From assembly GCA_965224245.1 (NCBI GenBank), contig OZ245046.1, forward strand, positions 4,320,001-4,384,000: a stretch of DNA of 64,000 nt, read 5' to 3'. This DNA is from Candidatus Eiseniibacteriota bacterium (GTDB taxonomy: Bacteria > Eisenbacteria > RBG-16-71-46 > CAZAMP01). The notes under the pieces were generated by a model that made no database searches, was not told the DNA's origin, and worked only from the letters and a program-made list of their open reading frames with translations. This document shows positions 1 through 64,000 of the stretch, piece after piece. Within the stretch, counting starts at the first letter, position 1; the number at the start of each line of letters is the position of its first letter. A program made the translations under genes and the position numbers.

Positions 1-1
1 C

Positions 2-361
2 CTGAGTACACGCCGGCACGACGTCGATCCGGATCCGGTGACCGATGCGGACCTCGAGCAGTATCTCGAGACATACGAGGAGGGGCGGTGGCGGGACATG
101 GCCCGCGACGCGGACGTCCCCGAGTTCAAGCCGTACTTCGAGCACATGCACATCGATGACGGCGGCTACCTCCTCTTTCAGCGGTCCGGAGACGACTCCG
201 ACGTCGCGACCTACGACGTGTTCGACCCCGACGGGGTCTTCCTCGATCAGGTCGAGCTGCCGTCGCTGGGAGGGGACGCGATCATCACCCAGGATCGGAT
301 ACTCGACATCGGTGTCGATGAGGACGAGTCACCGGTCGTGTATTGCTACCGTCGCCCGTGA
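2..361 (+). CDS. Partial CDS (N-terminus outside window), probable C-terminal part of a 6-bladed beta-propeller protein
   Basis: Frame is open from position 2 to TGA at 359-361; blade-like segments 'MHIDDGGYLLF', 'YDVFDPDGVFLDQVELP' and terminal 'PVVYCYR'. Confidence 0.6.
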   Translation: MSTRRHDVDPDPVTDADLEQYLETYEEGRWRDMARDADVPEFKPYFEHMHIDDGGYLLFQRSGDDSDVATYDVFDPDGVFLDQVELPSLGGDAIITQDRILDIGVDEDESPVVYCYRRP

Positions 362-370
362 CCGGTGGCG

Positions 371-415
371 TCGAGGATGTCACGGATGTCGAGGATGTCA
401 CGGATGTCGAGGCCG
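371..415. repeat. Short tandem repeat of 9-bp units (TCGAGGATG/TCACGGATG alternating, about 5 units)
   Basis: tcgaggatg-tcacggatg-tcgaggatg-tcacggatg-tcgaggccg, between convergent genes. Confidence 0.85.
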
Positions 416-434
416 TCCGGCGTCGAGGCCGGAC
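415..434. terminator. GC hairpin between convergent genes (possible terminator)
   Basis: GTCCGGC-gtcgag-GCCGGAC inverted repeat; no U-tract. Confidence 0.35.
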
Positions 435-2327
435 TCAGGGCAGGCGTAGCACCCGGAGCCACGCGCGAGTCTCGGCTCCCGTCACCCGCAGGACGTAGAC
501 GCCCGGCGACACCGGTCGCCCGGCCGCGTCGAGTCCGTCCCACGTCGCGCCCGGCTCACTCCCGCCGAGCTCGATCGCGCGCCGGAGCCGTCCCGCGGTG
601 TCGTAGACGGTGATCGTGCGCACGGCCTCGCCGCCGGACAGCGTGACCCGGGTGCCGGTCCGGAACGGGTTGGGCATCGCCTGCGCCGGGGCGTCGGCCG
701 ACACGGCGACGCCACCGCCGGGTACTCCGACGGTCGCCTCCTCGACGACGACCAGGAACTGATCGGCGGCCACGTCCAGGAGCTCCTGGTCGATGCCGCT
801 CGGCCACTCGATGCGGAGACGATCCACGAGGGTGGCCGTGCCGAGCCCGAACTGGGCGACCATCGGCGGACCGGCGTAGAAGCTCCCGCCGCAGACGATC
901 TCGACCATCTGCGTCGTGGGGCCGATCTCCGCGTACACCCGGGCGCCGACGCCGTTCCGGTTGGACTCGGTGCCCTCGAGTCGCACGTTCAGGAAGTGCC
1001 GGTCCTCGCGCGGCGTCTCGTTCCGGAAGAGCCGGGCGGTATCCCAGAGGTCGGTGAGGAGGAAGTCCACGTCCCCGTCGCCGTCGCAGTCGAACGGCAG
1101 GAGCCCGCGCGTGTTCGCGTCGTGGTCGAAGCCCGAGGCGACCGCGACGTCGGTGAAGTGACCGGTGCCGTCGTTCTGGAAGAGATACGAGGGAGTCACC
1201 CACTCGGTCTGCATCCACCCGTTGACGACCGCCAGATCCAGATCGCCGTCCAGCTCGACGTCCACGAAGGCGGCCCCCCATCCCCACCGGGCATCGTTCA
1301 CGCCCCGCGTGGCGGCCTCGTTCGTGAACGTGCCCGCGCCGTCGTTCTGGTAGTACCAGTTGCAGCAGCCCTCGGCCGCGGCTGCGTCGTCGGTGATGTT
1401 GGTGGTCAGGAGATCGATGTCCCCGTCCCGGTCCACGTCGCCCGAGGCGACGCCCATGTCGTTGTTGATGCTGAAGCCGTCGGGCCCGGGCGCGAACGGC
1501 GTGAACGTGCCGTCACCCTCGTTCCGGAAGGCGTAGTCGGGTGCGAAATCGACCGCACAGAAGAGGTCCTGCCAGCGATCGCCGTCCAGGTCCACGAAGA
1601 GCGGCGTCCACTGGCTCACGGTGTTGCCGAGCTCGAGTCCGGCCTCGACGGTGACGTCGACGAACGTGAACCCACCTTCGTTGCGATAGAGATGGTTCCC
1701 GTAGCTGAGCCAGCTCGTCGTGTAGAGGTCCAGATCGCCGTCGTGATCGTAGTCACCGGCGGTGCCACCGCCGACGACGACGGAGAGTGGCTCGAGTCCG
1801 CAGCCGGCGCTCACGTTCTGAAACGTTCCATCACCGAGATTGCGGTAGAGCTGCGTGTAGGGGAAGTCGACCGACCCGTCCGAGTCGCACCACAGGACGA
1901 GGTCGTCGTAGCCGTCACCGTCCAGGTCGGCGAAGAGCGGTGTCCGCGCCAGCGCGAGGTCGACGAGACCGGCCGAGGCCGCGACGTCCACGAAGACGCC
2001 GCCGTCGTTGCGATAGAGCGACGAGGGATGGCCGTTGACGTCGGCGATGCAGAGGTCGAGGTCACCGTCGCGGTCGATGTCCGACGCCGCGGCGCCGGTT
2101 CCGAAACGCGAGGTCTCACCCGGCAGATACCCCGGCATCGGGTCGTTCTCGTGATGAACGTAGGTGATCCCCAGAGGGGTCGTCCGATCCACGAACACGG
2201 GGGTCGGATCGGCCTTCACCGCCACCGGGACGGCAGTCGCGACCCCGATGGCGACGGCGATCGCCGCGCGCACGGAGGCCGCCGGCGCCTCGGTGGACGC
2301 GGGAGCTCGCAGACGGGTGATGAGCAT
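435..2327 (-). CDS. Secreted CRTAC1/ASPIC-UnbV family FG-GAP repeat protein with C-terminal FlgD-Ig/T9SS-type domain
   Basis: Signal peptide; repeated DxDxDGDLD motifs and 'LYRNxGxGTF'; ASPIC segment 'SNRNGVGARV...QFGLG...RIEWPSG'; 'PNPF...VYDTAGR...WDG...GVY' tail. Confidence 0.9.
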   Translation of the reverse strand: MLITRLRAPASTEAPAASVRAAIAVAIGVATAVPVAVKADPTPVFVDRTTPLGITYVHHENDPMPGYLPGETSRFGTGAAASDIDRDGDLDLCIADVNGHPSSLYRNDGGVFVDVAASAGLVDLALARTPLFADLDGDGYDDLVLWCDSDGSVDFPYTQLYRNLGDGTFQNVSAGCGLEPLSVVVGGGTAGDYDHDGDLDLYTTSWLSYGNHLYRNEGGFTFVDVTVEAGLELGNTVSQWTPLFVDLDGDRWQDLFCAVDFAPDYAFRNEGDGTFTPFAPGPDGFSINNDMGVASGDVDRDGDIDLLTTNITDDAAAAEGCCNWYYQNDGAGTFTNEAATRGVNDARWGWGAAFVDVELDGDLDLAVVNGWMQTEWVTPSYLFQNDGTGHFTDVAVASGFDHDANTRGLLPFDCDGDGDVDFLLTDLWDTARLFRNETPREDRHFLNVRLEGTESNRNGVGARVYAEIGPTTQMVEIVCGGSFYAGPPMVAQFGLGTATLVDRLRIEWPSGIDQELLDVAADQFLVVVEEATVGVPGGGVAVSADAPAQAMPNPFRTGTRVTLSGGEAVRTITVYDTAGRLRRAIELGGSEPGATWDGLDAAGRPVSPGVYVLRVTGAETRAWLRVLRLP

Positions 2328-2531
2328 CGAGTCGTTCCAGGTTCGAAAGAGAAGACCACGGCGGGCGCATGCCCGGTCGGCACGCCGGCGATTGTGCTTT
2401 CGAGACGACGATTATACCGTAAGGCGCACTCGAACCGAAACCGGCGGAGAGTGCGGCCGATCCACCGAAGACCGCGATGCCGAACGCCTCCCGCCGGTCA
2501 CGAGCCCGATGCCGCGAGAGGAGAACGCCGT

Positions 2532-3134
2532 TTGCCCCTCGACCTGACCTCGATCGCCGCGCGGATCGTGGTCGCCGCGACCATCGGCGCGATGACCATC
2601 GCACGAGTCGTGCATCAACGGTGGGCGGGCGAGAGCCGGTCGAGCCTCGCGCGCCACCCGGGTGCGCGCCGGAGCGTCGTCTTGCCCGTGGTGGGCGGTG
2701 CACCGTGGGCACTCCTGACGATCGGCTGGGTTGCGGGCGTGATCCCGACCGGATGGCGTTCGACCCCGGGCGAGGGCGTCTGGCCGATCCTCGGCGCGGT
2801 GATCTCGGTCGCGTCGGGAATCCTGTACGTGCGCGTCCACGAGGCGCTGGGCCGTAACTTCTCCATCGCGCTCCGGATCCGGGACGATCACACGCTGGTC
2901 ACCTCCGGCCCCTACGCGCACGTGCGCCACCCGATGTACACCGCCGGCATCGGGCTCATGCTCGGGGTCTCGCTGGCGTCGGGGAGCGTCTGGATCGCGG
3001 GGACGGGGGCGCTGTACGCGGGCGTTCTCGTCCACCGCGTGCGCGCCGAGGAGGCGCTCCTCACGGACGCGTTCGGATCGGCCTACGAGACGTATCGCGC
3101 CCGGACCGGCGCCATCCTGCCCCGGTGGCGCTGA
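2532..3134 (+). CDS. Isoprenylcysteine carboxyl methyltransferase (ICMT/PEMT) family membrane protein
   Basis: 'LVTSGPYAHVRHPMY' and 'EEALL...FG..Y..Y' motifs; TTG start at 2532 after GAGGAG. Confidence 0.85.
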   Translation: MPLDLTSIAARIVVAATIGAMTIARVVHQRWAGESRSSLARHPGARRSVVLPVVGGAPWALLTIGWVAGVIPTGWRSTPGEGVWPILGAVISVASGILYVRVHEALGRNFSIALRIRDDHTLVTSGPYAHVRHPMYTAGIGLMLGVSLASGSVWIAGTGALYAGVLVHRVRAEEALLTDAFGSAYETYRARTGAILPRWR

Positions 3135-3222
3135 TGCGGGGCACCAGCCCGTCCTTCTCCCGGTGCGCCCCGCGCGCTATGCTCGCCGTCTTTCGACCCC
3201 ACGACCGAGGCGAGGAGCCGGC

Positions 3223-4494
3223 ATGAGTGCCTTGAACGTGAGATCCGAGATCGGGCGCCTGCGCGAGGTGCTGGTCCACGCGCCCGGACCCGAGATCGAC
3301 AACATGGTGCCGGACCTGATGGAGGAGCTGCTCTTCGACGACATCCTCTACGGCGACCTGGCGCGTGAGGAGCACGCGACGTTCCGCGCCGTGCTCGAGG
3401 CGCTCGACGTGCGAGTGCTCGAGGCACGCGACCTCCTGACCGAGACGCTGGCCAAGGAGGAGCCGCGGGCCTGGGTCAACGAGGTGCTCCTGCCCACGCT
3501 CTCGGCCGCCAGCGAGAACCGGATGCTCGCCGCGGACGCCGCCGAGCTGACGCGGATGCTCGTGGAGGGCATCCGCATCGACCCCGGCCACCGGGGGTTC
3601 GCGTCGCAGCAGATCTTCGAGATCGTCCCGCTGCCGAACTGGTGCTTCCAGCGCGATCCCCAGATCACGATCGGCGACGGGATCGTCATCTCGTCGATGA
3701 CGACGCCGGCTCGCTGGCGCGAGTCGTTCCTGTCGTCACTGATCTTCTGCCATCACGACCGCTTCGCCGAGACGCCGCGCGTCCTCGACTCGATGCATCC
3801 GGAGGCCCTGCTTCCCGCGTACTTCGGGCCCACACGCCCGTGCCACGAGGGCGGCGACATCCTGATCGTCTCCGAGGACGTCGTGGTGGTGGGCGGATCC
3901 GAGCGCACCAACCGGTCGGGCATCCAGCAGCTGGCGCGGCACCTGGCGCGGCTGGGCGGCCGACCGCGCTGGCTCGTCGCGGTGGTGCTCCCGCATCGCC
4001 GCGCGTACATGCATCTCGACACGGTGTTCACGCCCGTGGATCGGAACGCGTGTCTCGTCTACGCGCCGGTGATCCTCCCCGGTGGGCCCGAGACCGCCCG
4101 CGTGTTCGAGATCGATCTCTCGACCGATCGGCTGCGCTTCGAGCCGGTGGCGGATCTCCTGTCGGCGCTGCGCAACCGCGGCGTCGACTTCCAGCCCATC
4201 GCCTGCGGCGGGGCCGATCCCGTGCAGCAGCAGCGCGAGCAATGGACAGACGGCGCCAACGCGTTCGCGATCGCGCCCGGCGTGATCACGCTCTACGATC
4301 GCAATCTGGCCACGGTCGACGAGCTCGCCCGTCACGGGTTCCAGGCCGTGGCTGCCGAGGACGTCGTCGACGGCACGGTCAGGCTCGACCTCGACGCCCC
4401 CGACAGGAGGTGCATCGTGCTGCCGAGCAACGAGCTGGCCCGGGCCCGGGGGGGGCCCCACTGCATGACGCAGCCGCTGGTGCGGGACGCCTGA
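3223..4494 (+). CDS. arcA: Arginine deiminase
   Basis: 'VRSEIGRLREVLVHAPG', 'LFDD', 'FQRD', 'EGGD', 'MHLDT', and 'RGGPHCMTQPL' with catalytic Cys; AGGAG RBS before ATG 3223. Confidence 0.9.
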   Translation: MSALNVRSEIGRLREVLVHAPGPEIDNMVPDLMEELLFDDILYGDLAREEHATFRAVLEALDVRVLEARDLLTETLAKEEPRAWVNEVLLPTLSAASENRMLAADAAELTRMLVEGIRIDPGHRGFASQQIFEIVPLPNWCFQRDPQITIGDGIVISSMTTPARWRESFLSSLIFCHHDRFAETPRVLDSMHPEALLPAYFGPTRPCHEGGDILIVSEDVVVVGGSERTNRSGIQQLARHLARLGGRPRWLVAVVLPHRRAYMHLDTVFTPVDRNACLVYAPVILPGGPETARVFEIDLSTDRLRFEPVADLLSALRNRGVDFQPIACGGADPVQQQREQWTDGANAFAIAPGVITLYDRNLATVDELARHGFQAVAAEDVVDGTVRLDLDAPDRRCIVLPSNELARARGGPHCMTQPLVRDA

Positions 4495-4593
4495 CGGAGT
4501 CTTCGGCCGCCGATCGTTGGAGCGCACTGACGCCCCGGAGGCGCGGCTCGAAGGGCTCGATCGATCGGCGGGCACCGGCGAGACGAGGTCGCG

Positions 4594-5529
4594 TCAGCCT
4601 CGCGGCGCGCTCTCTCGCCGCACGTTGATGACCCCCTTGGCCAGCGCCGCCACGTACGCGACCGCCATCACGAAGTCGTCCTCCAGCAGATCGTGGAAGC
4701 TCTCAATGTACCCCTGATTGAGGACGACGTCGGTGTCCGCGTAGGCGTCGTACCAGCGCGGCTCGCCGCACTGCGACTCCACGTTTCCGAGCGGATAGCC
4801 CGGTCCGCACGTGAACGTGCCGCGCCCGTCGGGCTGCACACAGCGTACGCGCCCCGACAGAATCGCGTAGATGAAGCCGGATCGATCACCGGTCTTCCAC
4901 ATGGGCGTACCCGCGGTCAGGCGGTGCTCGACCAGCAGACGCGCGAGCTGAGAGACCGAGTCCAGGCTCGAGCCGAGGGTGCTGCCCCTGGCCAGCACCA
5001 TGAGCCGCTCCACGTAGTTGAGCGGGCGTTCCGGCGGGATCTCGGCGATCGGCTCGGTGCCGCCGAGGTGCTGGCCGTCGGGAATCCGCAGCCGCTCGCT
5101 CATGATGCGGCGCGCCAGTCCCTTGATGACGTGAAGAACGAAGTAGAAATTCTCCTCGAAGAGGTCTCGCAGCAGCTCGGCCGAGAGCTCCAGCACCAGC
5201 GAGTCGACCTCGGCCACCGCGTGAACGCCCTCGGGGTCGCGGGCGAGGAAGCTGACCAGCCCCACGGCCTGCTCGGCGCCGAGATCGACCCCGAGCGGGT
5301 ACTCACCACCCTCGACGCGGATCCACCCGTCCACGATGATGAACACCGACTGCGGGCTCTCCCCGCGCTCCAGGATCACCTCGCCTTCCCTCACGAAGCG
5401 CTCGCGGCCGTACTCGGACATGACCGCCAGCTCGGGCGGGGCCAGTGCGGCCAGGAGCGGGACCTTCTTCATGAACAGCGCCCGCTCGAGCGGCCCCACG
5501 AAGTGCATCCGACCCGCGATCACGCTCAT
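4594..5529 (-). CDS. Protein with two tandem cyclic nucleotide-binding (cNMP/CAP-ED) domains
   Basis: 'ERALFMKKVPLLAAL...GEVILERGE...FIIVDGWIRV' and second copy 'GTPMWKTGD...YAILSGRV'; start overlaps upstream stop (ATGA). Confidence 0.8.
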   Translation of the reverse strand: MSVIAGRMHFVGPLERALFMKKVPLLAALAPPELAVMSEYGRERFVREGEVILERGESPQSVFIIVDGWIRVEGGEYPLGVDLGAEQAVGLVSFLARDPEGVHAVAEVDSLVLELSAELLRDLFEENFYFVLHVIKGLARRIMSERLRIPDGQHLGGTEPIAEIPPERPLNYVERLMVLARGSTLGSSLDSVSQLARLLVEHRLTAGTPMWKTGDRSGFIYAILSGRVRCVQPDGRGTFTCGPGYPLGNVESQCGEPRWYDAYADTDVVLNQGYIESFHDLLEDDFVMAVAYVAALAKGVINVRRESAPRG

Positions 5530-8264
5530 CGCGTCCCTCCGGATCCGACCTGCTCCAGCCGCCGCAGCACATCGGCGATCACGTCCGCATTGGGGTCCTC
5601 GGGATGCGTCTCCTGCGAGCGGATGTCCGGCACCAGCTCGACCAGACCGAGCTCGCCCACGTGGTACACCACGAGCCCGCACACGGTCGCGCCCGACTGC
5701 GCCAGAAGCGAGCGGAGCACGTCCACGTAGCCGAGCTCGCCCGGCGCCACGCTCGCGCGCGTGGCCGCCAGTCGGTCGGCATCGGAGACGTCGTCCACGA
5801 GCGCCAGCACCGTCTCGCGGTGCGGCGAGGCGAGGAGGTTCTCCAGGAGCTCTCGACTCGACGCGGCGGCGCGACGGTCGCCCTGCATGAGTCCCCGGTA
5901 GATGCGGCGGTAGTCCTCGCGCGCGTCCACCAGATCCAGCAGGCGGAAGAGCCGATCGATCGCGTGGACCTCCTTGTGCATCAGGAGCGACGTGAGCGTC
6001 TCGTGGGCGGGCGTTCGCCGCTCGGGGCGCTCGCGCGCGCCCTCTTCCAGCCGCAGTCGCCAGCCCAGGAGCTTGACGGCGGCCTCGATCGTGCGGTCGA
6101 CCACGTCGCGCAGCGCCGTCTCGTCCAGCGGCAACGACGGGTGGTGGTAGCGGAGAAAGCCCAGGACGCGGAGGATTTTGAAGCGCACGGCGCCGTTCTC
6201 CTCGGACGCGAAGCGTCTCAGCAGGATCTCGCCGGCCCGTTCGGGCTCGAAGAACGCGATCGTTCGTGGAACGTGTATGCGCCGGCGGACGGGCAGCGTG
6301 ACGTCCCACAGCGCCTCCTCGAGCGCCGGCAGCGCGACGGGTCCGATGCGTTCGATCGTCTCGCGCACGACGGTGCGGAGCTCCCGGAGCTCGAGCATCT
6401 CGATCAGCTTTGGGAGGTACGTCAGGCTCGACGTGCAGCGCATCGCGCGCGCGGTCTCGCGCCGCACGACGATGTCCGGGTCGTCGGCCAGGTGCACCAG
6501 GATGCCATCGCAGACGGGTGAGGGGCTCTCGATGATCCCCTGAAGAAGCGCGATCTTCCCCTCGTTGGACGACCCGTCCACGATCGCGGAGAGCGCCTCG
6601 GCGGTGACGGGATCCTCGGCGTCGCCGGCCGCCAGGAGCCCGGCCACCGCCGTCCCGCGCACACGGGGAGCCGGGTCTTCCAGGAACTCGCGAAGCGTCT
6701 CGACGTCGACCCCCTGCGACAGCTTCAGGCGCAGCACCCCCGCGCGGACGCTGGAATCCAGGTGCCCGACGAGGCGGTCGGCGATGGGCTGGAAGTCGGT
6801 GCGTCGCGCTCGGGAGAAGAGATCCAGCGCGTGCACGACCACACGCGAGGACGGGTGGTACAGGATGTACGGTTGAACCAGGTGGATCTTCCCCTTCTCC
6901 TGGAGCAGATCCATGGCCGCGATCACGTCCTGGTCGTTCGCGCTGTTCAGCGCGCCCAGGAGGGACTCGAACGACGCCAGGTCCAGCTTCGGAAGATCGA
7001 TCTGGCTCTCGATCAGGCCCTCACGGAGCGTCCGGCGGAAGAGATCCAGGTAGAACGGCTTCAGCCAGATCGCGATCCACATCCACAGACCCGACAGGAC
7101 GACCACGGCGGCCGCGAGAACGGCCTCGCCGGCGCCGACGGCGATCGCGGCCAGAATGCCCACCGATGCGAGCGCCTGTCCTCCACGCTGGCCGATCACG
7201 TCGATGAGCTTCTTGACCCGGGCGCGCACGTCGGCGCCGAGCGGCACGTACAGGATCTCCAGGCTCGTTCGATGCAGGGAGTGTCGGAGCGCCCCGTCGA
7301 TCCCCTTCAGGAGCAACGCCGCCGCGAGTCCCCCGCTCACCAGAAGCCCGCCTGCCGCGACCAGAAGTCCGATCGGGAGCACGGCCAGCACCGAGCTGAC
7401 CCCCAGCGAGCGCGTGAGACGCCCCACCACGTAGACCTGGAACACGAGCGAGACCAGGTTCAGCACCATGTAGACCGTCGCGAACGTGGATCCGAGGCGG
7501 GCGGGCTCCACCGAGGACGCGACCGCGCTCTTGAACAGGTAGTCGACGAGGGTCAGCGTGACCGTCGACACGAGGACCAGCGCCGCGAGCCGGAGCACGT
7601 ACGGATCGCGGCGCACCGCCGTCCGATCGAGGCCCGGGCCCCAGCGCGGACGGGATCCGGACCGGCGAGCGGCCCTCCCGCGTGCGATCAGTCGCGCCGG
7701 CACGCATGCGACCCCGAAGACGGAGGCGGCCACGACGAGGAGTTCCTCGGCGCCGACGATCTCGCTGGCCACGCGCGCGAGTGCGGCGCCGGCGATCGCG
7801 CCGAGCACGCCGCCGGTCCCGATGAGGGCGAAGAGCCGCTTCGCCTGCGCGACGTCGAAGATGTCCTGGAGGAGGCTCCAGAACTCCACGACCATCAGTG
7901 TGGCCAGGATGCCGCTCCAGACGTAGAGCACGTAGAAGACCCACGGTCCGCCCCGCGTGACGAAGAGCCAGGAGGCGAGACTCAGCACGACGCCGACCGA
8001 GAGCAGCGCCAGGAGGCTGTTGCCGGCCATCGGTCGCACACGCCGCTCCAGTGCGGTCACCCCCAGTGCAGCCAGCGCGATGCCGAGATACACCCAGGGC
8101 AGTCGCGCCGCGGGGAGCGACGACAGGAACAGGGCGTCACGAGCGGTCTCCAGCACGCCGTGTGCCGTCATCAGGCCGAACAGGGTCAGGAACGCGAGCC
8201 GGGCGCCGCCGCGTTCGCTGGCGCGCACGGACGCCAGCGGGTTCAGTCGCGCCGCGTTACGCAT
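5526..8264 (-). CDS. Npt/TLC-like (ATP/ADP translocase-type) MFS transporter fused to HEAT repeats
   Basis: About 12 hydrophobic segments with 'ARDALFL', 'FWSL..DIFD..QAKRLF', 'EILYVPL...R..VK..ID'; C-terminal HEAT-like 'D.D..VR..A' repeats. Confidence 0.85.
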   Translation of the reverse strand: MRNAARLNPLASVRASERGGARLAFLTLFGLMTAHGVLETARDALFLSSLPAARLPWVYLGIALAALGVTALERRVRPMAGNSLLALLSVGVVLSLASWLFVTRGGPWVFYVLYVWSGILATLMVVEFWSLLQDIFDVAQAKRLFALIGTGGVLGAIAGAALARVASEIVGAEELLVVAASVFGVACVPARLIARGRAARRSGSRPRWGPGLDRTAVRRDPYVLRLAALVLVSTVTLTLVDYLFKSAVASSVEPARLGSTFATVYMVLNLVSLVFQVYVVGRLTRSLGVSSVLAVLPIGLLVAAGGLLVSGGLAAALLLKGIDGALRHSLHRTSLEILYVPLGADVRARVKKLIDVIGQRGGQALASVGILAAIAVGAGEAVLAAAVVVLSGLWMWIAIWLKPFYLDLFRRTLREGLIESQIDLPKLDLASFESLLGALNSANDQDVIAAMDLLQEKGKIHLVQPYILYHPSSRVVVHALDLFSRARRTDFQPIADRLVGHLDSSVRAGVLRLKLSQGVDVETLREFLEDPAPRVRGTAVAGLLAAGDAEDPVTAEALSAIVDGSSNEGKIALLQGIIESPSPVCDGILVHLADDPDIVVRRETARAMRCTSSLTYLPKLIEMLELRELRTVVRETIERIGPVALPALEEALWDVTLPVRRRIHVPRTIAFFEPERAGEILLRRFASEENGAVRFKILRVLGFLRYHHPSLPLDETALRDVVDRTIEAAVKLLGWRLRLEEGARERPERRTPAHETLTSLLMHKEVHAIDRLFRLLDLVDAREDYRRIYRGLMQGDRRAAASSRELLENLLASPHRETVLALVDDVSDADRLAATRASVAPGELGYVDVLRSLLAQSGATVCGLVVYHVGELGLVELVPDIRSQETHPEDPNADVIADVLRRLEQVGSGGTR

Positions 8265-10485
8265 TGGCCAGCCCGAAGTGCCGCTCGGCGATCGCGGCCA
8301 GCTCGCCCAGCGCCAGCTTGCCGCTGGGCAGCATGGGCAAGGCGTCCACGGGGACGTAGGAGTCGGTTCGCGGGATCCAGAGGTTCGGGTAGCCGTCGGT
8401 GCGCATGCGCATGGCGATCTCTCCGGGATTCAGCTCGACCGCGTGCACGACGACGATCCGCTCGCCCTTGGCTGCGTCCGGCACCGCGGTCACGCCCACC
8501 ACGAGATCCTCCGCCTCCGTGTAGTCCTGGACGATCTCCTCGATCTTGCCGTGCGGCACCATCTCGCCGCCGATCTTGGAGAACCGCGACAGACGACCCG
8601 TGATGCGCAGGTAGCCGTCGTCGTCGAGCCGGACGACGTCGCCGGTCACGTACCAGCCGTCGCGAAGGACCTCGGCCGTTCGCTCGCGCTCCTTCAGGTA
8701 TCCGAGCATCACGTTGGCGCCCCGGACGAGCAGGAGGCCGTCCTGTCCGTTCTGGAGCGGCTCGTACGTCTCGGGATGCACGACCTTCACCTCGACTCCC
8801 GGGACCGGCTGCCCGATGGACCCCGGTTTGGATGCGCGCTGATGCACGCCGGGTGCACGGACCGGCGGGAGGTTCGCGGCGACGACCGGTGCGCACTCGG
8901 TCGTGCCGTATCCCTCGAAGAGATCGACACCGTACTTGGCCCGGAACGTCCGGGCGAGCGAGAGCTTGAGCGCCTCGGCGCCCACGAACCCGAAGCGCAG
9001 TCCTCCGAACTTGTCCGGCGGGATCTTGGCCGTGTACTTCGAGCAGAATGCCGGCGTCGACACGAGGATCGTGACCCGGTGCTTCTCGCAGAGGTCACCG
9101 ATCTGCTTCACCTCCATCGGATTCGGATGGAACGCGACGCGGTGCCCCCCGCAGAGGGGCAGCCACATCGTGACCGTCAGTCCGAACGCGTGGAACAGCG
9201 GCAGGCTGCCCAGGATGCAGTCGTCCGGCTCGGGGCGGAACACCTGCTGCACCGCCTCGATGTTCGCCAGGATGTTCCGGTGCGAGAGCATGACGCCCTT
9301 CGGGATGCCGGTGGATCCCGACGAGAACAGCACCGTGGCCAGCGCGGTGGGCTCCTGGGGTCCCTCCAGGAGCGTGCGGTGCAGGAGTCCGGGCACGATG
9401 CGCGAGAGGAGGTTCACCAGTGTGAGTCGAACGAACGTGACCGCGAGCCTGGCCGGGGAGACGTCGCGTCGCATGTCCTCGAGGTAGATCAGCTCGGCGG
9501 GAACGTCGACCGTCGCTTTCTCGAGAAATGCACGCGACGTGACCACGTGCCGGATCTCGCAGCGGTCGATGGCCACGTCCATGGCCTCGCGCGACGCGGT
9601 GAAGTTGAGATTCACCGCGACCTTGCCCAGGAACGAGAGGGCCACGTTCGCGATGGCCCCCGCCGCGGTGGCCGGGAGCAGCACGCCGACCGTCTCCTCG
9701 GGCGCGCGTGAACGGAGCCACCGGGCCATCAGCCACGCGCCGGTGACGAGCTTCCCGTACGTGAGGTCGCGCCCGAGCGAATCGGCGACGGCCTTCCGCG
9801 CCCAGCATCGCCGTGCCGCGTCCACGAACGCGCCCGGCAACGTCTTCGAGAGCATCGGGCGATCGAAGTAGGCGGCGGCCTCGAGGCCGCGAATGCGCGG
9901 GCGCGCGGCGGTCAGGAGCGTGCCCGCGGGGAGCGGCTGTCCGAAGGAGACCTTGGCGCGGAGCGGCATCCGGCGGGTCATCGCGAGGATGCCTCGCCAC
10001 ACACCGGGCTCCAGCGGCGGCCGTACGGGCATGTCGACGTGAACGGGGACGATCTCCACGCCCGACTCGGCGGCCATCGTGTCCAGCGGCCACCGGAACG
10101 GCAGGAGATTGCCGGTGCGCGAGATCTGCCCCTCCGGAAACACGCACACGCTGGTGCCGGAGCGTAGCGAGGCCACCGCCTCGTCGCAGACGCGCCGGAG
10201 CTCGGCCCGCGTACCGACCGTCGGGAGCGACACCGAGTCGATCGTGTCGTAGAACGGCGCGAGATCGGGGATGTCGCGATAGCAGCTCGGAACGAGGAAG
10301 CGCATCCGGCGCCCCAGCGCGTGCTCGATCAGGAAGGCGTCGAGATACGAGACGTTGTTCGCGACCAGGAGCACGGCTCGATCGCTCGGAACGTGCTTGC
10401 GTCCGGTGGTGCTCAGATCCACGAGGCGATGCGTGGCCAGGTGCTTGACCATCCGGCGTACGATCGGGAGCGTGAGGACGTGCAC
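8257..10485 (-). CDS. aas: Aas-like PlsC acyltransferase domain plus AMP-forming acyl-ACP synthetase
   Basis: 'FPEGQISRTG' PlsC block; 'FSSGSTGIPKGV', 'EGYGTTE', 'WYVTGD', 'SRFSKIGGEMV', 'SGK' adenylation motifs. Confidence 0.85.
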   Translation of the reverse strand: MHVLTLPIVRRMVKHLATHRLVDLSTTGRKHVPSDRAVLLVANNVSYLDAFLIEHALGRRMRFLVPSCYRDIPDLAPFYDTIDSVSLPTVGTRAELRRVCDEAVASLRSGTSVCVFPEGQISRTGNLLPFRWPLDTMAAESGVEIVPVHVDMPVRPPLEPGVWRGILAMTRRMPLRAKVSFGQPLPAGTLLTAARPRIRGLEAAAYFDRPMLSKTLPGAFVDAARRCWARKAVADSLGRDLTYGKLVTGAWLMARWLRSRAPEETVGVLLPATAAGAIANVALSFLGKVAVNLNFTASREAMDVAIDRCEIRHVVTSRAFLEKATVDVPAELIYLEDMRRDVSPARLAVTFVRLTLVNLLSRIVPGLLHRTLLEGPQEPTALATVLFSSGSTGIPKGVMLSHRNILANIEAVQQVFRPEPDDCILGSLPLFHAFGLTVTMWLPLCGGHRVAFHPNPMEVKQIGDLCEKHRVTILVSTPAFCSKYTAKIPPDKFGGLRFGFVGAEALKLSLARTFRAKYGVDLFEGYGTTECAPVVAANLPPVRAPGVHQRASKPGSIGQPVPGVEVKVVHPETYEPLQNGQDGLLLVRGANVMLGYLKERERTAEVLRDGWYVTGDVVRLDDDGYLRITGRLSRFSKIGGEMVPHGKIEEIVQDYTEAEDLVVGVTAVPDAAKGERIVVVHAVELNPGEIAMRMRTDGYPNLWIPRTDSYVPVDALPMLPSGKLALGELAAIAERHFGLANA

Positions 10486-10494
10486 GAGAGACTC

Positions 10495-10851
10495 CTAGCC
10501 TCGACCGAACAGCCGGCGGATGCGCTCGATGAAGCCGGTGCGCTCGTGCATGCGATCGAGTAGCTCACGGAGCCGCCGGGCCTTCTTGCGACTCACCTCG
10601 GCAGCCAGCGGAAGGTCGAGCGCCTCGCAGTACGTGTCGACGGCCGCCGTCATCACCGTGGACTCTGGCTCGGTCAGCGCGAGTGGCGCCACGGCGGAGT
10701 CCGAGTCGGCGAGCAGGCGATCCTCGAGACGGTTGTGCAGACCGGCCAGGCGAACCTTCTCGCCCTCGGTGAACGTCCGCTTGAGAGCGTAGGCCGTGGC
10801 CTCGTGAAGCAGCCCGATCTCGTCTCGCGAGAACGTGATTCCCTTTGCCAA
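10495..10851 (-). CDS. Small hypothetical helical protein (118 aa), first gene of the aas operon
   Basis: TTG start at 10851 after GAGGAG/AGAGGA; protein-like composition; ends 9 bp before aas. Confidence 0.6.
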   Translation of the reverse strand: MAKGITFSRDEIGLLHEATAYALKRTFTEGEKVRLAGLHNRLEDRLLADSDSAVAPLALTEPESTVMTAAVDTYCEALDLPLAAEVSRKKARRLRELLDRMHERTGFIERIRRLFGRG

Positions 10852-10987
10852 TCCTCTAGCTCCTCGATCCGAGCCCGGCGGAAGGTCCGTGACAACGCAC
10901 GAAATCGGCTGATATCCTCGCCGCGGCTCGCCCCGAGCCCGGTTCCGCTCCGACCCCAACAGTAAGCCAAGAGGAGAAGGTTCGGAA

Positions 10988-12055
10988 ATGGAGACGTCGC
11001 GACGGCTGCTGGAGACTCTCACCCAGGCCGACAGCGTTCCCGGGTTCGAAGACGAGATGCGTACGCTGTTCGCTACCGAGCTGGCGTCGGTGGGCAACGT
11101 GACGCGGGACCGCATGGGCGGTGTGATCTGTGAGCGTGCTGGGCGGTCGGCCACGCCACGGATCATGCTCGACTGTCACCTGGACGAGATCGGGTTCATC
11201 ATCCAGCACGTCTCGGCGGACGGCTTCCTGAAGTTCCTCCCGCTGGGCGGCTGGTGGACACACATCCTGCCCGCGCAGCGCGTCCGCGTGCACGGATCCG
11301 GCCGTACCGTGATCGGGGTGATCGGCTCCACGCCACCACACTTCCTGCCGCCCGAGCGGCGGGGCAACGTGCTCGAGATCCGGGACATGTTCATCGACGT
11401 GGGCGCCGAGAATGCCGGGCAGGTCGCGGAGTGGGGAATCCGCCCCGGCTCGTGGGCGGTGCCGTACAGCCCGTTCACGACCATGGCCAGCGAGGATCTC
11501 GTCATGGCCAAGGCCTTCGACAACCGCGTGGGCTGTGCGCTCTGCATCGAGACGATGCAGCGCCTCGACGACTCGCACCCCAACACGATCCTCGCCGCGG
11601 GAAGCGCGCAGGAGGAGGTCGGGCTCCGGGGCGCCCGCGCCACCGCGCATCTGATCGACCCCGACGTGGCGATCGTGCTCGAGGGGCCGCCGGCCGACGA
11701 CACCCCGGGCATGCGTCCCGACGAGTCGCAGGGCCGCCTCGGCGGCGGGGTCCAGATCCGCGTCTACGATCCGTCGATGATCGCCAACCCGCGCCTGGTC
11801 GATCTCGTGATCGGCGTGGCCACCGAGGCCGGCATCGCGCACCAGGTCACCGTGCGCTCATCGGGCGGCACCAACGCCGGCTCCATTCACGTGCACGGCG
11901 CCGGCGTCCCCAGCGTCGTCCTGGGCGTGCCCGCGCGGTACATCCACTCGCACGCGAGCATCATCCACCTCGGCGACTATGCGGCCGCGCTCGACCTGAC
12001 GCTCGCGCTCTGCAATCGCCTGGACGCGGACACGGTCGCCGGCCTCACGGCCTGA
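10988..12055 (+). CDS. M42 family (TET-like) aminopeptidase
   Basis: 'CHLDEIG', 'KAFDNRVG', 'QEEVGLRGA', 'GGTNAG', 'RYIHS'. Confidence 0.92.
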   Translation: METSRRLLETLTQADSVPGFEDEMRTLFATELASVGNVTRDRMGGVICERAGRSATPRIMLDCHLDEIGFIIQHVSADGFLKFLPLGGWWTHILPAQRVRVHGSGRTVIGVIGSTPPHFLPPERRGNVLEIRDMFIDVGAENAGQVAEWGIRPGSWAVPYSPFTTMASEDLVMAKAFDNRVGCALCIETMQRLDDSHPNTILAAGSAQEEVGLRGARATAHLIDPDVAIVLEGPPADDTPGMRPDESQGRLGGGVQIRVYDPSMIANPRLVDLVIGVATEAGIAHQVTVRSSGGTNAGSIHVHGAGVPSVVLGVPARYIHSHASIIHLGDYAAALDLTLALCNRLDADTVAGLTA

Positions 12056-12097
12056 CCGGCGCGACGACCCCGAGGTGACGGACATGGTGGACCCGAC

Positions 12098-13132
12098 GTG
12101 AGCCGCGTCGGCTGGGTCACCGACCGGCGATTCCTGGACCACGTGCTTCCGGGTCACCCCGAACGGCCGGAACGGCTGACGCGACTGTGGGAGGTGCTCG
12201 ACGAGACCGGCCTCGCCACGCGGCTCGACGTGTTGCCGGTCTCGGTCGTCGATGGCTCGCTGCTCGAGAGCATCCACGCGCCGGATCAGATCGGCCTCGT
12301 GGACGAGCTCAGTCTCTTCGGGGGTCATCTCGATCCCGACACGTACGTCGCGGCCGGATCGGCCGGGATCGCGCGCCTGGCCGCCGGGGCGGTCGTGGGC
12401 GCGGTCGACGCCGTGCTCGACGGCATCTGCGATCGCGCGTTCGCCGCCGTTCGCCCGCCGGGGCACCACGCGGGCGGCCGGCGGTCGATGGGGTTCTGTC
12501 TGTTCAACAACGTCGCGCTCGCCGCCGAGCACGCGCGCCGGCGGGGTCTGGCCCGGGTGGCCGTCGTGGACTGGGACGTGCACCACGGCAACGGCACCCA
12601 GGACATCTTCTACGGGAGCGCGGACGTGCTGTTCGTCTCGACGCACCAGTATCCCTTCTACCCGGGGACCGGCCCCGCGCACGAGATCGGGACCGGCGCG
12701 GGCGAGGGCACGACGATCAACGTGCCGCTGCCCGCGGGTGTCGGCGACGCCGGGCTCGAGCTGGCGTTCGATCGGATCGTGCTACCGGCACTGCGGCGGT
12801 TCCGGCCCGAGCTGCTTCTCGTCTCCGCGGGCTTCGACGCGCACCACCGGGATCCGCTCGCGTCGCTTTCGGCCACCACCGGGTGCTTCACGCGGCTCGC
12901 CGAGCGGCTGACCGCGTTCGCGGACGAGGCGTGCCAGGGGCGCGTGGTCGTCACGCTCGAGGGCGGATACGATCTCGAGGCGATCGCGTGGGGCGCGGCG
13001 GCCACGGTCGCGGTGCTCCTGGGGATCACGCCCCCGATCGCTGCGGACGATGCGGAGAGTCTGATCGCGCGGCGGCCCGAGCCCGACATCACGCCGCTCG
13101 TCGAGTCGCTCCAGGCGCTTCACGGTCTGTGA
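12098..13132 (+). CDS. Zn-dependent histone deacetylase family (AcuC/AphA-like) deacetylase
   Basis: 'HPERPER', 'RPPGHHA', 'GFCLFNN', 'DWDVHHGNGTQ', 'SAGFDAH', 'LEGGY'. Confidence 0.93.
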   Translation: MSRVGWVTDRRFLDHVLPGHPERPERLTRLWEVLDETGLATRLDVLPVSVVDGSLLESIHAPDQIGLVDELSLFGGHLDPDTYVAAGSAGIARLAAGAVVGAVDAVLDGICDRAFAAVRPPGHHAGGRRSMGFCLFNNVALAAEHARRRGLARVAVVDWDVHHGNGTQDIFYGSADVLFVSTHQYPFYPGTGPAHEIGTGAGEGTTINVPLPAGVGDAGLELAFDRIVLPALRRFRPELLLVSAGFDAHHRDPLASLSATTGCFTRLAERLTAFADEACQGRVVVTLEGGYDLEAIAWGAAATVAVLLGITPPIAADDAESLIARRPEPDITPLVESLQALHGL

Positions 13133-13153
13133 TCGATCCCCGATCCCGACGAC

Positions 13154-15397
13154 TCAACGGCGGAGCGCCCAGTCCGTCAGCGACGCCAGCAGTGCTCGCA
13201 CGTCCTCGGGGTACGCACGTGCGAAGGGCCACAGCTCGGTGCCGATCCAGACGATCCTGCCGCCACCTTGGGTCGTGATCCCGAGAACGACCGGCTCGTC
13301 GTCGAGACGCGATCCGAACGGGGTCAGGCAGACCTCGCGCGGATCTTCCGGCCACGCCCACTCGTTGGCGATCATCGTGTAGAGCACCTCCACGCCGGGC
13401 TCGAGCGGGATCGGAAGCCGCTGGACGGCCACGACGTGAGTTCCGGCCGGGTTGTGGTACCCGCCCCACGCATCGGACCAGAGCGCCGTGCGAGCCGCGT
13501 AACCGGTGGGGTCGGCGCGGCCGGCCGGCATCCCCAGCCGGCGAGCCGACTCGCTCGCCTCGAGCCCCACGATCCCGCTGCACGGGAGAAGAAGCGACGT
13601 GACAGTCCCTCGTGGTGACCGGTCGATCCGGTCGCGGATGCGCATCATGTCCCAGACGAAGCTGCCGGGGCCGAAGTTCGGGTTCTCCCACGGGGGAATG
13701 GCCGGGATCCAGGCGTCGGACGTCCGATAGACGTCACCCATGAGCGCTCCGATCGTGGTCCGACCCCAGATGACGAGGTTCCCTCCCGCGCGGACGTAGT
13801 GATGGAGGCTCAGCGACGGCACGCCGAACCGCCCGCGCGTCAGTTCCCCGAGGGCCGATCGCCCCTCTCTCGCGCCGACGTCCCAGTAGAGGAGACGGTA
13901 ATCCCGGAGGTCCGCGAGGGTGATCTCCCGTGGCGGGTCGAGCTCCCCACAGGCACCGTCGGTCGCGCGCGAGTCGAGGCGGTCGAGCCGCTCGTTCCGC
14001 TCGAGATGGGGTGCGATCGCATCCTCGAGGAAGCCGCCGATCAGCGCATCGTGCTGGCAGTCGTCGATGTCCTCGGACACGTAGTCGTCGATCCAGAGGG
14101 CGGCGCGCGTGAGCGTGAACGCGAGGACCTCGACGTCCAGCGCGAGCTCGTTCTGGACGCGCTCGGAGTCGCGCGCGTCCCTCGCCTGAACGCGAACGGT
14201 CAGCACGTCACCGGCCGACCCGCGCGGAATGGTGAAGTCGATCCCGGTCCGGGTGCTCCACCGGCTCCACGTGCCCGGACATCTCGGACCGTCGATCCGG
14301 TAGCGGCTCTCGCCCGCAGCGTACCCGTACCAGTCCGCCGACACGTCCCACCGCACCGGCAGGGGGATGCTCTCGGGCCACGTCGTCGGCGGGGTGAAGT
14401 CGCTGTGAGCGGGTCTCGTCTCGGCCACCCGGACCTCGTCCAAGAAGAGCCGGATGCGCGGAGCGGGCGTCAGCGTGGGGTTGACGTGGACGTAGACGAC
14501 GTTCGCGCCGTCGGACGGCGACCCCGAGGCCAGCCGGAACCCGTCTGATGGGGTGATCCGACCGTCGCGATCCACGGCGCGAACCGCCAGCGCACGGTAT
14601 CCCTCGTCCAGCTCGTCGAAGACGATCTCGGTCGCGGGCCACGGCTCGCTCAGATGGGGCCACCAGTCGGTCTCGAAGAAGTGCGCCTCGGACGGCAGCT
14701 CGGGGAACTCGTGTCCCGGACGCGGCTCGGCCACGCGCAGGCTGTCGGGAATCAGGAGGTTCGGCCGCCGCAGGGTCGACGTTCCATCCGCGCGGGCGTC
14801 GAGGAGCCACGCGAGAATGGTGGCGTACTCCTCGTACCCGTCGCACGCGATCAGCTTCATCTGATAGCCGATGACCGGCGTCCCGGCGTCCACGGGCGTG
14901 CTCGCCCACTGAAACCGCACCGGCGTCGGCACGCCGTTCAACGTGGACTCGGCGATCGGACGGAGGATCCGCGTCGACGGGCCGCGCCAGTCCCCCTCGA
15001 ACGTCGCCATGGCGGGAACCGACCGATGCCCCTCGTCATCCGCCGCACGGACCGCGAACGTCCGCGTGTCGCGTCCGTCGTCGATCTCCTCGGTGGGGAG
15101 CGTCAGTCCGTGCTCGGACGTCTCGTTCCAGGTCGGCGCCGTCGCGTCGTCGAGATCACGCCGGTCCGGGGGCTCGTCGAACGCCGCCCACTCGTAGTAC
15201 GCGATCGTGCCGTCGGGATCGTAGGCCGACCAGCGGAACGTGGCCACGACGTGATCGTTGCCCACGAACTCGATCGTGGTGCGCGGACGCGCGCTGGAGG
15301 GGCCGGGCGTCGGCGGCATCTCGTCGCAGGCGAGGGTCGCGCACAGGGCGCTCGCGATCAGCGCGAGGACGCGAGCGTCGATCTCGATCCGAATCAT
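13154..15397 (-). CDS. Large hypothetical lipoprotein with Ig/FN3-like beta-sandwich repeats
   Basis: Lipobox 'ATLAC'; 'FRWSAYDPDGTIAYYEW', 'FAVRAADDEG', 'LAVRAVDRDG', 'RVQARD' beta-sandwich motifs. Confidence 0.7.
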   Translation of the reverse strand: MIRIEIDARVLALIASALCATLACDEMPPTPGPSSARPRTTIEFVGNDHVVATFRWSAYDPDGTIAYYEWAAFDEPPDRRDLDDATAPTWNETSEHGLTLPTEEIDDGRDTRTFAVRAADDEGHRSVPAMATFEGDWRGPSTRILRPIAESTLNGVPTPVRFQWASTPVDAGTPVIGYQMKLIACDGYEEYATILAWLLDARADGTSTLRRPNLLIPDSLRVAEPRPGHEFPELPSEAHFFETDWWPHLSEPWPATEIVFDELDEGYRALAVRAVDRDGRITPSDGFRLASGSPSDGANVVYVHVNPTLTPAPRIRLFLDEVRVAETRPAHSDFTPPTTWPESIPLPVRWDVSADWYGYAAGESRYRIDGPRCPGTWSRWSTRTGIDFTIPRGSAGDVLTVRVQARDARDSERVQNELALDVEVLAFTLTRAALWIDDYVSEDIDDCQHDALIGGFLEDAIAPHLERNERLDRLDSRATDGACGELDPPREITLADLRDYRLLYWDVGAREGRSALGELTRGRFGVPSLSLHHYVRAGGNLVIWGRTTIGALMGDVYRTSDAWIPAIPPWENPNFGPGSFVWDMMRIRDRIDRSPRGTVTSLLLPCSGIVGLEASESARRLGMPAGRADPTGYAARTALWSDAWGGYHNPAGTHVVAVQRLPIPLEPGVEVLYTMIANEWAWPEDPREVCLTPFGSRLDDEPVVLGITTQGGGRIVWIGTELWPFARAYPEDVRALLASLTDWALRR

Positions 15398-15481
15398 GCC
15401 CGTACCTCGTCGACGGGGTCTGCCCCCGGGCAGCGGGACGGGAGGGGATCCCGGAGTATACCCGGGTGCAAATGTCGTGCG

Positions 15482-16513
15482 TCACCCCGATCGCATCGAC
15501 TCCGTCGCCGGCAGGCGTGACATCCCCATCGCCTCGCGGCACTCGGCCACGGTCTCCCTGGCCAGCGCCCGCGCCTTCTCGGCGCCCGCGCGGAACACGT
15601 CCTCCACCCGATCCGGATCGGCCGAAAGCGCCTCGTAGCGTTCGCGCGCCGGGCCCAGACGCTCCATTATCTTCTCGTAGAGGAGCTTCTTCGCCTCGCC
15701 GTAGCCCATGCCGCCGGCGCGGTAGCGCGCGGCCAGCGCCTCCTTGTCCTCGGGGTCGAAGAGCTTGTAGAGCGAGAAGACGTTGCACCGGTCCGGGTCC
15801 TTCGGCGCCTCCACCGGGGTGGAGTCGGTGACGATGGACATGACCTTCTTCCGGATCGACTTCCGGGGCTCGAAGAGCATGATCGAGTTGTCGTAGCTCT
15901 TTGACATCTTGCGGCCGTCGAGGCCGATCACCACGGCCGTCTCCTCCTGGATGTACGGCTCGGGCAGCGTCAGGATGTCGCCGTAGTAGCGGTTGAACCG
16001 CTGGGCCACGTCTCGGGCGATCTCGATGTGCTGCTTCTGGTCCTTGCCCACCGGCACGAGGTGGCTCTTGTAGATCAAGATGTCGGCCGCCTGCAGGACG
16101 GGATAGTCGAACAGACCGACGTTCACCTCGGTGGCGCTCGCCTTCGCGTCCTTGAACGCGTGCGCGCGATCGAGGAGCCCGAACGGCGTGGAGCAGTTCA
16201 GGAGCCACGTCAGCTCGCACACCTCGGGCACGTCGCTCTGGCGGAAGATCACCGAGCGTTCCGGATCCAGCCCCACCGCGAGGAGCTCGCGCATGAGCGT
16301 CTCGGTCCGCCGCCGCAGCGCCTCGCCGTCGAAGACCGACGTCAGCGCGTGGTAGTCGGCGATGAAGAAGTACGCGTCGTGACTCTCCTGGAGGTCCAGC
16401 CACTGGACGAACGCACCGAAGTAGTTCCCGATGTGGGCGCCGTCGCCCGAGGGCTTGATGCCCGAGAGGATGCGCTTCCGGGTGGGTTCTCCGCCGGTGG
16501 ATGGTCCCGACAT
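15482..16513 (-). CDS. trpS: Tryptophan--tRNA ligase
   Basis: 'SGIKPSG', HIGN (HIGH), 'YPVLQAADIL', 'VPVGKDQKQH', KMSKS; AAGGAG RBS before ATG 16513. Confidence 0.97.
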   Translation of the reverse strand: MSGPSTGGEPTRKRILSGIKPSGDGAHIGNYFGAFVQWLDLQESHDAYFFIADYHALTSVFDGEALRRRTETLMRELLAVGLDPERSVIFRQSDVPEVCELTWLLNCSTPFGLLDRAHAFKDAKASATEVNVGLFDYPVLQAADILIYKSHLVPVGKDQKQHIEIARDVAQRFNRYYGDILTLPEPYIQEETAVVIGLDGRKMSKSYDNSIMLFEPRKSIRKKVMSIVTDSTPVEAPKDPDRCNVFSLYKLFDPEDKEALAARYRAGGMGYGEAKKLLYEKIMERLGPARERYEALSADPDRVEDVFRAGAEKARALARETVAECREAMGMSRLPATESMRSG

Positions 16514-16740
16514 GCACGACTCCTTGCTCACCTGGAGGGTTCGCTCGCGACGGCGAACCGGCCGGGATGCCGGCACCGCCCACGCGAGGGTCGACCAGTC
16601 TATCAGAACGCCTGCGCGTCGTGCCCGGGTTCGGAGCGGCGGGTTCGCGGCGCCGGGGCGCGCGGAACGACGGCGAGATGCCGCCGCCCACCGGGGGGTT
16701 GCACCGGCAGACGGCGGCGATGCCCCGGGAGGGGCGTGGG

Positions 16741-18354
16741 TCAGGCCGGATCGGCGTCGGTCGTGGCCACCGACGTCGAGTGCCCGTCCGCTCGGACCCC
16801 GTTCGTGGGCGCCTCGTCCCGGGCCGGGTCCGGCGATGCCGTTCCCAGGTACTCGGGGAGCTCGACGCCTGCCATGCGCGCCACCTCGTGCAGCGGGGGC
16901 AGCGTGCGGATCATGTTCGACAGGAAGTTCGACGTGGAGGTTCCGTCGCCGTTGGCGGCGCCGGAGTCCCAGACCGTGATCTTGTCGATGCGGAGGTTCT
17001 TCACCGCGTCGACCTGCTTGGCCACGATCTCTTCCAGCTTCTCGACCATCAGGAGCGTGGCCGCCGCGCGGGCGTCGTTGCCGCAGCTCTCGACGAGCGC
17101 GCGATACCCCTCGGCCTTGCTGTCGAGCACCTGCCGGACACCGGCGGCCTCGGCCTCGTACTTGAGCAGCGTCGCGTCCGCCGCGCCGCGGGCGGTCTCG
17201 CGCTGGCGCGCGGCCTCGGCCTGTGCGGCCAGCTCGACCTTGATCTTGTCGGTCTCGGCCCTGGCGACCTCGACGGCCTTCAGGCGCTCGGTCTCGGCCG
17301 CATACTCGGCGCGCTGGATCGCGAGCTCGGCCTGCCGTCGCGCCACCTCACCGGCCTGGTGCGCCTCGGCCTCTTGCTTGGCCAGCTCGGCGTTCGACGC
17401 GGCGATGCGCCCCTTGGACTCGTTCTCTCCCTGGATCGCCATCGCTTCCTGGTCCTGGACGAAGACGCGGCGATCGGCGTCGGCCTTCTTCCGTCCCTTG
17501 TCCGCCTCGGCCTCGTTCTGAGCGACGTTGACGTCCTTGTCGCGCAGCGCCTCGGCCTCGCCGATGGCGGCCGAGGTCTCCTGCTGCTGGACGAAGATGC
17601 GACGGTCGGCGTCGGCCTTCTTTTGTCCCTTGTCCGCCTCGGCCTGGTGCTCGGCCACGCGGATGGCGCGCTCGCGGTTGGCCTCGGCCTGGCCGATGGC
17701 GCCGAGCTTCTCCTGCTCGGCCACGTCGATCATGGCCCGGTTCGTCGCCTCCGAGGCGGCCTTCTTGCCGATGGACTCGATGTAGTCCGACTCGTCGGTG
17801 ATGTCGGTGATGTTCACGTTGATCAGGTTGAGACCGATCTTGTTCAGCTCGGGCTCGACGTTGGAGCGGATCGCACCCAGGAAGCTGTCCCGGTCCTGGT
17901 TGATCTGCTCGATCGTCAGTGACGCCACCGTCAGGCGTAGCTGGCCGAAGATGATCTCCTTGGCCATCTCCTCGATCTCCCTGGGGGGCAGCCCCAGGAG
18001 ACGCTCGGCCGCGTTGTTCATGATCTCCGGACGTGTCCCGACGCCCACGGTGAACGTGCTCGGGACGTTGATGCGGATGTTCTGCTTGGAGAGGGCCTTC
18101 GAGAGCGGAATGCTGATCGTCATCGGGATCAGGCTCAGGAACTCCGAAGCCTGGATGAGCGGCCACACCATGGTGCCGCCGCCGTGGATGCACTTCGCCG
18201 ACTGCCCGGTGCCCACCTTGCCGTAGACCACCAGCACGCTGTCCGACGGGCATCGCTTGTAGCGCGACGCCAGGAACACCGTGAACAGAAAGACGATCGC
18301 GATGAACGCGATGAACGCGATCACGAACGCCACGTTGCCGGTTGAGAAATCCAT
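16741..18354 (-). CDS. Flotillin (SPFH/band 7) family protein
   Basis: N-terminal TM, 'RYKRCPSD..LVVYG', SPFH core, long EA-rich coiled-coil repeats, 'IDKITVWD'. Confidence 0.92.
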   Translation of the reverse strand: MDFSTGNVAFVIAFIAFIAIVFLFTVFLASRYKRCPSDSVLVVYGKVGTGQSAKCIHGGGTMVWPLIQASEFLSLIPMTISIPLSKALSKQNIRINVPSTFTVGVGTRPEIMNNAAERLLGLPPREIEEMAKEIIFGQLRLTVASLTIEQINQDRDSFLGAIRSNVEPELNKIGLNLINVNITDITDESDYIESIGKKAASEATNRAMIDVAEQEKLGAIGQAEANRERAIRVAEHQAEADKGQKKADADRRIFVQQQETSAAIGEAEALRDKDVNVAQNEAEADKGRKKADADRRVFVQDQEAMAIQGENESKGRIAASNAELAKQEAEAHQAGEVARRQAELAIQRAEYAAETERLKAVEVARAETDKIKVELAAQAEAARQRETARGAADATLLKYEAEAAGVRQVLDSKAEGYRALVESCGNDARAAATLLMVEKLEEIVAKQVDAVKNLRIDKITVWDSGAANGDGTSTSNFLSNMIRTLPPLHEVARMAGVELPEYLGTASPDPARDEAPTNGVRADGHSTSVATTDADPA

Positions 18355-18987
18355 CTATGCCTCCTCATGCTCGACGGCGCCCGGCACCGGGTCGACGACG
18401 AGGACGTCGTGCTCGGCGACGTTCGTGACGAACACGCGCGACCCGGTGGGGAGCGTCTTCGAGGACTCGCTCATCGCGTCGAACACGCGAAAGCGATCCG
18501 CCACCGTCAGCTGGACCTTGCCGGTTCCCCCTCTGGGGATGGCCAGATACACCTCGGCCTCCTGGCCGAGCGCCGCGTGCACGTCGATGTTTCCGCTGGA
18601 CTGAAGCCCCAGCATGACGCGGAACACCTTCGAGATCGTCCACATCGTCATCGCGCCGGCGGCGCACCCGGCCGCGATCGCCACGAGGGTCGGCAACGGG
18701 GTCGCCCGTTCGACGGCGAATCCCACGAGGCCGAACATCGTGGCGAACGCGCTCAGTCCCTGCAGCGACAGCGCGCGGAAGTCGGCGTCGGCGTCGGCGT
18801 TGGAGCTCAGGTCGGGATCGAGGTCGGTGTCGAAGGTGGCGTCGAAGCCGCTATCGGCGTCGGTGTCGACGTCGGTGTCGGCGCCGAGGAACTGCAGCAG
18901 GAAGTAGACCGCGAGCACGATGCCGCCGATGATCGCCGATCCCAGGAACACCTGCTCGATCGGGGCGAGAGCACTGAACCAGGTCAT
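18355..18987 (-). CDS. NfeD-like (C-terminal OB-fold) membrane partner of flotillin
   Basis: Three TMs, acidic D/T linker, 'AEVYLAIP..GTGKVQ...LPTGSRVFV'; AAGGAGG RBS; abuts flotillin. Confidence 0.85.
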   Translation of the reverse strand: MTWFSALAPIEQVFLGSAIIGGIVLAVYFLLQFLGADTDVDTDADSGFDATFDTDLDPDLSSNADADADFRALSLQGLSAFATMFGLVGFAVERATPLPTLVAIAAGCAAGAMTMWTISKVFRVMLGLQSSGNIDVHAALGQEAEVYLAIPRGGTGKVQLTVADRFRVFDAMSESSKTLPTGSRVFVTNVAEHDVLVVDPVPGAVEHEEA

Positions 18988-19205
18988 GGCGACCTCCTTC
19001 GCGTGCGTGGGCGCACCTGATCGCGTCCGTTCGCATTGTCGTCGCTGCCAATACTCACTACAAGCAATGCGACCGGAATATTCGAACAGACGGGGCGACG
19101 GCTTCGCCGGTTGCGAAACCGGATCGATGGCGTCCCACACTGGCACCGGGACCGTCGACGTGCGACGCTTCGCTGCAACGAATCCTTTCGCGTGGGGGAC
19201 GGAGT

Positions 19206-19898
19206 GTGACGCTCGGCTCGTATGTGGGACTCGGCGTTGGACTTGGAATCGCGGCCGGCGTGAGCCCGGGACCGCTGCTGACGCTCGTGGTGAGCGCGTC
19301 GCTTGCCCGCGGCCTGCCCGCCGGGGCTCGGATCGCGGTCGCGCCCCTCCTCACCGACGTCCCGATCGTGCTCGTCTGCCTGACCGTGCTCGACCGGTTG
19401 CCCGCCCGCACCCTCGCCGTGATCTCCATCCTGGGCGCGGTCTACGTGTTGATCCTCGGTATCATGACGCTCGTGAGCGCGCGAACGGCCTCACTCGGCG
19501 CGGAGGTCACGCCCGTGAGCGAGGGTCGCGCCGGCGACGTGTGGCGGGGCGTCCTGGCCAACCTCCTGAACCCGCATCCGTGGATCGCCTGGATCTCGGT
19601 CATGGGACCGGTCGTGGTGCGAGGGTTCGACCAGGCCCCGATCAACGCCATCGTGTTCGTCGGGCTCTTCTACGTCCTCCTCGTCGGATCCAAGCTCGCA
19701 ATCGCCGCGCTCGTGGCGCGTGGACGACACCTGATGTCGGAACGGGTTCATCGTCGTGTGCTGGCGGCGACCGGGCTCGTGCTCATCGTCCTGTCCGGGC
19801 TCCTCGCGCGAGACGCTTTCCACCTCTGGTCCGCGCCGGTCGGGCTCTATACTCACCCGACGTCATCGAGAGTCGTGGTCGGCGAGGGGATCTCGTGA
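19206..19898 (+). CDS. LysE family translocator
   Basis: 'SPGPL', 'GVLANLLNPH', multiple TMs. Confidence 0.85.
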   Translation: MTLGSYVGLGVGLGIAAGVSPGPLLTLVVSASLARGLPAGARIAVAPLLTDVPIVLVCLTVLDRLPARTLAVISILGAVYVLILGIMTLVSARTASLGAEVTPVSEGRAGDVWRGVLANLLNPHPWIAWISVMGPVVVRGFDQAPINAIVFVGLFYVLLVGSKLAIAALVARGRHLMSERVHRRVLAATGLVLIVLSGLLARDAFHLWSAPVGLYTHPTSSRVVVGEGIS

Positions 19899-20037
19899 GA
19901 CGGCGCATCCCGCGCGCCTCGCGGCCGCACGTCGCCGGCCGCGGGTGCGCGAGAAGGACCGATCGCGTCCCGAGCGCCGGGGTCGGCACCGAGAAGCTCG
20001 CGCAAGGCAACCACTCCGGCCGGTCGACGAGGACGAC

Positions 20038-22299
20038 ATGACGCTGATGTCCCGGTACACGCACTGGCTTCACACCCGCTGGCCGGCGGGAACGGTGGAG
20101 AAGCTCCCCGACGTCGGCGACGACGGACGGACGAGTATCCCCGGTGTCCGGATCGTCGGTGATCTCACCGGCATTCCGCTCCTGAAGTTCTCGGTTCACA
20201 CCGGGGCACGCGCGGTGAAGGCGATCATGGCCGAGTCGGACTTCCGCCCGTCGAGGGATCCGTCCGATCCGATCGTCGACCTGGCCATCATCGGCGCCGG
20301 CGTCTCGGGCATGTCGGCGGCGCTGGAGGCACGCAAGCACGGGCTGGCCACGATCGTCTACGAGGCCGTCGAGCCGTTCACGACAATCGCGAACTTCCCG
20401 AAGGCCAAGCCCATCTTCACGTATCCCACCGAGATGGTGCCCGAGGGCGATCTGACGGTCACCGCGGACGTCAAGGAGGCTCTCCTCGAGGAGCTGGACG
20501 AGCAGCGCGCGAAGGCGGGCATCGAGCCCGTGCATGCGCGTGTACAGATCCTCTCGGCGAACGGCCAGCATCTCGAGCTGAAGCTCGCCGACGGACACCT
20601 CCGCAAGGCGCGCCGGGTGATCGTCGCGATCGGGCGCACCGGTAACTACCGGAAGCTCGGCGTGCCCGGTGAGAAGCTGGACAAGGTCTACAACCGCCTC
20701 TACGACCCGATGGAGTTCGCCGAACGCGACGTGCTCGTGGTGGGCGGCGGCGACTCGGCTCTGGAGGCCGCGATCGCGCTGGTGTGCACGGGCGCCAACG
20801 TGACGCTCAGCTATCGAAAGCCCGAGTTCTCGCGACCCAAGCCCGCGAACCTCGAGAAGATCCGCGCGCTCCAGAGCGACCCCGCGAGCGACGTCGGCGT
20901 CGAGAGCCCGGCCTCGGAGCGAGTCACCACGGCGGCCTTCTCGTCGATGCGCGGATCGGGCGCGCCGGGCTCGTTGCGACTGGAGATGGCGTCCGAGGTC
21001 GAGAGCATCTCCGAGGACGCGGTCGAGCTCCGCACGTCCGACGGTACCTCGGAGCGGATCCCGAACGACGTCGTGTTCGCGATGATCGGTCGCGAGGCGC
21101 CGCTCGACTTCTTCCGCAGGGCCGGAATCCGTCTGCGCGGCGAGCTCACGCCGGCGGACTGGCTGAAGCTCGGTGGGTTCTTCGCGCTGATGCTGGTCCT
21201 GTACCTGTGGAAGTCCTGGTGGATCGGCGCCACAGACCTCTTCCGCGTGGTGCCCTCGTTCGGCGACCCCGTGTTGCGCGAGGTGATCGGCCGCGCCAGC
21301 GCCGATCCCTCCGCGTGGTTCACCCTGGCGTACTCGGTCGTCATCGTCGTGTTCGGGATCGCGCGGATCCGGCGGCGGCGCACGCCGTACGTCACGCTGC
21401 AGACGGTGACGCTGATGGCGATCCAGGTCGTCCCGCTCTTCCTGTTGCCGGTGCTGGTGCTGCCCTACCTGCACGGGATCGGCGCGCTCCCGGCGTGGAT
21501 CACCGACACGTTCTTCCCGGGCGAGTCCTGGTGGCGGGCCTACGGGCTGATCCTGGCCTGGCCGCTCTTCCTGTGGAACCTGGCCACGCCCGAGCCCGTC
21601 TGGGGCTGGCTCGTGCTCGGGCTCGCGCAGACGTTCGTGCTGATCCCGATCCTGGTCCACCGCTGGGGCAAGGGCGCGTACTGCGGATGGATCTGCAGCT
21701 GCGGCGCGATGGCCGAGACCCTGGGTGACACGCACCGACACAAGATGTGGCACGGCCCGCTCGCCAACCGGTGGAACATGACCGGTCAAGTGATTCTGGT
21801 CGTGGCCACGCTGGTCACCGTCCTGTTCGTCCTGACCTGGAGTCCGTCGTTGCACGGGCCCCTCGCCGGTCTCACGAAGGGCGCGGGTACGTTCTACAAG
21901 GCGGTCGTGGACGTGTTTCTGGCCGGCGCGTTCGGCCTCGGCGTCTACTTCTGGTTCTCGGGGCGCGTGTGGTGCCGGTTCGCGTGCCCGCTGGCGGCGC
22001 TGATGCACGTGTACGCGCGCTTCTCGCGTTTCCGGATCTTCTCGGACAAGAAGAAGTGCATCTCCTGCAACGTCTGCACGTCGGTGTGTCATCAGGGCAT
22101 CGACGTCATGAACGTCGCCAACAAGGGGCTTCCGATGGAGGACCCCCAGTGCGTGCGGTGCTCGGCCTGCGTACAGAGCTGTCCCACCGGCGTGCTGAGC
22201 TTCGGGCGCATCGGGTCGGACGGGCGACCGGTGCTGGATCGGCTCGCGGCCTCTCCGGTTCGCATGGCCGAGCGATCCCCCGCCGACGACGCGAGCTGA
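20038..22299 (+). CDS. FAD/NAD(P)H oxidoreductase (TrxR-like) fused to a NapH/FixG-like membrane domain and 2x[4Fe-4S] ferredoxin
   Basis: GAGVSG (FAD), GGGDSA (NAD(P)H); TMs with 'YCGWICSCG' and 'WCRFACP'; 'CISCNVCTSVC' and 'CVRCSACVQSCP'. Confidence 0.88.
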   Translation: MTLMSRYTHWLHTRWPAGTVEKLPDVGDDGRTSIPGVRIVGDLTGIPLLKFSVHTGARAVKAIMAESDFRPSRDPSDPIVDLAIIGAGVSGMSAALEARKHGLATIVYEAVEPFTTIANFPKAKPIFTYPTEMVPEGDLTVTADVKEALLEELDEQRAKAGIEPVHARVQILSANGQHLELKLADGHLRKARRVIVAIGRTGNYRKLGVPGEKLDKVYNRLYDPMEFAERDVLVVGGGDSALEAAIALVCTGANVTLSYRKPEFSRPKPANLEKIRALQSDPASDVGVESPASERVTTAAFSSMRGSGAPGSLRLEMASEVESISEDAVELRTSDGTSERIPNDVVFAMIGREAPLDFFRRAGIRLRGELTPADWLKLGGFFALMLVLYLWKSWWIGATDLFRVVPSFGDPVLREVIGRASADPSAWFTLAYSVVIVVFGIARIRRRRTPYVTLQTVTLMAIQVVPLFLLPVLVLPYLHGIGALPAWITDTFFPGESWWRAYGLILAWPLFLWNLATPEPVWGWLVLGLAQTFVLIPILVHRWGKGAYCGWICSCGAMAETLGDTHRHKMWHGPLANRWNMTGQVILVVATLVTVLFVLTWSPSLHGPLAGLTKGAGTFYKAVVDVFLAGAFGLGVYFWFSGRVWCRFACPLAALMHVYARFSRFRIFSDKKKCISCNVCTSVCHQGIDVMNVANKGLPMEDPQCVRCSACVQSCPTGVLSFGRIGSDGRPVLDRLAASPVRMAERSPADDAS

Positions 22300-22443
22300 C
22301 GGCCGGGGCGATCGCCGCGGAGACGTCTCGACGAGACGGTCGAACTCGCGCCCCATCGACGCGGAGACCGGCGCTCCCTCGAGTACACCCAATCGACTAC
22401 TGGACATAGACTTGGAGGATGGACGGAGTCGCGTGATCACGCA

Positions 22444-22459
22444 TGGCGCGCCCCTTGCA
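22444..22459 (+). promoter_or_regulatory. Candidate sigma54 (-24/-12) promoter
   Basis: TGGCGCGCCCCTTGCA (GG-N10-GC), about 80 bp upstream of ATG 22537. Confidence 0.6.
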
Positions 22460-22536
22460 AAACCGGTTGAGTCGTCTCGCCCGATGCCGCGTCGTCAACA
22501 GGACGCGCCCGGACTCTCATCGGGAGGTTTGTTCCA

Positions 22537-22860
22537 ATGTGTAAACGTGTTCTGCGTGGAGCGGTCGCATCGATTGGCATCATGCTCGTCACGCTCACGG
22601 CCGCGCCCGGCGCGACGGCCTGCGATCTGAACTGCCCGGCCGGCGACGGCGGTCCGACCGGCGCGGGTGCCGGTGACAAGAGCCCGGATCTCAACCAGGA
22701 CGGTGCGGTGAACCTGTCCGACATCGTGCTCTTTCAGCAGATGTTCCTGACCACGTCCTACTGCGCGGACTTCGACTGCGACGGGATCGTCACGCTGACC
22801 GACTACGTGATGTTCGCGCTTCACTACGGTCACAGTGGCGTGCCCGGCCAGTGCATCTAG
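22537..22860 (+). CDS. Small secreted Cys-rich protein with a dockerin/EF-hand-like duplicated Ca-binding motif
   Basis: Signal peptide; 'DLNQDGAVNLSD' and 'DFDCDGIVTLTD'; GGAGG RBS. Confidence 0.75.
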   Translation: MCKRVLRGAVASIGIMLVTLTAAPGATACDLNCPAGDGGPTGAGAGDKSPDLNQDGAVNLSDIVLFQQMFLTTSYCADFDCDGIVTLTDYVMFALHYGHSGVPGQCI

Positions 22861-23007
22861 CCGGCACCCACCCGAACCGGGGGGCGCTGGAGCATCGGCT
22901 CCGGTGCCCTCCAGCGACTCCATGACGCTCGCGCGATTCCCGGCTCTCGTGTCAGAATGCGGGCTCCGCGTCCGGAGGCCAGCACGAGGATCGGAGGACC
23001 GCCGCGG

Positions 23008-23571
23008 ATGTCGAAGCCGACCGACGTCACGACCCTGTTGATCTCGATCCGAGAGGGTGCACCGCGGGCCCTCGAGGAGCTCTTCGATCTGGTCTATCCC
23101 GAGCTTCGACGCGTGGCCCATCGCGAGCGGGCACGAGGTCCCGGGGCGACGATGAACACGACCGCCGTGGTCCACGAGGCCTACCTGAAGCTGGTCGGGG
23201 CGGCCCATCTGGAGATCCGCGACCGCGCCCACTTCTTCGCGGTGGCGGCCACCGCGATGCGGCAGCTCCTGGTGGATCAAGCCCGCCGGAAGCTCGCACA
23301 GAAGCGAGGCGGCGGCGCGCCGGTGCTCGAACTCGATTCGCGGGCCCTGTCGGTCGACGATCCGGGAGCGGTCATGATCGACCTCGACCGTGCCCTGGAT
23401 CGGCTCCGGGAGCTGAACGAACGGCTCGTCGACGTCGTGAGCCTGCGCTTCTTCGCCGGTCTCGAGGAGCGCGAGGTAGGCGAGCTCCTGGGGGTGAACG
23501 AACGCACGGTTCGTCGCGACTGGCGAAAGGCCCGGGCTTTCCTGTACCACGAGCTCTACGGGTCGGGATGA
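23008..23571 (+). CDS. ECF sigma factor of the Ser/Thr-kinase-associated type (ECF43/EcfK-like)
   Basis: 'VTTLL', 'VYPELRRVA', 'TTAVVHEAYLKL', 'HFFAVAATAMRQLLVD.AR', 'LRFFAGL', 'TVRRDWRKARAFL'. Confidence 0.9.
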   Translation: MSKPTDVTTLLISIREGAPRALEELFDLVYPELRRVAHRERARGPGATMNTTAVVHEAYLKLVGAAHLEIRDRAHFFAVAATAMRQLLVDQARRKLAQKRGGGAPVLELDSRALSVDDPGAVMIDLDRALDRLRELNERLVDVVSLRFFAGLEEREVGELLGVNERTVRRDWRKARAFLYHELYGSG

Positions 23572-23593
23572 CTACCCGGACGGAGCGCCCCAC

Positions 23594-26545
23594 ATGACGA
23601 CGCGCGAGCGCTGGGCCGAGATCGAACGCCACCTGGACGAGCTGATCGGGAGCGACCCGCCGGCGCGCGCGGCCGCGCTCGCGAGGCTCGAGGCCGAGGA
23701 TCCCGAGCTCTGCGCCGCGGTCTCCGCGCTCCTCGATGCCGACGATCGGGCCACCGGCGTTCTCGACGAGCCGGTGTCCGCCCTGGCCGACGTCGGCGGG
23801 TCCGACGACGACGAGGAGCTCGCCGAGCCGTCACGGGCTGGAACGGTCGTCGACGCCTACCGGATCGCCGATCAGATCGGGAGCGGCGGCATGGGCGAGG
23901 TCTACCTCGCCGAGCGCGCCGACGGCCAGTTCGAGCAGACGGTCGCGCTGAAGATGATCCGGCGTGGCATGGGCAGTCGTGACAATCGCCGCCGCTTCGT
24001 CCAGGAGCGGCAGATCCTGGCCAGGCTCGTCCATCCGGCGATCACGCGCCTGCTCGACGGTGGCGTGACCGAGCACGGCCAGCCCTATCTGGTGATGGAG
24101 CTCGTGGAGGGTCGCCCGCTGACGCTCTACGCCGAGGAGCACGGCCTGGACGTCCCCGCCCGGCTGGCGCTCTTCGACAAGGTCACCGACGCGGTCGGCT
24201 ACGCGCACCGTCACCTCGTCGTGCACCGCGACCTGAAGCCGTCCAACGTGATGGTGACCGACTCCGGTGACGTCAAGCTCCTCGACTTCGGGATCGCGAA
24301 GCTCGTGGAGGAGGACGACGCCGAGGGGCTCACCCGCGTCGGCACGTTCGTCCTGACCCCCGAGTACGCAGCACCCGAACAGGTGCGCGACGAGCCGATC
24401 ACGACCGCCACCGACGTCTACGCGCTCGGAGTCCTCCTGTACGAGCTCCTGTCCGGAACCCGACCTCACCGCCTCACCGGCACGTCTCGGGCCGAGCTGG
24501 AGAGCGCCATCGTGCAGGCCGAGCCCGAGCCTCTTCCCCCGCACGTGGATCGCGACCTCGCGATGATCGTGTCGCACGCGCTGGCCAAGGAGCCCGAGCG
24601 TCGCTACCCGACGGCCGACGCGCTCCGCGACGACCTCGTCCGCTACCGGGATGGACTCCCGATCACGGCCCGCGCGCCGTCGTTCCGCTACCGCGCGGGC
24701 AAGTTCGTTCGCCGGAACCGGGTGGCGGTCGGGGCGGCGGCGATCGTGTTCGTGGCGATTCTGGCCGGCATGGCGGGCACGATCTGGCAGGCCCAGGCGG
24801 CCCGGCGTGAGGCCGCCCGGGCCACGCTCGTGAAGGATCTTCTCGTGGACGTGTTTCGCGGCGCCGATCCCGACGTCGCAGCCGGCGAGACGATGACGGC
24901 CACCGACGTCCTGCAGCGCGGAATCGAGCGTATCGATGCCCAGCTGGAAGGTGATCCGGTCGTTCGCTCCGAGATGCTGCACACGGTGGGTGTGCTGTTG
25001 ACCGACCTCGGGGACCATCGGGCGGCGTACGATGTCTTGCTGCGGTCGCTGACCCTCCGGCAGCGCCACGGTTTCCCGGATGGACACGGCGAGTGGGAGA
25101 GCCTGGACGCGCTCGCCACCGCCGCGCTGCATCTCGAGCGGTACGACGAGGCCGATTCGCTCTTCCGGACCGCCATCGAGGCCCTGCCGGACGGCGACGA
25201 GGACGTGCGCCGCCCCCGCGCTCTCAACAACCTGGCGGTTCTCCTGGCCCGCACCGGTGACTACGACGCCGCCGAATCGCTCCATCGCGAGTCGATCGCG
25301 CTCGACCAGGCGCGGTACGGTCCGGTAAACGCCGAGGTGGCGACCGACTACTCGAACCTGGCCACGCTGCTCTACGAGACCGGACGTGAGGCCGAATCCG
25401 ATTCGCTCCATCAGGTGGTCCTCGACATGCGCCGGTCGATCTTTGCCGGTGACCACACGAGCCTGGCCGCGAGCCTTCACAACCTGGCCGAGTTGAAGCG
25501 CGCCCTCGGGGACATGGAGGCCGCCGAGTCGATCATCGACGAGACGATCGCGATGAAGCGCCGGCTCTACGAGGGCGATCACCCCAGCCTCGCCAGCAGC
25601 CTGAACGTGCGCGGCAAGATCCTGTACGCGGCGGGCCGCCGGGACGACGCGGAGGAGCAGCTCCGAGAGGTCATCGACATGAACGAGCGCCTCGGGCTCG
25701 GGCACAGCGAGCAGGTCGCGAACGCGTACAACGACCTCGGCATCATCGCCTACCTGCGCGGCGATCTGGCACTCGCGCGTGACCGGTTCGAGCCGGCGAT
25801 GGACCTCTTCGAGGAGATCCTGGGACCCGATCACGCGACGGTGGCCACGATCATGGGCAACGTGGCCACGCTGGAACGCCTGCTGGGCCGCCTCGACTCG
25901 GCCGAGAGGCGCTACCGCGAGGTGCTGGATCTGCACCTCGCGCGCTACGGCGAGGACCATCCCCAGATCGTCATCGACCTGAACAACCTGGGAGTGACCC
26001 TCCGCGCCAGGGGCGACCCGATCGCCGCCACGGAGCTTCATCGACGAGCGCTCGAGGTCGCACGACGAGTCCGGGGTGGAGACGCGTTCTCGGACGTGGC
26101 CTCGTCCCGCGCGTCCCTGGCCTCCGCGCTGATGGAGACGGGAGATCTCGTGGAGGCGGAAGCGCTCTTCCGTGGCGCGATCGCGTTCTACGAGGCCGAG
26201 CTTCCCGAAGGAGACAACCGGACCGTCGGGGCGTGGACCGGCCTCGGTCGCGTGCTCACGCTCGCGGGGCGCGCCACGGAGGCACACGACGTTCTCGAGC
26301 GCGCCCTCTCGGTGTGTCGCGAGCACGAGGGCGAGCGGAGCACGCGGACCGCGCGGGTCATGGTCGGACTCGGGCGCTGTCTGTCGGCGCTCGGTCGGGA
26401 CCGCGACGCGATCGAGATGCTGACCGACGCCAGGAACATCCTGGGGGCCGAGCTGGGCGACGCGCACTACGACGTGCGCGAGGCGGACGTGGCGCTGTCC
26501 GATGCCCGGGACCGCGCCGGACGGATCGCCACCCCCACCGACTGA
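23594..26545 (+). CDS. Hanks-type Ser/Thr kinase with TM and extracytoplasmic TPR repeats
   Basis: GSGGMG, VALK, HRDLKPSN, DFG, YAAPE; TM 'AAIVFVAILAGMAGTIW'; 'LNNLA' TPR repeats. Confidence 0.93.
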   Translation: MTTRERWAEIERHLDELIGSDPPARAAALARLEAEDPELCAAVSALLDADDRATGVLDEPVSALADVGGSDDDEELAEPSRAGTVVDAYRIADQIGSGGMGEVYLAERADGQFEQTVALKMIRRGMGSRDNRRRFVQERQILARLVHPAITRLLDGGVTEHGQPYLVMELVEGRPLTLYAEEHGLDVPARLALFDKVTDAVGYAHRHLVVHRDLKPSNVMVTDSGDVKLLDFGIAKLVEEDDAEGLTRVGTFVLTPEYAAPEQVRDEPITTATDVYALGVLLYELLSGTRPHRLTGTSRAELESAIVQAEPEPLPPHVDRDLAMIVSHALAKEPERRYPTADALRDDLVRYRDGLPITARAPSFRYRAGKFVRRNRVAVGAAAIVFVAILAGMAGTIWQAQAARREAARATLVKDLLVDVFRGADPDVAAGETMTATDVLQRGIERIDAQLEGDPVVRSEMLHTVGVLLTDLGDHRAAYDVLLRSLTLRQRHGFPDGHGEWESLDALATAALHLERYDEADSLFRTAIEALPDGDEDVRRPRALNNLAVLLARTGDYDAAESLHRESIALDQARYGPVNAEVATDYSNLATLLYETGREAESDSLHQVVLDMRRSIFAGDHTSLAASLHNLAELKRALGDMEAAESIIDETIAMKRRLYEGDHPSLASSLNVRGKILYAAGRRDDAEEQLREVIDMNERLGLGHSEQVANAYNDLGIIAYLRGDLALARDRFEPAMDLFEEILGPDHATVATIMGNVATLERLLGRLDSAERRYREVLDLHLARYGEDHPQIVIDLNNLGVTLRARGDPIAATELHRRALEVARRVRGGDAFSDVASSRASLASALMETGDLVEAEALFRGAIAFYEAELPEGDNRTVGAWTGLGRVLTLAGRATEAHDVLERALSVCREHEGERSTRTARVMVGLGRCLSALGRDRDAIEMLTDARNILGAELGDAHYDVREADVALSDARDRAGRIATPTD

Positions 26546-26570
26546 CCGTGCGCCGGGCCAGCGCCCCGCG

Positions 26571-28907
26571 TCATCGCATGAGGTCGCGGAGCCGCCGGGA
26601 CGCGCGCGAGCTCATCGACTCGACGATGCGGTGCCAGGCCTCCTCGGCCTCCCGATCGCCCCGGACCGAAGGAGCCAGCTCGGCCAGTACGTGCTCCAGC
26701 GTGCCCGACGAGCCGATCTCGTCGTCGGCGATCTCCAGCGCGTCCATGACGGAGATCACGCCGTCGCGCGACAGCGTCAGCACGAGGTGCGCGAGCGTCC
26801 CGTCCGACTCGACCTCGTTCACGGCCGCGAGCACGGCGGCCCGCGTCTGGTCGTCGTCGGCGCTCTCACGACCGATCGTGTCGATCACGTGAGCGAGCGT
26901 GCTGTCGGATTCGATCTGATCGGAGGCCAGTCGAAGCGCCTCGCCTGGCGAGAGCACACCGCGGTCGACCAGCGTGATCAGGGTCGCGGCCAGCGTCCCG
27001 TCCGACTCGATGGACTCGAGGGCGCCGACGATCGTCGGCCGATCGGCTTCCAGGTCGTCGCTCGTGTCGGCGAGCTGGACGAGAAACGCCGACAGCGTGC
27101 CGTCGGACTCGATGACCTCCCGCGCGGCCCCGGCCGCCGCTTCGGTCGAGATCGCGTCGAGATCGTGGAGTTGTGAGAGGAGGTGTGACAGCGTCCCGTC
27201 GGACTCGATCCGGGCGCGCGCGATCATGACCAGCGCCTCGACGTCGGATGGCGACGGAGAGCCGTCCTCGACGATGGAGATGATCGCGGTGGCCATGAGC
27301 CCGTCGCTGGTCACGCCGTTCAGGTACGAGGAGACCGCGTCCATTCCCTGCTCGCGGTAGACACGGAGCGCGCGCACGTCGGCGTCGAACCTGGTCGCCA
27401 CCAGGGGGGCGATGAACTGCTCCAGCCACCGGTCGGTCTGGCGGGATCGCTCGACGTGCGACCAGCCGCGCGCGCGCCGGGGTCGAACCTCGAAGCGCCA
27501 GAGGATGCCGTCGCGGGTCCCCTCGGCCAGGACGCGCCGGCGAACCCCCGCCGCGTCCCGCTCCTCGAGACCGAGAAACGAACCGGCGGCGATCTCGACG
27601 TCGTCGATGCGACCGTCTCCGAGATAGACGTCTCCATCGAGCTCGAGACCGAGGTCCCAGCGACCGCTCTCGAACTCGATCATCACCCGGTCGTCGTCAC
27701 GCCGATGGCGGCGGGGACCTCGCTGGAGGCGATCGCGATCAATGGGGGTCCAGTCCTCGAACGTGCGCCTGGCGTCGTCCGCGTCGGCGGCCTCGGTCAC
27801 GTCGGCGCCGTCGGAGACGCGTTCACGATCGTCCCGGGACCGATCGCTCGGGTCGGCGCTGGTGGTCATCACGAGCGGGGTCAGCGCGACCGCCACCAGG
27901 AGCGCCAGCGCCACGACCGCCGCGTCGTGCCGCCGAGGTCCGGTGCTCGAGAATCCCAGCACGCGACGGACACGGTGCAGTAGCGGACCTCGGGTCGCGC
28001 CGAGCGCGAGCGCGGACTCCGGCCGGAGCTCGGCCAGCGCGAGCAGCGCGGACGCGTAGCGCTTTCGATCTCCCGTCACGCGAACCGCCATGTCGTCGCA
28101 ACACAGCTCACGCTCCCGCTCGATGACCGAAGCCAGCCACCAGACGCCGGGATGGTAGAAGAGCAACGTGGTCACGATCGACGTGGCGATCTGCACGACG
28201 TAGTCGTACCGCCGCACGTGAGCGAGCTCGTGCGCGAGAACCGCACGTAGCTGATGGGCATCGAGACCGGTCACGGCGGTCACCGGCAGCACGACGACCG
28301 GGCGCAGCCAGCCGGCCGTCATCGCGCCCGCGTTCCGGGTCGACGTCACCAGTCGAACCGCGCGACCGATGCCCATCTCGATCCGGAGGCGTTCGAATTG
28401 ACTTCTCGTCGCGACGTCGACCGGGAGCGACCTGTCGTGAGTCACGGTGCGAACGCGCCGGGCGCCGACGCCCATCCGGGTCGACAGCGCGAGCACGCCC
28501 ACCAGCCAGAGCCCGACCACGAGGGCATGACCGCCCCCGGCGGGGCGCTCCCCGGCGCCGGATCGGCCGAGGATGGAGAGCGACGCGGATCCGCGCTCGG
28601 ACGTCGCGCCGGTCGTCGCCGGACTCGCCGCCCCACCCCCGTCCGCGGAGGGCGCGATGGACCCGGCCGTCCGCGGCGGATCCAGCGTGCCGAGCTCGGC
28701 CACGTACGTGACGATCGGGGCGGTCGCCATGACGAGCAGACCGATGCAGGCGACGGCGTGGCGCACCTCCGGCGAGCGCCGTCGCAGGAGCCAGAGCGCG
28801 GCGCTCACGACCAGCGCGATGATCGTGCCGTGAAGCGTGAAGCGGATCAGCGTGCGCCCGAGGGCATCCACCGCCGGCGCTCCGAGAACGTCGTAGAGGG
28901 GGGTCAT
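26571..28907 (-). CDS. BlaR1/M56 family membrane metallopeptidase with C-terminal helical repeat sensor
   Basis: 'HELAHVRRYD', 'YHPGVWW', 'ERELCCD'; about 7 (I/V)ESDGTL repeats; ATGA overlap with blaI. Confidence 0.88.
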   Translation of the reverse strand: MTPLYDVLGAPAVDALGRTLIRFTLHGTIIALVVSAALWLLRRRSPEVRHAVACIGLLVMATAPIVTYVAELGTLDPPRTAGSIAPSADGGGAASPATTGATSERGSASLSILGRSGAGERPAGGGHALVVGLWLVGVLALSTRMGVGARRVRTVTHDRSLPVDVATRSQFERLRIEMGIGRAVRLVTSTRNAGAMTAGWLRPVVVLPVTAVTGLDAHQLRAVLAHELAHVRRYDYVVQIATSIVTTLLFYHPGVWWLASVIERERELCCDDMAVRVTGDRKRYASALLALAELRPESALALGATRGPLLHRVRRVLGFSSTGPRRHDAAVVALALLVAVALTPLVMTTSADPSDRSRDDRERVSDGADVTEAADADDARRTFEDWTPIDRDRLQRGPRRHRRDDDRVMIEFESGRWDLGLELDGDVYLGDGRIDDVEIAAGSFLGLEERDAAGVRRRVLAEGTRDGILWRFEVRPRRARGWSHVERSRQTDRWLEQFIAPLVATRFDADVRALRVYREQGMDAVSSYLNGVTSDGLMATAIISIVEDGSPSPSDVEALVMIARARIESDGTLSHLLSQLHDLDAISTEAAAGAAREVIESDGTLSAFLVQLADTSDDLEADRPTIVGALESIESDGTLAATLITLVDRGVLSPGEALRLASDQIESDSTLAHVIDTIGRESADDDQTRAAVLAAVNEVESDGTLAHLVLTLSRDGVISVMDALEIADDEIGSSGTLEHVLAELAPSVRGDREAEEAWHRIVESMSSRASRRLRDLMR

Positions 28908-29293
28908 GGCGTCTTCCCTTCGAGGTCGTCGAGGAGACGACGGATCTCGGCCAGCTCCTCGGGGGATACCTTGCGTGTGCTCAGCGCATGAAGCGCCAGC
29001 TGTCCAGCCGCGTCGTCGAACGCGCGGTGCATGAGGTCGCGCACGAGACGCCGCTGCGTGCGGCGGCGCGACGTCGATGCGCGATAGACGTGGGTCCGCT
29101 GCGACTCGTCCCGCTCGACGAGCCCCTTCTCGGTCATGATCTGCATGAGCTTCAGGACGGTGGTGTAGCCCACGTCGCGCTGCGACTGGAGGTGGTCGTG
29201 CACCCGCCGGACGGTGCAGGGTCCGTCGCGCCACAGGACGCGCAGGATCTCGAGCTCGGCGTCGGTCGGTCGGCGGGGCGATTCGCTGGACAT
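28904..29293 (-). CDS. BlaI/MecI/CopY family repressor
   Basis: 'PTDAELEILRVLW..GP.TVR', 'GYTTVLKLMQIMTEKGLV', 'EELAEIRRLL'. Confidence 0.93.
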   Translation of the reverse strand: MSSESPRRPTDAELEILRVLWRDGPCTVRRVHDHLQSQRDVGYTTVLKLMQIMTEKGLVERDESQRTHVYRASTSRRRTQRRLVRDLMHRAFDDAAGQLALHALSTRKVSPEELAEIRRLLDDLEGKTP

Positions 29294-29456
29294 GGTGCGC
29301 TCCGTGTCGGCTCGGGTCGTCGCGGCGGACCGGGCGAGAGGACGGCTCCACTCCGGGAGTCGCTCGTGCTCGGGGCCACGCTCACGGCCGTGCTCGGGAC
29401 CGCGCGGGATCCGGCTCCGGCCCGCGTGCGGCGCTCGATCTCGGCGTCGGATGTCG

Positions 29457-29498
29457 ATTATACGAACGCTTTCGTAGATGTCAACGAAGAGTTTCGTA
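29457..29498 (-). promoter_or_regulatory. Consensus sigma70 promoter (TTGACA-N16-TATAAT) overlapped by two BlaI-type palindromic operators
   Basis: Minus strand TTGACA 29484-29479 and TATAAT 29462-29457; TACGAA-N4-TTCGTA 29461-29476 and AACGAA-N4-TTCGTA 29483-29498. Confidence 0.85.
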
Positions 29499-29537
29499 GA
29501 TTGATCCGCCGAGATCGGGGGCGAACGTCCCGGGACG

Positions 29538-32021
29538 CTACTCCCCGTCGTCGATCAGGCCCTGCATGATCTCGAGGTTCGCGCGAGCGAGCTCGTTGGT
29601 CGGGTCGAGCTTCAACGCGGCGGCGAACGCGGCGGCGGCGCCCCGCACGTCGCCGAGGTGGGCCCGCGCGACGCCGAGGTTGTTGTGGCTCTCGGTACGC
29701 CTCGGATCTAGCGCGACCGCTCGCTCCAGCATGGCGACCGCGTCCGCGTAGCGCTCCAGGTCGACGTACAGCGCACCGAGGTCGTACCGGGCGAACTCGG
29801 AGTCTGGACAGAGCGCGACCGCGGACTCGTACAGCTCCACCGCGCTCTCGGGCCGACCCCGGCGGTAGGCGGCGCGCCCGATCGTGCTCAGGAAGTCCGC
29901 CGTCAGTCCGCACGGAACGTCGTCGAGACCGGCGAGAGCGTCGTCCGCCCCGCCGGTCGAGTCCGCGGCGTCGTCGGACGGACGGCCGTAGACGTGAACG
30001 GCCCACCCGTCGTGCTCGCGAGCGTCGAACGTCGCGAGCTCGGTCCAGGTGCTCGCCAGGTGCCGGCGCAGCTCGCTCGCCCGGGGCGCGCTGACCGAGT
30101 CGGGCACGTCCTCGAACTCGCTACTGACCACCGCGTAGTCGACGTCCACGAACCAGCGCGGGTCGTAGAGCGGATCACACGCCGACGGTCCCATGACGTC
30201 GGTCGGGATCGGAACGATGATCAGCCTCAGATCACCCAGGTCGCGGTACCAGTCCTTGGCGCGCTGTGCGCCCTCGATGACGACGGACGGCGCGGGGATG
30301 GCGTTCGCGCGGAACCACCGTCGGGCCGCCACGTCGGGGTCGATGCGCGCGCCCTCACTCATGACGCCGACCACCCGGAACAGGACGACCGCCAGCCCCA
30401 TCGCGGCAACGCCGACCGCCACCCGACGCAGCCGCCGGGAGGGTCGTGGAAACACATCGGGCCGGACCCACGGCTGCGCCGGTCCGAACACCCCGAATGC
30501 GATCGAGACGACCATCCAGGGGACGAGGGGCGTCACGTAGCGCGCTTGCATCGTGTGCGAGAGCGCGGTGGCCGCCCCGAAGGCCAGCGCGAACGCGAAC
30601 GTCGCCACACCGAACGTGCGAACGCGATCCCGTACACGCAGCCGCGAGCGCGCCAGCGCAGCCCCCGCGAGCACGAAGCCGATCAGCCACTCCAGACGCA
30701 GCACCCACCGCATGCTCGGCGCCAGCGCGAACACCACGTCGCCGTGAGGGGGACCCCAGTGCAACGTCTCCTCGCCCGGCCAGAAGTCGTCGAGCACGGG
30801 GTCGGCGCGCTTGCGCATCTGATAGCGTCCACCGTTCATCAGCTTTCCGGTCGTGAACACGCGCACGAGGCTGTCGAGATAGTAGTCCCGCAGGTAGGAA
30901 ACCGGATGCTCGGCGATCCACGACCGCGCGAACGTGCGCAGGAGCTCGTTCACGAGGACGTACGCGTGATGGTACGGCTGATCCTGTCCGCGACCGTAGC
31001 CGTACGGGTTGTCGTATCGCGCGAAGAGACGGCTGGCCGTCGTGTGCCACGACGGCGACTCCTCGCGGTATCGCCGCACGAACTCGTCGGCGGCATCGCC
31101 TCCACCGCGAAGCGGATGGAAGAACGCCCACAGGAGCCGCTTGCCCGGCGAGTCGCTCGACCACCGGTGCCAGTCGGCGTCGTTCTCGGAGAGCATGTCG
31201 GGCGGGAACGTCGCGTAGTACTCGGTCAGGAGCCGGAGCTCGGGATCCTCGACGTCGTCGCCGTCACCGGGGCGGACGGAGATGATCGGACCGATGTTGC
31301 CGGCGAACGTCCAGCCGTCGAACGTCGTCATGCGGAAGACGCCGTACTCCCGCTCGACCTGTCCGCACAGCCAGGCCACGAGCGCCACCGTGGGAATCGC
31401 GACGGCCGCCACGCGGGCCAGCCGCCCGGGTCCTCCGTACACGATGCAGGCGACCACGAGGGCGGCCGGAAGCGCCAGCCCGACGAAGCGCAGCGCGAGC
31501 GCGACCAGGGACGCGCCGATGCCCACCGAGAGCCACATCCACCGGCTCGGCTCGCGTTCGGCGCACACGTGTCCGATCGTCGCGGCGAGGGCGAGCGTGG
31601 ATGCCGCGATGAACAGCCCGTCGGACAGGAGGTGGTGATCGAGGAACAGCGTCAGCGGATCCAGCGCGATGCAGAGCATCGTGCCGAGAACCGCCCAGCG
31701 CGGCCAGCGCACGTAGCGCCGCAGCACCTCGCCCAGCACCTGAACCGACAGGGCACGCAGGGTGGCCTGCAGGAGCACGGTGGTCAACGGTCCGCCGAGG
31801 AGCCGGGCCAGGGCCAGGAAGTACGAGTAGCCGATCGGTTTGTACGGGTTGGGGCGAAGCGTCTCCGCCGCCCAGATGTACTCGCCGGTATCGCTGACGA
31901 TGTACGGATCGGGGTAGAAGACGGACTGGATCCCCTTGACGCAGGCGAGGATCACCCAGAACGGCAGGAAGTACCGGACGAACGAGGAGATCGCGTCACG
32001 CCGGGCCGAGGAGGTGCTCAT
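29538..32021 (-). CDS. Polytopic membrane protein (possible GT-C glycosyltransferase) with C-terminal TPRs
   Basis: About 11-12 TMs, 'SDTGEY', 'LLSDGLF', 'QARY..P'; C-terminal 'YDLGALY', 'HNNLGVA', 'ARANL' TPRs. Confidence 0.7.
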   Translation of the reverse strand: MSTSSARRDAISSFVRYFLPFWVILACVKGIQSVFYPDPYIVSDTGEYIWAAETLRPNPYKPIGYSYFLALARLLGGPLTTVLLQATLRALSVQVLGEVLRRYVRWPRWAVLGTMLCIALDPLTLFLDHHLLSDGLFIAASTLALAATIGHVCAEREPSRWMWLSVGIGASLVALALRFVGLALPAALVVACIVYGGPGRLARVAAVAIPTVALVAWLCGQVEREYGVFRMTTFDGWTFAGNIGPIISVRPGDGDDVEDPELRLLTEYYATFPPDMLSENDADWHRWSSDSPGKRLLWAFFHPLRGGGDAADEFVRRYREESPSWHTTASRLFARYDNPYGYGRGQDQPYHHAYVLVNELLRTFARSWIAEHPVSYLRDYYLDSLVRVFTTGKLMNGGRYQMRKRADPVLDDFWPGEETLHWGPPHGDVVFALAPSMRWVLRLEWLIGFVLAGAALARSRLRVRDRVRTFGVATFAFALAFGAATALSHTMQARYVTPLVPWMVVSIAFGVFGPAQPWVRPDVFPRPSRRLRRVAVGVAAMGLAVVLFRVVGVMSEGARIDPDVAARRWFRANAIPAPSVVIEGAQRAKDWYRDLGDLRLIIVPIPTDVMGPSACDPLYDPRWFVDVDYAVVSSEFEDVPDSVSAPRASELRRHLASTWTELATFDAREHDGWAVHVYGRPSDDAADSTGGADDALAGLDDVPCGLTADFLSTIGRAAYRRGRPESAVELYESAVALCPDSEFARYDLGALYVDLERYADAVAMLERAVALDPRRTESHNNLGVARAHLGDVRGAAAAFAAALKLDPTNELARANLEIMQGLIDDGE

Positions 32022-32152
32022 GGCCAGGCACTCTAGCCCAAGGGGGTCGGCTCGGCGACCCCCACGACGCGGATTGGCCACGCATCACGCCTCGACACCG
32101 TGGGCCGACCGGTCGTCGGCCCGATTGGAATCCGTCGAGGCGAGCGCCGTTC

Positions 32153-35100
32153 TCACCAGTGATCCGACCCGCCGCTCGACTTGTCGGGAAACGGCGGCGG
32201 GGTCGGCCGCGGTACCGGCGCCTCGGCGATCTTCCCCTCGAGGTAGGCGATCGCGGCGTCGAGCTGGGGATCCCGCCCCTTCATGAGCTCGGCGGGGTCG
32301 TCCTCGACGATCATGTCGGGCTCGACGCCGACGCCCTCGATGATCCACTCGCCCTCCGGTATCCACGCCGCGTAGTTCGGTATGTACACCGCGCCACCGT
32401 CCACCAGGCGGTAGCCGCCGCCGCTTCCCACCTCACCTCCCCAGGTCCGCGTTCCGATCAACGGACCGATCCCGCGTCGCTGGAAGGCGTCGCTGAACTC
32501 CTCGGCGTTGGACCCGCTCTGGTCGTTGCAGAGCGCGGCCGCGTGCCCGGTGAACGCCCAGTCCTGCCGGCTCCAGGACGCGCCGTAGCGCGGCTTGAAG
32601 TACGAGTACCGGGGCGAGGACATCTGGAGGATGAGCATGGCGTGGATGTAGCCGCCGCCGTTGAACCGGACGTCGTAGATCAGACCGTCTCGGTCGAGAC
32701 TCGCGTAGTAGTGCTTGCCGAACTCCTGAAAGCCGCGGCCGCTCATGTTCGGGATGTGCACGTAGCCGAGGTCGGGGCCTCCGTGCTCGAGCACGTACCG
32801 CCGCCGTCCCTCCACCCAGTCGAAGTAGCGTGCGCGTCGCTCGCTCCGCATCGGCTCGACGAACACCTCGCGCGCTCCGTCGAACGACGCGCGATCGTTC
32901 ACCGTCAACGTGACGGCCCGGCCCGCCGTTCCGACCAGGAGCGCCTGGAGCTCCTGGTCCGCGCGCACGGGAGCGCCACTCACCGCGACGATCACGTCCC
33001 CGACCGACACCTCGACTCCCGGGGTCAACAGCGGCGACCGAGCATCGAGATCGAAGCCGTCGCCGGCCAGGATCCGCGTGATCCGGTACCCCGGCACGTC
33101 GTCGTTGACCGGCTCCACGTCGATCCCGAGGTAGCCCATCGGAATCAGGGGCGCGCGCTGCTCGTCGCCGCCGACGATGTACGCGTGGCCGCAGTTCAGC
33201 TCGGCGACCATCTCGCGCTGGAGGAAGCTGAGATCGCTCCGCACCGCGACCGCCTCCAGCAGCGGCTCGTACTTGTCCCGGACCGCCGGCCAGTCGACGC
33301 CGTGCATGCCGGGGTCGTAGAAGAAGTCGCGCGCGACCCGCCAGGTCTCGGCGAACATCTGCCGCCACTCGGCGACCGGATCGATCGTGAGCGTCCAGCC
33401 GTCCGTCTCGACCTGGCCGTCGTCCTCGGGCATCTCGCCGGCGCCGGCATCCAGCAGCGTGAAGCGCTTCCCACGCCGGACGAGGAGCTTCTTCCGGTCC
33501 GCGGAGAGGTCGAACTCGTCGAGCGCCTCCACGAGCACCTTCGCCTTCTTCTCCTCGAGATCGAAGGTGTGGAGCCGGCGGGGTCCGGACATCTCTCCGT
33601 CGTCCCCCTCGGCGCCCTCGTACGTCTCCAGGAGCAGCTTCTTCTCGATGGGAACCACGCGCGTGTACCGATCGGCGGGAACCGGGACCTCGACGACACG
33701 GGTTGCGATCCCGTCCACGTCGACGGTCATGTCGGGCAGCTCCCGCTCGTCGTCGTTGTCATCCTCGTCGTCGTTGTCGTCCTCGTCGTCCTCGTTGCTC
33801 GCATCGTCGTCGGTCGCGCCCTCGCGGTCGTTCTCGTCGAGGAATGGAGACCGCGTCTCGGCGGCGAGCGTGACCAGCGTGACCTTCGTCATCTTCTGGT
33901 CGTAGGTGAAGTACCGGTTGATCGGCGAGTAACGCGGGTCGAGCTCGCGATCGGCCAGGAAGTACAGGAGCTCGCCGTCGGGATCGAACGCCGGCGCGTA
34001 GCACGACATCGCGGGATCGGTGATCCGCGTGGTCTCGCCGGTCGCGATCTCGTACAGGTGGACGCTCCAGGCCCATCTCGGCTCCAGATGCGTGAAGGCG
34101 ACCCACTTGCCGTCGGGGCTGAACGCGTACTGGCTCAGCACGATGTCGTACGATCCCCCGCGATCGGACTGGTCCACCACGGTCATGGCCCCGGAGGCCA
34201 CGTCGACGAGCAACGTGCGCATCTCGCGATCGCTGGTCAGGAGCCGCTCGCCGTCGGGTGACCAGACGATCGGGCCCAGGGGGCCGGTGTGGCCGGACGT
34301 CACCTGTCGAGCCTCGCCGCCCGAGGCGGGCACGATCCAGATCTCCTCCTCACCCGAGACGTCGGACACGTACGCGACCTCGGCTCCGTCGGGAGACCAC
34401 TCGGGGTACTGGCACCGGGCCGCGGCATCCGCCGCGACGACCCGCACGTCGCCGTGCTCGGCCGGCGCGCTCAGGATCTGTCCCCTCGCCGAGACGAGGA
34501 TCCGCTTGCCGGTGGGACCCAGCTCGAAGCCGAAGAGCTGATCGTGCGCCGAGACGCGGCGCTCCCGCGCGTGAATCCGGTCGGAGCGAAGATCCAGGTG
34601 GATCGAGCGCGTCTGGCCGGTGGCCACGTCGTAGAGTCCGATGCCGTCGCCGTACTCGTACACGACGACCCGTCCGTCCGACTGCGGGTAGCGCACCTCG
34701 AAGTCGGTGTAGGACGTGGCCGGCGTCACGTCGCCCGAGCCGGGATCCAGCGCGTGGAGGTTGGCCACGCCGTCGCGCTCGGACACGAAGTAGATCACGT
34801 CCCCGGCCCAGACCGGCTGGGTGTCCACGCCGAGATCGTCGGTCAGGCGCCGGAAGTCGGGCACCGCGTCCGCGTCGGGTGAGGGTGTCGCGAGCCACAC
34901 GTCGTCGGCGAATCCGCCCCGGTAGCGCTTCCAGTTCTGCCACTCGCCGCTGATCGGCACGTACGCGATCCGTCCATCCGGGTGCAGCGTGGCGAACTCG
35001 CCGTACGGGACCGGCAGGCGGGTCGCGGCGCCGCCCGCGAGGGGAACCTGCCAGATGCGTGTGCGCATGGTCGTCCCGCGACGCGATCGGAACACGACGT

Positions 35101-35503
35101 GCGTCCCGTCGGGGCTCCAGCCGAGCACGGTCACGCCACGGGGATCCCAGGTCAGGCGTCGCGGCACGCCGCCGGCGACGTCCATCACGTAGACCTCGCG
35201 AGCCCCGTCATAGCTCGCGGCGAACGCCAGCGTTCGCCCGTCCGGGGAGAAGAACGCCGGCCCCTCCGATCCCTCGTCGGACGTGATCCGCATCGCGGTG
35301 CCGCGCTCGATCGAGCCGAGCCACAGATCACCTTCGCTGGTGAAGACGATCTGATCTCCCGAGACGTCGGGACGGCGGAGAAACTGAGCGGCGGCCCCGG
35401 CCGGTGACGCGGTCGCGAGCGCCAGGGTCAACCCGCCGCCGAGACACGCCACGACGAGCCGACGGGAAAGGCGACGGAAAGGGGAGTGGACACGCGAGCG
35501 CAC
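32153..35503 (-). CDS. Tricorn protease (S41 family, PD40 propellers, PDZ)
   Basis: 'IVFTSEGDLW', 'WKRYRGG', 'FYDPGMHGVDW', 'ELNCGHAY', 'DVRFNGGG', 'GSNAE', 'GTRTWGG', 'IEGVGVEPD'; AGGAGG RBS before GTG 35503. Confidence 0.93.
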   Translation of the reverse strand: MRSRVHSPFRRLSRRLVVACLGGGLTLALATASPAGAAAQFLRRPDVSGDQIVFTSEGDLWLGSIERGTAMRITSDEGSEGPAFFSPDGRTLAFAASYDGAREVYVMDVAGGVPRRLTWDPRGVTVLGWSPDGTHVVFRSRRGTTMRTRIWQVPLAGGAATRLPVPYGEFATLHPDGRIAYVPISGEWQNWKRYRGGFADDVWLATPSPDADAVPDFRRLTDDLGVDTQPVWAGDVIYFVSERDGVANLHALDPGSGDVTPATSYTDFEVRYPQSDGRVVVYEYGDGIGLYDVATGQTRSIHLDLRSDRIHARERRVSAHDQLFGFELGPTGKRILVSARGQILSAPAEHGDVRVVAADAAARCQYPEWSPDGAEVAYVSDVSGEEEIWIVPASGGEARQVTSGHTGPLGPIVWSPDGERLLTSDREMRTLLVDVASGAMTVVDQSDRGGSYDIVLSQYAFSPDGKWVAFTHLEPRWAWSVHLYEIATGETTRITDPAMSCYAPAFDPDGELLYFLADRELDPRYSPINRYFTYDQKMTKVTLVTLAAETRSPFLDENDREGATDDDASNEDDEDDNDDEDDNDDERELPDMTVDVDGIATRVVEVPVPADRYTRVVPIEKKLLLETYEGAEGDDGEMSGPRRLHTFDLEEKKAKVLVEALDEFDLSADRKKLLVRRGKRFTLLDAGAGEMPEDDGQVETDGWTLTIDPVAEWRQMFAETWRVARDFFYDPGMHGVDWPAVRDKYEPLLEAVAVRSDLSFLQREMVAELNCGHAYIVGGDEQRAPLIPMGYLGIDVEPVNDDVPGYRITRILAGDGFDLDARSPLLTPGVEVSVGDVIVAVSGAPVRADQELQALLVGTAGRAVTLTVNDRASFDGAREVFVEPMRSERRARYFDWVEGRRRYVLEHGGPDLGYVHIPNMSGRGFQEFGKHYYASLDRDGLIYDVRFNGGGYIHAMLILQMSSPRYSYFKPRYGASWSRQDWAFTGHAAALCNDQSGSNAEEFSDAFQRRGIGPLIGTRTWGGEVGSGGGYRLVDGGAVYIPNYAAWIPEGEWIIEGVGVEPDMIVEDDPAELMKGRDPQLDAAIAYLEGKIAEAPVPRPTPPPFPDKSSGGSDHW

Positions 35504-35669
35504 GCGGCACCTCCTGAATCGATGGAGACGAGAAGCGAACGCGTGACGATACCACGCCGCACGGGTCTCGGGATCGGAACTCTGAACGGCTGGATACAAG
35601 ACCGCCCGCTCGTGGCCGGGTGCCTCGGCGGGCGGGTCGGGATCCGACCTCCCGGCGGAGTCCGCCGGC

Positions 35670-36413
35670 CTATTCCGTGACCACCGCCTCGGAGCGACCG
35701 ACCTCGTCTCCCGGTGCGCTCCGCCAGTCGGTCAGGAACAGCTCCGCGGCCAGCGCGTGCCAGCGATCGCCGCCGATGTGGCGCCCGAAGCCGTAGATCG
35801 GCAGCCCGCCGTCCTGCATCACGACGCCGAGCTCCCGGCCCATCAACCCGCTGATCCGGTCCGACGTCTCCTTCATCCACGAGCGCGCCAGAGAGTACGG
35901 CAGCAGGTTCTTCAGCGAGCGCTCGGCCTCGCGCGGGCGCACCTCGAGCAGCCAGCCCTTCCCGTACGGATCGGCGCTGGCGGTCTGGGGTGCCTCGGCC
36001 GCGTCGTCGTTGATTCCCACGACGACGCCGTCCACCGGCGACAGCATGTCGATGACGTGGCCGTCCACCCGGAGATGGAAGCCCGGCTTTCCCTGTTCGA
36101 GCACGGTCCCCTCGGCCGGGAGCATGACCGCGCTCGGGCTTCCCAGGAAGTGATACGCGAAGTCGTCCACCCCCACGCGTACGGTGTCGGCCTCGTCCGG
36201 TCGCGCCCAGGTGTGCCCCCGGTGATAGAAGAATCCCTCGGGAAGCCGGAACCACTCGACCGGAGCCGAGTCGGCCGCCCCGGCGACCGCGCCCCGGACC
36301 CGCGCCGGCGACGCCGACCAGATCCGCGCCGCGAGACGTGTCAAGGGAACGAGCAGCGCCAGGTACCCGATGGCCAGGATGTACTCGATGCCCTTGGTCG
36401 GCATGAAATCCAT
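35670..36413 (-). CDS. Membrane-anchored glycine-cleavage-H-like protein (no lipoyl Lys)
   Basis: 'TKGIEY' plus TM; 'YHRGHTWA', 'VRVGVDDFA', 'SPVDGVV..IN', 'DPYGKGWL'. Confidence 0.85.
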   Translation of the reverse strand: MDFMPTKGIEYILAIGYLALLVPLTRLAARIWSASPARVRGAVAGAADSAPVEWFRLPEGFFYHRGHTWARPDEADTVRVGVDDFAYHFLGSPSAVMLPAEGTVLEQGKPGFHLRVDGHVIDMLSPVDGVVVGINDDAAEAPQTASADPYGKGWLLEVRPREAERSLKNLLPYSLARSWMKETSDRISGLMGRELGVVMQDGGLPIYGFGRHIGGDRWHALAAELFLTDWRSAPGDEVGRSEAVVTE

Positions 36414-36427
36414 GACTCACTCCCCCT

Positions 36428-37690
36428 TCACGCCACCGACGACTGGATCCGGGGCGTCGAGGCATCCCGGGAAGTCCGGGACTCGGTCGACGCGCCGAGT
36501 ACGGCCATGCGATTGATCACCCACCGGAACACCCAGATCTCGGCGCTGACGACACCCATCACCACGACGATCTCCATCCAGGTGGGGACGTAGTGGTGCA
36601 CGGCGTCGTAGCGGAACGCGATCACCGACACGTTCAGGCGATTCAGGACCACGCCGGCCAGCGTCAGGACGGACGCGACCCGGATGACCTTCTGCCGCCG
36701 CGTCGCCGCTCCGTACGCGAACAGCACCATCGGCACCGCAACCAGACCCAGGATCTCGAGCGTCCACCAGCCCGCGTAGAACCCCGAGAGATCACGCCAG
36801 TGCTGTCCGTGCAGGAAGTTGAGCGCCAGCAGGAACAGATACGCGAACATCGCACCGGCGCAGATTCGCGCCAGCCCGACGACGATGTCGCGATGGGCCG
36901 AGATCAGCTTCAGGCTCATCCGGTGAAAGAACGCTCGGTGGGTCAGCGTGCCCTCGAGGATCACCATCGAGAGACCGGCGAACACGCTCGAGACCACGAA
37001 CAGCACGGGCAGGAACTCCGAGTACCAGAGCGGATGGAGCTTCTGCTTCGCCATCAGATAGAGGGCGCCCAGGCCGGACTGGTGCAGGAGCGACAGCGTG
37101 ATCCCGAGGATCACGGCGCCCACCGTCATCCGGGCCAGGACCCGGCGTGCGCGCTCGGCGCCGAACCACTCGGCGATCGCGGGCGAGAACTCCACCAGCT
37201 CGGCCAGCATGTACAGAAGGAAGTGCCATGCGACCAGGAACAGGACCGACGTCATCCCGAACGAGTTTCCGATGATCGGGTTGACGACGTGCCACGGCCG
37301 GCCGAGGTCCAGAACGAGCGCTCCGGCATAGAACACGTACGCCAGGAAGCCGTTCAGCACCGTGACCCGGACGATCGGCTTGTACGCCTCGAGGCGCAGG
37401 ATGTAGACGAGGAACGTCACCATGTACGCGCCACCGGCCAGCGCCACGCCGGCCATGACGTCGAAACCGATCCAGAGGCCCCACGGAACGTCCTGGGACA
37501 GGTTCGTCACCGCCCCCAGACCGTAGGCGAAGCGGATCGCGATGATCACCGCCGCCGCGAGCATGAGGACGGCGGTGATCAGATTGAACGGCGTCAGCAC
37601 ACGCCCCTTCGGACGCAGCTCTCGTCTCAGGAACGCACGTGTTCCCAGACGCTGACGCGGATGAACGGGCATCGGCACGACGGCGCTCAT
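36428..37690 (-). CDS. NrfD/PsrC family membrane subunit (HybB/HmcC-like)
   Basis: 'GLGAVTNLSQDVPWGLWIGFDV..GVALAGG', 'DLGRPW', 'LHQSGLG', 'HPLWYS', 'NRLNV', 'YVPTWMEI'. Confidence 0.9.
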   Translation of the reverse strand: MSAVVPMPVHPRQRLGTRAFLRRELRPKGRVLTPFNLITAVLMLAAAVIIAIRFAYGLGAVTNLSQDVPWGLWIGFDVMAGVALAGGAYMVTFLVYILRLEAYKPIVRVTVLNGFLAYVFYAGALVLDLGRPWHVVNPIIGNSFGMTSVLFLVAWHFLLYMLAELVEFSPAIAEWFGAERARRVLARMTVGAVILGITLSLLHQSGLGALYLMAKQKLHPLWYSEFLPVLFVVSSVFAGLSMVILEGTLTHRAFFHRMSLKLISAHRDIVVGLARICAGAMFAYLFLLALNFLHGQHWRDLSGFYAGWWTLEILGLVAVPMVLFAYGAATRRQKVIRVASVLTLAGVVLNRLNVSVIAFRYDAVHHYVPTWMEIVVVMGVVSAEIWVFRWVINRMAVLGASTESRTSRDASTPRIQSSVA

Positions 37691-37691
37691 G

Positions 37692-38606
37692 TCAGGCCTC
37701 CCCCGAGGGATCGGTCCACTCGGTCGTCGAGTTCGTTCCGCCGGACGCGCTCGCGTGCGAGTCGCTCGCGACCCGCGATCCGGTCGCACCGCGCAGTCCC
37801 AGGAGCGCCATCGGCACCAGTCCGATCACCACGGGCACCGCCGTGAGGAAGTCCCGCGTCAGCTCCGGGTAGGACGTGTCGTCGAGATCCGTGGGGAAGC
37901 CGAGCTCCGCGAAGTCCACCTTCGAGATGTAGAGCCAGCCGGTTCCCCCGGCCTCGTGCTCACCGTAGATGTGCGGGACGTACTCGTCGTCCTCGGCCAG
38001 CCGTGCGCGCGCGATCCGGAGCAGCCCGGACCGGCGACCGAAGGTCAGCGCCTCGGCCGGGCACTCCTCCACACAGGCCGGCTGCTCCCCCTCCTTCAAG
38101 CGTTCCCAGCACATCGTGCACTTCTCGATCCGGGGGTTCCGGCTGTGGTACTCGAACTTCGGCACGTCGAACGGGCACGAGATCATGCAGTAGCGGCACC
38201 CCATGCACTTGTCGCCGTTCCACACCACCGGTCCGTCCGGTGTCCTGGACAGCGCCTTGGTCAGGCAGCCGGCCGCGCAAGCGGGCTGGAGACAGTGCAT
38301 GCACTGACGCCGGACGTAGACGTCACCCTTGCTCGTCTGGAACCGGGAGACCGCCACCCGTCGCCGGTCGCTGGTCGTGCGGAATCCCACCTCGTCGAGG
38401 TCGACGTCCTCCGGCTCGGGGAGGCCGTTGGCCTCGGCGCAGGCGTACTCGCAGCTCCGGCAACCCTCGCAGAGGCTGAGATCCACGAGGACACCCCAGC
38501 CGTCGACGTCGACTCCATCATCCGCGCTCGCTCGTGACGCCCCCGGGCGGGCAATGGACGCGCTGCCCATCACCGCGAGCGTCTGAAGAAAGCTACGCCG
38601 CTTCAT
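37692..38606 (-). CDS. Tat-exported 4x[4Fe-4S] protein (HybA/HmcB/NrfC-like) with C-terminal TM
   Basis: 'MKRRSFL' Tat motif; CEGCRSCEYAC, CMHCLQPACAAGC, CMGCRYCMISCP, KCTMC..PACVEECP; 'IYGEHEAGGT'. Confidence 0.92.
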   Translation of the reverse strand: MKRRSFLQTLAVMGSASIARPGASRASADDGVDVDGWGVLVDLSLCEGCRSCEYACAEANGLPEPEDVDLDEVGFRTTSDRRRVAVSRFQTSKGDVYVRRQCMHCLQPACAAGCLTKALSRTPDGPVVWNGDKCMGCRYCMISCPFDVPKFEYHSRNPRIEKCTMCWERLKEGEQPACVEECPAEALTFGRRSGLLRIARARLAEDDEYVPHIYGEHEAGGTGWLYISKVDFAELGFPTDLDDTSYPELTRDFLTAVPVVIGLVPMALLGLRGATGSRVASDSHASASGGTNSTTEWTDPSGEA

Positions 38607-39369
38607 GCTCACCCCCAAAGAAGCTCGTGCGTACGTGCTCCCACTGGGCGTCTCCGATCAGTCGGTGCAGCTCGTCCACGAGCGCACCGCCGTCGGCGAC
38701 GACCGGCGAGTGCTCGTCCCCCGAGAGGACGGCGATGAGACGATCGACCTCTCCCTTGAACCAGTCCCGCGCGCGGCGACCCAGGAGGAGATCGCAGCGC
38801 GGCTCGCTCGCGTCGTCGCACGCGACCCGGAGGGCCCAGCCTCTCGCGTAGGGATCCCGGTTGACCAGTCCGGCGTCGGACCGGAGCGCGTCGTTCACGA
38901 ACTCCACGCGCCCGGAGATCGGTGATGTCAGCTCGATCCAGCGAGATCGGGCACGGAGACGGATCGCGGGCTTTCCGCGCTCGACGCGATCCCCGGGAAC
39001 GGGGAGCTCGATGCCGTGGAGCGGCCCCAGGAGACGCGGTGCCAGATCGTCGGATCCCACGATCGCGGTGCCGGGCAGGAACCGGACCCAGGCGTGTCCG
39101 CGATCGAGCGCCACGTCGGTCCCCAGACGAAGTCCCTTGTGGAGGATCTCCGCGGCCGACATCGCACCGAAGCGCTCGCGGAAACCCGGGCTCACGGCGT
39201 ACGCGACCGCCACCGCCACCAATGCACTGGCGAACGCGACCAGGAGCGCGACGCGGACTGCCACGACGAGAAACGCGAGCAGCGGTAGGGCGAGCAGCAC
39301 GAGAACCGCCCCGGTGATCACGACCGTCGTGAGGATCGCGTGCCGGCTTCGGCTGCTAGTGCGTGACAT
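38593..39369 (-). CDS. Second membrane-anchored glycine-cleavage-H-like protein (no lipoyl Lys)
   Basis: Long N-terminal hydrophobic stretch; 'GHAWV', 'VGSDDLA', 'SPISGRV..VN', 'DPYARGW', 'ADGG'; GGAGG RBS. Confidence 0.82.
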   Translation of the reverse strand: MSRTSSRSRHAILTTVVITGAVLVLLALPLLAFLVVAVRVALLVAFASALVAVAVAYAVSPGFRERFGAMSAAEILHKGLRLGTDVALDRGHAWVRFLPGTAIVGSDDLAPRLLGPLHGIELPVPGDRVERGKPAIRLRARSRWIELTSPISGRVEFVNDALRSDAGLVNRDPYARGWALRVACDDASEPRCDLLLGRRARDWFKGEVDRLIAVLSGDEHSPVVADGGALVDELHRLIGDAQWEHVRTSFFGGEHEAA

Positions 39370-39417
39370 GACGCCTCCCTTCCCCCGCATGTCGGGGAAC
39401 GACCGCCCTCACCTCTT

Positions 39418-39434
39418 CGCATGTGGCGCGCCAG
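39418..39434 (-). promoter_or_regulatory. Candidate sigma54 promoter for the gcvH-like/hybAB-like operon
   Basis: Minus strand CTGGCGCGCCACATGCG (GG-N10-GC), about 50 bp upstream of ATG 39369. Confidence 0.6.
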
Positions 39435-39543
39435 TCCGCCCGGGAGAGCCCCACGGATCGTGCAACCGGCCATCACGCGAACGCTTGCGTTCGATCGTCC
39501 GGAGATCGGGGAGGACGCCCGCTGGCGGGAGGCGGCCCCGGGC

Positions 39544-39579
39544 GTCGAGAATCTCGACACCGGTGTGGAGGATCTCCAC
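39544..39579. promoter_or_regulatory. Tandem 15-bp palindromes, candidate enhancer (UAS) for the NtrC-type activator
   Basis: GTCGAGAATCTCGAC (39544-39558) and GTGGAGGATCTCCAC (39565-39579), 21 bp apart, 110-145 bp from the -24 element. Confidence 0.6.
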
Positions 39580-39687
39580 GACCACGCGGTGGCGCGGCGT
39601 CGGGGCTCGGGATTCCCCTATACCCGCGTTTGCCGGAAAGGTCTTTCCTGAACGCGGGGTGTGCCTTCTCGAGTCGGCGAGGATGTC

Positions 39688-41370
39688 ATGCGATCTCCCA
39701 TCGGCGTCCGGGCCTCGCGGCTGGGTGCCCGGCTGTTTCTGCCTCTGGTCGCGATCGTGGCCGTCACGTTCGCGATGCACGCAGTGGTGAACTACCGGAC
39801 CTCGCGCAACGAGCTTCTCGGCTTCCTCCGATCGAACGCCGATCAGTCGAGCGATCTGATCCGGCGCGCCACCCACGACGGAATGCTCCTGAACCGGCTG
39901 GACGACGTGCAGGACACGATCACGCGCATCGTCGAGGGTCCGGGCATGGCGGCCATCCGCGTATACGACAAGGCCGGCGCCGTCGTCCTGTCGGCCCATC
40001 GGGACGAGATCGGCCAGCGGGCACCGATCACGTCGGACACGTGCGAGAGCTGTCACCAGCCCAATCACACGACCGAGGTCGGGCGCCTCGAGCGAAGCGG
40101 TCTGGCGCGGCTCTCGCGAGGCGAGGAGGTACTTCGCCACCTGTCGGTGATCCCGAACGAGCCCGCCTGTGCCGCCCCGGGCTGTCACGCGTCGCCCGAC
40201 GAGGCGCCGATCCTCGGCGTCCTCGACATCGAGATGTCGATGCAGCCGGTAGAGTCCACTTTGCGCGCGGCGCAGGCCCGGATCGCCCTGACCACGTTCG
40301 CGCTGATCGTGCTGATCGGATGGGCGTGCTGGGTGTTCATCGACCGGTTCGTGCATCGACCGGTCGCGGCGCTCACCGAGGGCACGCGACGGATCGCGAG
40401 CGGCGACCTCGAGACGCGGATCCGCGTGGAGGGCGGCCACGAGTTCGCCGACCTCGCGGGGTCCTTCAACGCGATGTCCGAGGATCTCCTGGCCGCCAAG
40501 CGCGAGCTCGAGACGTGGTCGCGCACGCTGGAGGAGAAGGTGCTGGACAAGTCGGCCGAGCTCCAGCGCGCGCACCGTCAGGTGCTCCACATGGAGAAGA
40601 TGGCGTCGCTCGGCAAGCTGTCGGCCACGGTGGCTCACGAGCTCAACAACCCGATCACGGGGATGGTGAACTACACGCGTCTGATCGAGCGCGAGCTCGG
40701 ACGGCAGCCGCTGGCGATGACCACGAAGGACGAGCTACTGCGCTACCTCGGTTTTCTCCACCGCGAGTGCCTCCGGTGCGGGAAGATCGTGTCGAACCTG
40801 TTGCTCTTCGCCAGGCGAACCGGCACCGAGATGGCCCCGGTGGATCTCCGCGTCGTGCTGGACCAGAGCCTGATGCTGATCGATCACCATCTGCACGTCA
40901 GCGGCGTCCAGCTGGAGAAGAAGCTGCCCGACCGCGACCTCACGGTCATCGCCGACGCGGGAGAGCTCCAGCAGGCGCTCGTGGCCTTGTTGATCAACGC
41001 GGTGGAGTCGATGGCGGGTCCGGACGCGGTCGACGAGCGGCTGACCGTCGAGGTCGTGGTCGAGGACGACGCGGTGCGAGTGGACATCCGCGACACCGGG
41101 GCCGGGATCGCCGCCGACGTGCTGCCGCACATCTTCGAGCCCTTCTACTCGACGAAGGACGAGGAGGGCGGCGTCGGGCTCGGGCTGGCGGTGGTCTACG
41201 GGATCGTCCAGCGTCACGGAGGCCGCATCGACGTCGAGTCGGAGACGGGGAGCGGCACCACGTTCCACCTGTGGATCCCGAGGGGCATCGAGTCGTTCGA
41301 ACCGCGGCCGGGGCCCGACGACCGGCTGTCGGTGGTGGGTGGACCTCGCCGGGGAGGAGCGACGTCATGA
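39688..41370 (+). CDS. HAMP sensor histidine kinase with periplasmic haem-c-type motifs
   Basis: Two TMs; periplasmic 'CESCH' and 'CAAPGCH'; H-box 'AHELNNP'; 'DTGAGI', 'FEPFYSTK', 'GLGL'. Confidence 0.92.
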   Translation: MRSPIGVRASRLGARLFLPLVAIVAVTFAMHAVVNYRTSRNELLGFLRSNADQSSDLIRRATHDGMLLNRLDDVQDTITRIVEGPGMAAIRVYDKAGAVVLSAHRDEIGQRAPITSDTCESCHQPNHTTEVGRLERSGLARLSRGEEVLRHLSVIPNEPACAAPGCHASPDEAPILGVLDIEMSMQPVESTLRAAQARIALTTFALIVLIGWACWVFIDRFVHRPVAALTEGTRRIASGDLETRIRVEGGHEFADLAGSFNAMSEDLLAAKRELETWSRTLEEKVLDKSAELQRAHRQVLHMEKMASLGKLSATVAHELNNPITGMVNYTRLIERELGRQPLAMTTKDELLRYLGFLHRECLRCGKIVSNLLLFARRTGTEMAPVDLRVVLDQSLMLIDHHLHVSGVQLEKKLPDRDLTVIADAGELQQALVALLINAVESMAGPDAVDERLTVEVVVEDDAVRVDIRDTGAGIAADVLPHIFEPFYSTKDEEGGVGLGLAVVYGIVQRHGGRIDVESETGSGTTFHLWIPRGIESFEPRPGPDDRLSVVGGPRRGGATS

Positions 41371-42734
41371 GCGCGTCCGAGGGACGCATCCTGATCGTGG
41401 ACGACGAGTTCTCGGTCCGGGATTCCCTGACGAACTGGTTCGGAAAAGACGGCTACGACGTGACCGCGGCGGAGAACGCGGCGGAGGCGCTCCGATCCCT
41501 GGAGGGCGGCTCGTACGACGTCGTGCTCCTCGACATCAAGATGCCGGGGATGGACGGCATGGCGCTCCTGGAGCGTGTCCGCGAGATCGACCCGAGCATG
41601 GCGGTGATCATGATGACCGCATTCGCATCGGTGGAGACCGCGGTACGCGCGCTGAAGGAAGGTGCGTTCGACTACGTCACCAAGCCCATCGATCCGGACG
41701 AGCTCTCCCATCTCGTGCGCCGCGCGATCGATCAGCGCCGCCTGCGCGACGAGAACCTCCGGCTCCGCGAGACCCTGGACGAGGTCACCGGCGTCCCGCC
41801 CATCATCGGCGACAGCCCGGCCATCCGCGAGGTGATGCGCCTCGTGGACCAGGTGGCCGGGACCGACGCCACGGTCCTCGTCCTCGGCGAGAGCGGCACC
41901 GGCAAGGAGCTCATCGCGCGGGCGATTCACGCCGCGAGCCCCCGCCGCTACTTCCCCCTGGTCCCGGTGAACTGCGGCGCGCTCCCGGCGGAGCTCCTGG
42001 AGAGCGAGCTCTTCGGCCACGAGAAAGGCGCGTTCACCGGGGCCCAGCAACGTCGCAAGGGACGCATCGAGATGGCCGGCGGGGGCACGCTGTTCCTGGA
42101 CGAGGTGGGGGCCATTCCACCCCGGATGCAGGTCGATCTCCTTCGGGTGCTCGAGACCCACGAGTTCACCCGTCTCGGCAGCTCACAGCCGATCCACGCC
42201 GACTTCCGCGTGATCTGTGCGACCAACGAGGACCTGGAGAAGGCGGTCGCGGACGGTCGGTTCCGCGAGGACTTCTTCTACCGCATCAACGTGTTCACGA
42301 TCCTGGCGCCGCCGCTCAGGAGCCGTCGCTCGGACATCCGCCTCCTCGCCGAGCACTTCCTCGACGAGCTCGGCCGCAAGATGAACAAGCGCTTCACCGG
42401 CTTCGCGCCAGACGCCATGGAGCTTCTGACCAGCTACCACTGGCCGGGCAACGTGCGCGAGCTGTACAACGCGATCGAGCGGGCGATGGTCGTGGGCCGG
42501 CCGCCGACGATCCGGTCGGACGACATGCCGGTGTGGCGCTCGCGCGCCGGGGTCGAGACACACAGCGCCCGCCTCGCCGACATCGAGCGGCGGCACATCG
42601 GCAAGGTGCTCGACGAGACCGGATGGAACATCACCCGGGCGGCCGAGCTGCTCGACATCGACCGGGCCACCGTCTACAGCAAGATCAAGAAGTATGATCT
42701 GGAGCCGCCTCAGGCGCGCACGAACGGCACATGA
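41367..42734 (+). CDS. Sigma54-dependent NtrC/AtoC family response regulator
   Basis: Receiver 'ILIVDDE...LLDIKMP'; GESGTGKE, GAFTGA, 'WPGNVREL'; Fis-type HTH; ATGA overlap with kinase. Confidence 0.95.
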   Translation: MSASEGRILIVDDEFSVRDSLTNWFGKDGYDVTAAENAAEALRSLEGGSYDVVLLDIKMPGMDGMALLERVREIDPSMAVIMMTAFASVETAVRALKEGAFDYVTKPIDPDELSHLVRRAIDQRRLRDENLRLRETLDEVTGVPPIIGDSPAIREVMRLVDQVAGTDATVLVLGESGTGKELIARAIHAASPRRYFPLVPVNCGALPAELLESELFGHEKGAFTGAQQRRKGRIEMAGGGTLFLDEVGAIPPRMQVDLLRVLETHEFTRLGSSQPIHADFRVICATNEDLEKAVADGRFREDFFYRINVFTILAPPLRSRRSDIRLLAEHFLDELGRKMNKRFTGFAPDAMELLTSYHWPGNVRELYNAIERAMVVGRPPTIRSDDMPVWRSRAGVETHSARLADIERRHIGKVLDETGWNITRAAELLDIDRATVYSKIKKYDLEPPQARTNGT

Positions 42735-42804
42735 TCGCGCATCCGCCGACCGCGGCGACCGCGCCGCGCCCGCGTCGCGCACGCGTGAACGCCCCCGGGG
42801 AGAC

Positions 42805-43347
42805 GTGCAGCCCTCCGCTCCTCTGCGGCTGGTGCCGTTCTACCTCGGCTCCCACGCAGGGCTCGTCTCCCGGCTCTCGGACGGCCTGACACACGCGTTC
42901 GGGCTTCGCGTGGAGCAGCACCCACCGGCGTTCGATCCCGAGATCGCCTACGACGCGTCGCGGGGGCAGTACAACTCGCGGGCCCTCCTCGCCCAGCTTC
43001 TCGCCGAGGCGCCGGACGAGGAGGGGCACATCCTCGGCGTCACGGGACTGGATCTCTTCATCCCCGTGCTCACGTTCGTGTTCGGGGAGGCGCAGCTCGG
43101 GGGCCGGGTTGCCGTCGTGTCGACCTATCGGCTCGACGACGTCGTCTACGGGCTGCCGGCGGCGCCGGAGCTACTTCTCGATCGCCTGGTGAAAGAGGCC
43201 GTTCACGAGCTGGGACACACGTTCGGGCTCGTGCACTGTCACGATCCCACGTGCGTGATGACCAGCTCGACTCAGGTGGACGGGATCGATCTCAAGACGA
43301 ACCGGTTCTGCTCCGCCTGCCAGGACCGCGTGCTGGCGCGCCCGTGA
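42805..43347 (+). CDS. Archaemetzincin (M54) zinc metalloprotease
   Basis: 'RGQYNS', 'DLFIPVLTFVFGEA', 'KEAVHELGHTFGLVHC..PTCVM', 'FCSAC'. Confidence 0.9.
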   Translation: MQPSAPLRLVPFYLGSHAGLVSRLSDGLTHAFGLRVEQHPPAFDPEIAYDASRGQYNSRALLAQLLAEAPDEEGHILGVTGLDLFIPVLTFVFGEAQLGGRVAVVSTYRLDDVVYGLPAAPELLLDRLVKEAVHELGHTFGLVHCHDPTCVMTSSTQVDGIDLKTNRFCSACQDRVLARP

Positions 43348-43489
43348 TCCGTCGATCTCGACCCGGCTGGCGCGTGCGACCACGGGCATCGATCTCGAGA
43401 GGGTTCGGTCCTGCGCGGCCTGCCCGGGGCCGCGTGACCGTGCGACCGGCATCCCCGCTCGGCGGCGACTCCTCCGGACGGGCCCGGAA

Positions 43490-44365
43490 TCAGCCCTGGG
43501 CTCCCCGGTCGCCGCTGCCGCGTCGCTTGCGCCAGTCCCCCCGAGGCTCGCCCTGCCAGGCGAGCATCGCCTGGAGGCTGGTCGCGAAGCCGTCGATGCC
43601 CGGGAACAAGCTCAGGCGGTTCACGTTCAGGCGGTTCAGCCACGCGAGCAGGTACCACTGATTGTCGAGGGTGATGGGGATCTCGATCTTGATCACACGC
43701 GTCCGCAGCACGGTGGGCGTGCCGAGCGACCGGAGGTTGCTCATGAACGACTTGCCCGGATTCATGGGGACCAGGAACACGCCTTGCTGCACGGCCAGCC
43801 GCTCGTTGACGTAGTACGGCACCAGCGGAACCACGAGGGTCGGCTCCTCCTCCAGGAGCACCGTGACCGCCGCGGGACTCTTGAGCTTCGGATCGATCCG
43901 GAGGGCCTCCCGCACGGCCGGCACCTTGCTGCGCCGGAGCCGATCGAACATCCACTGCTGGTCGATGGCCCAGACCGCGCACGTGTCACCGGGGTTGGCC
44001 TGCTCGATCGCGAAGAAGAGCGCGATGTGAAACGAGTACGTCCAGTCGAGCAGTCGCGTGGGCGCGCCGTGATGCTGCATGAGCGCGTACCACTCCATGA
44101 AGTCGTCCGCACGCGGGACGCGTCCCGTGAACCGATGGAGGTGTCTGACGAAGTGGCGGAAGACGCGCCACTCGAGATACGCCTGATGTGAGAGCGGCCT
44201 GCCGAAGCGGTCGGTCGCGATCCGCTCCAGGCTCGGCTTGAGATCCCAGCTCGAACTCCCCTGGCCGCGAAACACCCACTGGATGCTCGGATCGGAGAAG
44301 CGCGCCTCGATCAGATCCTGAACCGACTGCCACGAGTCGCAGCTCTCGACGTGATACCAGGTCAT
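43490..44365 (-). CDS. FRG domain protein
   Basis: 'WVFRGQ', 'MQHHGAPTRLLDWT', 'ALFFA', 'NERLAVQQGVF', 'SLFPGIDG'; AGGAGG RBS. Confidence 0.9.
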   Translation of the reverse strand: MTWYHVESCDSWQSVQDLIEARFSDPSIQWVFRGQGSSSWDLKPSLERIATDRFGRPLSHQAYLEWRVFRHFVRHLHRFTGRVPRADDFMEWYALMQHHGAPTRLLDWTYSFHIALFFAIEQANPGDTCAVWAIDQQWMFDRLRRSKVPAVREALRIDPKLKSPAAVTVLLEEEPTLVVPLVPYYVNERLAVQQGVFLVPMNPGKSFMSNLRSLGTPTVLRTRVIKIEIPITLDNQWYLLAWLNRLNVNRLSLFPGIDGFATSLQAMLAWQGEPRGDWRKRRGSGDRGAQG

Positions 44366-44532
44366 CCGCACACCTCCTGTGCCGGTCGAACCCGGACCAT
44401 ACACCGGGCAGGGCGACCGTTCGACGGTCGTGAGACGCCCCCGGCCGGGGGGGGGCACCCGGCCGGGGCCGATGCCGACCGGACCGCATGCCGTGCCCCA
44501 CAGATCGCTTCGTTCAGCGGGGACGTCCGTCC

Positions 44533-44562
44533 GTGTGATTCCGGTACCCCCCACGCGCCCAA
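44533..44562 (+). promoter_or_regulatory. Candidate ECF-sigma promoter (copy 1)
   Basis: GTGTGATTCCGG-N10-GCGCCCAA; flanks and spacing identical to the copy at 48567-48596. Confidence 0.7.
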
Positions 44563-44634
44563 TCCGAGCGACCACCCGGGCGTGCCGGCGGAGGCCGCCC
44601 GCACTGACGGCATCCACGTTACAGGAGGCACGAC

Positions 44635-47100
44635 ATGCTCCGCTGGAACGCCGGCGCGCGCCGCGGGCGCGCGTTCACGGCGGCGCTCGCGTGCGCGCTC
44701 GTCTGGCTCGGGATCGCAGCCGCCGGCTCGTCCGCCGCCACGTACTTCGTCGACGCCGCACGGCCCGACGACGCGGGTAGCGGAACGAGCTGGGACGACG
44801 CCAAGAGGACGATCGACGCCGCCATCGCCGCCTCGGCCGCCGGAGACGCCATCCTCGTCAAGTACGGCGCCTACGCGATCGACGACGACATCGTGCTCGT
44901 CTCGCATCGTCGCATCACGTCCGACGACGGCACGCACCTCGACTGGAGCTCGGCCGATCCCGATTCGAGTCTCTGCGTCGTCGACGCCGGCCAGGGCTCT
45001 CGTGTGCTCACCATCCACGGCGCCGCGATGACCGGACCGACTCACGTTCGAGGCCTCGAGCTGACCGGCGGCGACGGCACGTACAGCTCCGCCGACCCGT
45101 CCGCCGCCTATGGAGGCGGCGTCTACGTCGATGGGGGCGCCGACGTCACGCTCGAGCGCTGCTGGATCTCGGGCAACGTCGGCGGTACCAGCTACAACGG
45201 ATTCGGCGGTGGGGTCGCGTGTCTGGGGACAGGGACCGACGTCTCGATCGAGGACTGCCGGATCTCGGGAAACACCGCGGCCACACCCCATCACGGGTAC
45301 GGCGGCGGCATCTACTGCGACGGCGTCACCGCCACGATCGTCGGGAACGTGATCGAGGGCAACCTCGGATCCGTCCACCGGACCGGGGTCGGCGGCGGCA
45401 TCTACGCCGCGAACAGCGACGTCGTCGTCCAGTCGAACACGATCACGGACAACGTCGCGGCCGGACCCAGCTCGGGCGCGGGCGGCAACGGCGGCGGCGT
45501 CTATCTCTTCTCGGGCACCGCCGACGTCGGGCTGAACACGATCACCGGCAACAGCGCCGCCGAGGCGACGTCGAGAAGCGGTGCCGGCGGCGGGATCTAC
45601 TGCAGCACCGCCGAGACGTACATCTGGGAGAACGTGGTCGGCGAGAACGTCGCCTCTCGGGGGGGACGGGGCAACGGTGGCGGGATCTACTGCCGGGGAT
45701 CCGATTCGGTCGTACGCGACAACGAGGTGTACGACAACGTGGCCAGCACGTCCACCACAGGAGGCTACTACGCGTACGGCGCCGGGGGCGGCATCGTCGC
45801 CGGCGAGGGCAGCGGCATTCACGTGCTCCGCAACCGTGTGTACGGGAACGTCGCCTCTCGCTACGGAACGGGCAACGGAGGCGGGATCTGGATCAACAAC
45901 ATCGCGCAGATCGTGGAGCGGAATCTCATCTACGACAACGTCGCGTCGGAGGGGGCGCCCGGCGCCGGTGGCGGCGTCTTCATCAACGGCACGACGCGCG
46001 CCGAGGTCGTCAACAACACCCTGTACCACAACGCGAGCCAGACCGGCGGCGACGGGGGAACCGGCAGCGGGATCTATCACACCTCGGGCGGCACCCCGAC
46101 GATCCGCAACAACGCCATCGCCGCTCACGACGTGCCCGGCAGCGACATGGTGGGGATCTACGAGACCTCCGCCCTGACCGTCGAGTACAACTGCTATCAC
46201 GACAATCCGGGCGGGCACTACAACGAGCACGTGGTCTCGCTGAACGAGGGCATCGGCGAGCCCCGCTTCACCGACGCCGCGGTCCGCGACTTCGAGCTGC
46301 TGTACGACTCACCCCTGATCGAGGCCGGGCATCCCGACACGGAGGTGCCCGAGAACGGCGGCTGGCGCGTCGACGTGGGCGCGATCGAGTACACGGGGAT
46401 CCGCCACGCCCGCGCCGTCCCGGGCCCCGGTGAGTACCTGTTCGGCGGACAGGTCCGCGCAAAGGTGACCGTCACCACGTTGGGCACGCTGTCCGAGATC
46501 GACATGACCGTACATCCCGGCGAACGGCATCCCGATGCGGTGAGCGTCGTCGATCGCTGGTTCGACATCCAGGCGGACGAAGGAGGTGGAACCACGTTCG
46601 AGCTCACGCTCAGCTATCTCGACGAGGAGCTGAACGGGCACCGGGAGAGCGACCTCACCCTCTGGCGGCGGGACGGATCGTCGTGGGAGGGACCCAAGGT
46701 CCCCACGGACGCCGATGCCGACGACGACTGGCTGACCGTCAGCGGGGAGACCGCGTTCAGCGACTGGGTGATCAGCGGCTTCGACGTGATGCTCGACGTC
46801 CCTGGCGAGACCGTGCTCGGGCCCGCCGTCGCCCTCGGAGCCCCGGCGCCGAACCCGTTCCGCGTCGTGAGCAGGCTGCGGTTCGACCTGGCCGACCGGG
46901 GCCGGACCACGCTGGCGGTCTATCGAACCGACGGGCGGCGGGTTCGCACGCTGATCGACGCGGTGCTCCCGGTCGGCGTGCACGAGATCACCTGGGATGG
47001 TCGCGACGACGCGGGGCACGCGGTCGCGTCCGGTACCTATTTCTGCCGGCTGTCGACGGCACGGGGTCGAGTCGACCGTCGACTGACCCTCGTGCGATGA
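44635..47100 (+). CDS. Secreted right-handed parallel beta-helix (GGGIY repeat) protein with C-terminal FlgD-Ig/T9SS-type domain
   Basis: Signal peptide; 'GSGTSWDDAKRTI'; many 'N.A..GGGIY' repeats; 'SPLIEAG...DVGAIEY'; 'PNPF...WDGRDDAG...SGTYF'. Confidence 0.88.
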   Translation: MLRWNAGARRGRAFTAALACALVWLGIAAAGSSAATYFVDAARPDDAGSGTSWDDAKRTIDAAIAASAAGDAILVKYGAYAIDDDIVLVSHRRITSDDGTHLDWSSADPDSSLCVVDAGQGSRVLTIHGAAMTGPTHVRGLELTGGDGTYSSADPSAAYGGGVYVDGGADVTLERCWISGNVGGTSYNGFGGGVACLGTGTDVSIEDCRISGNTAATPHHGYGGGIYCDGVTATIVGNVIEGNLGSVHRTGVGGGIYAANSDVVVQSNTITDNVAAGPSSGAGGNGGGVYLFSGTADVGLNTITGNSAAEATSRSGAGGGIYCSTAETYIWENVVGENVASRGGRGNGGGIYCRGSDSVVRDNEVYDNVASTSTTGGYYAYGAGGGIVAGEGSGIHVLRNRVYGNVASRYGTGNGGGIWINNIAQIVERNLIYDNVASEGAPGAGGGVFINGTTRAEVVNNTLYHNASQTGGDGGTGSGIYHTSGGTPTIRNNAIAAHDVPGSDMVGIYETSALTVEYNCYHDNPGGHYNEHVVSLNEGIGEPRFTDAAVRDFELLYDSPLIEAGHPDTEVPENGGWRVDVGAIEYTGIRHARAVPGPGEYLFGGQVRAKVTVTTLGTLSEIDMTVHPGERHPDAVSVVDRWFDIQADEGGGTTFELTLSYLDEELNGHRESDLTLWRRDGSSWEGPKVPTDADADDDWLTVSGETAFSDWVISGFDVMLDVPGETVLGPAVALGAPAPNPFRVVSRLRFDLADRGRTTLAVYRTDGRRVRTLIDAVLPVGVHEITWDGRDDAGHAVASGTYFCRLSTARGRVDRRLTLVR

Positions 47101-47239
47101 GCTGACGAGGGCCGAGGGTGCCCCCGCGGAGAGCACGCGAGCGCACGATCTCCCTGGTCGCGCGCTCGCTTTCGTCTAGCGCCGTCGGGGCACGCCGTGC
47201 GTGACGAACGTGTCGGGCCGGGATGCGGCGGTGAGACGC

Positions 47240-47950
47240 TCACGGCATCCGGAACGTGCCGACCCGTGAACGCGCGATCTCGTCTCGGTTTCGGTAGGCG
47301 ACCACACACCACGCTACCGCGGCGCCGGATGGCGGCGGATCGGGGACGCGCGTGGGCTGGAAGACCAGGAGCGTGTCGGGGCCACCGTCCACGATCGCGT
47401 GAACCGTGCCGTCGTCGTCGAGAAGGTGCAGCTCGTAGCGGTTCGCTCCGTCGACCGGACGCCAGGTCAGACGCACCCGTCCGCCCGCCATCCTCTCGGG
47501 CTCCTCGGCGATCGAGACCACGTCCGTGCCGGCCCGGTCACCGCGGAGGCGGAGCTCGGGCTCCCGGTCGTCACGAGCGAGCAACGTCATGGCCGACACC
47601 ACGACGACGAACGCGGCGCCGGCACCGAACGCGGGCCTCCAGCGCGGGCCGAGGAACGCGTCGAAGAGGCGGTCCAGTCGGCTCGGGCGGGTCGACCGGG
47701 CGGCGGCCGCCGACCGCCGGGTCGCGCTCGCTCCGGTGAGGATCTCCCGTTCGAGCACGTCCGAGAGGCGCGCCGCGGCGTCGGTCGGGTCCGCACCCGC
47801 GGGGACATCGGCGGGATCGAGAAACGACCGATACGACGCCAGCCGCGCCCGGCAACGCGGGCAGTCATGCAGGTGGTCGAGCGCGCGGTCACCCGGAGCG
47901 AGCCCGGCGATCGTCTCCAGCTCGTCGATTCGGTAGCAGGCGTCGCTCAT
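47240..47950 (-). CDS. Zinc-binding anti-sigma factor (zf-HC2) with TM and extracytoplasmic beta domain
   Basis: 'HLHDCPRC' (HxxxCxxC); TM 'AAFVVVVSAMTLLA'; ATGA overlap with sigma gene. Confidence 0.8.
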   Translation of the reverse strand: MSDACYRIDELETIAGLAPGDRALDHLHDCPRCRARLASYRSFLDPADVPAGADPTDAAARLSDVLEREILTGASATRRSAAAARSTRPSRLDRLFDAFLGPRWRPAFGAGAAFVVVVSAMTLLARDDREPELRLRGDRAGTDVVSIAEEPERMAGGRVRLTWRPVDGANRYELHLLDDDGTVHAIVDGGPDTLLVFQPTRVPDPPPSGAAVAWCVVAYRNRDEIARSRVGTFRMP

Positions 47951-48561
47951 GGTGATGATCCCCAGCGGTGCGCGTCGTCGTCTCGTGCTCTCGCTGCGAG
48001 TGCGCTGCGAAGCTTTCGCCGCGCGCTCTGCAGCACCCCACGGGCCCCCGACGCGGACCCGATCTTCAGGATCACGGTGATGTCGTCCACGGCGACCCGC
48101 TCGAAGCAGCGGAGCCAGATCGCCTCCTGCTCGACGGGCTCGAGCGTCCGCCGGATCAGCGCGAGCGACGCCTCCTCGTCGAGACGCTCTTCGAGCTCAC
48201 GATCGGGACCGATGCCGTCGTCCATCACGGCATCGGGATCGGCGTGCTCGTCGGTCATGAGCGCCGGTCGACGGAGCTGACTCAAGCAACGATTCCGCGC
48301 GATCGCGAAGAGCCACGACGAGAAGCGCGCCCGCCCCTCGAACGTGCCGAGATCCCGGTATGCCGCCAAGAGCGTCTCCTGGGCCAGATCCAGCGCCCGC
48401 TCGTGGTCGCGGACGTGGCGAACGCACCACAGATACACGCGCCCCTGGTACCTGGCGAACAGGTCGGCGACGTCGCGTCGCACGCCGTCGGCCTCCGGCT
48501 CGGTCTGGAACCGGAGCACGATCTCCTCGTCCGTTCGGTCGGGCGCATTCAATCGGTTCAT
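47947..48561 (-). CDS. ECF sigma factor
   Basis: 'LFARYQGRVY', 'ALDLAQETLLAAY', 'FEGRARFSSWLFAIARNRC', region 4 'ARGVLQSARRKLR'. Confidence 0.9.
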   Translation of the reverse strand: MNRLNAPDRTDEEIVLRFQTEPEADGVRRDVADLFARYQGRVYLWCVRHVRDHERALDLAQETLLAAYRDLGTFEGRARFSSWLFAIARNRCLSQLRRPALMTDEHADPDAVMDDGIGPDRELEERLDEEASLALIRRTLEPVEQEAIWLRCFERVAVDDITVILKIGSASGARGVLQSARRKLRSALAARARDDDAHRWGSSP

Positions 48562-48566
48562 CGAGC

Positions 48567-48596
48567 TTGGGCGCACGACCACCTCCGGAATCACAC
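48567..48596 (-). promoter_or_regulatory. Candidate autoregulatory ECF promoter (copy 2), probably giving a leaderless transcript
   Basis: Minus strand GTGTGATTCCGG-AGGTGGTCGT-GCGCCCAA ends 5 nt before ATG 48561; no obvious RBS. Confidence 0.7.
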
Positions 48597-51461
48597 CGAT
48601 CGGGGCGCCGGCCGGGTCGAACGGTCGATCGATCCGGCGCGACGCCGCCACCACACCGCGGTCACCCCGAGACCGATCCCCAGCCCGATCAGGGCGCGGC
48701 CGGGCCAGGAGTGGCGACGCTCGAGGGCGATGGTGGCTCGACCGTCCCCCATGACCGTGAAGCCGGCCCAGTAAAAGGGATGTGTCGTCTCGGGATCCTC
48801 TCTCATCCGACGCTGCGCCGTCCCGAGCGCGCCCGCCACCGAGCGTCCGCGCTCGAGGGCTCGATAGAAGACGTCCATGAAGCGCGCGGTCTGTGCGTCG
48901 TCGACGGGCCAGAGCGTCGAGACCACGCACCGCGTGCCGGCCACGAGGAATGCCGTACCGAGCCCCAGCATGCCCTCTCCGGAGACGATTCGCCCACCCG
49001 CGCTCTCGCATCCGGAGAGCACCGCCAGGCGCGCATCGAGATCCAGCGACACGATCGCCTCGGCCCGCAGCATCGAGTCCGCCTCGGCACTGCCGGCACC
49101 GCCGGGTCCGCTGACGTCGGCCGAGTCGGCCGATCCCGAGCCCCCGGCGCCGAGGGCGATTCCCGATCGCCAGGGCCGCTCGTCGTCCACGGTGATGTGT
49201 CCCGCGAGGTGGACGACGTCGTAGCCGACCAGGTCGGCGCCGCGGAGCGATCCCGCCTCGTCGTCCCTCCACAGATGCACGTGACGATAGCGTCCGGCGA
49301 GCTGCCGGACTTCGCCCCGCGCGCCGGCCAGATCCCCTCCGACCGACGGGCCGGCGGCCGCATAGGCGAGCGTGGACGGCGCCCCGGCTGCCGTCGAAGG
49401 CGCAACGTCGCGAAGAAGCGCGAGCACGGCACAAGACGGCACGCGCAGAACCGTCGCGTCGACGTCGCCGGCCAGCAGCGGGCGCAGCGGAATCCGATGG
49501 AGCGCGCCGTCGGGAACGTAGACGATACCGCTCGCGGCGGCGATGAGATCGGACACGCCCGCGAGCAGCGCGCTGGCCAGCGTGGCCGTGGTACGGGCCA
49601 GGAGCTCGAGGTCGGCGTCGCCCGATGCGCTCGACGGGGGCGCGGCGAGGAGACCCCGGCAGATCCCGACGTTGCGGGCGAGCCTCGTCTCGGTCATTCC
49701 CACGCGAACCACCCGACAGGAGTCCGTCGTCACCGCGAACACCAGTGTCTGATCGGATGCCGCGTGAATGTCGAGTAGTAGCTCTCCGGGCACGAGCACC
49801 CGGGTCTGGATCGCCGAGAGCGTCAACGCGTCCGTCGGCGCCCGTGCTCCCGCATCCTCGCCCAGCATGCGCTCGATCAGCGCGCGCGATCGAAAGCGCT
49901 GCAAGAACGCGAACGCGCGCTCTCGCCGCGCGGCCACCGGCAGCTGGGCGGGATGCTCGAGCAGCAGATCGGCGAGCGCGCCGTGAATCGCCGACCCGAG
50001 CTCCGCGCGCTGCTCCCGCCACATCGGATCGTCGGGCCGACTCCGCATGGCCTCCCAGGAGTCCGCGGCCTGTCGCAGATACACGTATGCGCTGTCGGGG
50101 TACCCGAGCCCTCGATGGGCCGCCGCCGCGATGCGGCGAATGTGGAGGTCGACCTTCACCGGCAGCGGCTCGTCGTCGGCCTCGGCCGCGATCGCCCGCG
50201 CCAACGGAAGCACCTCGGCGTAGCGGCCGGCGTGGAGCAGGAGCTGTGCGAGCTCGCCCTCGATCACGACCCGCTTCTCGCGCCCGAGCCGGGGGACGAT
50301 CTGGGGGAGGTGTTCCTCCATCAGGGTGACGGCGGCGGCCAGCGAGTCGGCGTCGTCGAGCGTGCGCGCGAGCCCCTTCAGGGCATCGGCCTCGAGGGCG
50401 GGCAGGTCGGTCTCCTGAAGCAGGTGAAGGGCGGCCCTGTAGTGCCCGACCGCCTCACCGGATCGGAGCCGGTCCCGCGCGATCTCCCCGAGCGCGATGC
50501 GCGCGGAGGCCTCGTGATCGCGAAACCCGAACTCCCGGGCGATCGCGAGCTGCTCGTTCAACAGGCGCTCGGCGTCCTCGTACCGGCCCAGCTCTCGAAA
50601 CGCCAGCGCCGCGTTGGAGGCCGGCGCGATGGCGGCGCGCAGCCGGTTCTGCGCGCGCAGAACCGCGTACGCCTCGTCCCAGTGGACGGCGGCGCGATCG
50701 GGGCGGCCGGCGTTCGCCTCGAGGAGCCCCAGGTTGGTCAGGCAGTTCCCCTCGAGCGACGCCTGATCGTGCTCGCGCGCGTAGCGAAGCGCGTCCGTCC
50801 AGCTCCGTCGCGCCGCGTCGACGTCTCCCGCGCGGTGCTGGCAGATCCCGAGAAACAGCTTCGCCCCGTTCTCGTCGAGGGCGAGGTCGAGCCGCTGGAA
50901 GAGGGCGATCGCGCGCTCCAGCCGACGGGCCGCGCTCTCGAGCTGCCCGGCGCCGATCTCGCGACGACCGAGGTACAGATCCCCGCGCCCCACGAACTCG
51001 TCGAGGCCGGCGCGCTCGGCCAGCTCGATCACCCGCTCGTACATCGCGATCGCGCGTGGCGGCCGCCCCTGGGCATCGGCGGCCTGGGCCTGGCGGAAGA
51101 GGCTCCGGCACCACAGGAGCGTGTCGGCCACCTGCGCCGAGAGCGAGGCCGCCTCGGCCAGTGCCGACTCCGCCTCGGCCGGGCGGTTCATGAACCGGAG
51201 CACGCGTCCGATCCGGAACGCGGCGCGTGCCTCGTCACCGGCGGCTCCGGCCCGGTGACGCTCGTCTCGCAGGGCGCCGAGGACGACCAGCGCCGAGTCG
51301 AGACGGCCTTCGGCCCGCAGCGAGTCGGCGTGGGAGAACGCGGCATCCACGTCGGCCGCGCCCGCCGGTCCGGTCGTCTCGGCGGTGGCGAAGGGCGCAC
51401 GCCCGTGCGCCCAGAGGATCGCCGTGAGGCACAGCAGTGCCGTCGTCAGAGAGGCCCGCAC
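48591..51461 (-). CDS. TPR-CHAT (caspase-like, clan CD) protease with N-terminal signal-like segment and C-terminal TM anchor
   Basis: TPRs; 'VPDGALHRIP', catalytic His region 'VVHLAGH', Cys 'LSGCES', 'STLWPVDD', 'HPFYWAGF'; C-terminal 'ALIGLGIGLGVTAVWWRRR'; start codon uncertain. Confidence 0.88.
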   Translation of the reverse strand: MRASLTTALLCLTAILWAHGRAPFATAETTGPAGAADVDAAFSHADSLRAEGRLDSALVVLGALRDERHRAGAAGDEARAAFRIGRVLRFMNRPAEAESALAEAASLSAQVADTLLWCRSLFRQAQAADAQGRPPRAIAMYERVIELAERAGLDEFVGRGDLYLGRREIGAGQLESAARRLERAIALFQRLDLALDENGAKLFLGICQHRAGDVDAARRSWTDALRYAREHDQASLEGNCLTNLGLLEANAGRPDRAAVHWDEAYAVLRAQNRLRAAIAPASNAALAFRELGRYEDAERLLNEQLAIAREFGFRDHEASARIALGEIARDRLRSGEAVGHYRAALHLLQETDLPALEADALKGLARTLDDADSLAAAVTLMEEHLPQIVPRLGREKRVVIEGELAQLLLHAGRYAEVLPLARAIAAEADDEPLPVKVDLHIRRIAAAAHRGLGYPDSAYVYLRQAADSWEAMRSRPDDPMWREQRAELGSAIHGALADLLLEHPAQLPVAARRERAFAFLQRFRSRALIERMLGEDAGARAPTDALTLSAIQTRVLVPGELLLDIHAASDQTLVFAVTTDSCRVVRVGMTETRLARNVGICRGLLAAPPSSASGDADLELLARTTATLASALLAGVSDLIAAASGIVYVPDGALHRIPLRPLLAGDVDATVLRVPSCAVLALLRDVAPSTAAGAPSTLAYAAAGPSVGGDLAGARGEVRQLAGRYRHVHLWRDDEAGSLRGADLVGYDVVHLAGHITVDDERPWRSGIALGAGGSGSADSADVSGPGGAGSAEADSMLRAEAIVSLDLDARLAVLSGCESAGGRIVSGEGMLGLGTAFLVAGTRCVVSTLWPVDDAQTARFMDVFYRALERGRSVAGALGTAQRRMREDPETTHPFYWAGFTVMGDGRATIALERRHSWPGRALIGLGIGLGVTAVWWRRRAGSIDRSTRPAPRSV

Positions 51462-51728
51462 GCTGCTCTCCCCCGACTCCACGCGCTCACGCGCGTGCTC
51501 CAAGGCTCGATCGCCACCGGGCGAGCCATTCGTGTGCTCGCCGAACGAGCGCGTGCGGCGAATCGCGAGACCGCGAATCGCTGGTCGCATTGTACTCCCG
51601 CCGGGCGGTGTCCGGAATCAGCCGTCGAACGAAAAGGCAGCGTGATCGGGACCAGTGGGAGAGTCCGAGCGGAGGGATGGAGGCGACCCCCTCACGGGAG
51701 CGGGTCGCCTCTCGACGTGATCAGCGCA

Positions 51729-54077
51729 CTAGCGCAGGATGAACAGCTTGCTGTGGAAACTGCCGAAGCGGGTGTCGAACCGGATGAAGTATGCCCCGGA
51801 CGCGAGCAGGCTCCCGTCGTCGGAGCGCGCGTCGAACGCATACTCGTGCCGGCCCGCCTCGAACGCGCCCTCGGCGATCGTGCGCACGAGCTGACCCTTG
51901 ACGCTGAACAGCCGCAGCGATCCCTCGGTCGGGCGATCCAGCTCGTAGTGGATCTTGGTGCTCGACTTGTACGGGTTCGGCGACGCACCCAGCGCCACGA
52001 ACGGGAACGGGTTGGTCGGCGGCTCCAGCGGCTCGACGGCCACGACGATCCCGCCCTCGACGAGGGTCCGCGTGTGCAGCACGAGCGCCGACCCGTCGAC
52101 CTCGACGGACGCGGTGTGGTCGAGCTCCTGGGCGCCGGTGAACGTGCCCGCGATGCCGTTCAGCGACATCGTGCCCGACACGGCGAACACGTAGTCGGAA
52201 ACGCCGTCGGTCAGCGTCATGTCGCCCGCGATCTCCACCGTGCCCGGGCCGGTGGACGTCAGACCGATGAGCCCGCTCCAGGAGTCGGTGAACGCGATGC
52301 CGCCGAGGGCGGCGTCGGACTCCGCGGTGAAGTCGAAGTCGATGTCCGAGGTGCCGGTGCGGACGATCGCGAACGTCCCCGTCACCGTGCCCTCGGTGGC
52401 GGTCAGCGTGACGGCGCCGCTGATGTCCTCGCCCCCGATCTGGAAGACGCCCGGATCCTCGGCCGGCGTGGCCAGGAATCCGAGCGCGAGGCCACCCACC
52501 GCCAGCTGCGCGTTGGAGTCGACCGCCGGCGGCGGATCCATGCGGATCTCCGCCTCGTTGGGGATGAACCACGCCGTGCCCGACGCGGCGAATGGGGCCA
52601 CGGACGCAATGTCGCCCGTCACCGAGAGCGTGTGCACGTCGTCGAAGCGCGAGAAGATGACGTCGGGGTTGCCCTCGCGCGCGTCGGACCACGCCGCGAA
52701 CACCGACCGCTCGTCGCTGTCCATGTCGTTGTAGTCGCCGAAGTTCGGAATGGCGTCGGCGGGCACGCCGCACCAGGCCACCGACATGTCGGACATGCGC
52801 CGGTTCGGGCCGAACGTGACGCCGCCGTCGACCGACTGGGTCACGTAGAAGTCGCAGAGGCTCGTTCCGCCCGCGTCGTTGCGGCGATCGTACCAGCCCA
52901 CGGTGACGCGGCCGTCGGGGCCTACCGACAACGTCGGGAAGAACTGCTCGGTGTCGTCGGAGGGTGTGTTGTCGTTGAGCTGCTTGAACCCCTGGAAGCT
53001 CGCACCGTGGTTGTCGGAGTACTTGTAGTAGATGTTGAACTCGCCGCCCGCGCCGTTCACGTAAGACGCGTGCAGGCGCCCGCGGTTTTGACCGTCGCTG
53101 CGATCCACCTCGACCGACGGCCAGCGCAGGTTGCGGTCGCGGTTGAAGCACTGCGGATTCTCGCCCGAGAAGAACCCCATCGTCGCGATCTGGTTGATCC
53201 CGGTCGACCAGCTCGAGCCGCCGTTGGAGGAGTACCGCACGAACGCGGTGCCGCTGGCCGCCGGATCACCCTCGGCCCACGAGACGTACACCCCGCCGTC
53301 GATGCCGACCACGGGATACGGTCCACTCGAGCCGAACCCGTCGACCACGAGCCGCGGGGACGCCCACGCGAGCCCGTCGGTGTCCGACCACGTGAGCTCG
53401 GTGTTTCCGGTGTTGATGTTGTTGTACGCCATGTAGATCCGGTCGATGGTGGGATCGTAGTCGAGATACTCCTTGTCGAGGAAGGCGGCCCCGTACCGGA
53501 TCGGTGGATTCCAGGTGAGCACGTCCGAGATGAACTCGCCGCGGTTGACGGCGAGGCCACTGGGATCTCCGAGGCTGTTCAGGCCGATCGACGCGTAGAC
53601 CCACGTGCCGGCGTTGGTCTTCACGATCGTCGGGTCGCCGAGGACCCCGATGGTGGCCGTCTCGGGCATGCTGCCGCCATCGGTCCAGGTCTCGCCGCGG
53701 TCGCGGGAGTAGCCGACGCCGCTGTTGCTGCCCACCCCGGCGAACCCCCGCGAATCGTTCCAGCCGATGACGACGTCGTCACCGTCGACCCAGATGCCGA
53801 CCTCGGACTGAACCGAGGCGCCGGGCTCGCCGGTCCGGTCGTTGACCAGCTTGTTGTCCGGAGGTACCGCGCGCCCGGGAGGCACGGGCTGGGTCTGAGG
53901 CGGATCGTAGTCGCCAACCGGCGGCTCGATCGGCTCGGGAAACGCGGAGCGGAACGCCGTCCCGGTCGTGGAGTCGGCGCCCGGGGCGTCCGACGTGGCT
54001 CGCTCGCGTGCTATGAATCCTCCGGCGACGACCAGGATGCTCACCAGAGCGATGGCCGCGGTGCGATGCGCTGTCAT
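51729..54077 (-). CDS. Secreted BNR/Asp-box (sialidase-like propeller) protein with C-terminal FlgD-Ig/T9SS-type domain
   Basis: Asp boxes 'SRDRGETW', 'SSNGGSSW', 'SDNHGASF', 'SVDGGVTF'; 'DKEY', 'FGDY'; 'SPNPY...SGAYFIR'. Confidence 0.85.
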   Translation of the reverse strand: MTAHRTAAIALVSILVVAGGFIARERATSDAPGADSTTGTAFRSAFPEPIEPPVGDYDPPQTQPVPPGRAVPPDNKLVNDRTGEPGASVQSEVGIWVDGDDVVIGWNDSRGFAGVGSNSGVGYSRDRGETWTDGGSMPETATIGVLGDPTIVKTNAGTWVYASIGLNSLGDPSGLAVNRGEFISDVLTWNPPIRYGAAFLDKEYLDYDPTIDRIYMAYNNINTGNTELTWSDTDGLAWASPRLVVDGFGSSGPYPVVGIDGGVYVSWAEGDPAASGTAFVRYSSNGGSSWSTGINQIATMGFFSGENPQCFNRDRNLRWPSVEVDRSDGQNRGRLHASYVNGAGGEFNIYYKYSDNHGASFQGFKQLNDNTPSDDTEQFFPTLSVGPDGRVTVGWYDRRNDAGGTSLCDFYVTQSVDGGVTFGPNRRMSDMSVAWCGVPADAIPNFGDYNDMDSDERSVFAAWSDAREGNPDVIFSRFDDVHTLSVTGDIASVAPFAASGTAWFIPNEAEIRMDPPPAVDSNAQLAVGGLALGFLATPAEDPGVFQIGGEDISGAVTLTATEGTVTGTFAIVRTGTSDIDFDFTAESDAALGGIAFTDSWSGLIGLTSTGPGTVEIAGDMTLTDGVSDYVFAVSGTMSLNGIAGTFTGAQELDHTASVEVDGSALVLHTRTLVEGGIVVAVEPLEPPTNPFPFVALGASPNPYKSSTKIHYELDRPTEGSLRLFSVKGQLVRTIAEGAFEAGRHEYAFDARSDDGSLLASGAYFIRFDTRFGSFHSKLFILR

Positions 54078-54150
54078 GCGACACCTCCGTGTGTGGGTGG
54101 AGGGAGATGGCCGGAAAGTGAAATTGTAGCGCGTCCCGGCGCTCCGGTGG

Positions 54151-54711
54151 TCACCGGCCGAGAAACTTTCGGTGCAGGATGTGCGGCTCCTCGTTGCTGA
54201 ACGGCGGCGGCAGCGGCAGGGCCAGCCCGCGGGCGACCTCGACGAACCCGAAGGCCCAGTGCAGGTCGATCGACGGCCGGTTTCCCTCGCCGGTGAAGTA
54301 GTAGACGACGTCCGTGCGCTCACGGAGCCATTCGAGGCGGCGTGCGGTCAGCGCGCGGCCGATCCCCATGCGCCGGTGGCTGCGATCGACCTCCACGCCC
54401 GTCAGATACCAGCCGTCGGGCACGACGGAGGACCCGCCCGCGTCCTTCCAGGTTTTGTAGGCGCACTTGCCGTACCCCGCGATCCGACCGCCGACCACCC
54501 CCACGCACGTGAACGCGCGTTCATCGCGGGCGGCGCGCTCCAGCGCGGCCCGGACCAGGGGGGCGAGCTCCGCGGGTGGCCGGTCCTCCCGCTCGACGTC
54601 CACGTGCGCGATCGCGAGCGCGTCGTCGGGAAGGGCGTCACGAACGACGATCGGCGCCGGGCGTCCGTGCCGCTCCGGCTCGTACGGCGATCGGGTGTTG
54701 CGCCTGGGCAT
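54151..54711 (-). CDS. GNAT family N-acetyltransferase
   Basis: 'VDRSHRRMGIGRAL' acetyl-CoA motif; 'NRPSIDLH..FGF'. Confidence 0.85.
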   Translation of the reverse strand: MPRRNTRSPYEPERHGRPAPIVVRDALPDDALAIAHVDVEREDRPPAELAPLVRAALERAARDERAFTCVGVVGGRIAGYGKCAYKTWKDAGGSSVVPDGWYLTGVEVDRSHRRMGIGRALTARRLEWLRERTDVVYYFTGEGNRPSIDLHWAFGFVEVARGLALPLPPPFSNEEPHILHRKFLGR

Positions 54712-54847
54712 GTCCGGTGTCCCCCGGCGGTCACGCTCGGCGGCGCGGATCCCCGTTGCGAGGCCGCGATCGGCCGATCCGCTCGCCCGAGCAGAGGGTC
54801 GTCACCACCTTAGTGCGGATCGCCGGTGGGGTCCAAGACCTTCGCGG

Positions 54848-55789
54848 CTACGCGGACGCGCGCGACGCCGTGCGGACGCGCGGGGGCTCGGGGCCCAGCC
54901 GATGGCCGGCGAGGAAGGCCGCGCGGACCGGAACGCTGAAGATCGGCTTCAGCCGCGCGCCGAGCTCCGGCCCCGCGTGTTCGAACCGTCGTCCGAGGGG
55001 TCGCAACGCGGCGGCCATGACCGCCCAGGCGAGCGCGGCCACCGCGACGCCGCCGGGGATCCGCTCGATGGGCTTTCGCGCCTCCGGGCACATCTCGACG
55101 AACAGCTTTCGAGCCCGGCCGGCGGCCCACCGCTTGCGGGAGAAGTCCTCGAACCCTTCCTCGGCGAGGTGGTAGCCCACGGCGTCGGGATCGTAGTAGA
55201 GCGTCATCCCGCGCGCTCTCTCCAGCCGGTAGCCGAGCTCGAGATCCTCGTAGAACGTCAGCGTCTCGTCGAGCGGCATGCCCTCGACGAGCGACGGCCG
55301 GAACGAGATGTTGCACGTGTAGAGGAAGTCCGGCGAGATCGGCACGTGCGCCGGCATGTGTGCGTAGCCGAACTGCGGACCCCAGACGTCGAGCCACGCC
55401 CGAAACGCGTTCAACGTGATGTCCGGATGACGCTTGACCTGGCCCAGCACCATCGCCGCGGGGTCGGGGTGCCGCTCGAGGTGGTCGGCGACGTGACGGG
55501 CCACGAGGTCGGGCGCGGGCACGACGTCGTCGTCCAGGAGAAGGATCAGATCACCCTCGACCGATCGGATGCCCACGTTGCGCGTGTTGCCCTTCCCGCC
55601 TCCCGAGAGCTTCATCCGCACCGGCAGTCGATCGCGGAACCGCTCCAGGATCGGCTCGATCGTGGCGACGGTCTCGTCCTCGACCACGATCACCTCGAAC
55701 GGGGGCGTCACCTGTGCGCAGAGCCCCTCGAGGCACCGCGTGAGCATGTCGTGCCGGCGATGCGTGGGGATGACGACCGATACGCGCAC
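54848..55789 (-). CDS. Glycosyltransferase family 2
   Basis: 'SVVIPTH', 'RNVGI', 'LLLDDD', 'EDLELGYRL'. Confidence 0.9.
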   Translation of the reverse strand: MRVSVVIPTHRRHDMLTRCLEGLCAQVTPPFEVIVVEDETVATIEPILERFRDRLPVRMKLSGGGKGNTRNVGIRSVEGDLILLLDDDVVPAPDLVARHVADHLERHPDPAAMVLGQVKRHPDITLNAFRAWLDVWGPQFGYAHMPAHVPISPDFLYTCNISFRPSLVEGMPLDETLTFYEDLELGYRLERARGMTLYYDPDAVGYHLAEEGFEDFSRKRWAAGRARKLFVEMCPEARKPIERIPGGVAVAALAWAVMAAALRPLGRRFEHAGPELGARLKPIFSVPVRAAFLAGHRLGPEPPRVRTASRASA

Positions 55790-55948
55790 GCACGGGCCTC
55801 CAGGACCTGGGATGGACGTCGAGAACCGGCGGCCGGCGGCTCACGCGCGCCACCGGGCCGGCAGCCGGCGCCGTCGGTTGCCCGCCGCCGATCGAGGGAC
55901 GTACAATCCTACCTCATTTGATTCACCTCGGACAAAAGGCCCGATCTC

Positions 55949-57067
55949 ATGCGTGTCGCGGTTCTCGGAGACATGGACTCGGTTCATACGCCCCGCTGGT
56001 GCGAGGCGCTGATCGCGCGCGGCCTGGACGTGCGCTGCTTCTCCCTGGAGCCGTTCACGATCGGCGCGCCGTACGCGACGTTCGTCGAGCCGAGGCTCGG
56101 ACCACAGAAGCTCCGGTACGTGAGCTCGTTCGACCGGGTCGGGCGCGCGGTGAAGGCGTTCGATCCCGACGTGGTCAACCCCGTTCACTTCCCGAACTAC
56201 GGGCTCGTGAACTGGCTGATGGGGCACCGCCTCCCGGTGTATCTCGTGGGGTGGGGATCGGACATCCTCCACTCGGCGGAGAAGACGCCGCTGCACAAGA
56301 TGATCATGCGGCGCATCATCGCCCGCGCCGAGCGCATCAACGTGGACGCCGAGATCATGCGCACGTACCTGATCGATCGGTACGGCTATCGGGGCGAGGA
56401 CGTCGACTTCATCACCTGGGGCCTGCCCGAGTCCTGGTACGCCGACCCGCTGCCGGATCCCATTCCGGAAGGACCGCCGTGGAAGATCCTCTGCCACCGG
56501 CGCCTCGACTACGACATGGATCCCCTGATGCTGCTCAAGAGCTTCAAGCTGGCGCGCGAGCGCGGGCTCGATGCGATCCTGTCGGTGAAGGGGCACGGCG
56601 CGTGGGAGGACAAGGTCAAGGCCTGGGTCACCGAGCTCGGTCTCGACGCACACGTCGAGTACATCCCGTGGTTCGACTACGAGGACCTGCGCCCGTACAT
56701 CGCCAAGCACCACATGTACACGTCATCGGCCTGGGTGGACTCGACGTCGGTCTCGATTCTCGAGGTCATGAACCAGGGCGTGCTCCCCATCGTCACCGAC
56801 ATTCCCGCCAACCGGGAGTGGGTGATCCATGGGCACAACGGGTACCTGTTCCACCCGAAGTCGATGAACGCGATGGCGCAGTGCCTGATCGACGCGGCCG
56901 CGAACGTCGAGCTGCGGCAGCGCGCGCGGGCGATCAACCGGAAGATCGTCGAGGACAAGGCCCGCTGGGAGGTCCACATGGACACCTCGGCCGACGCGAT
57001 GCGCGAGCTCGTGCGGGCGGCGAAGGAAGGTCGCGCGGTCACGCGACCGGCGCGCGCCAGCTCCTAG
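55949..57067 (+). CDS. Glycosyltransferase family 4 (GT-B)
   Basis: 'SVHTPRW', 'WGSDI', 'SILEVM..G...IVTDIPANREW..HG.NGYLF'. Confidence 0.88.
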   Translation: MRVAVLGDMDSVHTPRWCEALIARGLDVRCFSLEPFTIGAPYATFVEPRLGPQKLRYVSSFDRVGRAVKAFDPDVVNPVHFPNYGLVNWLMGHRLPVYLVGWGSDILHSAEKTPLHKMIMRRIIARAERINVDAEIMRTYLIDRYGYRGEDVDFITWGLPESWYADPLPDPIPEGPPWKILCHRRLDYDMDPLMLLKSFKLARERGLDAILSVKGHGAWEDKVKAWVTELGLDAHVEYIPWFDYEDLRPYIAKHHMYTSSAWVDSTSVSILEVMNQGVLPIVTDIPANREWVIHGHNGYLFHPKSMNAMAQCLIDAAANVELRQRARAINRKIVEDKARWEVHMDTSADAMRELVRAAKEGRAVTRPARASS

Positions 57068-57231
57068 CCGGGTCGGGACGTCAAGGCTCGGCGGCGCTTC
57101 AGGTATCTCCCCTCAATCAACGATCGACATCGACATCACCACGTTGTAGTATTAGACAATTAGTCGGCTTTGATTGCTCGATATTTACGATATAGAGTCA
57201 AATTGACCGGCACAGGTCGGGGAAACACGAC

Positions 57232-58980
57232 ATGGCAAGAGATTGGGGATCACCGGCACGCCAGATCTGGTGGTCTGTGGTCGGAAGCCTCGTCGCGAGC
57301 GCTGCGTTCTACCTCACAAACCAAGTTCCGCTCTTTCGGCTGTACGCGATCGATCCGCCCGACTCAACGTTCGATCCATGGGAGAAGGCGATCTTCGTTC
57401 TCCAGGCCGCCGTGGTCGGGGGGCTGACGATACGCTTGGCGCGTGCTGCACCGCTCAGACCAGACGAGGACAGTATCGGCGCCAGGACGTTTCGACAGTT
57501 CTACACAGGCTGGTTCTGGGTCTGGGTAACGTGGTGCGCGTTGTATTGCTGGCTCACGGTAGTCGCGCTACTAGGGGAACAGATTGCGACGCAGATCGGC
57601 AACGGTGCGTTCTGGTCGACGGTGGCCTGGAGCACAGCGGATGCGCTCAACTTGGCGAACGGCCTCGCCTTCTTCTGGTGCTTCTTGGTTCTCGACAAAC
57701 CGAGCGTGAGCCGCTCGCCAGGTTCAACCGACACCGCGACCGCGAACCGTGATGACGCATTCAAGCGAGCCTACCAGCTGGCATTCCTAGTCGGGTGCGG
57801 GTGCTTCCTGCTGTCGATGGCCGATCACTTCGGTCAGCCTCTCTTTCTGAACCACATCGGCAACTTCTCGCTCGTGCTCTTCGTTGCGCTCGGGATGGCC
57901 TTCTTGTTCGGGCGGTTGGACGGGATCCAGTTGCGAATACCAAGGTCGCAGCTGGCCATACTGTACCTTTACGCACTCCTCCAGCTCCCCTATGCACTGT
58001 TCCCGTCCTGGTCGCGTGATCCCGAGTTCATGCGTCCCGCCTTGTTTCTGGCCGCCCTCGCGTTCAAAGTCTTTCTCTATCAACTCCTGAAACAACGCAT
58101 CGAAGATGGGTCACTCAAGGACTACATCGAGATCGAGGCCGAGCAGTGGTTCACCACGCACCCACGGGATCCGGTGTCTCGATTGAACGCCGGGCCCGTG
58201 TCTGCAACACATGGACATCGCTGGATCCTCCGGGGGCCCGGTCGACTCGTCCTGTTACTGCTGTCGATCGGTGTCGCCTCTCTACTTTTGCTCGCCTTGG
58301 TGGTCGGACTTGGTCCGGTCGAGAACGAGGACCTCGAGATCGCTCGCACGGACCTGGTCGTCGACTTTCAGCAATGGAGGACCGTGCCGGACGGAGCCGT
58401 CGAAACTCGGGTCAGTCCAATGTTTCTCGACATTACCGTTGCAGCAACGCGCGCCTCTAGCAACGTCGATCTCTACGAGCATGAGTTCGCCAGTAGCTCG
58501 GATCTCGTGGACATAAGCTGCCTCACGCATCCATTCACAGTCCACCGAATCGGCAATCCGGTGGGCGCACGAGACGTGAAAAGCCGGATCGTTCGAATCG
58601 ACATTTCTCGAGAAGTCGTGGGAAGACCTTTCGAGATAGAGCTGCGAGCCATCATCTGGAACACGGATCAGGTACGAGGCTGGGCGGGACGACTCGTCCG
58701 GCATACCGAGGACGAGTTCGAGCTACGGATCGTGCTTCCGTGCGACGTCGAACAGTTTGACCACCACGTCGAGCGAGTCGGGGGCTTCGGTGGTCATGCG
58801 AAGATCCCCGACGCGAAGCCCAGGCGAGTCGGAGTGCGTGAGATCGTCTGGAACGTGGGGACGCCGGGCCGAGATCACCTGTACACGATCGAGTGGGACT
58901 GGCCACGAACCTACCGCGAGAAGACACACCTTCAGCAGTCTGTTGCGATCCGTCCTCACCCGGCCAGCCGGATCCACTGA
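57232..58980 (+). CDS. Hypothetical polytopic membrane protein (about 9 TMs) with C-terminal beta-rich domain; atypical composition
   Basis: 582-aa ORF with many A/T-ending codons, preceded by an AT-rich intergenic region; no family recognised. Confidence 0.7.
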   Translation: MARDWGSPARQIWWSVVGSLVASAAFYLTNQVPLFRLYAIDPPDSTFDPWEKAIFVLQAAVVGGLTIRLARAAPLRPDEDSIGARTFRQFYTGWFWVWVTWCALYCWLTVVALLGEQIATQIGNGAFWSTVAWSTADALNLANGLAFFWCFLVLDKPSVSRSPGSTDTATANRDDAFKRAYQLAFLVGCGCFLLSMADHFGQPLFLNHIGNFSLVLFVALGMAFLFGRLDGIQLRIPRSQLAILYLYALLQLPYALFPSWSRDPEFMRPALFLAALAFKVFLYQLLKQRIEDGSLKDYIEIEAEQWFTTHPRDPVSRLNAGPVSATHGHRWILRGPGRLVLLLLSIGVASLLLLALVVGLGPVENEDLEIARTDLVVDFQQWRTVPDGAVETRVSPMFLDITVAATRASSNVDLYEHEFASSSDLVDISCLTHPFTVHRIGNPVGARDVKSRIVRIDISREVVGRPFEIELRAIIWNTDQVRGWAGRLVRHTEDEFELRIVLPCDVEQFDHHVERVGGFGGHAKIPDAKPRRVGVREIVWNVGTPGRDHLYTIEWDWPRTYREKTHLQQSVAIRPHPASRIH

Positions 58981-59103
58981 CCGGAGCACTGCTGCTGCGA
59001 CCAAGACGCTGCGCTGATTCGAGCGCATGCTCCGCAGAGCAAACATGGCTTCACTCGGCCCAAGCGGGAGCAAGAGGTTTGCGGGTTTCCACGCGTCGGA
59101 GTC

Positions 59104-62444
<3,341 letters not shown>

Positions 62445-62448
<4 letters not shown>

Positions 62449-63044
62449 GCCACCTCGACGCGCTCCAGCTCCCCGCGGATCTCGCGGATTCGCTGGAGCG
62501 CCCGGTGCTTGGCGTTGTAGATCGACTTGACGTCCACGCCGAGCTCCTCGGCCACCTCACCGGGCTTCCGCTCGGCGAGCACGACCATCTCGAAGGCTCG
62601 AAACGCATCGGCGCTCAGCTCGGTCCGGACGCGAGCGACGCACGTCTCGGCCACGAAGATCTCCCACGAGCGCTCCCAGAGCTCTTCTGGGTCGGCATCG
62701 GCGACGCCGTCGGGATCGCGGCCCTCGTTCGGCAGGATGCGGTGGCGACGCGCCTCGCGCTTCTGATGATCGAGGATCTTCATCCGCGCGATCCCGAACA
62801 GCCAGTGGCTGAGTCGGCCGCGGTCCCGATCGTAGCGGCCGTCACGGAGCAGGCGGGCGAACGTGGTCAACGTCTCCTGCGCCACGTCCTCGGCATCGAA
62901 CGGGCCCAGTCGCATCGCCCTGGCGAAGGCGAGGATCGGCTCGCGAAAGCGGTCCACCAGCCGCTCCCACGCATCCTCGTCCTCGAACAAGCGCAGCTTC
63001 TCGAGAATGGTGGACGTGGTGACCCATGTCGTGGGTCCGCTCAT
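62445..63044 (-). CDS. ECF sigma factor (Ser/Thr kinase-linked)
   Basis: 'TTSTIL', 'AWERLVDRF', 'DAEDVAQE', 'GRLSHWLFGIAR', 'EVAEELG...IYNAKHR'; overlaps kinase start. Confidence 0.9.
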
Positions 63045-63277
63045 GGGCACTCCCGTCATGGCGCGTGCGGCAACGGCGCCGCCGCCGGTCCGGCGCGAGG
63101 CGCGGCCGGCCACCATTCTACGCCAAGCGGCGCGTCCGACGGCAGCGAGCCGCTCCAGCGCCGGCATCGTCCGGCGGCGAGCGCCTGGCCGGGCGTGAGT
63201 GGGCCTCATCATCCGCCGCGCTCGGCCGAACGTTCTCGGTGATGGACACGGACGACACCATCCCGGAGGGCGCGACC

Positions 63278-63481
63278 ATGGAACGCACGTTCGACTCGAC
63301 GGAGCTGGCCCGGTGGCTACGGATCTCGACGCGTGACGTGATGCTGCTGGTTCGGCGGGAGGCGCTGCCGTCTCGCCGCGTCCGGGGTCGCCTGCTCTTC
63401 CGGCGCTCGGAGGTGATCCGGTGGAGCCGGACCCGCATGGGCGACGACCTCGTCGCCGCGTCGCGCCGCGCGACCGGGTGA
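63278..63481 (+). CDS. Small excisionase-like (HTH_17) DNA-binding protein
   Basis: 'ELARWLRIS...LVRREALPSRRVRGRLLFRRSEVIRW'; GGAGG RBS. Confidence 0.7.
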   Translation: MERTFDSTELARWLRISTRDVMLLVRREALPSRRVRGRLLFRRSEVIRWSRTRMGDDLVAASRRATG

Positions 63482-63502
63482 CCGGTCGCGACGTCGCGCG
63501 AC

Positions 63503-64000
63503 TCACCGCTTCCGCCCCGCCTCGTCCAGATGCCGGTGGACGAGCTCCCCGAGCCTCGCGATCGCGATGGGGACGTCGTCGGTCCAGTCCACCGCGCAGT
63601 TCAGGCGCAGGAACTGCCGGTAGCGCCGGTTGGCCGAGAAGATCGGCCCGGGCGCGATGCTGACCCCGATGGCAAGCGCGGCATCGTGCAGGTCCAGCGC
63701 GTCCGCGCCGGGCGGCAGCTCCACCCACAGCACGTGTCCGCCCTGGGGCCGCGAGATGCGGGTTCCCTCGGGAAAGTGCTCCGTGATCGCATCCTGAAAG
63801 CGGCGCGTGAGGTCGGCGTACGTGCGGCGCAGCCGACGCAGATGACGATCGAAGCCGCCTGAGGCCAGGAAGCTCGCGATCGCCAGCTGCTGCGTGGTCG
63901 CGGTCGCCACCGACGAGCTGAACTTCAGGCGCTCGACGATCTGGCGATACCGGCCGGGGGCCGTCCATCCCACGCGGAGCCCCGGTGCGAGCGTCTTCGA
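63503..64000 (-). CDS. Partial PLP-dependent aminotransferase / MocR-type regulator (C-terminal part)
   Basis: PLP-lysine motif 'SKTLAPGLRVGW' at the window edge; 'PQGGHVLWVELP', 'IAPGPIFS', 'LRLN'. Confidence 0.85.
   Translation of the reverse strand, partial: SKTLAPGLRVGWTAPGRYRQIVERLKFSSSVATATTQQLAIASFLASGGFDRHLRRLRRTYADLTRRFQDAITEHFPEGTRISRPQGGHVLWVELPPGADALDLHDAALAIGVSIAPGPIFSANRRYRQFLRLNCAVDWTDDVPIAIARLGELVHRHLDEAGRKR

Follow-up and report, generated by a model that had tools for sequence, protein, structure and literature searches.

The Hmc, Nhc and Tmc complexes of sulfate reducers carry a periplasmic FeS protein on a cofactor-less quinone subunit, and a type-II cytochrome c3 serves as their periplasmic entry. 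The Hmc operon also encodes the multihaem cytochrome HmcA, the cytochrome b HmcE and the CCG subunit HmcF; to our knowledge, it contains no GcvH-fold membrane proteins, haem kinase, NtrC activator or archaemetzincin. A similar pair is found in E. coli, where the Tat-dependent, tail-anchored 4x[4Fe-4S] protein HybA goes with the NrfD-like subunit HybB, and proteins of the NrfD family are in general cofactor-less and quinone-interacting. FeS/NrfD pairs without a catalytic subunit are common in anaerobe and sediment genomes and are usually dismissed with a one-line guess. Such NrfCD pairs without a molybdopterin subunit were already noted in Melioribacter roseus and candidate phylum MBNT15, and were proposed to be a quinol:electron-acceptor module feeding periplasmic multihaem cytochromes (PMC3534657, PMC9386147). 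Those pairs likewise consist of an FeS protein and an NrfD-like anchor; in the passages of the two papers that deal with them, GcvH-like genes, a kinase, a sigma-54 activator and an archaemetzincin do not appear. The FeS/NrfD pair without a catalytic subunit is already known, and the gene set with GcvH-like companions is undescribed in the searched literature: no paper describing it was found, in keeping with the original prediction, which had called it uncharacterised.

The window analysed here, a stretch of DNA of 64 kb, holds this gene set at 35670-43347, where the ORF list together with Pfam and NCBIfam matches recovered all seven genes as open frames of the predicted families. They form two divergent operons, as had been proposed. 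The minus-strand operon encodes a GcvH-like protein (GcvH-like b), a Tat-exported 4x[4Fe-4S] HybA/HmcB-like protein, an NrfD/HmcC-like protein and a second GcvH-like protein (GcvH-like a), while the opposed plus-strand operon encodes a kinase with two haem-c motifs, an NtrC-type sigma-54 activator and an archaemetzincin. The two predicted flanking genes were both found by Pfam, a tricorn protease (32153-35599, minus strand) on one side and an FRG-domain gene (43490-44617, minus strand) on the other.

The core of the module is the FeS/NrfD pair, whose genes abut and match PF13247 and PF03916 above cut-off, as expected of an NrfC/NrfD-type (CISM) module. The tail-anchored FeS subunit (37692-38618, minus strand; Fer4_11) has four [4Fe-4S] motifs, and its translation revealed an RRSFLQ Tat signal and 16 Cys; all 16 were invariant across 65/65 aligned sequences, and the Tat motif was present in 53 of these 65. 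The integral membrane subunit (36428-37690, minus strand; 420 aa from its ATG; PF03916) has a putative quinone site. Its open frame extends upstream to 37789, and translation probably begins at the 37690 ATG, a single base past the stop of the HybA-like gene. The best named NCBIfam matches of the two subunits were HmcB (303 bits, cut-off 420) and HmcC (363 bits, cut-off 550), followed by HybA (207 bits, cut-off 263) and HybB (239 bits, below cut-off). Since both subunits fall below these cut-offs, no activity can be transferred from the named enzymes. An Hmc complex was rejected on the same equivalog cut-offs, and no HmcA, HmcE cytochrome b or CCG subunit (HmcE/F) was present between 32153 and 44617. 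Hydrogenase-2 was likewise rejected, the genome (97% complete) giving no match to the NiFe large subunit (PF00374).

The absence of a hydrogenase, molybdopterin subunit or multihaem cytochrome from the locus, which the original prediction had emphasised, was borne out, and the genome search agreed for the window: all seven molybdopterin matches of the genome lie outside it. The matches to Hmc and Hyb subunits in a genome without hydrogenase could suggest a decayed hydrogenase-2 (hyb) or Hmc operon, stripped of its catalytic genes and left without a function of its own. Such decay is extremely improbable, because all frames are open with intact cofactor, Tat and catalytic motifs, and the survey of related loci contradicted it. 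This survey covered the best 80 of 431 species matches, and molybdopterin or hydrogenase subunits accounted for 0 of the 261 flanking ORFs; such a subunit was never present in the related loci. The set is also maintained in loci of many phyla and in two deeper sister clades, which retain the GcvH-fold genes, and 724 clusters (50% identity) matched the profile of GcvH-like a at E<=1e-30.

The composition of the set was counted in the 30 related loci, among these best 80 of 431, that had full 8-kb flanks and that span at least eight phyla as labelled in the sequence records. The NrfD and FeS genes were found in 30/30, always together with GcvH-like genes, the kinase and activator in 28/30 and the archaemetzincin in 27/30; all six gene types occurred together in 27. 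In the phylum sample, NrfD orthologues were present in 12 genomes (58-64% identical), and GcvH-like genes lay within about 2 kb of NrfD in every one of them, so that the predicted co-occurrence of GcvH-like genes with the NrfC/NrfD-type pair was upheld in both data sets. Related loci from many bacterial phyla carry the same set, so its co-occurrence is far beyond chance; the copy in the window is intact. Going by the labels of the sequence records, Caldithrix abyssi and Syntrophus aciditrophicus are cultured carriers, which makes experiments feasible.

Multihaem cytochromes c were then considered as partners. The genome has 37 frames with at least three CxxCH motifs, none inside the 64-kb window, the nearest being about 10 kb past its end. 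Among the 80 related loci, multihaem cytochromes c were found beside the module in 27 (25 by Pfam, two by BLAST cluster), and no cytochrome c was present within 3.5 kb in the other 53; the earlier description of the system as self-contained is thus only partly right. Nine loci have the gene of a small TmcA/HmcA-like cytochrome c3 among the module genes or directly behind them, a further likeness to Hmc/Nhc/Tmc, and the one that was scanned matched TmcA, HmcA and the nine-haem cytochrome best. In one sister clade the gene order is a six-haem c7 cytochrome first, then FeS, NrfD and kinase (6/6 loci). In the phylum sample, each of the 14 genomes with the module had at least seven c7-family matches, and 73 of the 137 genomes without it had six or fewer. 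On the strength of the 27 loci, the nine c3 loci and the first-gene cytochrome of the sister clade, the genome most likely encodes the periplasmic partner, a cytochrome c, at another site; as none is encoded in the window or near the module in the 53 loci, this partner is assumed and not observed.

The GcvH-like proteins have the fold of the glycine cleavage H-protein and related carriers. GcvH-like a (35670-36413, minus strand; 247 aa; PF01597, E 7e-17) was modelled with AF2 at a pLDDT of 87.6 as a single membrane helix at the N-terminus (model residues 7-33) that a disordered linker joins to a GcvH fold at about 55-170, and it differs from the H-protein by this membrane helix and by two additional C-terminal helices of about 55 residues. 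Foldseek gave a TM of 0.91 to the T. thermophilus H-protein 1onl and of 0.85-0.93 to solved H-proteins overall, and S. pyogenes GcvH-L (5a35) was also among the matches. GcvH-like b (38593-39390, minus strand; 265 aa; PF01597, E 1e-15) is 30% identical to GcvH-like a and reads as a hydrophobic N-terminus followed by the GcvH fold; its true start is probably the second ATG at 39369, which is preceded by GGGAGG. Identity as a true glycine cleavage H-protein was rejected for both copies, whose scores of 71.9 and 55.9 bits fall short of the NF002270 cut-off (117), and an ordinary gcvH (151 bits) is encoded elsewhere in the genome.

With regard to location, the positive-inside rule placed the GcvH fold in the cytoplasm for 44/52 orthologues. 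Four cytochrome-c/GcvH fusions have a helix layout compatible with this side: in three (P0043, P0132 and P0163) a four-haem cytochrome is followed by a helix and the GcvH fold, and the fourth (P0212) runs helix, GcvH fold, helix, cytochrome. Of the predicted role as cytoplasmic adaptors, the cytoplasmic location is therefore backed, and the adaptor function itself is still an inference.

In sulfur-oxidising Hdr systems, lipoate-binding GcvH-like proteins are thought to exchange reducing equivalents with Hdr enzymes. The shared fold raises the question of whether the proteins studied here really carry lipoate, or a swinging arm like it, and deal with cytoplasmic Hdr-like enzymes in the same way, a reading we consider quite improbable; equally improbable is the link to cytoplasmic thiol/disulfide chemistry that it would give the membrane module. 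A lysine does occupy the hairpin in 34 of the 52 orthologues, in P0121 a member of the subfamily is joined to an HdrA-like protein and in P0182 to an FAD-oxidase/FeS/CCG protein, and HdrA/B/C-like genes adjoin the module in two loci (L033 and L035). However, profile alignment to solved H-proteins placed this preferred lysine one residue after the lipoyl-lysine, and the remaining 18 orthologues have Arg (8), His (4) or another residue (6). The lysine is missing at the hairpin tip of both window copies (His119 in GcvH-like a, adjacent to the site of the lipoyl-lysine in true GcvH, and Arg in GcvH-like b), and it is replaced by Arg in the HdrA fusion and by D, E and T in P0043, P0132 and P0163. 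Nor did a lipoate ligase or synthase gene recur among the 80 related loci, and the NrfD family is described as having no cofactor through which electrons could pass across the membrane (PMC8076601). The P0121 and P0182 fusions hint at cytoplasmic redox partners that lie outside a model of quinone-to-cytochrome electron transfer.

The sensor histidine kinase (39661-41370, plus strand; HAMP-HisKA-HATPase by Pfam) has two membrane helices, and its periplasmic PDC/PAS-like domain, which precedes HAMP, HisKA and HATPase, contains two haem-c motifs, CxxCH (CESCH at residue 128) and Cx4CH (CAAPGCH at residue 170). In the alignment of related kinases M36, C89, C92, H93, C131, C136 and H137 were invariant, and both motifs were present in 58/66 related kinase frames, as well as in 8/8 clade-ii and 5/5 clade-iii kinases of the sister clades. 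The AF2 model of the sensor (pLDDT 89.9) matched WalK, DctB, CitA and the Geobacter haem-c sensors 3b42/3b47 in Foldseek; the similarity to the last two was modest (TM 0.4-0.5), the haem of the kinase being predicted from its motifs. The Geobacter chemoreceptors GSU0582 and GSU0935 likewise have a periplasmic PAS/PDC-like fold with CxxCH, but with a single motif in a chemoreceptor as compared with two in a histidine kinase.

The response regulator (41367-42734, plus strand), whose ATG overlaps the kinase stop (ATGA), is of the NtrC enhancer-binding type: Pfam and NCBIfam assigned REC, Sigma54_activat and HTH_8, the AAA+ domain has the GAFTGA loop, the HTH is Fis-type, and rpoN is present in the genome as a single copy. 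A candidate sigma-54 -24/-12 element, TGGCGCGCCACATGC (39419-39433, minus strand), precedes the first ATG of the redox operon by 29 nt; it has two mismatches to TGGCAC-N5-TTGC and is by itself not significant. In the related loci, 16 sites with at most one mismatch were found in 60.9 kb of operon-upstream DNA compared with 1.6 expected, an enrichment of about 10-fold; they fall in 14 of the 80 loci, at similar distances.

The linkage of the core genes to this two-component system in 28 of the 30 full-flank loci fits with a signalling device, in which the FeS/NrfD pair would sample the quinone or periplasmic redox state and the GcvH folds would relay it by protein contacts with little net electron flow. 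In one sister clade, the GcvH fold is the sole output domain of the response regulator beside the haem kinase (6/6 loci), REC-GcvH proteins occur elsewhere too (L019, L030, L055, L072 and L082 loci, plus P0142), and orthologue alignments revealed no conserved cofactor-binding residue in the fold. We regard this device as unlikely, given that the four FeS cluster motifs are strictly retained, the closest relatives are bulk electron-transfer subunits, and the cytochrome c genes in or beside the operon resemble those of respiratory complexes. Moreover, the set already includes a dedicated haem sensor kinase and would not need another sensor.

The last gene of the plus-strand operon encodes an archaemetzincin (M54; 42694-43347), the only M54 gene of the genome, which scored 158 bits against the NF033823 cut-off of 145 and has the complete catalytic and Cys4 motif (HExxHxxGxxHCx4CxM...CxxC). 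It shares this extended zinc motif and the passing of the family cut-off with AmzA, AMZ-tk and human AMZ1/2, but, unlike them, it belongs to a defined bacterial operon; the gene adjoins that of the NtrC activator on the same strand in 44/54 related loci. Very little is said to be known of the biological importance of the family (PMC3427221).

Taken with moderate confidence, the explanation we favour is an inducible, self-regulating module for electron transfer between quinone and periplasmic cytochromes, with the lipoate-free GcvH folds as tethers, adaptors or regulators. Quinol would be oxidised, or quinone reduced, at the NrfD-like subunit, and the four FeS clusters would conduct electrons to or from multihaem cytochromes whose genes lie elsewhere in the cytochrome-rich genome. 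The haem kinase would sense the periplasmic redox state and induce the operon by way of NtrC and sigma-54. The GcvH-fold proteins would be non-catalytic subunits on the cytoplasmic membrane face that anchor partners or bring them into position, with gating or regulation of the NrfD subunit as a possible further role, and the archaemetzincin may act on a component of the system, a GcvH-like linker being the obvious candidate. The electron-module model does not need the GcvH-fold proteins and the protease, yet they are conserved like the core, so that the true logic may differ. More tentatively, and in our view with low probability, the GcvH fold may have been recruited as a cytoplasmic control or tethering domain for NrfD-type quinone modules, with the archaemetzincin as a dedicated tether-cleaving protease. 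The forms of the fold that come under such a control domain are membrane-anchored, cytochrome-fused via one helix, Cys4-bearing and response-regulator output.

The survey turned one large group of FeS/NrfD pairs into a fixed multi-gene system across many phyla, with constant and unexpected companions: the inner-face H-protein look-alikes, the di-haem-motif kinase with its sigma-54 activator, and the archaemetzincin. Three questions become accessible to experiment through this system: by what means electron transfer between quinones and cytochromes of the periplasm or cell exterior is induced, which function an H-protein fold without lipoate has at a membrane complex or as the output of a response regulator, and what purpose archaemetzincins serve. 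If the GcvH fold is indeed a control or tethering domain, it would define a new class of respiratory-complex regulators, and if the archaemetzincin is its dedicated protease, that family would gain a concrete physiological context to test.

Every gene that the original prediction had named at the locus was recovered from the ORF list by Pfam and NCBIfam searches. On the minus strand, four genes overlapped or abutted in an operon-like manner, namely GcvH-like b (38593-39390), a Tat-signal ferredoxin with sixteen cysteines (37692-38618), an NrfD-family membrane protein (frame 36428-37789, probably starting with the ATG at 37690, immediately past the stop of the preceding gene) and GcvH-like a (35670-36413). 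The ferredoxin matched best to HmcB (303 bits) and HybA (207 bits) and the membrane protein scored 363 bits with HmcC and 239 bits with HybB, each under the curated NCBIfam cut-off. Divergent from this set, on the plus strand, were a HAMP-HisKA-HATPase kinase (39661-41370), whose periplasmic part contains CESCH and CAAPGCH, and an NtrC-type activator with an ATG at 41367 that overlaps the stop of the kinase. The third plus-strand gene (42694-43347) encodes an archaemetzincin that exceeds its family cut-off and has a complete zinc motif. Base composition was even across the region, and Pfam identified the flanking genes as a tricorn protease and an FRG-domain gene, as had been predicted.

Some other genes of the window were also recorded. 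An 821-aa protein with glycine-rich repeats (44635-47100, plus strand), whose only Pfam match is a C-terminal FlgD-Ig-like domain, looks like a secreted or surface protein. At 47240-48600 (minus strand), an ECF-type sigma factor (Sigma70_r2) is adjoined downstream by a 236-aa frame with no Pfam match, a position usual for an anti-sigma factor. At 29538-32081 (minus strand) lies an 847-aa membrane protein with C-terminal TPR repeats and a weak DUF2142 match under cut-off.

The claim that the window holds no hydrogenase, molybdopterin subunit or multihaem cytochrome was borne out by a search of the whole genome (6.9 Mb, 97% complete). No NiFe hydrogenase was matched in it, while seven molybdopterin matches and 37 frames with at least three CxxCH motifs were found, all outside the window. 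The genome carries four other NrfD-family genes (on its contig C1 at about 726-730, 1128-1135, 1792-1802 and 5457-5463 kb), which look like parts of conventional respiratory complexes; by coordinates, two of them have a molybdopterin match no more than about 3 kb away, and three have a multihaem frame no more than about 4 kb away. The NrfD gene of the window was the only one with neither nearby.

To see how the gene set is kept in other genomes, relatives of GcvH-like a were collected. At E<=0.001, 670 full-length proteins were obtained from 7026 candidates scored, and a profile of 52 orthologues retrieved 724 clusters (50% identity) at E<=1e-30 among 1.84 billion representatives. Many relatives carried the annotation PF28260, and the protein atlas returned for the GcvH-like protein its own family alone, under the label GCV_H. 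When a single genome of each species was scanned, 431 loci were confirmed, and the best 80 of these were analysed. By record titles, these best 80 included members of Acidobacteriota, Gemmatimonadota, Calditrichota, Bacteroidota (with the labels Ignavibacteria and Chlorobiota), Thermodesulfobacteriota and 'Deltaproteobacteria' (Syntrophus, Syntrophorhabdus), KSB1, Eisenbacteria, Krumholzibacteriia, Glassbacteria and Planctomycetia. Two of the carriers, again by record title, are the cultured Caldithrix abyssi (L056) and Syntrophus aciditrophicus (L068). Frames of at least 70 aa from the 80 loci were clustered all against all, which yielded six recurrent gene types and otherwise only shadow frames. 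Many of the contigs were short, and counts are also given for the 30 loci with full 8-kb flanks: GcvH-like genes (199 copies) were present in 80/80 loci and 30/30 of the full-flank set, NrfD in 73/80 and 30/30, the FeS protein in 68/80 and 30/30, the kinase and NtrC each in 55/80 and 28/30, and archaemetzincin in 54/80 and 27/30. The predicted co-occurrence of GcvH-like genes with the NrfCD-type pair thus held in every full-flank locus, and all six types stood together in 27 of the 30; the exceptions were L062 and L066, with neither regulators nor protease, and L077, with no protease. The commonest order, on a single strand, was GcvH-like, FeS, NrfD, GcvH-like, GcvH-like, kinase, NtrC, archaemetzincin, and in 44 of 54 loci archaemetzincin and NtrC were neighbours on one strand. 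In loci of the Thermodesulfobacteriota/Syntrophales type, the module contains or adjoins short ORFs of about 85-125 aa that form two recurrent clusters with no Pfam match (7-8 loci each; for example L015:4768-5103, L020:5502-5810, L086:5197-5568 and L076:5383-5718).

This conservation bears on whether the locus is a remnant of a complex that once had a catalytic subunit. The flanks of the related loci were scanned as 261 non-overlapping ORFs of at least 130 aa within 3.5 kb of the module, together with four small recurrent ORFs, and none of them contained a molybdopterin or hydrogenase domain. A few stray items point the other way: FdhE and a second FeS beta-like gene adjoin the module in L057, where the contig ends, and MobB and a HypF fragment lie in the flanks of L021 and L073, respectively. 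The remnant reading was rejected, since the same set is kept in the related loci, and we give it next to no weight.

The distribution within the phylum was determined in a sample of 151 genomes, including that of the window and the unpublished G015, which counts only as a non-carrier. GcvH-like a was found in 13 genomes at E<=1e-30. NrfD matches were bimodal, with 13 genomes (the window's own included) at 58-64% identity or better and the next-best at 42% or less. By coordinates, GcvH-like a directly adjoined NrfD in 11 of the 12 foreign orthologues; in the twelfth, G079, two divergent GcvH-like genes lay 1-2 kb from the NrfD orthologue, adjoining a second FeS/NrfD pair, NtrC and archaemetzincin. 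The distribution is patchy, as the sole same-family genome sampled lacks the module. The best relatives outside the phylum reached 51-52% identity versus 45% within it, which hints at possible horizontal transfer. The archaemetzincin family occurred in 39/151 genomes and in 13 of 14 module carriers, the remaining carrier being G005, whose module lies on a 2.7-kb contig piece; the window's archaemetzincin is the sole M54 gene of its genome. Many weaker NrfD matches were close to archaemetzincin matches, and the eight such loci taken all contained one to three GcvH-like genes, FeS, NrfD, NtrC, archaemetzincin and a kinase with both haem motifs. Other weaker NrfD matches adjoined c7 cytochromes; in this further clade of the same phylum (L105-L110) the gene order was six-haem cytochrome, FeS, NrfD, kinase and REC-GcvH response regulator in 6/6 loci taken, with both sensor haem motifs in the 5/5 kinases checked. 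As both deeper clades show it, the link of the FeS/NrfD pair with a haem kinase and a GcvH fold predates the clade of the window.

Cytochromes c were recurrent neighbours. Pfam families c3, c7, c554 or NapC were found near the module in 25 of the 80 loci, and L017 and L031, added through a shared BLAST cluster, raised the number with a multihaem cytochrome c to 27. A small cytochrome lay between or right after the module genes in nine of the 80; that of L018, the sole one scanned, matched best to TmcA, HmcA and nine-haem cytochrome. HdrA/B/C-like genes adjoined the module in L033 and L035. In the phylum sample, at least seven c7-family matches were present in 14/14 carriers versus six or fewer in 73/137 non-carriers, a lead only, given the non-independence of related genomes and because a match does not equal a gene copy.

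The GcvH-like proteins were then considered as possible lipoate carriers. Copy a was modelled with AlphaFold (pLDDT 87.6) as a membrane helix (residues 7-33) joined through a disordered linker (residues 36-49) to an H-protein fold (TM 0.91 to 1onl), with two extra helices foreign to H-protein. When the profile was aligned to solved H-proteins, the lysine preferred by the family came one residue past the lipoyl-lysine. Among 52 orthologues this position is K 34 times, R 8 times, H 4 times and another residue 6 times; in the window it is His for copy a and Arg for copy b. A carrier role was rejected for the genome's own copies, which lack the lysine, and it cannot be a general one in the family. 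That the GcvH-like proteins are true carriers is, on this evidence, improbable.

The GcvH-fold domain faces the cytoplasm, as the original prediction had it. K and R were commoner after the helix than before it in 44/52 orthologues of GcvH-like a, and four fusion proteins agree: in P0043, P0132 and P0163, a signal peptide and four haem motifs precede a single helix and the GcvH fold, and in P0212 the GcvH fold lies between two helices, the second of which is followed by three haem motifs. Among the related loci, one helix was found in 42/54 copies before the FeS gene and 62/67 copies after NrfD, whereas 46/51 copies in the third position were helix-free. This soluble paralogue (for example L041:1484-2278, L068:3036-3827 and L011:3872-4771) gave weak GcvH matches alone in Pfam and NCBIfam, and an N-terminal four-cysteine motif of the CxWMxxGxxxYKLCx5CExC type was present in 36 of the 51 and in three copies upstream of the operon. 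It is missing from the window, and a PF01597 search found no such gene elsewhere in the genome, the other matches being one ordinary gcvH and one weak fragment. Among metagenome proteins, P0121 is an HdrA-like flavoprotein with a C-terminal GcvH fold including the extra helices, and P0182 joins three tandem GcvH folds to FAD-oxidase, FeS and CCG domains. Complex prediction of NrfD with GcvH-like a (52-row alignment each) scored 0.01, which weighs neither way.

Both haem motifs were present in 58 of 66 related kinase frames, and the frames without them were mostly short fragments. M36, C89, C92, H93, C131, C136 and H137 were invariant in 58 aligned sensor domains. The sensor model (pLDDT 89.9) had a PDC/PAS fold, with Foldseek hits including WalK, DctB, CitA and the Geobacter haem-c sensor domains 3b42 and 3b47. 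The best 80 loci were searched on both strands for sigma-54 sites with at most one mismatch and GG and GC fixed. Fifty sites were obtained in all, and the 60.9 kb upstream of first operon genes contained 16 (14 loci) against 1.6 expected, many of them 21-39 nt before a start codon. The candidate in the window has two mismatches, 29 nt before the first ATG, and is only suggestive as a promoter element; rpoN is present in the genome. The module might instead be mainly a signalling device. REC-GcvH fusions occur as P0142 and in L019, L030, L055, L072 and L082, where they are encoded beside a haem-motif kinase and a cytochrome c7/FeS/NrfD operon, and in the c7-linked clade the partner response regulator has no output other than the GcvH fold; all sixteen cluster cysteines of the FeS protein are kept in 65/65 sequences, which points to real electron transfer. 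We regard a mainly signalling role as unlikely.

No paper on this gene set was found in the literature searched, and subscription journals and supplements may hold more. A term search of a review of NrfD-like subunits (PMC8076601) gave no mention of glycine cleavage proteins. A Thi4 paper that mentions archaemetzincin (PMC13325395) concerns a different protein, DUF6775, and was set aside as having no bearing on the locus. For NrfCD pairs without a molybdopterin subunit, genome papers have guessed at electron transfer between quinones and periplasmic cytochromes c, as in the model below (PMC3534657, PMC9386147).

Our best model, to which we give about an even chance, is a self-inducing electron module between quinone and periplasmic cytochrome c; a remainder of the probability is assigned to none of the readings. 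Besides the conserved cysteines, the Tat signal and tail anchor of the FeS protein, the recurrent cytochrome c genes and cytochrome fusions, and a sister clade operon that begins with a cytochrome argue that the FeS/NrfD pair would truly pass electrons between quinones and periplasmic cytochromes c. With its kinase, activator and sigma-54 sites, the system would induce itself. The archaemetzincin might cut the GcvH-like tethers in their disordered linker. From topology, fusions and linkage alone we infer the roles of the protease and of the GcvH-fold proteins, which may serve at the cytoplasmic face as tether, adaptor or regulator.

Follow-up and report, generated by a model that had tools for sequence, protein, structure and literature searches.

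Three co-oriented genes, encoding a TPR-CHAT protease, an ECF sigma factor and a zinc anti-sigma factor, may form a signalling module that is transcribed as one unit. They were found in a window of 64,000 nucleotides of contig OZ245046.1 from a Candidatus Eiseniibacteriota bacterium. In the reading we prefer, the trio is a two-gene version of the Myxococcus xanthus DdvA/DdvS system, and its membrane-tethered protease would cut the anti-sigma factor in trans at a V-L-R|G motif, acting as the site-1 protease. Taken as a whole, we give this reading an even chance of being right.

The locus and its gene products

The sequence contains all three genes, with the features named in a preliminary description of this DNA, and they lie on the minus strand. 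As for the interpretation given there, none of its three in-silico refutation checks went against it. The topology, the conservation and the linker site stood up to analysis, and the proposed induction of a neighbouring beta-helix gene did not. The features of the locus (window positions) are:

48591-51461, minus strand: TPR-CHAT protease gene (Pfam CHAT and TPR families, AF2, Foldseek)
51381..51461, minus strand: signal-peptide-like N-terminus, residues 1-27, ...FATA then E (hydropathy, AF2)
49842..51359, minus strand: TPR superhelix, residues 35-540 (regular helix pairs in AF2; Pfam TPR_12 and related)
48744..49589, minus strand: CHAT domain (clan CD, caspase-like), residues ~625-906 (PF12770)
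49197..49199, minus strand: codon of the putative catalytic His755 in HLAGH (invariant in 17/17 orthologues; codon checked)
49008..49010, minus strand: codon of the putative catalytic Cys818 in LSGCES (invariant in 17/17 orthologues; codon checked)
48636..48701, minus strand: predicted C-terminal membrane anchor, residues 921-942, then RRR tail (AF2 helix, hydropathy)
47947-48561, minus strand: ECF sigma gene, 204 aa (Sigma70_r2, TIGR02937, codons checked)
47240-47950, minus strand: zinc anti-sigma gene, 236 aa (alignments A1 and A3, AF2, FN3 matches)
47540..47551, minus strand: juxtamembrane R134-L135-R136-G137, proposed site-1 cut after R136 (invariance and disorder)
44635-47100, plus strand, convergent: gene for a beta-helix-like secreted repeat protein with FlgD_ig tail (FlgD_ig 3e-08)
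51681..51711, minus strand: GC-rich hairpin separating the trio from the BNR/FlgD_ig gene upstream of it (MFE -27.7 kcal/mol, z -3.24)

The anti-sigma gene lies directly 3′ of its sigma gene, the sigma stop codon sharing bases with the anti-sigma ATG (ATGA). An alternative, in-frame GTG start of the sigma gene at 48594 shares bases with the CHAT stop codon (GTGA); otherwise the spacing between these two genes is 27 nt. The hairpin upstream of the trio is possibly a terminator, though it has no U-tract.

The protease ORF (48591..51590) comprises 999 aa, and a start at the GTG at 51461 yields 956 aa. With the ATG at 51590, 43 additional basic residues would precede the same hydrophobic segment. 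The N-terminus reads MRASLTTALLCLTAILWAHGRAPFATA|E, with ASLTTALLCLTAILW as the hydrophobic segment in the hydropathy profile, and in the AF2 model a helix (3-18) is followed by a disordered stretch (18-33). The C-terminus reads ...ALIGLGIGLGVTAVWW-RRR..., where the hydrophobic window ALIGLGIGLGVTAVW coincides with the model's helix 921-942. The whole model has a pLDDT of 84.2 and a pTM of 0.73. Hydropathy and model thus predict that the protein is exported and membrane-tethered. The CHAT domain had been placed outside the cytoplasm in the preliminary description, and the bulk of the protein is indeed predicted to be extracytoplasmic, between the signal-like N-terminus and the basic-tailed anchor. 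Anchor and basic tail recur in 15 of 17 CHAT orthologues, and the juxtamembrane linker of the protease contains a semi-conserved L-x-x-R motif.

Besides several TPR families, the protein matches the Pfam CHAT family PF12770 with 173.2 bits (cut-off 24, E 1.1e-50) over residues 668-949 of the 999-aa ORF. Both 'VHLAGH' (H751/H755) and 'LSGCES' (C818) are intact, and sequence and model predict a peptidase. The His755/Cys818 dyad does not vary among the 17 orthologues, although these share only 28-37% identity, and catalysis therefore appears to be under selection. In Foldseek searches with the protease model the top match was human separase (9hn0_B, 7.2e-16), the DdvA structures ranked second and sixth (8rw5, 1.0e-15, TMq 0.46/TMt 0.50) and the craspase Csx29 was also retrieved (7xsq_B, 3e-12). 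DdvA was absent from the PDB sequence matches obtained with the protease by phmmer and profile search, which were TPR proteins only. The link to DdvA is one of fold and domain order.

The sigma gene product matches Sigma70_r2 in Pfam (3.8e-16) and TIGR02937 in NCBIfam (60.2 bits, cut-off 42.9, residues 31-188). Its best PDB matches are ECF sigma factors, and with about 200 aa and sigma2 and sigma4 regions only it fits the ECF type (group 4). The anti-sigma factor carries a zinc motif, H26-x3-C30-x2-C33 plus C5, all four residues being at least 90% conserved in alignments A1 and A3. This motif was read directly from the sequence; Pfam zf-HC2 gave no match at E ≤ 0.01, and the NCBIfam 'antisigma' model remained below its threshold (16.7 bits, cut-off 100). 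In the AF2 model (pLDDT 82.1) helices 8-15, 23-29 and 31-44 have a pLDDT above 90. A membrane helix at about residues 102-125 is followed by 110 further residues, and the ectodomain (143-234) matches FN3 domains at E ~1e-4. Motif and model predict a sigma-holding CHCC-zinc (ZAS) factor.

Conservation of the trio and of the linker motif

Among 60 relatives from its class, 15 carry homologues of the anti-sigma factor, and 20 of the 33 places other than the window's own were inspected. A sigma gene adjoins the anti-sigma homologue at all 20 loci and a CHAT gene is present at 18; the other two stop at contig ends. The order among the 18 is CHAT>sigma>anti-sigma (14), sigma>anti-sigma>CHAT (3) or divergent (1). 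In the reverse survey, starting from the CHAT protein, a sigma gene and the same type of anti-sigma gene were found at 12 of the 15 closest loci. Genomes with this family have nearest relatives labelled, for example, Candidatus Eisenbacteria, Krumholzibacteriia and Latescibacteria, and the genes around the trio vary between genomes. As the same trio recurs in relatives, its grouping reflects more than chance. That functionally unrelated genes adjoin here by accident is hardly credible. The genome is certainly rich in both types, with 16 CHAT and 47 Sigma70_r2 matches, but 12 of its 16 CHAT genes stand beside a sigma gene although sigma matches occur only about once per 148 kb, and 18 of the 20 relatives' loci keep the trio, its order conserved and its gene ends overlapping.

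The juxtamembrane 'ELRLRG', guessed in the preliminary description as the cut site, contains the only invariant residue of the linker. R136 was found in 21 of 21 sequences of alignment A1 and in 140 of 140 family representatives (A3), the latter count being slightly biased towards Arg by a retrieval profile that includes R136. These 140 representatives share 22-42% identity with the anti-sigma factor of the window; they are the full-length matches among the best 150, are all 216-252 aa long, and none is fused to a TPR-CHAT protein. Their consensus is V-L-R-G, with Leu at P2 in 110 and Gly at P1′ in 96, located a median of 12 residues beyond the membrane helix. In the AF2 model the linker of about 15 residues is disordered, residues 128-140 having a pLDDT below 50. 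At E ≤ 1e-30 the anti-sigma profile retrieves 787 cluster representatives, a minority of which are large FN3-repeat proteins and not anti-sigma factors. With this number, and 12 sigma-linked CHAT genes in a single genome, the family is not a curiosity.

These features would fit the following sequence of events. An N-terminal signal would direct the TPR-CHAT protein out of the cytoplasm and the C-terminal helix would keep it at the periplasmic side of the inner membrane, the basic tail lying in the cytoplasm, and the cytoplasmic CHCC-zinc helical domain of the anti-sigma factor would hold the sigma factor. A periplasmic signal, received via the TPR array and/or the FN3 domain, may then activate the His755/Cys818 dyad. 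The CHAT domain would cut the anti-sigma linker in trans after Arg136 of V-L-R|G (site-1 cleavage), whereupon an RseP-type site-2 protease would clear the stub and release the sigma factor. The invariant Arg136 could also be a site for another protease, or serve binding rather than cleavage.

In a reading that we consider unlikely, the three genes form one module but the TPR-CHAT protein is non-proteolytic. Serving as a sensor or co-anti-sigma factor, it would bind the FN3 domain or the linker via its TPR array, and release would be brought about by another site-1 protease or by zinc/redox chemistry involving the CHCC residues. TPR arrays serve as scaffolds for protein binding, and the high conservation of the zinc ligands would suit such chemistry. 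As described for DdvA, its dyad is in a resting state, and the H862A and C907A mutants resemble the wild-type in unstimulated cells (PMC11506125). The invariance of the dyad in divergent orthologues, on the other hand, argues for catalysis, and an invariant Arg in a predicted disordered linker is more to be expected where a protein is processed than where it docks. Complex prediction suits both possibilities. Modelling of the protease with the anti-sigma ectodomain, as proposed in the preliminary description, set the pair apart from controls, but only at the level of 'weak support'. For CHAT residues 34-915 and anti-sigma residues 124-236 the score was 0.40 (runs 0.42, 0.40 and 0.36), against 0.00 for the best of three control pairs; the runs had at least 50% of contacts in common, with a partner pLDDT of at least 72. 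Of 157 solved complexes 116 pass the mark applied, as do 2 of 215 mismatched pairs, and passing scores of 0.60 or less are reached by just 18 of the 157 solved complexes and by both passing mismatches, counts that hold only roughly here since custom alignments were used.

Other CHAT genes of the genome and neighbours of the trio

The CHAT genes that adjoin a sigma gene fall into three architectures, and the C-terminal anchor does not occur in the other 15 CHAT paralogues of the genome. In all 11 pairs with an identified partner, predictions put the CHAT protein into the same compartment as that domain of the partner which does not bind the sigma factor. Four pairs combine a signal-less CHAT protein with an anti-sigma factor without membrane helix, and seven combine an exported CHAT protein with a membrane-spanning anti-sigma factor or Ser/Thr kinase. 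It is conceivable, though we rather doubt it, that CHAT proteases form a widespread and unrecognized class whose dedicated task is site-1 cleavage in ECF signalling. Their target, in trans, would be the sensor-side domain of the sigma holder, be it an FN3 anti-sigma factor, a soluble cytoplasmic zinc anti-sigma factor or the DUF4384 ectodomain of a kinase, with compartments always matching. V-L-R|G would be the Arg-specific scissile motif of the present family and DdvA one fused offshoot.

The same data bear on a different reading, in which sigma and anti-sigma factor sense alone and the CHAT protein is a co-expressed output, an envelope protease that acts on other substrates, such as FlgD_ig-tailed proteins, or sheds itself from its anchor. 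ECF operons are commonly autoregulated, so that every gene of the operon would be co-induced. The semi-conserved L-x-x-R in the protease's own juxtamembrane linker would suit self-shedding, and secreted FlgD_ig proteins are encoded on the flanks of the trio, in this genome as in several relatives. Furthermore, membrane-tailed CHAT loci are found in many phyla, and 47 of 80 have no sigma match within ~6 kb, so this architecture is not generally tied to sigma signalling. Against this stand the agreement of compartments in all 11 pairs and the near-obligate co-occurrence of the anchored CHAT subtype with the trio's type of anti-sigma factor. FlgD_ig-tailed genes are also not clearly enriched, with 0.086 per kb at trio loci and 0.065 per kb (452 ORFs) in the genome, and because such ORFs are so common the adjacency of one says little. 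An output role of this kind is thus improbable in our view.

The adjacent gene for a secreted beta-helix protein (44635..47100) exists as the preliminary description had it, but on the plus strand and convergent with the trio. Its proposed induction by the sigma factor is not borne out, as the gene is not downstream, and a search for a shared or conserved promoter motif linking the trio to any neighbour gave none above shuffled sequences.

DdvA/DdvS is described as controlling a CBASS-CRISPR island (PMC11506125). By analogy the trio might be a phage- or invader-sensing switch with a defence locus as its regulon, which would be compatible with site-1 cleavage by the CHAT protease. At a distance of 2.9 kb lies a gene with an FRG domain (43490-44365) that matches PDC-S15 of PADLOC at 1e-43, and the CHAT domain itself gives a partial match to BovA (8.2e-09). 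Apart from FRG/PDC-S15, however, the six neighbours that were scanned gave no match to a PADLOC family, CBASS and CRISPR included. The variation of the neighbours between genomes and the result of the promoter search also speak against a defence regulon, which we regard as quite unlikely.

Relation to known systems

The precedent set by DdvA/DdvS, which the preliminary description had missed, makes the idea of site-1 cleavage in the trio a variant and not a first. For DdvA, a periplasmic TPR-CHAT domain was proposed, explicitly as a hypothesis, to be the protein's own site-1 protease, and RseP degrades DdvA after removal of TPR-CHAT (PMC11506125). As far as described, the two systems share an ECF sigma factor, a single-pass CHCC-zinc anti-sigma factor and a large periplasmic (in the trio, predicted) TPR-CHAT part that is built like separase and craspase and has a His-Cys dyad. 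In both, the proposed cut falls in a flexible juxtamembrane linker and would be followed by an RseP-type step. DdvA is described as lacking a three-helix active-site motif (PMC11506125). However, DdvA unites zinc domain, membrane helix and TPR-CHAT in one polypeptide, whereas the trio has two, the anti-sigma factor with a small FN3 ectodomain of its own and the protease with its own signal peptide and C-terminal anchor. According to the authors, fused DdvA-like proteins occur only in Myxococcota and one Comamonas (PMC11506125). The DdvA structure raises the question whether a TPR-CHAT domain acts as anti-sigma site-1 protease. There, a test would need the phage signal, and enzyme and substrate are one chain. 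In the trio they are separate genes, with R136|G137 in the disordered linker as the single invariant candidate scissile bond.

In the type III-E craspase (Csx29/Csx30/CASP-sigma, PMC10028731), a TPR-CHAT protein of the same fold class frees a sigma pathway by cleavage, as is proposed here. As reported, it is cytoplasmic and activated by RNA-bound Cas7-11, whereas the trio protease is predicted to be periplasmic and membrane-tethered. The possibility that the latter is itself a type III-E Csx29 was rejected, since it is predicted to be exported and tethered and no CRISPR-associated family was found in the six neighbours scanned with PADLOC. The proposed P1 residue of the trio is Arg and the partner a classical zinc anti-sigma factor. 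Craspases cut after Met or Leu, so Arg at P1 does not follow from CHAT membership.

The genomic context of the actinobacterial ECF54 group was reportedly treated by Huang et al. 2015, whom Casas-Pastor et al. 2021 cite. In this group, too, ECF sigma genes have TPR-CHAT neighbours (0.71 CHAT copies per ECF), for which a role in regulation or response was suggested (Casas-Pastor et al. 2021, PMC7826278). Apart from the different phylum, the published group description lists subtilases and carboxypeptidase-regulatory-like domains, gives no putative anti-sigma factor and describes no anchored protease, FN3 anti-sigma factor or cut-site motif (PMC7826278).

In separases (clan CD, family C50), as in the trio protease, a caspase-like domain comes after an array of helical repeats. 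They are described as cutting after Arg (PMC11506125), in an unstructured motif (S/D/E)xExxR, compared with the candidate V-L-R-G of the trio. Separase is eukaryotic, cytoplasmic or nuclear, and has 12% identity to the trio protease.

Known site-1 proteases belong to the serine or metallo types, or are self-cleaving domains. In the trio, unlike in classical regulated intramembrane proteolysis, the site-1 cut would fall to a cysteine protease of clan CD from the same operon. If the mechanism holds, this protease class joins the repertoire of regulated intramembrane proteolysis, and it would account in part for the large and so far unexplained expansion that CHAT proteins show in uncultivated phyla. 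RseA/DegS/RseP, as summarized in the DdvA study, resembles the trio in its single-pass anti-sigma factor, a periplasmic site-1 cut (proposed for the trio) and an M50 site-2 protease (PMC11506125). The genome contains four matches to Peptidase_M50, the site-2 protease family, the best at E 1.7e-60.

Gene organisation of the trio and predicted topology of the protease

Long spurious ORFs are plentiful in the window because of its G+C content of ~69%, and the gene set was singled out by codon-usage-based gene calling together with Pfam. The following genes form and surround the trio.

44635..47100, plus strand: 'beta-helix' gene with a FlgD_ig tail
47240..47950, minus strand: anti-sigma gene, 236 aa; H26-x3-C30-x2-C33 seen in the sequence
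47947..48561, minus strand: ECF sigma gene; Sigma70_r2 3.8e-16, NCBIfam TIGR02937 60.2 bits versus a cut-off of 42.9
48591..51590, minus strand: TPR-CHAT gene; Pfam CHAT E 1.1e-50, TPR_12 4.9e-17
51729..54077: BNR/FlgD_ig gene, upstream of the trio

The stop codon of the sigma gene overlaps the start of the anti-sigma gene (ATGA), and the sigma gene itself starts 27 nt past the CHAT stop codon or at an alternative GTG overlapping that stop. No Pfam match at E <= 0.01 was obtained for the 236-aa anti-sigma. A hairpin (-27.7 kcal/mol, z -3.24) is located between the BNR/FlgD_ig gene and the trio. The trio was confirmed as first described; the orientation of the beta-helix gene had to be revised, since it lies on the plus strand and is convergent with the anti-sigma gene. 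On the far side of the beta-helix gene, 2.9 kb from the trio, an FRG-domain protein is encoded (43490-44365, minus strand; Pfam FRG 2.4e-23; PADLOC candidate defence family PDC-S15 1e-43), and near the window end a Sigma70_r2 match (E 1.7e-9; ~62745-62960, minus strand) lies within an 882-aa open frame.

Read from the GTG at 51461, the CHAT protein begins with MRASLTTALLCLTAILWAHGRAPFATA|E; at its C-terminus ALIGLGIGLGVTAVWW precedes RRR. Translation from the more distal ATG at 51590 would turn the same hydrophobic segment into a signal anchor. Whichever start codon is used, most of the protein is predicted to lie outside the cytoplasm, which agrees with the extracytoplasmic CHAT domain of the preliminary description. 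The ATG at 51590 is overlapped by a TACAAT hexamer (51588-51596, minus strand), and GCTACAAT, which resembles it, lies upstream of the BNR gene. Should TACAAT serve as a -10 element, the protease gene would start at GTG 51461.

The AF2 model of the protease, built on 17 orthologues (pLDDT 84.2, pTM 0.73), begins with helix 3-18 and a disordered stretch, continues with a TPR superhelix (35-540) and the caspase-like domain, and closes with helix 921-942 behind a 15-residue linker. E717 and D855 of the protease are invariant and are candidate residues of an acidic S1 pocket that would suit Arg. The catalytic dyad H755/C818 is kept in all 17 orthologues, which are of 28-37% identity, and the C-terminal hydrophobic anchor with its basic tail in 15 of them (missing in loci L048 and L055). 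In the own genome only one of the 16 CHAT genes, that of the trio, carries the anchor. A reading of this anchor as a sortase-type sorting signal was rejected: there was no CTERM-type NCBIfam match at E <= 0.01, and apart from L-x-x-R no conserved motif precedes the helix. The linker between the CHAT domain and the anchor (residues 906-920; window 48702-48746, minus strand) contains a semi-conserved L-x-x-R/K, reading I-A-L-E-R-R in the window protein; counted by eye in the 17 orthologues, Leu occurs in 15 and Arg/Lys in 14. It could be a self-shedding site.

Conservation of the trio and candidate sigma targets

Homologues of the anti-sigma at E <= 0.001 were found in 15 of 60 same-class relatives, at 33 non-self places. 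The 20 best-scoring places, two partial matches being left out, were fetched with ~7 kb on each side and scanned with HMMs made from sequences of the own genome. The sigma gene adjoins the anti-sigma gene in 20/20 of these loci, and a CHAT gene is present in 18; the other two (L042 and L043) end at contig ends. Gene order is CHAT>sigma>anti-sigma in 14, sigma>anti-sigma>CHAT in three and divergent in one. A reverse survey was performed from the CHAT alignment with one genome per species, in which 80 loci were kept and then scanned. Among the 15 closest full-length CHAT loci, 4 of which are contigs already counted in the anti-sigma survey, 12 have sigma and this anti-sigma type; the remaining three are a locus with sigma only, one with neither and a 2-kb contig. 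Record titles of the closest loci name Candidatus Eisenbacteria, Krumholzibacteriia, Latescibacteria and unclassified MAGs. More distant loci (labelled Aminicenantes, among others) include four, L080, L082, L089 and L098, in which CHAT(anchored)>sigma>anti-sigma is seen again; over all 80 CHAT loci, a sigma match was present in 33 and absent from 47. Thus, from both directions, the conservation in other genomes that the preliminary description called for was found, and the trio is a real and conserved module.

One relative's trio, L048 (G036:C109), has an anti-sigma without C5, H26, C30 and C33 and a CHAT protein without the anchor; it retains the linker Arg as well as the His/Cys dyad. Because the anchor is absent and the zinc ligands are lost, it looks like a decaying copy. 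Furthermore, six loci from Aminicenantes/'Eubacteriales' MAGs (L080, L082, L089, L098, L112, L125) contain two CHAT genes each, one anchored and one not. The paired genes flank sigma/anti-sigma in the first four; L112 has a sigma match only and L125 an anti-sigma match only.

The sigma factor had been proposed to induce the neighbouring beta-helix gene. Bipartite motifs common to the upstream regions of the CHAT operon, the beta-helix gene and the BNR gene did not rise above shuffles. In the upstream regions of 27 trio operons, the top gapped motif was present in 10/27 versus 7-10 in shuffles, and ungapped k-mers performed no better than shuffles. A consensus promoter and terminator scan of 44200-54400 returned 0 promoters and 0 terminators, which is uninformative at this GC-richness. 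FlgD_ig-tailed genes were considered as sigma targets and rejected: at 0.086 per kb near trios, they are about as dense as genome-wide (0.065). With the beta-helix gene convergent, no motif above shuffles and FlgD_ig density near background, the proposed induction is not supported. The own genome contains 452 FlgD_ig-tailed ORFs (451 candidates in a first look), roughly one per 15 kb, which suggests that this tail is used by a very large secretome.

Anti-sigma architecture, candidate cut site and predicted contact

The AF2 model of the anti-sigma (pLDDT 82.1) consists of three short N-terminal helices (pLDDT >90), a membrane helix (102-125), a segment of pLDDT <50 (128-140) and a beta-sandwich (143-234, pLDDT >90), which matched FN3 domains at E ~1e-4 and TMt ~0.6. 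Residues C5, H26, C30 and C33 are each at least 90% conserved in alignments of 21 anti-sigmas and of 140 representatives. This CHCC site is of the same kind as that reported for the Myxococcus anti-sigma DdvA (PMC11506125). The anti-sigma type is present as a single copy in the own genome.

In the 21-sequence alignment, R136 and W163 are the only invariant residues. A word-indexed protein search with this alignment retrieved 5 proteins, all unnamed or 'hypothetical', and 1.84 billion cluster representatives, searched exhaustively with a profile, gave 15,651 matches at E <= 0.001, 3,413 at <= 1e-10 and 787 at <= 1e-30. Of the best 150 profile matches, 140 are single-stretch and full-length (216-252 aa), and 10 are longer proteins (932-6,828 aa) that align through FN3-like repeats only. 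No fused long form was found among the 140 full-length matches. In their alignment R136 and W163 were again the sole invariant residues, and the positions around the Arg carry Val at P3 (74/140), Leu at P2 (110/140), Arg at P1 (140/140) and Gly at P1' (96/140). The Arg follows the membrane helix by a median of 12 residues (range 8-19), within the AF2-disordered segment. A processing site is expected to look like this, with an invariant residue set in a juxtamembrane linker that is disordered. With the catalytic domain of the protease held ~15 residues from the membrane, the geometry would fit a cut in the anti-sigma linker. Separases cleave after Arg and craspases after Met or Leu (PMC11506125); an Arg specificity is therefore plausible and not implied by CHAT membership.

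For the complex prediction, protease residues 34-915 and anti-sigma residues 124-236 were used, both as alignments. The score was 0.40 (runs 0.42, 0.40 and 0.36) compared with 0.00 for the best of 3 controls, giving a verdict of 'weak support' for the contact between protease and anti-sigma expected from the preliminary description. The score mark is met by 116/157 solved complexes and 2/215 mismatched pairs, counts that are only rough here since our own alignments were used; at scores <= 0.60 there are just 18 of the 157 solved complexes, plus both passing mismatches. The runs share at least 50% of contacts, and partner pLDDT is at least 72.

Very likely, the three proteins of the trio work together. 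The CHAT protease might cut the anti-sigma as site-1 protease at VLR|G; this is the best-supported mechanism, and we give it an even chance of being correct. Four Peptidase_M50 matches in the genome (best E 1.7e-60) indicate that a site-2 protease is available.

Relation to DdvA and other CHAT clusters of the genome

A Foldseek comparison of the protease model with the PDB retrieved human separase (9hn0_B, 7.2e-16, 12% identity), DdvA, a Myxococcus transmembrane anti-sigma (8rw5, 1.0e-15, TMq 0.46, TMt 0.50; 8rot_A, 7.4e-15), and craspase Csx29 (7xsq_B, 3e-12). When the PDB was searched by sequence with the protease or its profile, TPR proteins alone and no DdvA were obtained; the link to DdvA is therefore drawn from the fold search. 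According to PMC11506125, DdvA is a single-pass CHCC-zinc anti-sigma whose periplasmic part of ~900 residues is a TPR-CHAT, proposed to cut within its own linker, in trans, ahead of RseP, and its authors found fused proteins of this kind only in Myxococcota and one Comamonas. DdvA with its ECF sigma DdvS is the closest known system to the trio. The trio distributes the same parts over two polypeptides and has, in addition, an FN3 ectodomain on the anti-sigma and a C-terminal anchor on the protease. Because it is not one polypeptide and showed no sequence homology to DdvA in the PDB searches, the trio was classed as working like DdvA and not as a family member. The main text of the ECF reclassification does not mention CHAT (PMC7826278); in the portion of its supplement that was covered, TPR-CHAT genes are noted as conserved neighbours of actinobacterial ECF54, a group without an anti-sigma. 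Full-text searches of the literature yielded no paper in which a free-standing periplasmic TPR-CHAT partners a separate anti-sigma.

The own genome has 16 CHAT matches (numbered CHAT1, CHAT2 and so on) and 47 Sigma70_r2 matches. A sigma gene is clustered with twelve of the 16 CHAT genes, in two cases on the strength of weak sigma matches; sigma at the CHAT11 and CHAT13 loci, like the genes of lower-GC relatives, was judged from HMM matches on six-frame ORFs. There are three architectures: sigma>Ser/Thr kinase with DUF4384>CHAT (3 loci), sigma>anti-sigma>CHAT, and the trio's own. Matched compartments would be expected for a protease working on the sensor side of a sigma regulator. The predicted compartments of CHAT and partner agree in 11/11 clusters with an identified partner, an agreement among kin paralogues that carries no statistical weight. 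CHAT5, 7, 11 and 12 have no N-terminal hydrophobic segment, also when the in-frame sequence upstream was checked, and their partner anti-sigmas are without a membrane helix. CHAT1, 2, 4, 6, 9, 10 and 13 have signal-like or lipobox-like N-termini, and their partners are membrane-spanning anti-sigmas or kinases.

The operons at L001, L002 and L004 (G000:C1, ~5.478, 0.946 and 0.188 Mb) run ECF sigma > Ser/Thr kinase > exported TPR-CHAT, each kinase having one membrane helix with DUF4384 on the outer side; they are the kinase-linked counterpart of the anti-sigma module. Four loci (L005, L007, L010, L011) combine a signal-less CHAT with an anti-sigma-like protein without a membrane helix, Pfam zf-HC2 being matched in 2/4, and appear to be a wholly cytoplasmic form of the CHAT/anti-sigma pairing. 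Genes for S8 subtilases lie nearby in L001, L004 and L010, the last carrying the CHAT11 sigma>anti-sigma>CHAT cluster; this recalls the ECF54 context. At L002, an rve-family integrase (IS element) gene (7995-8852, plus strand) directly adjoins the CHAT2 gene.
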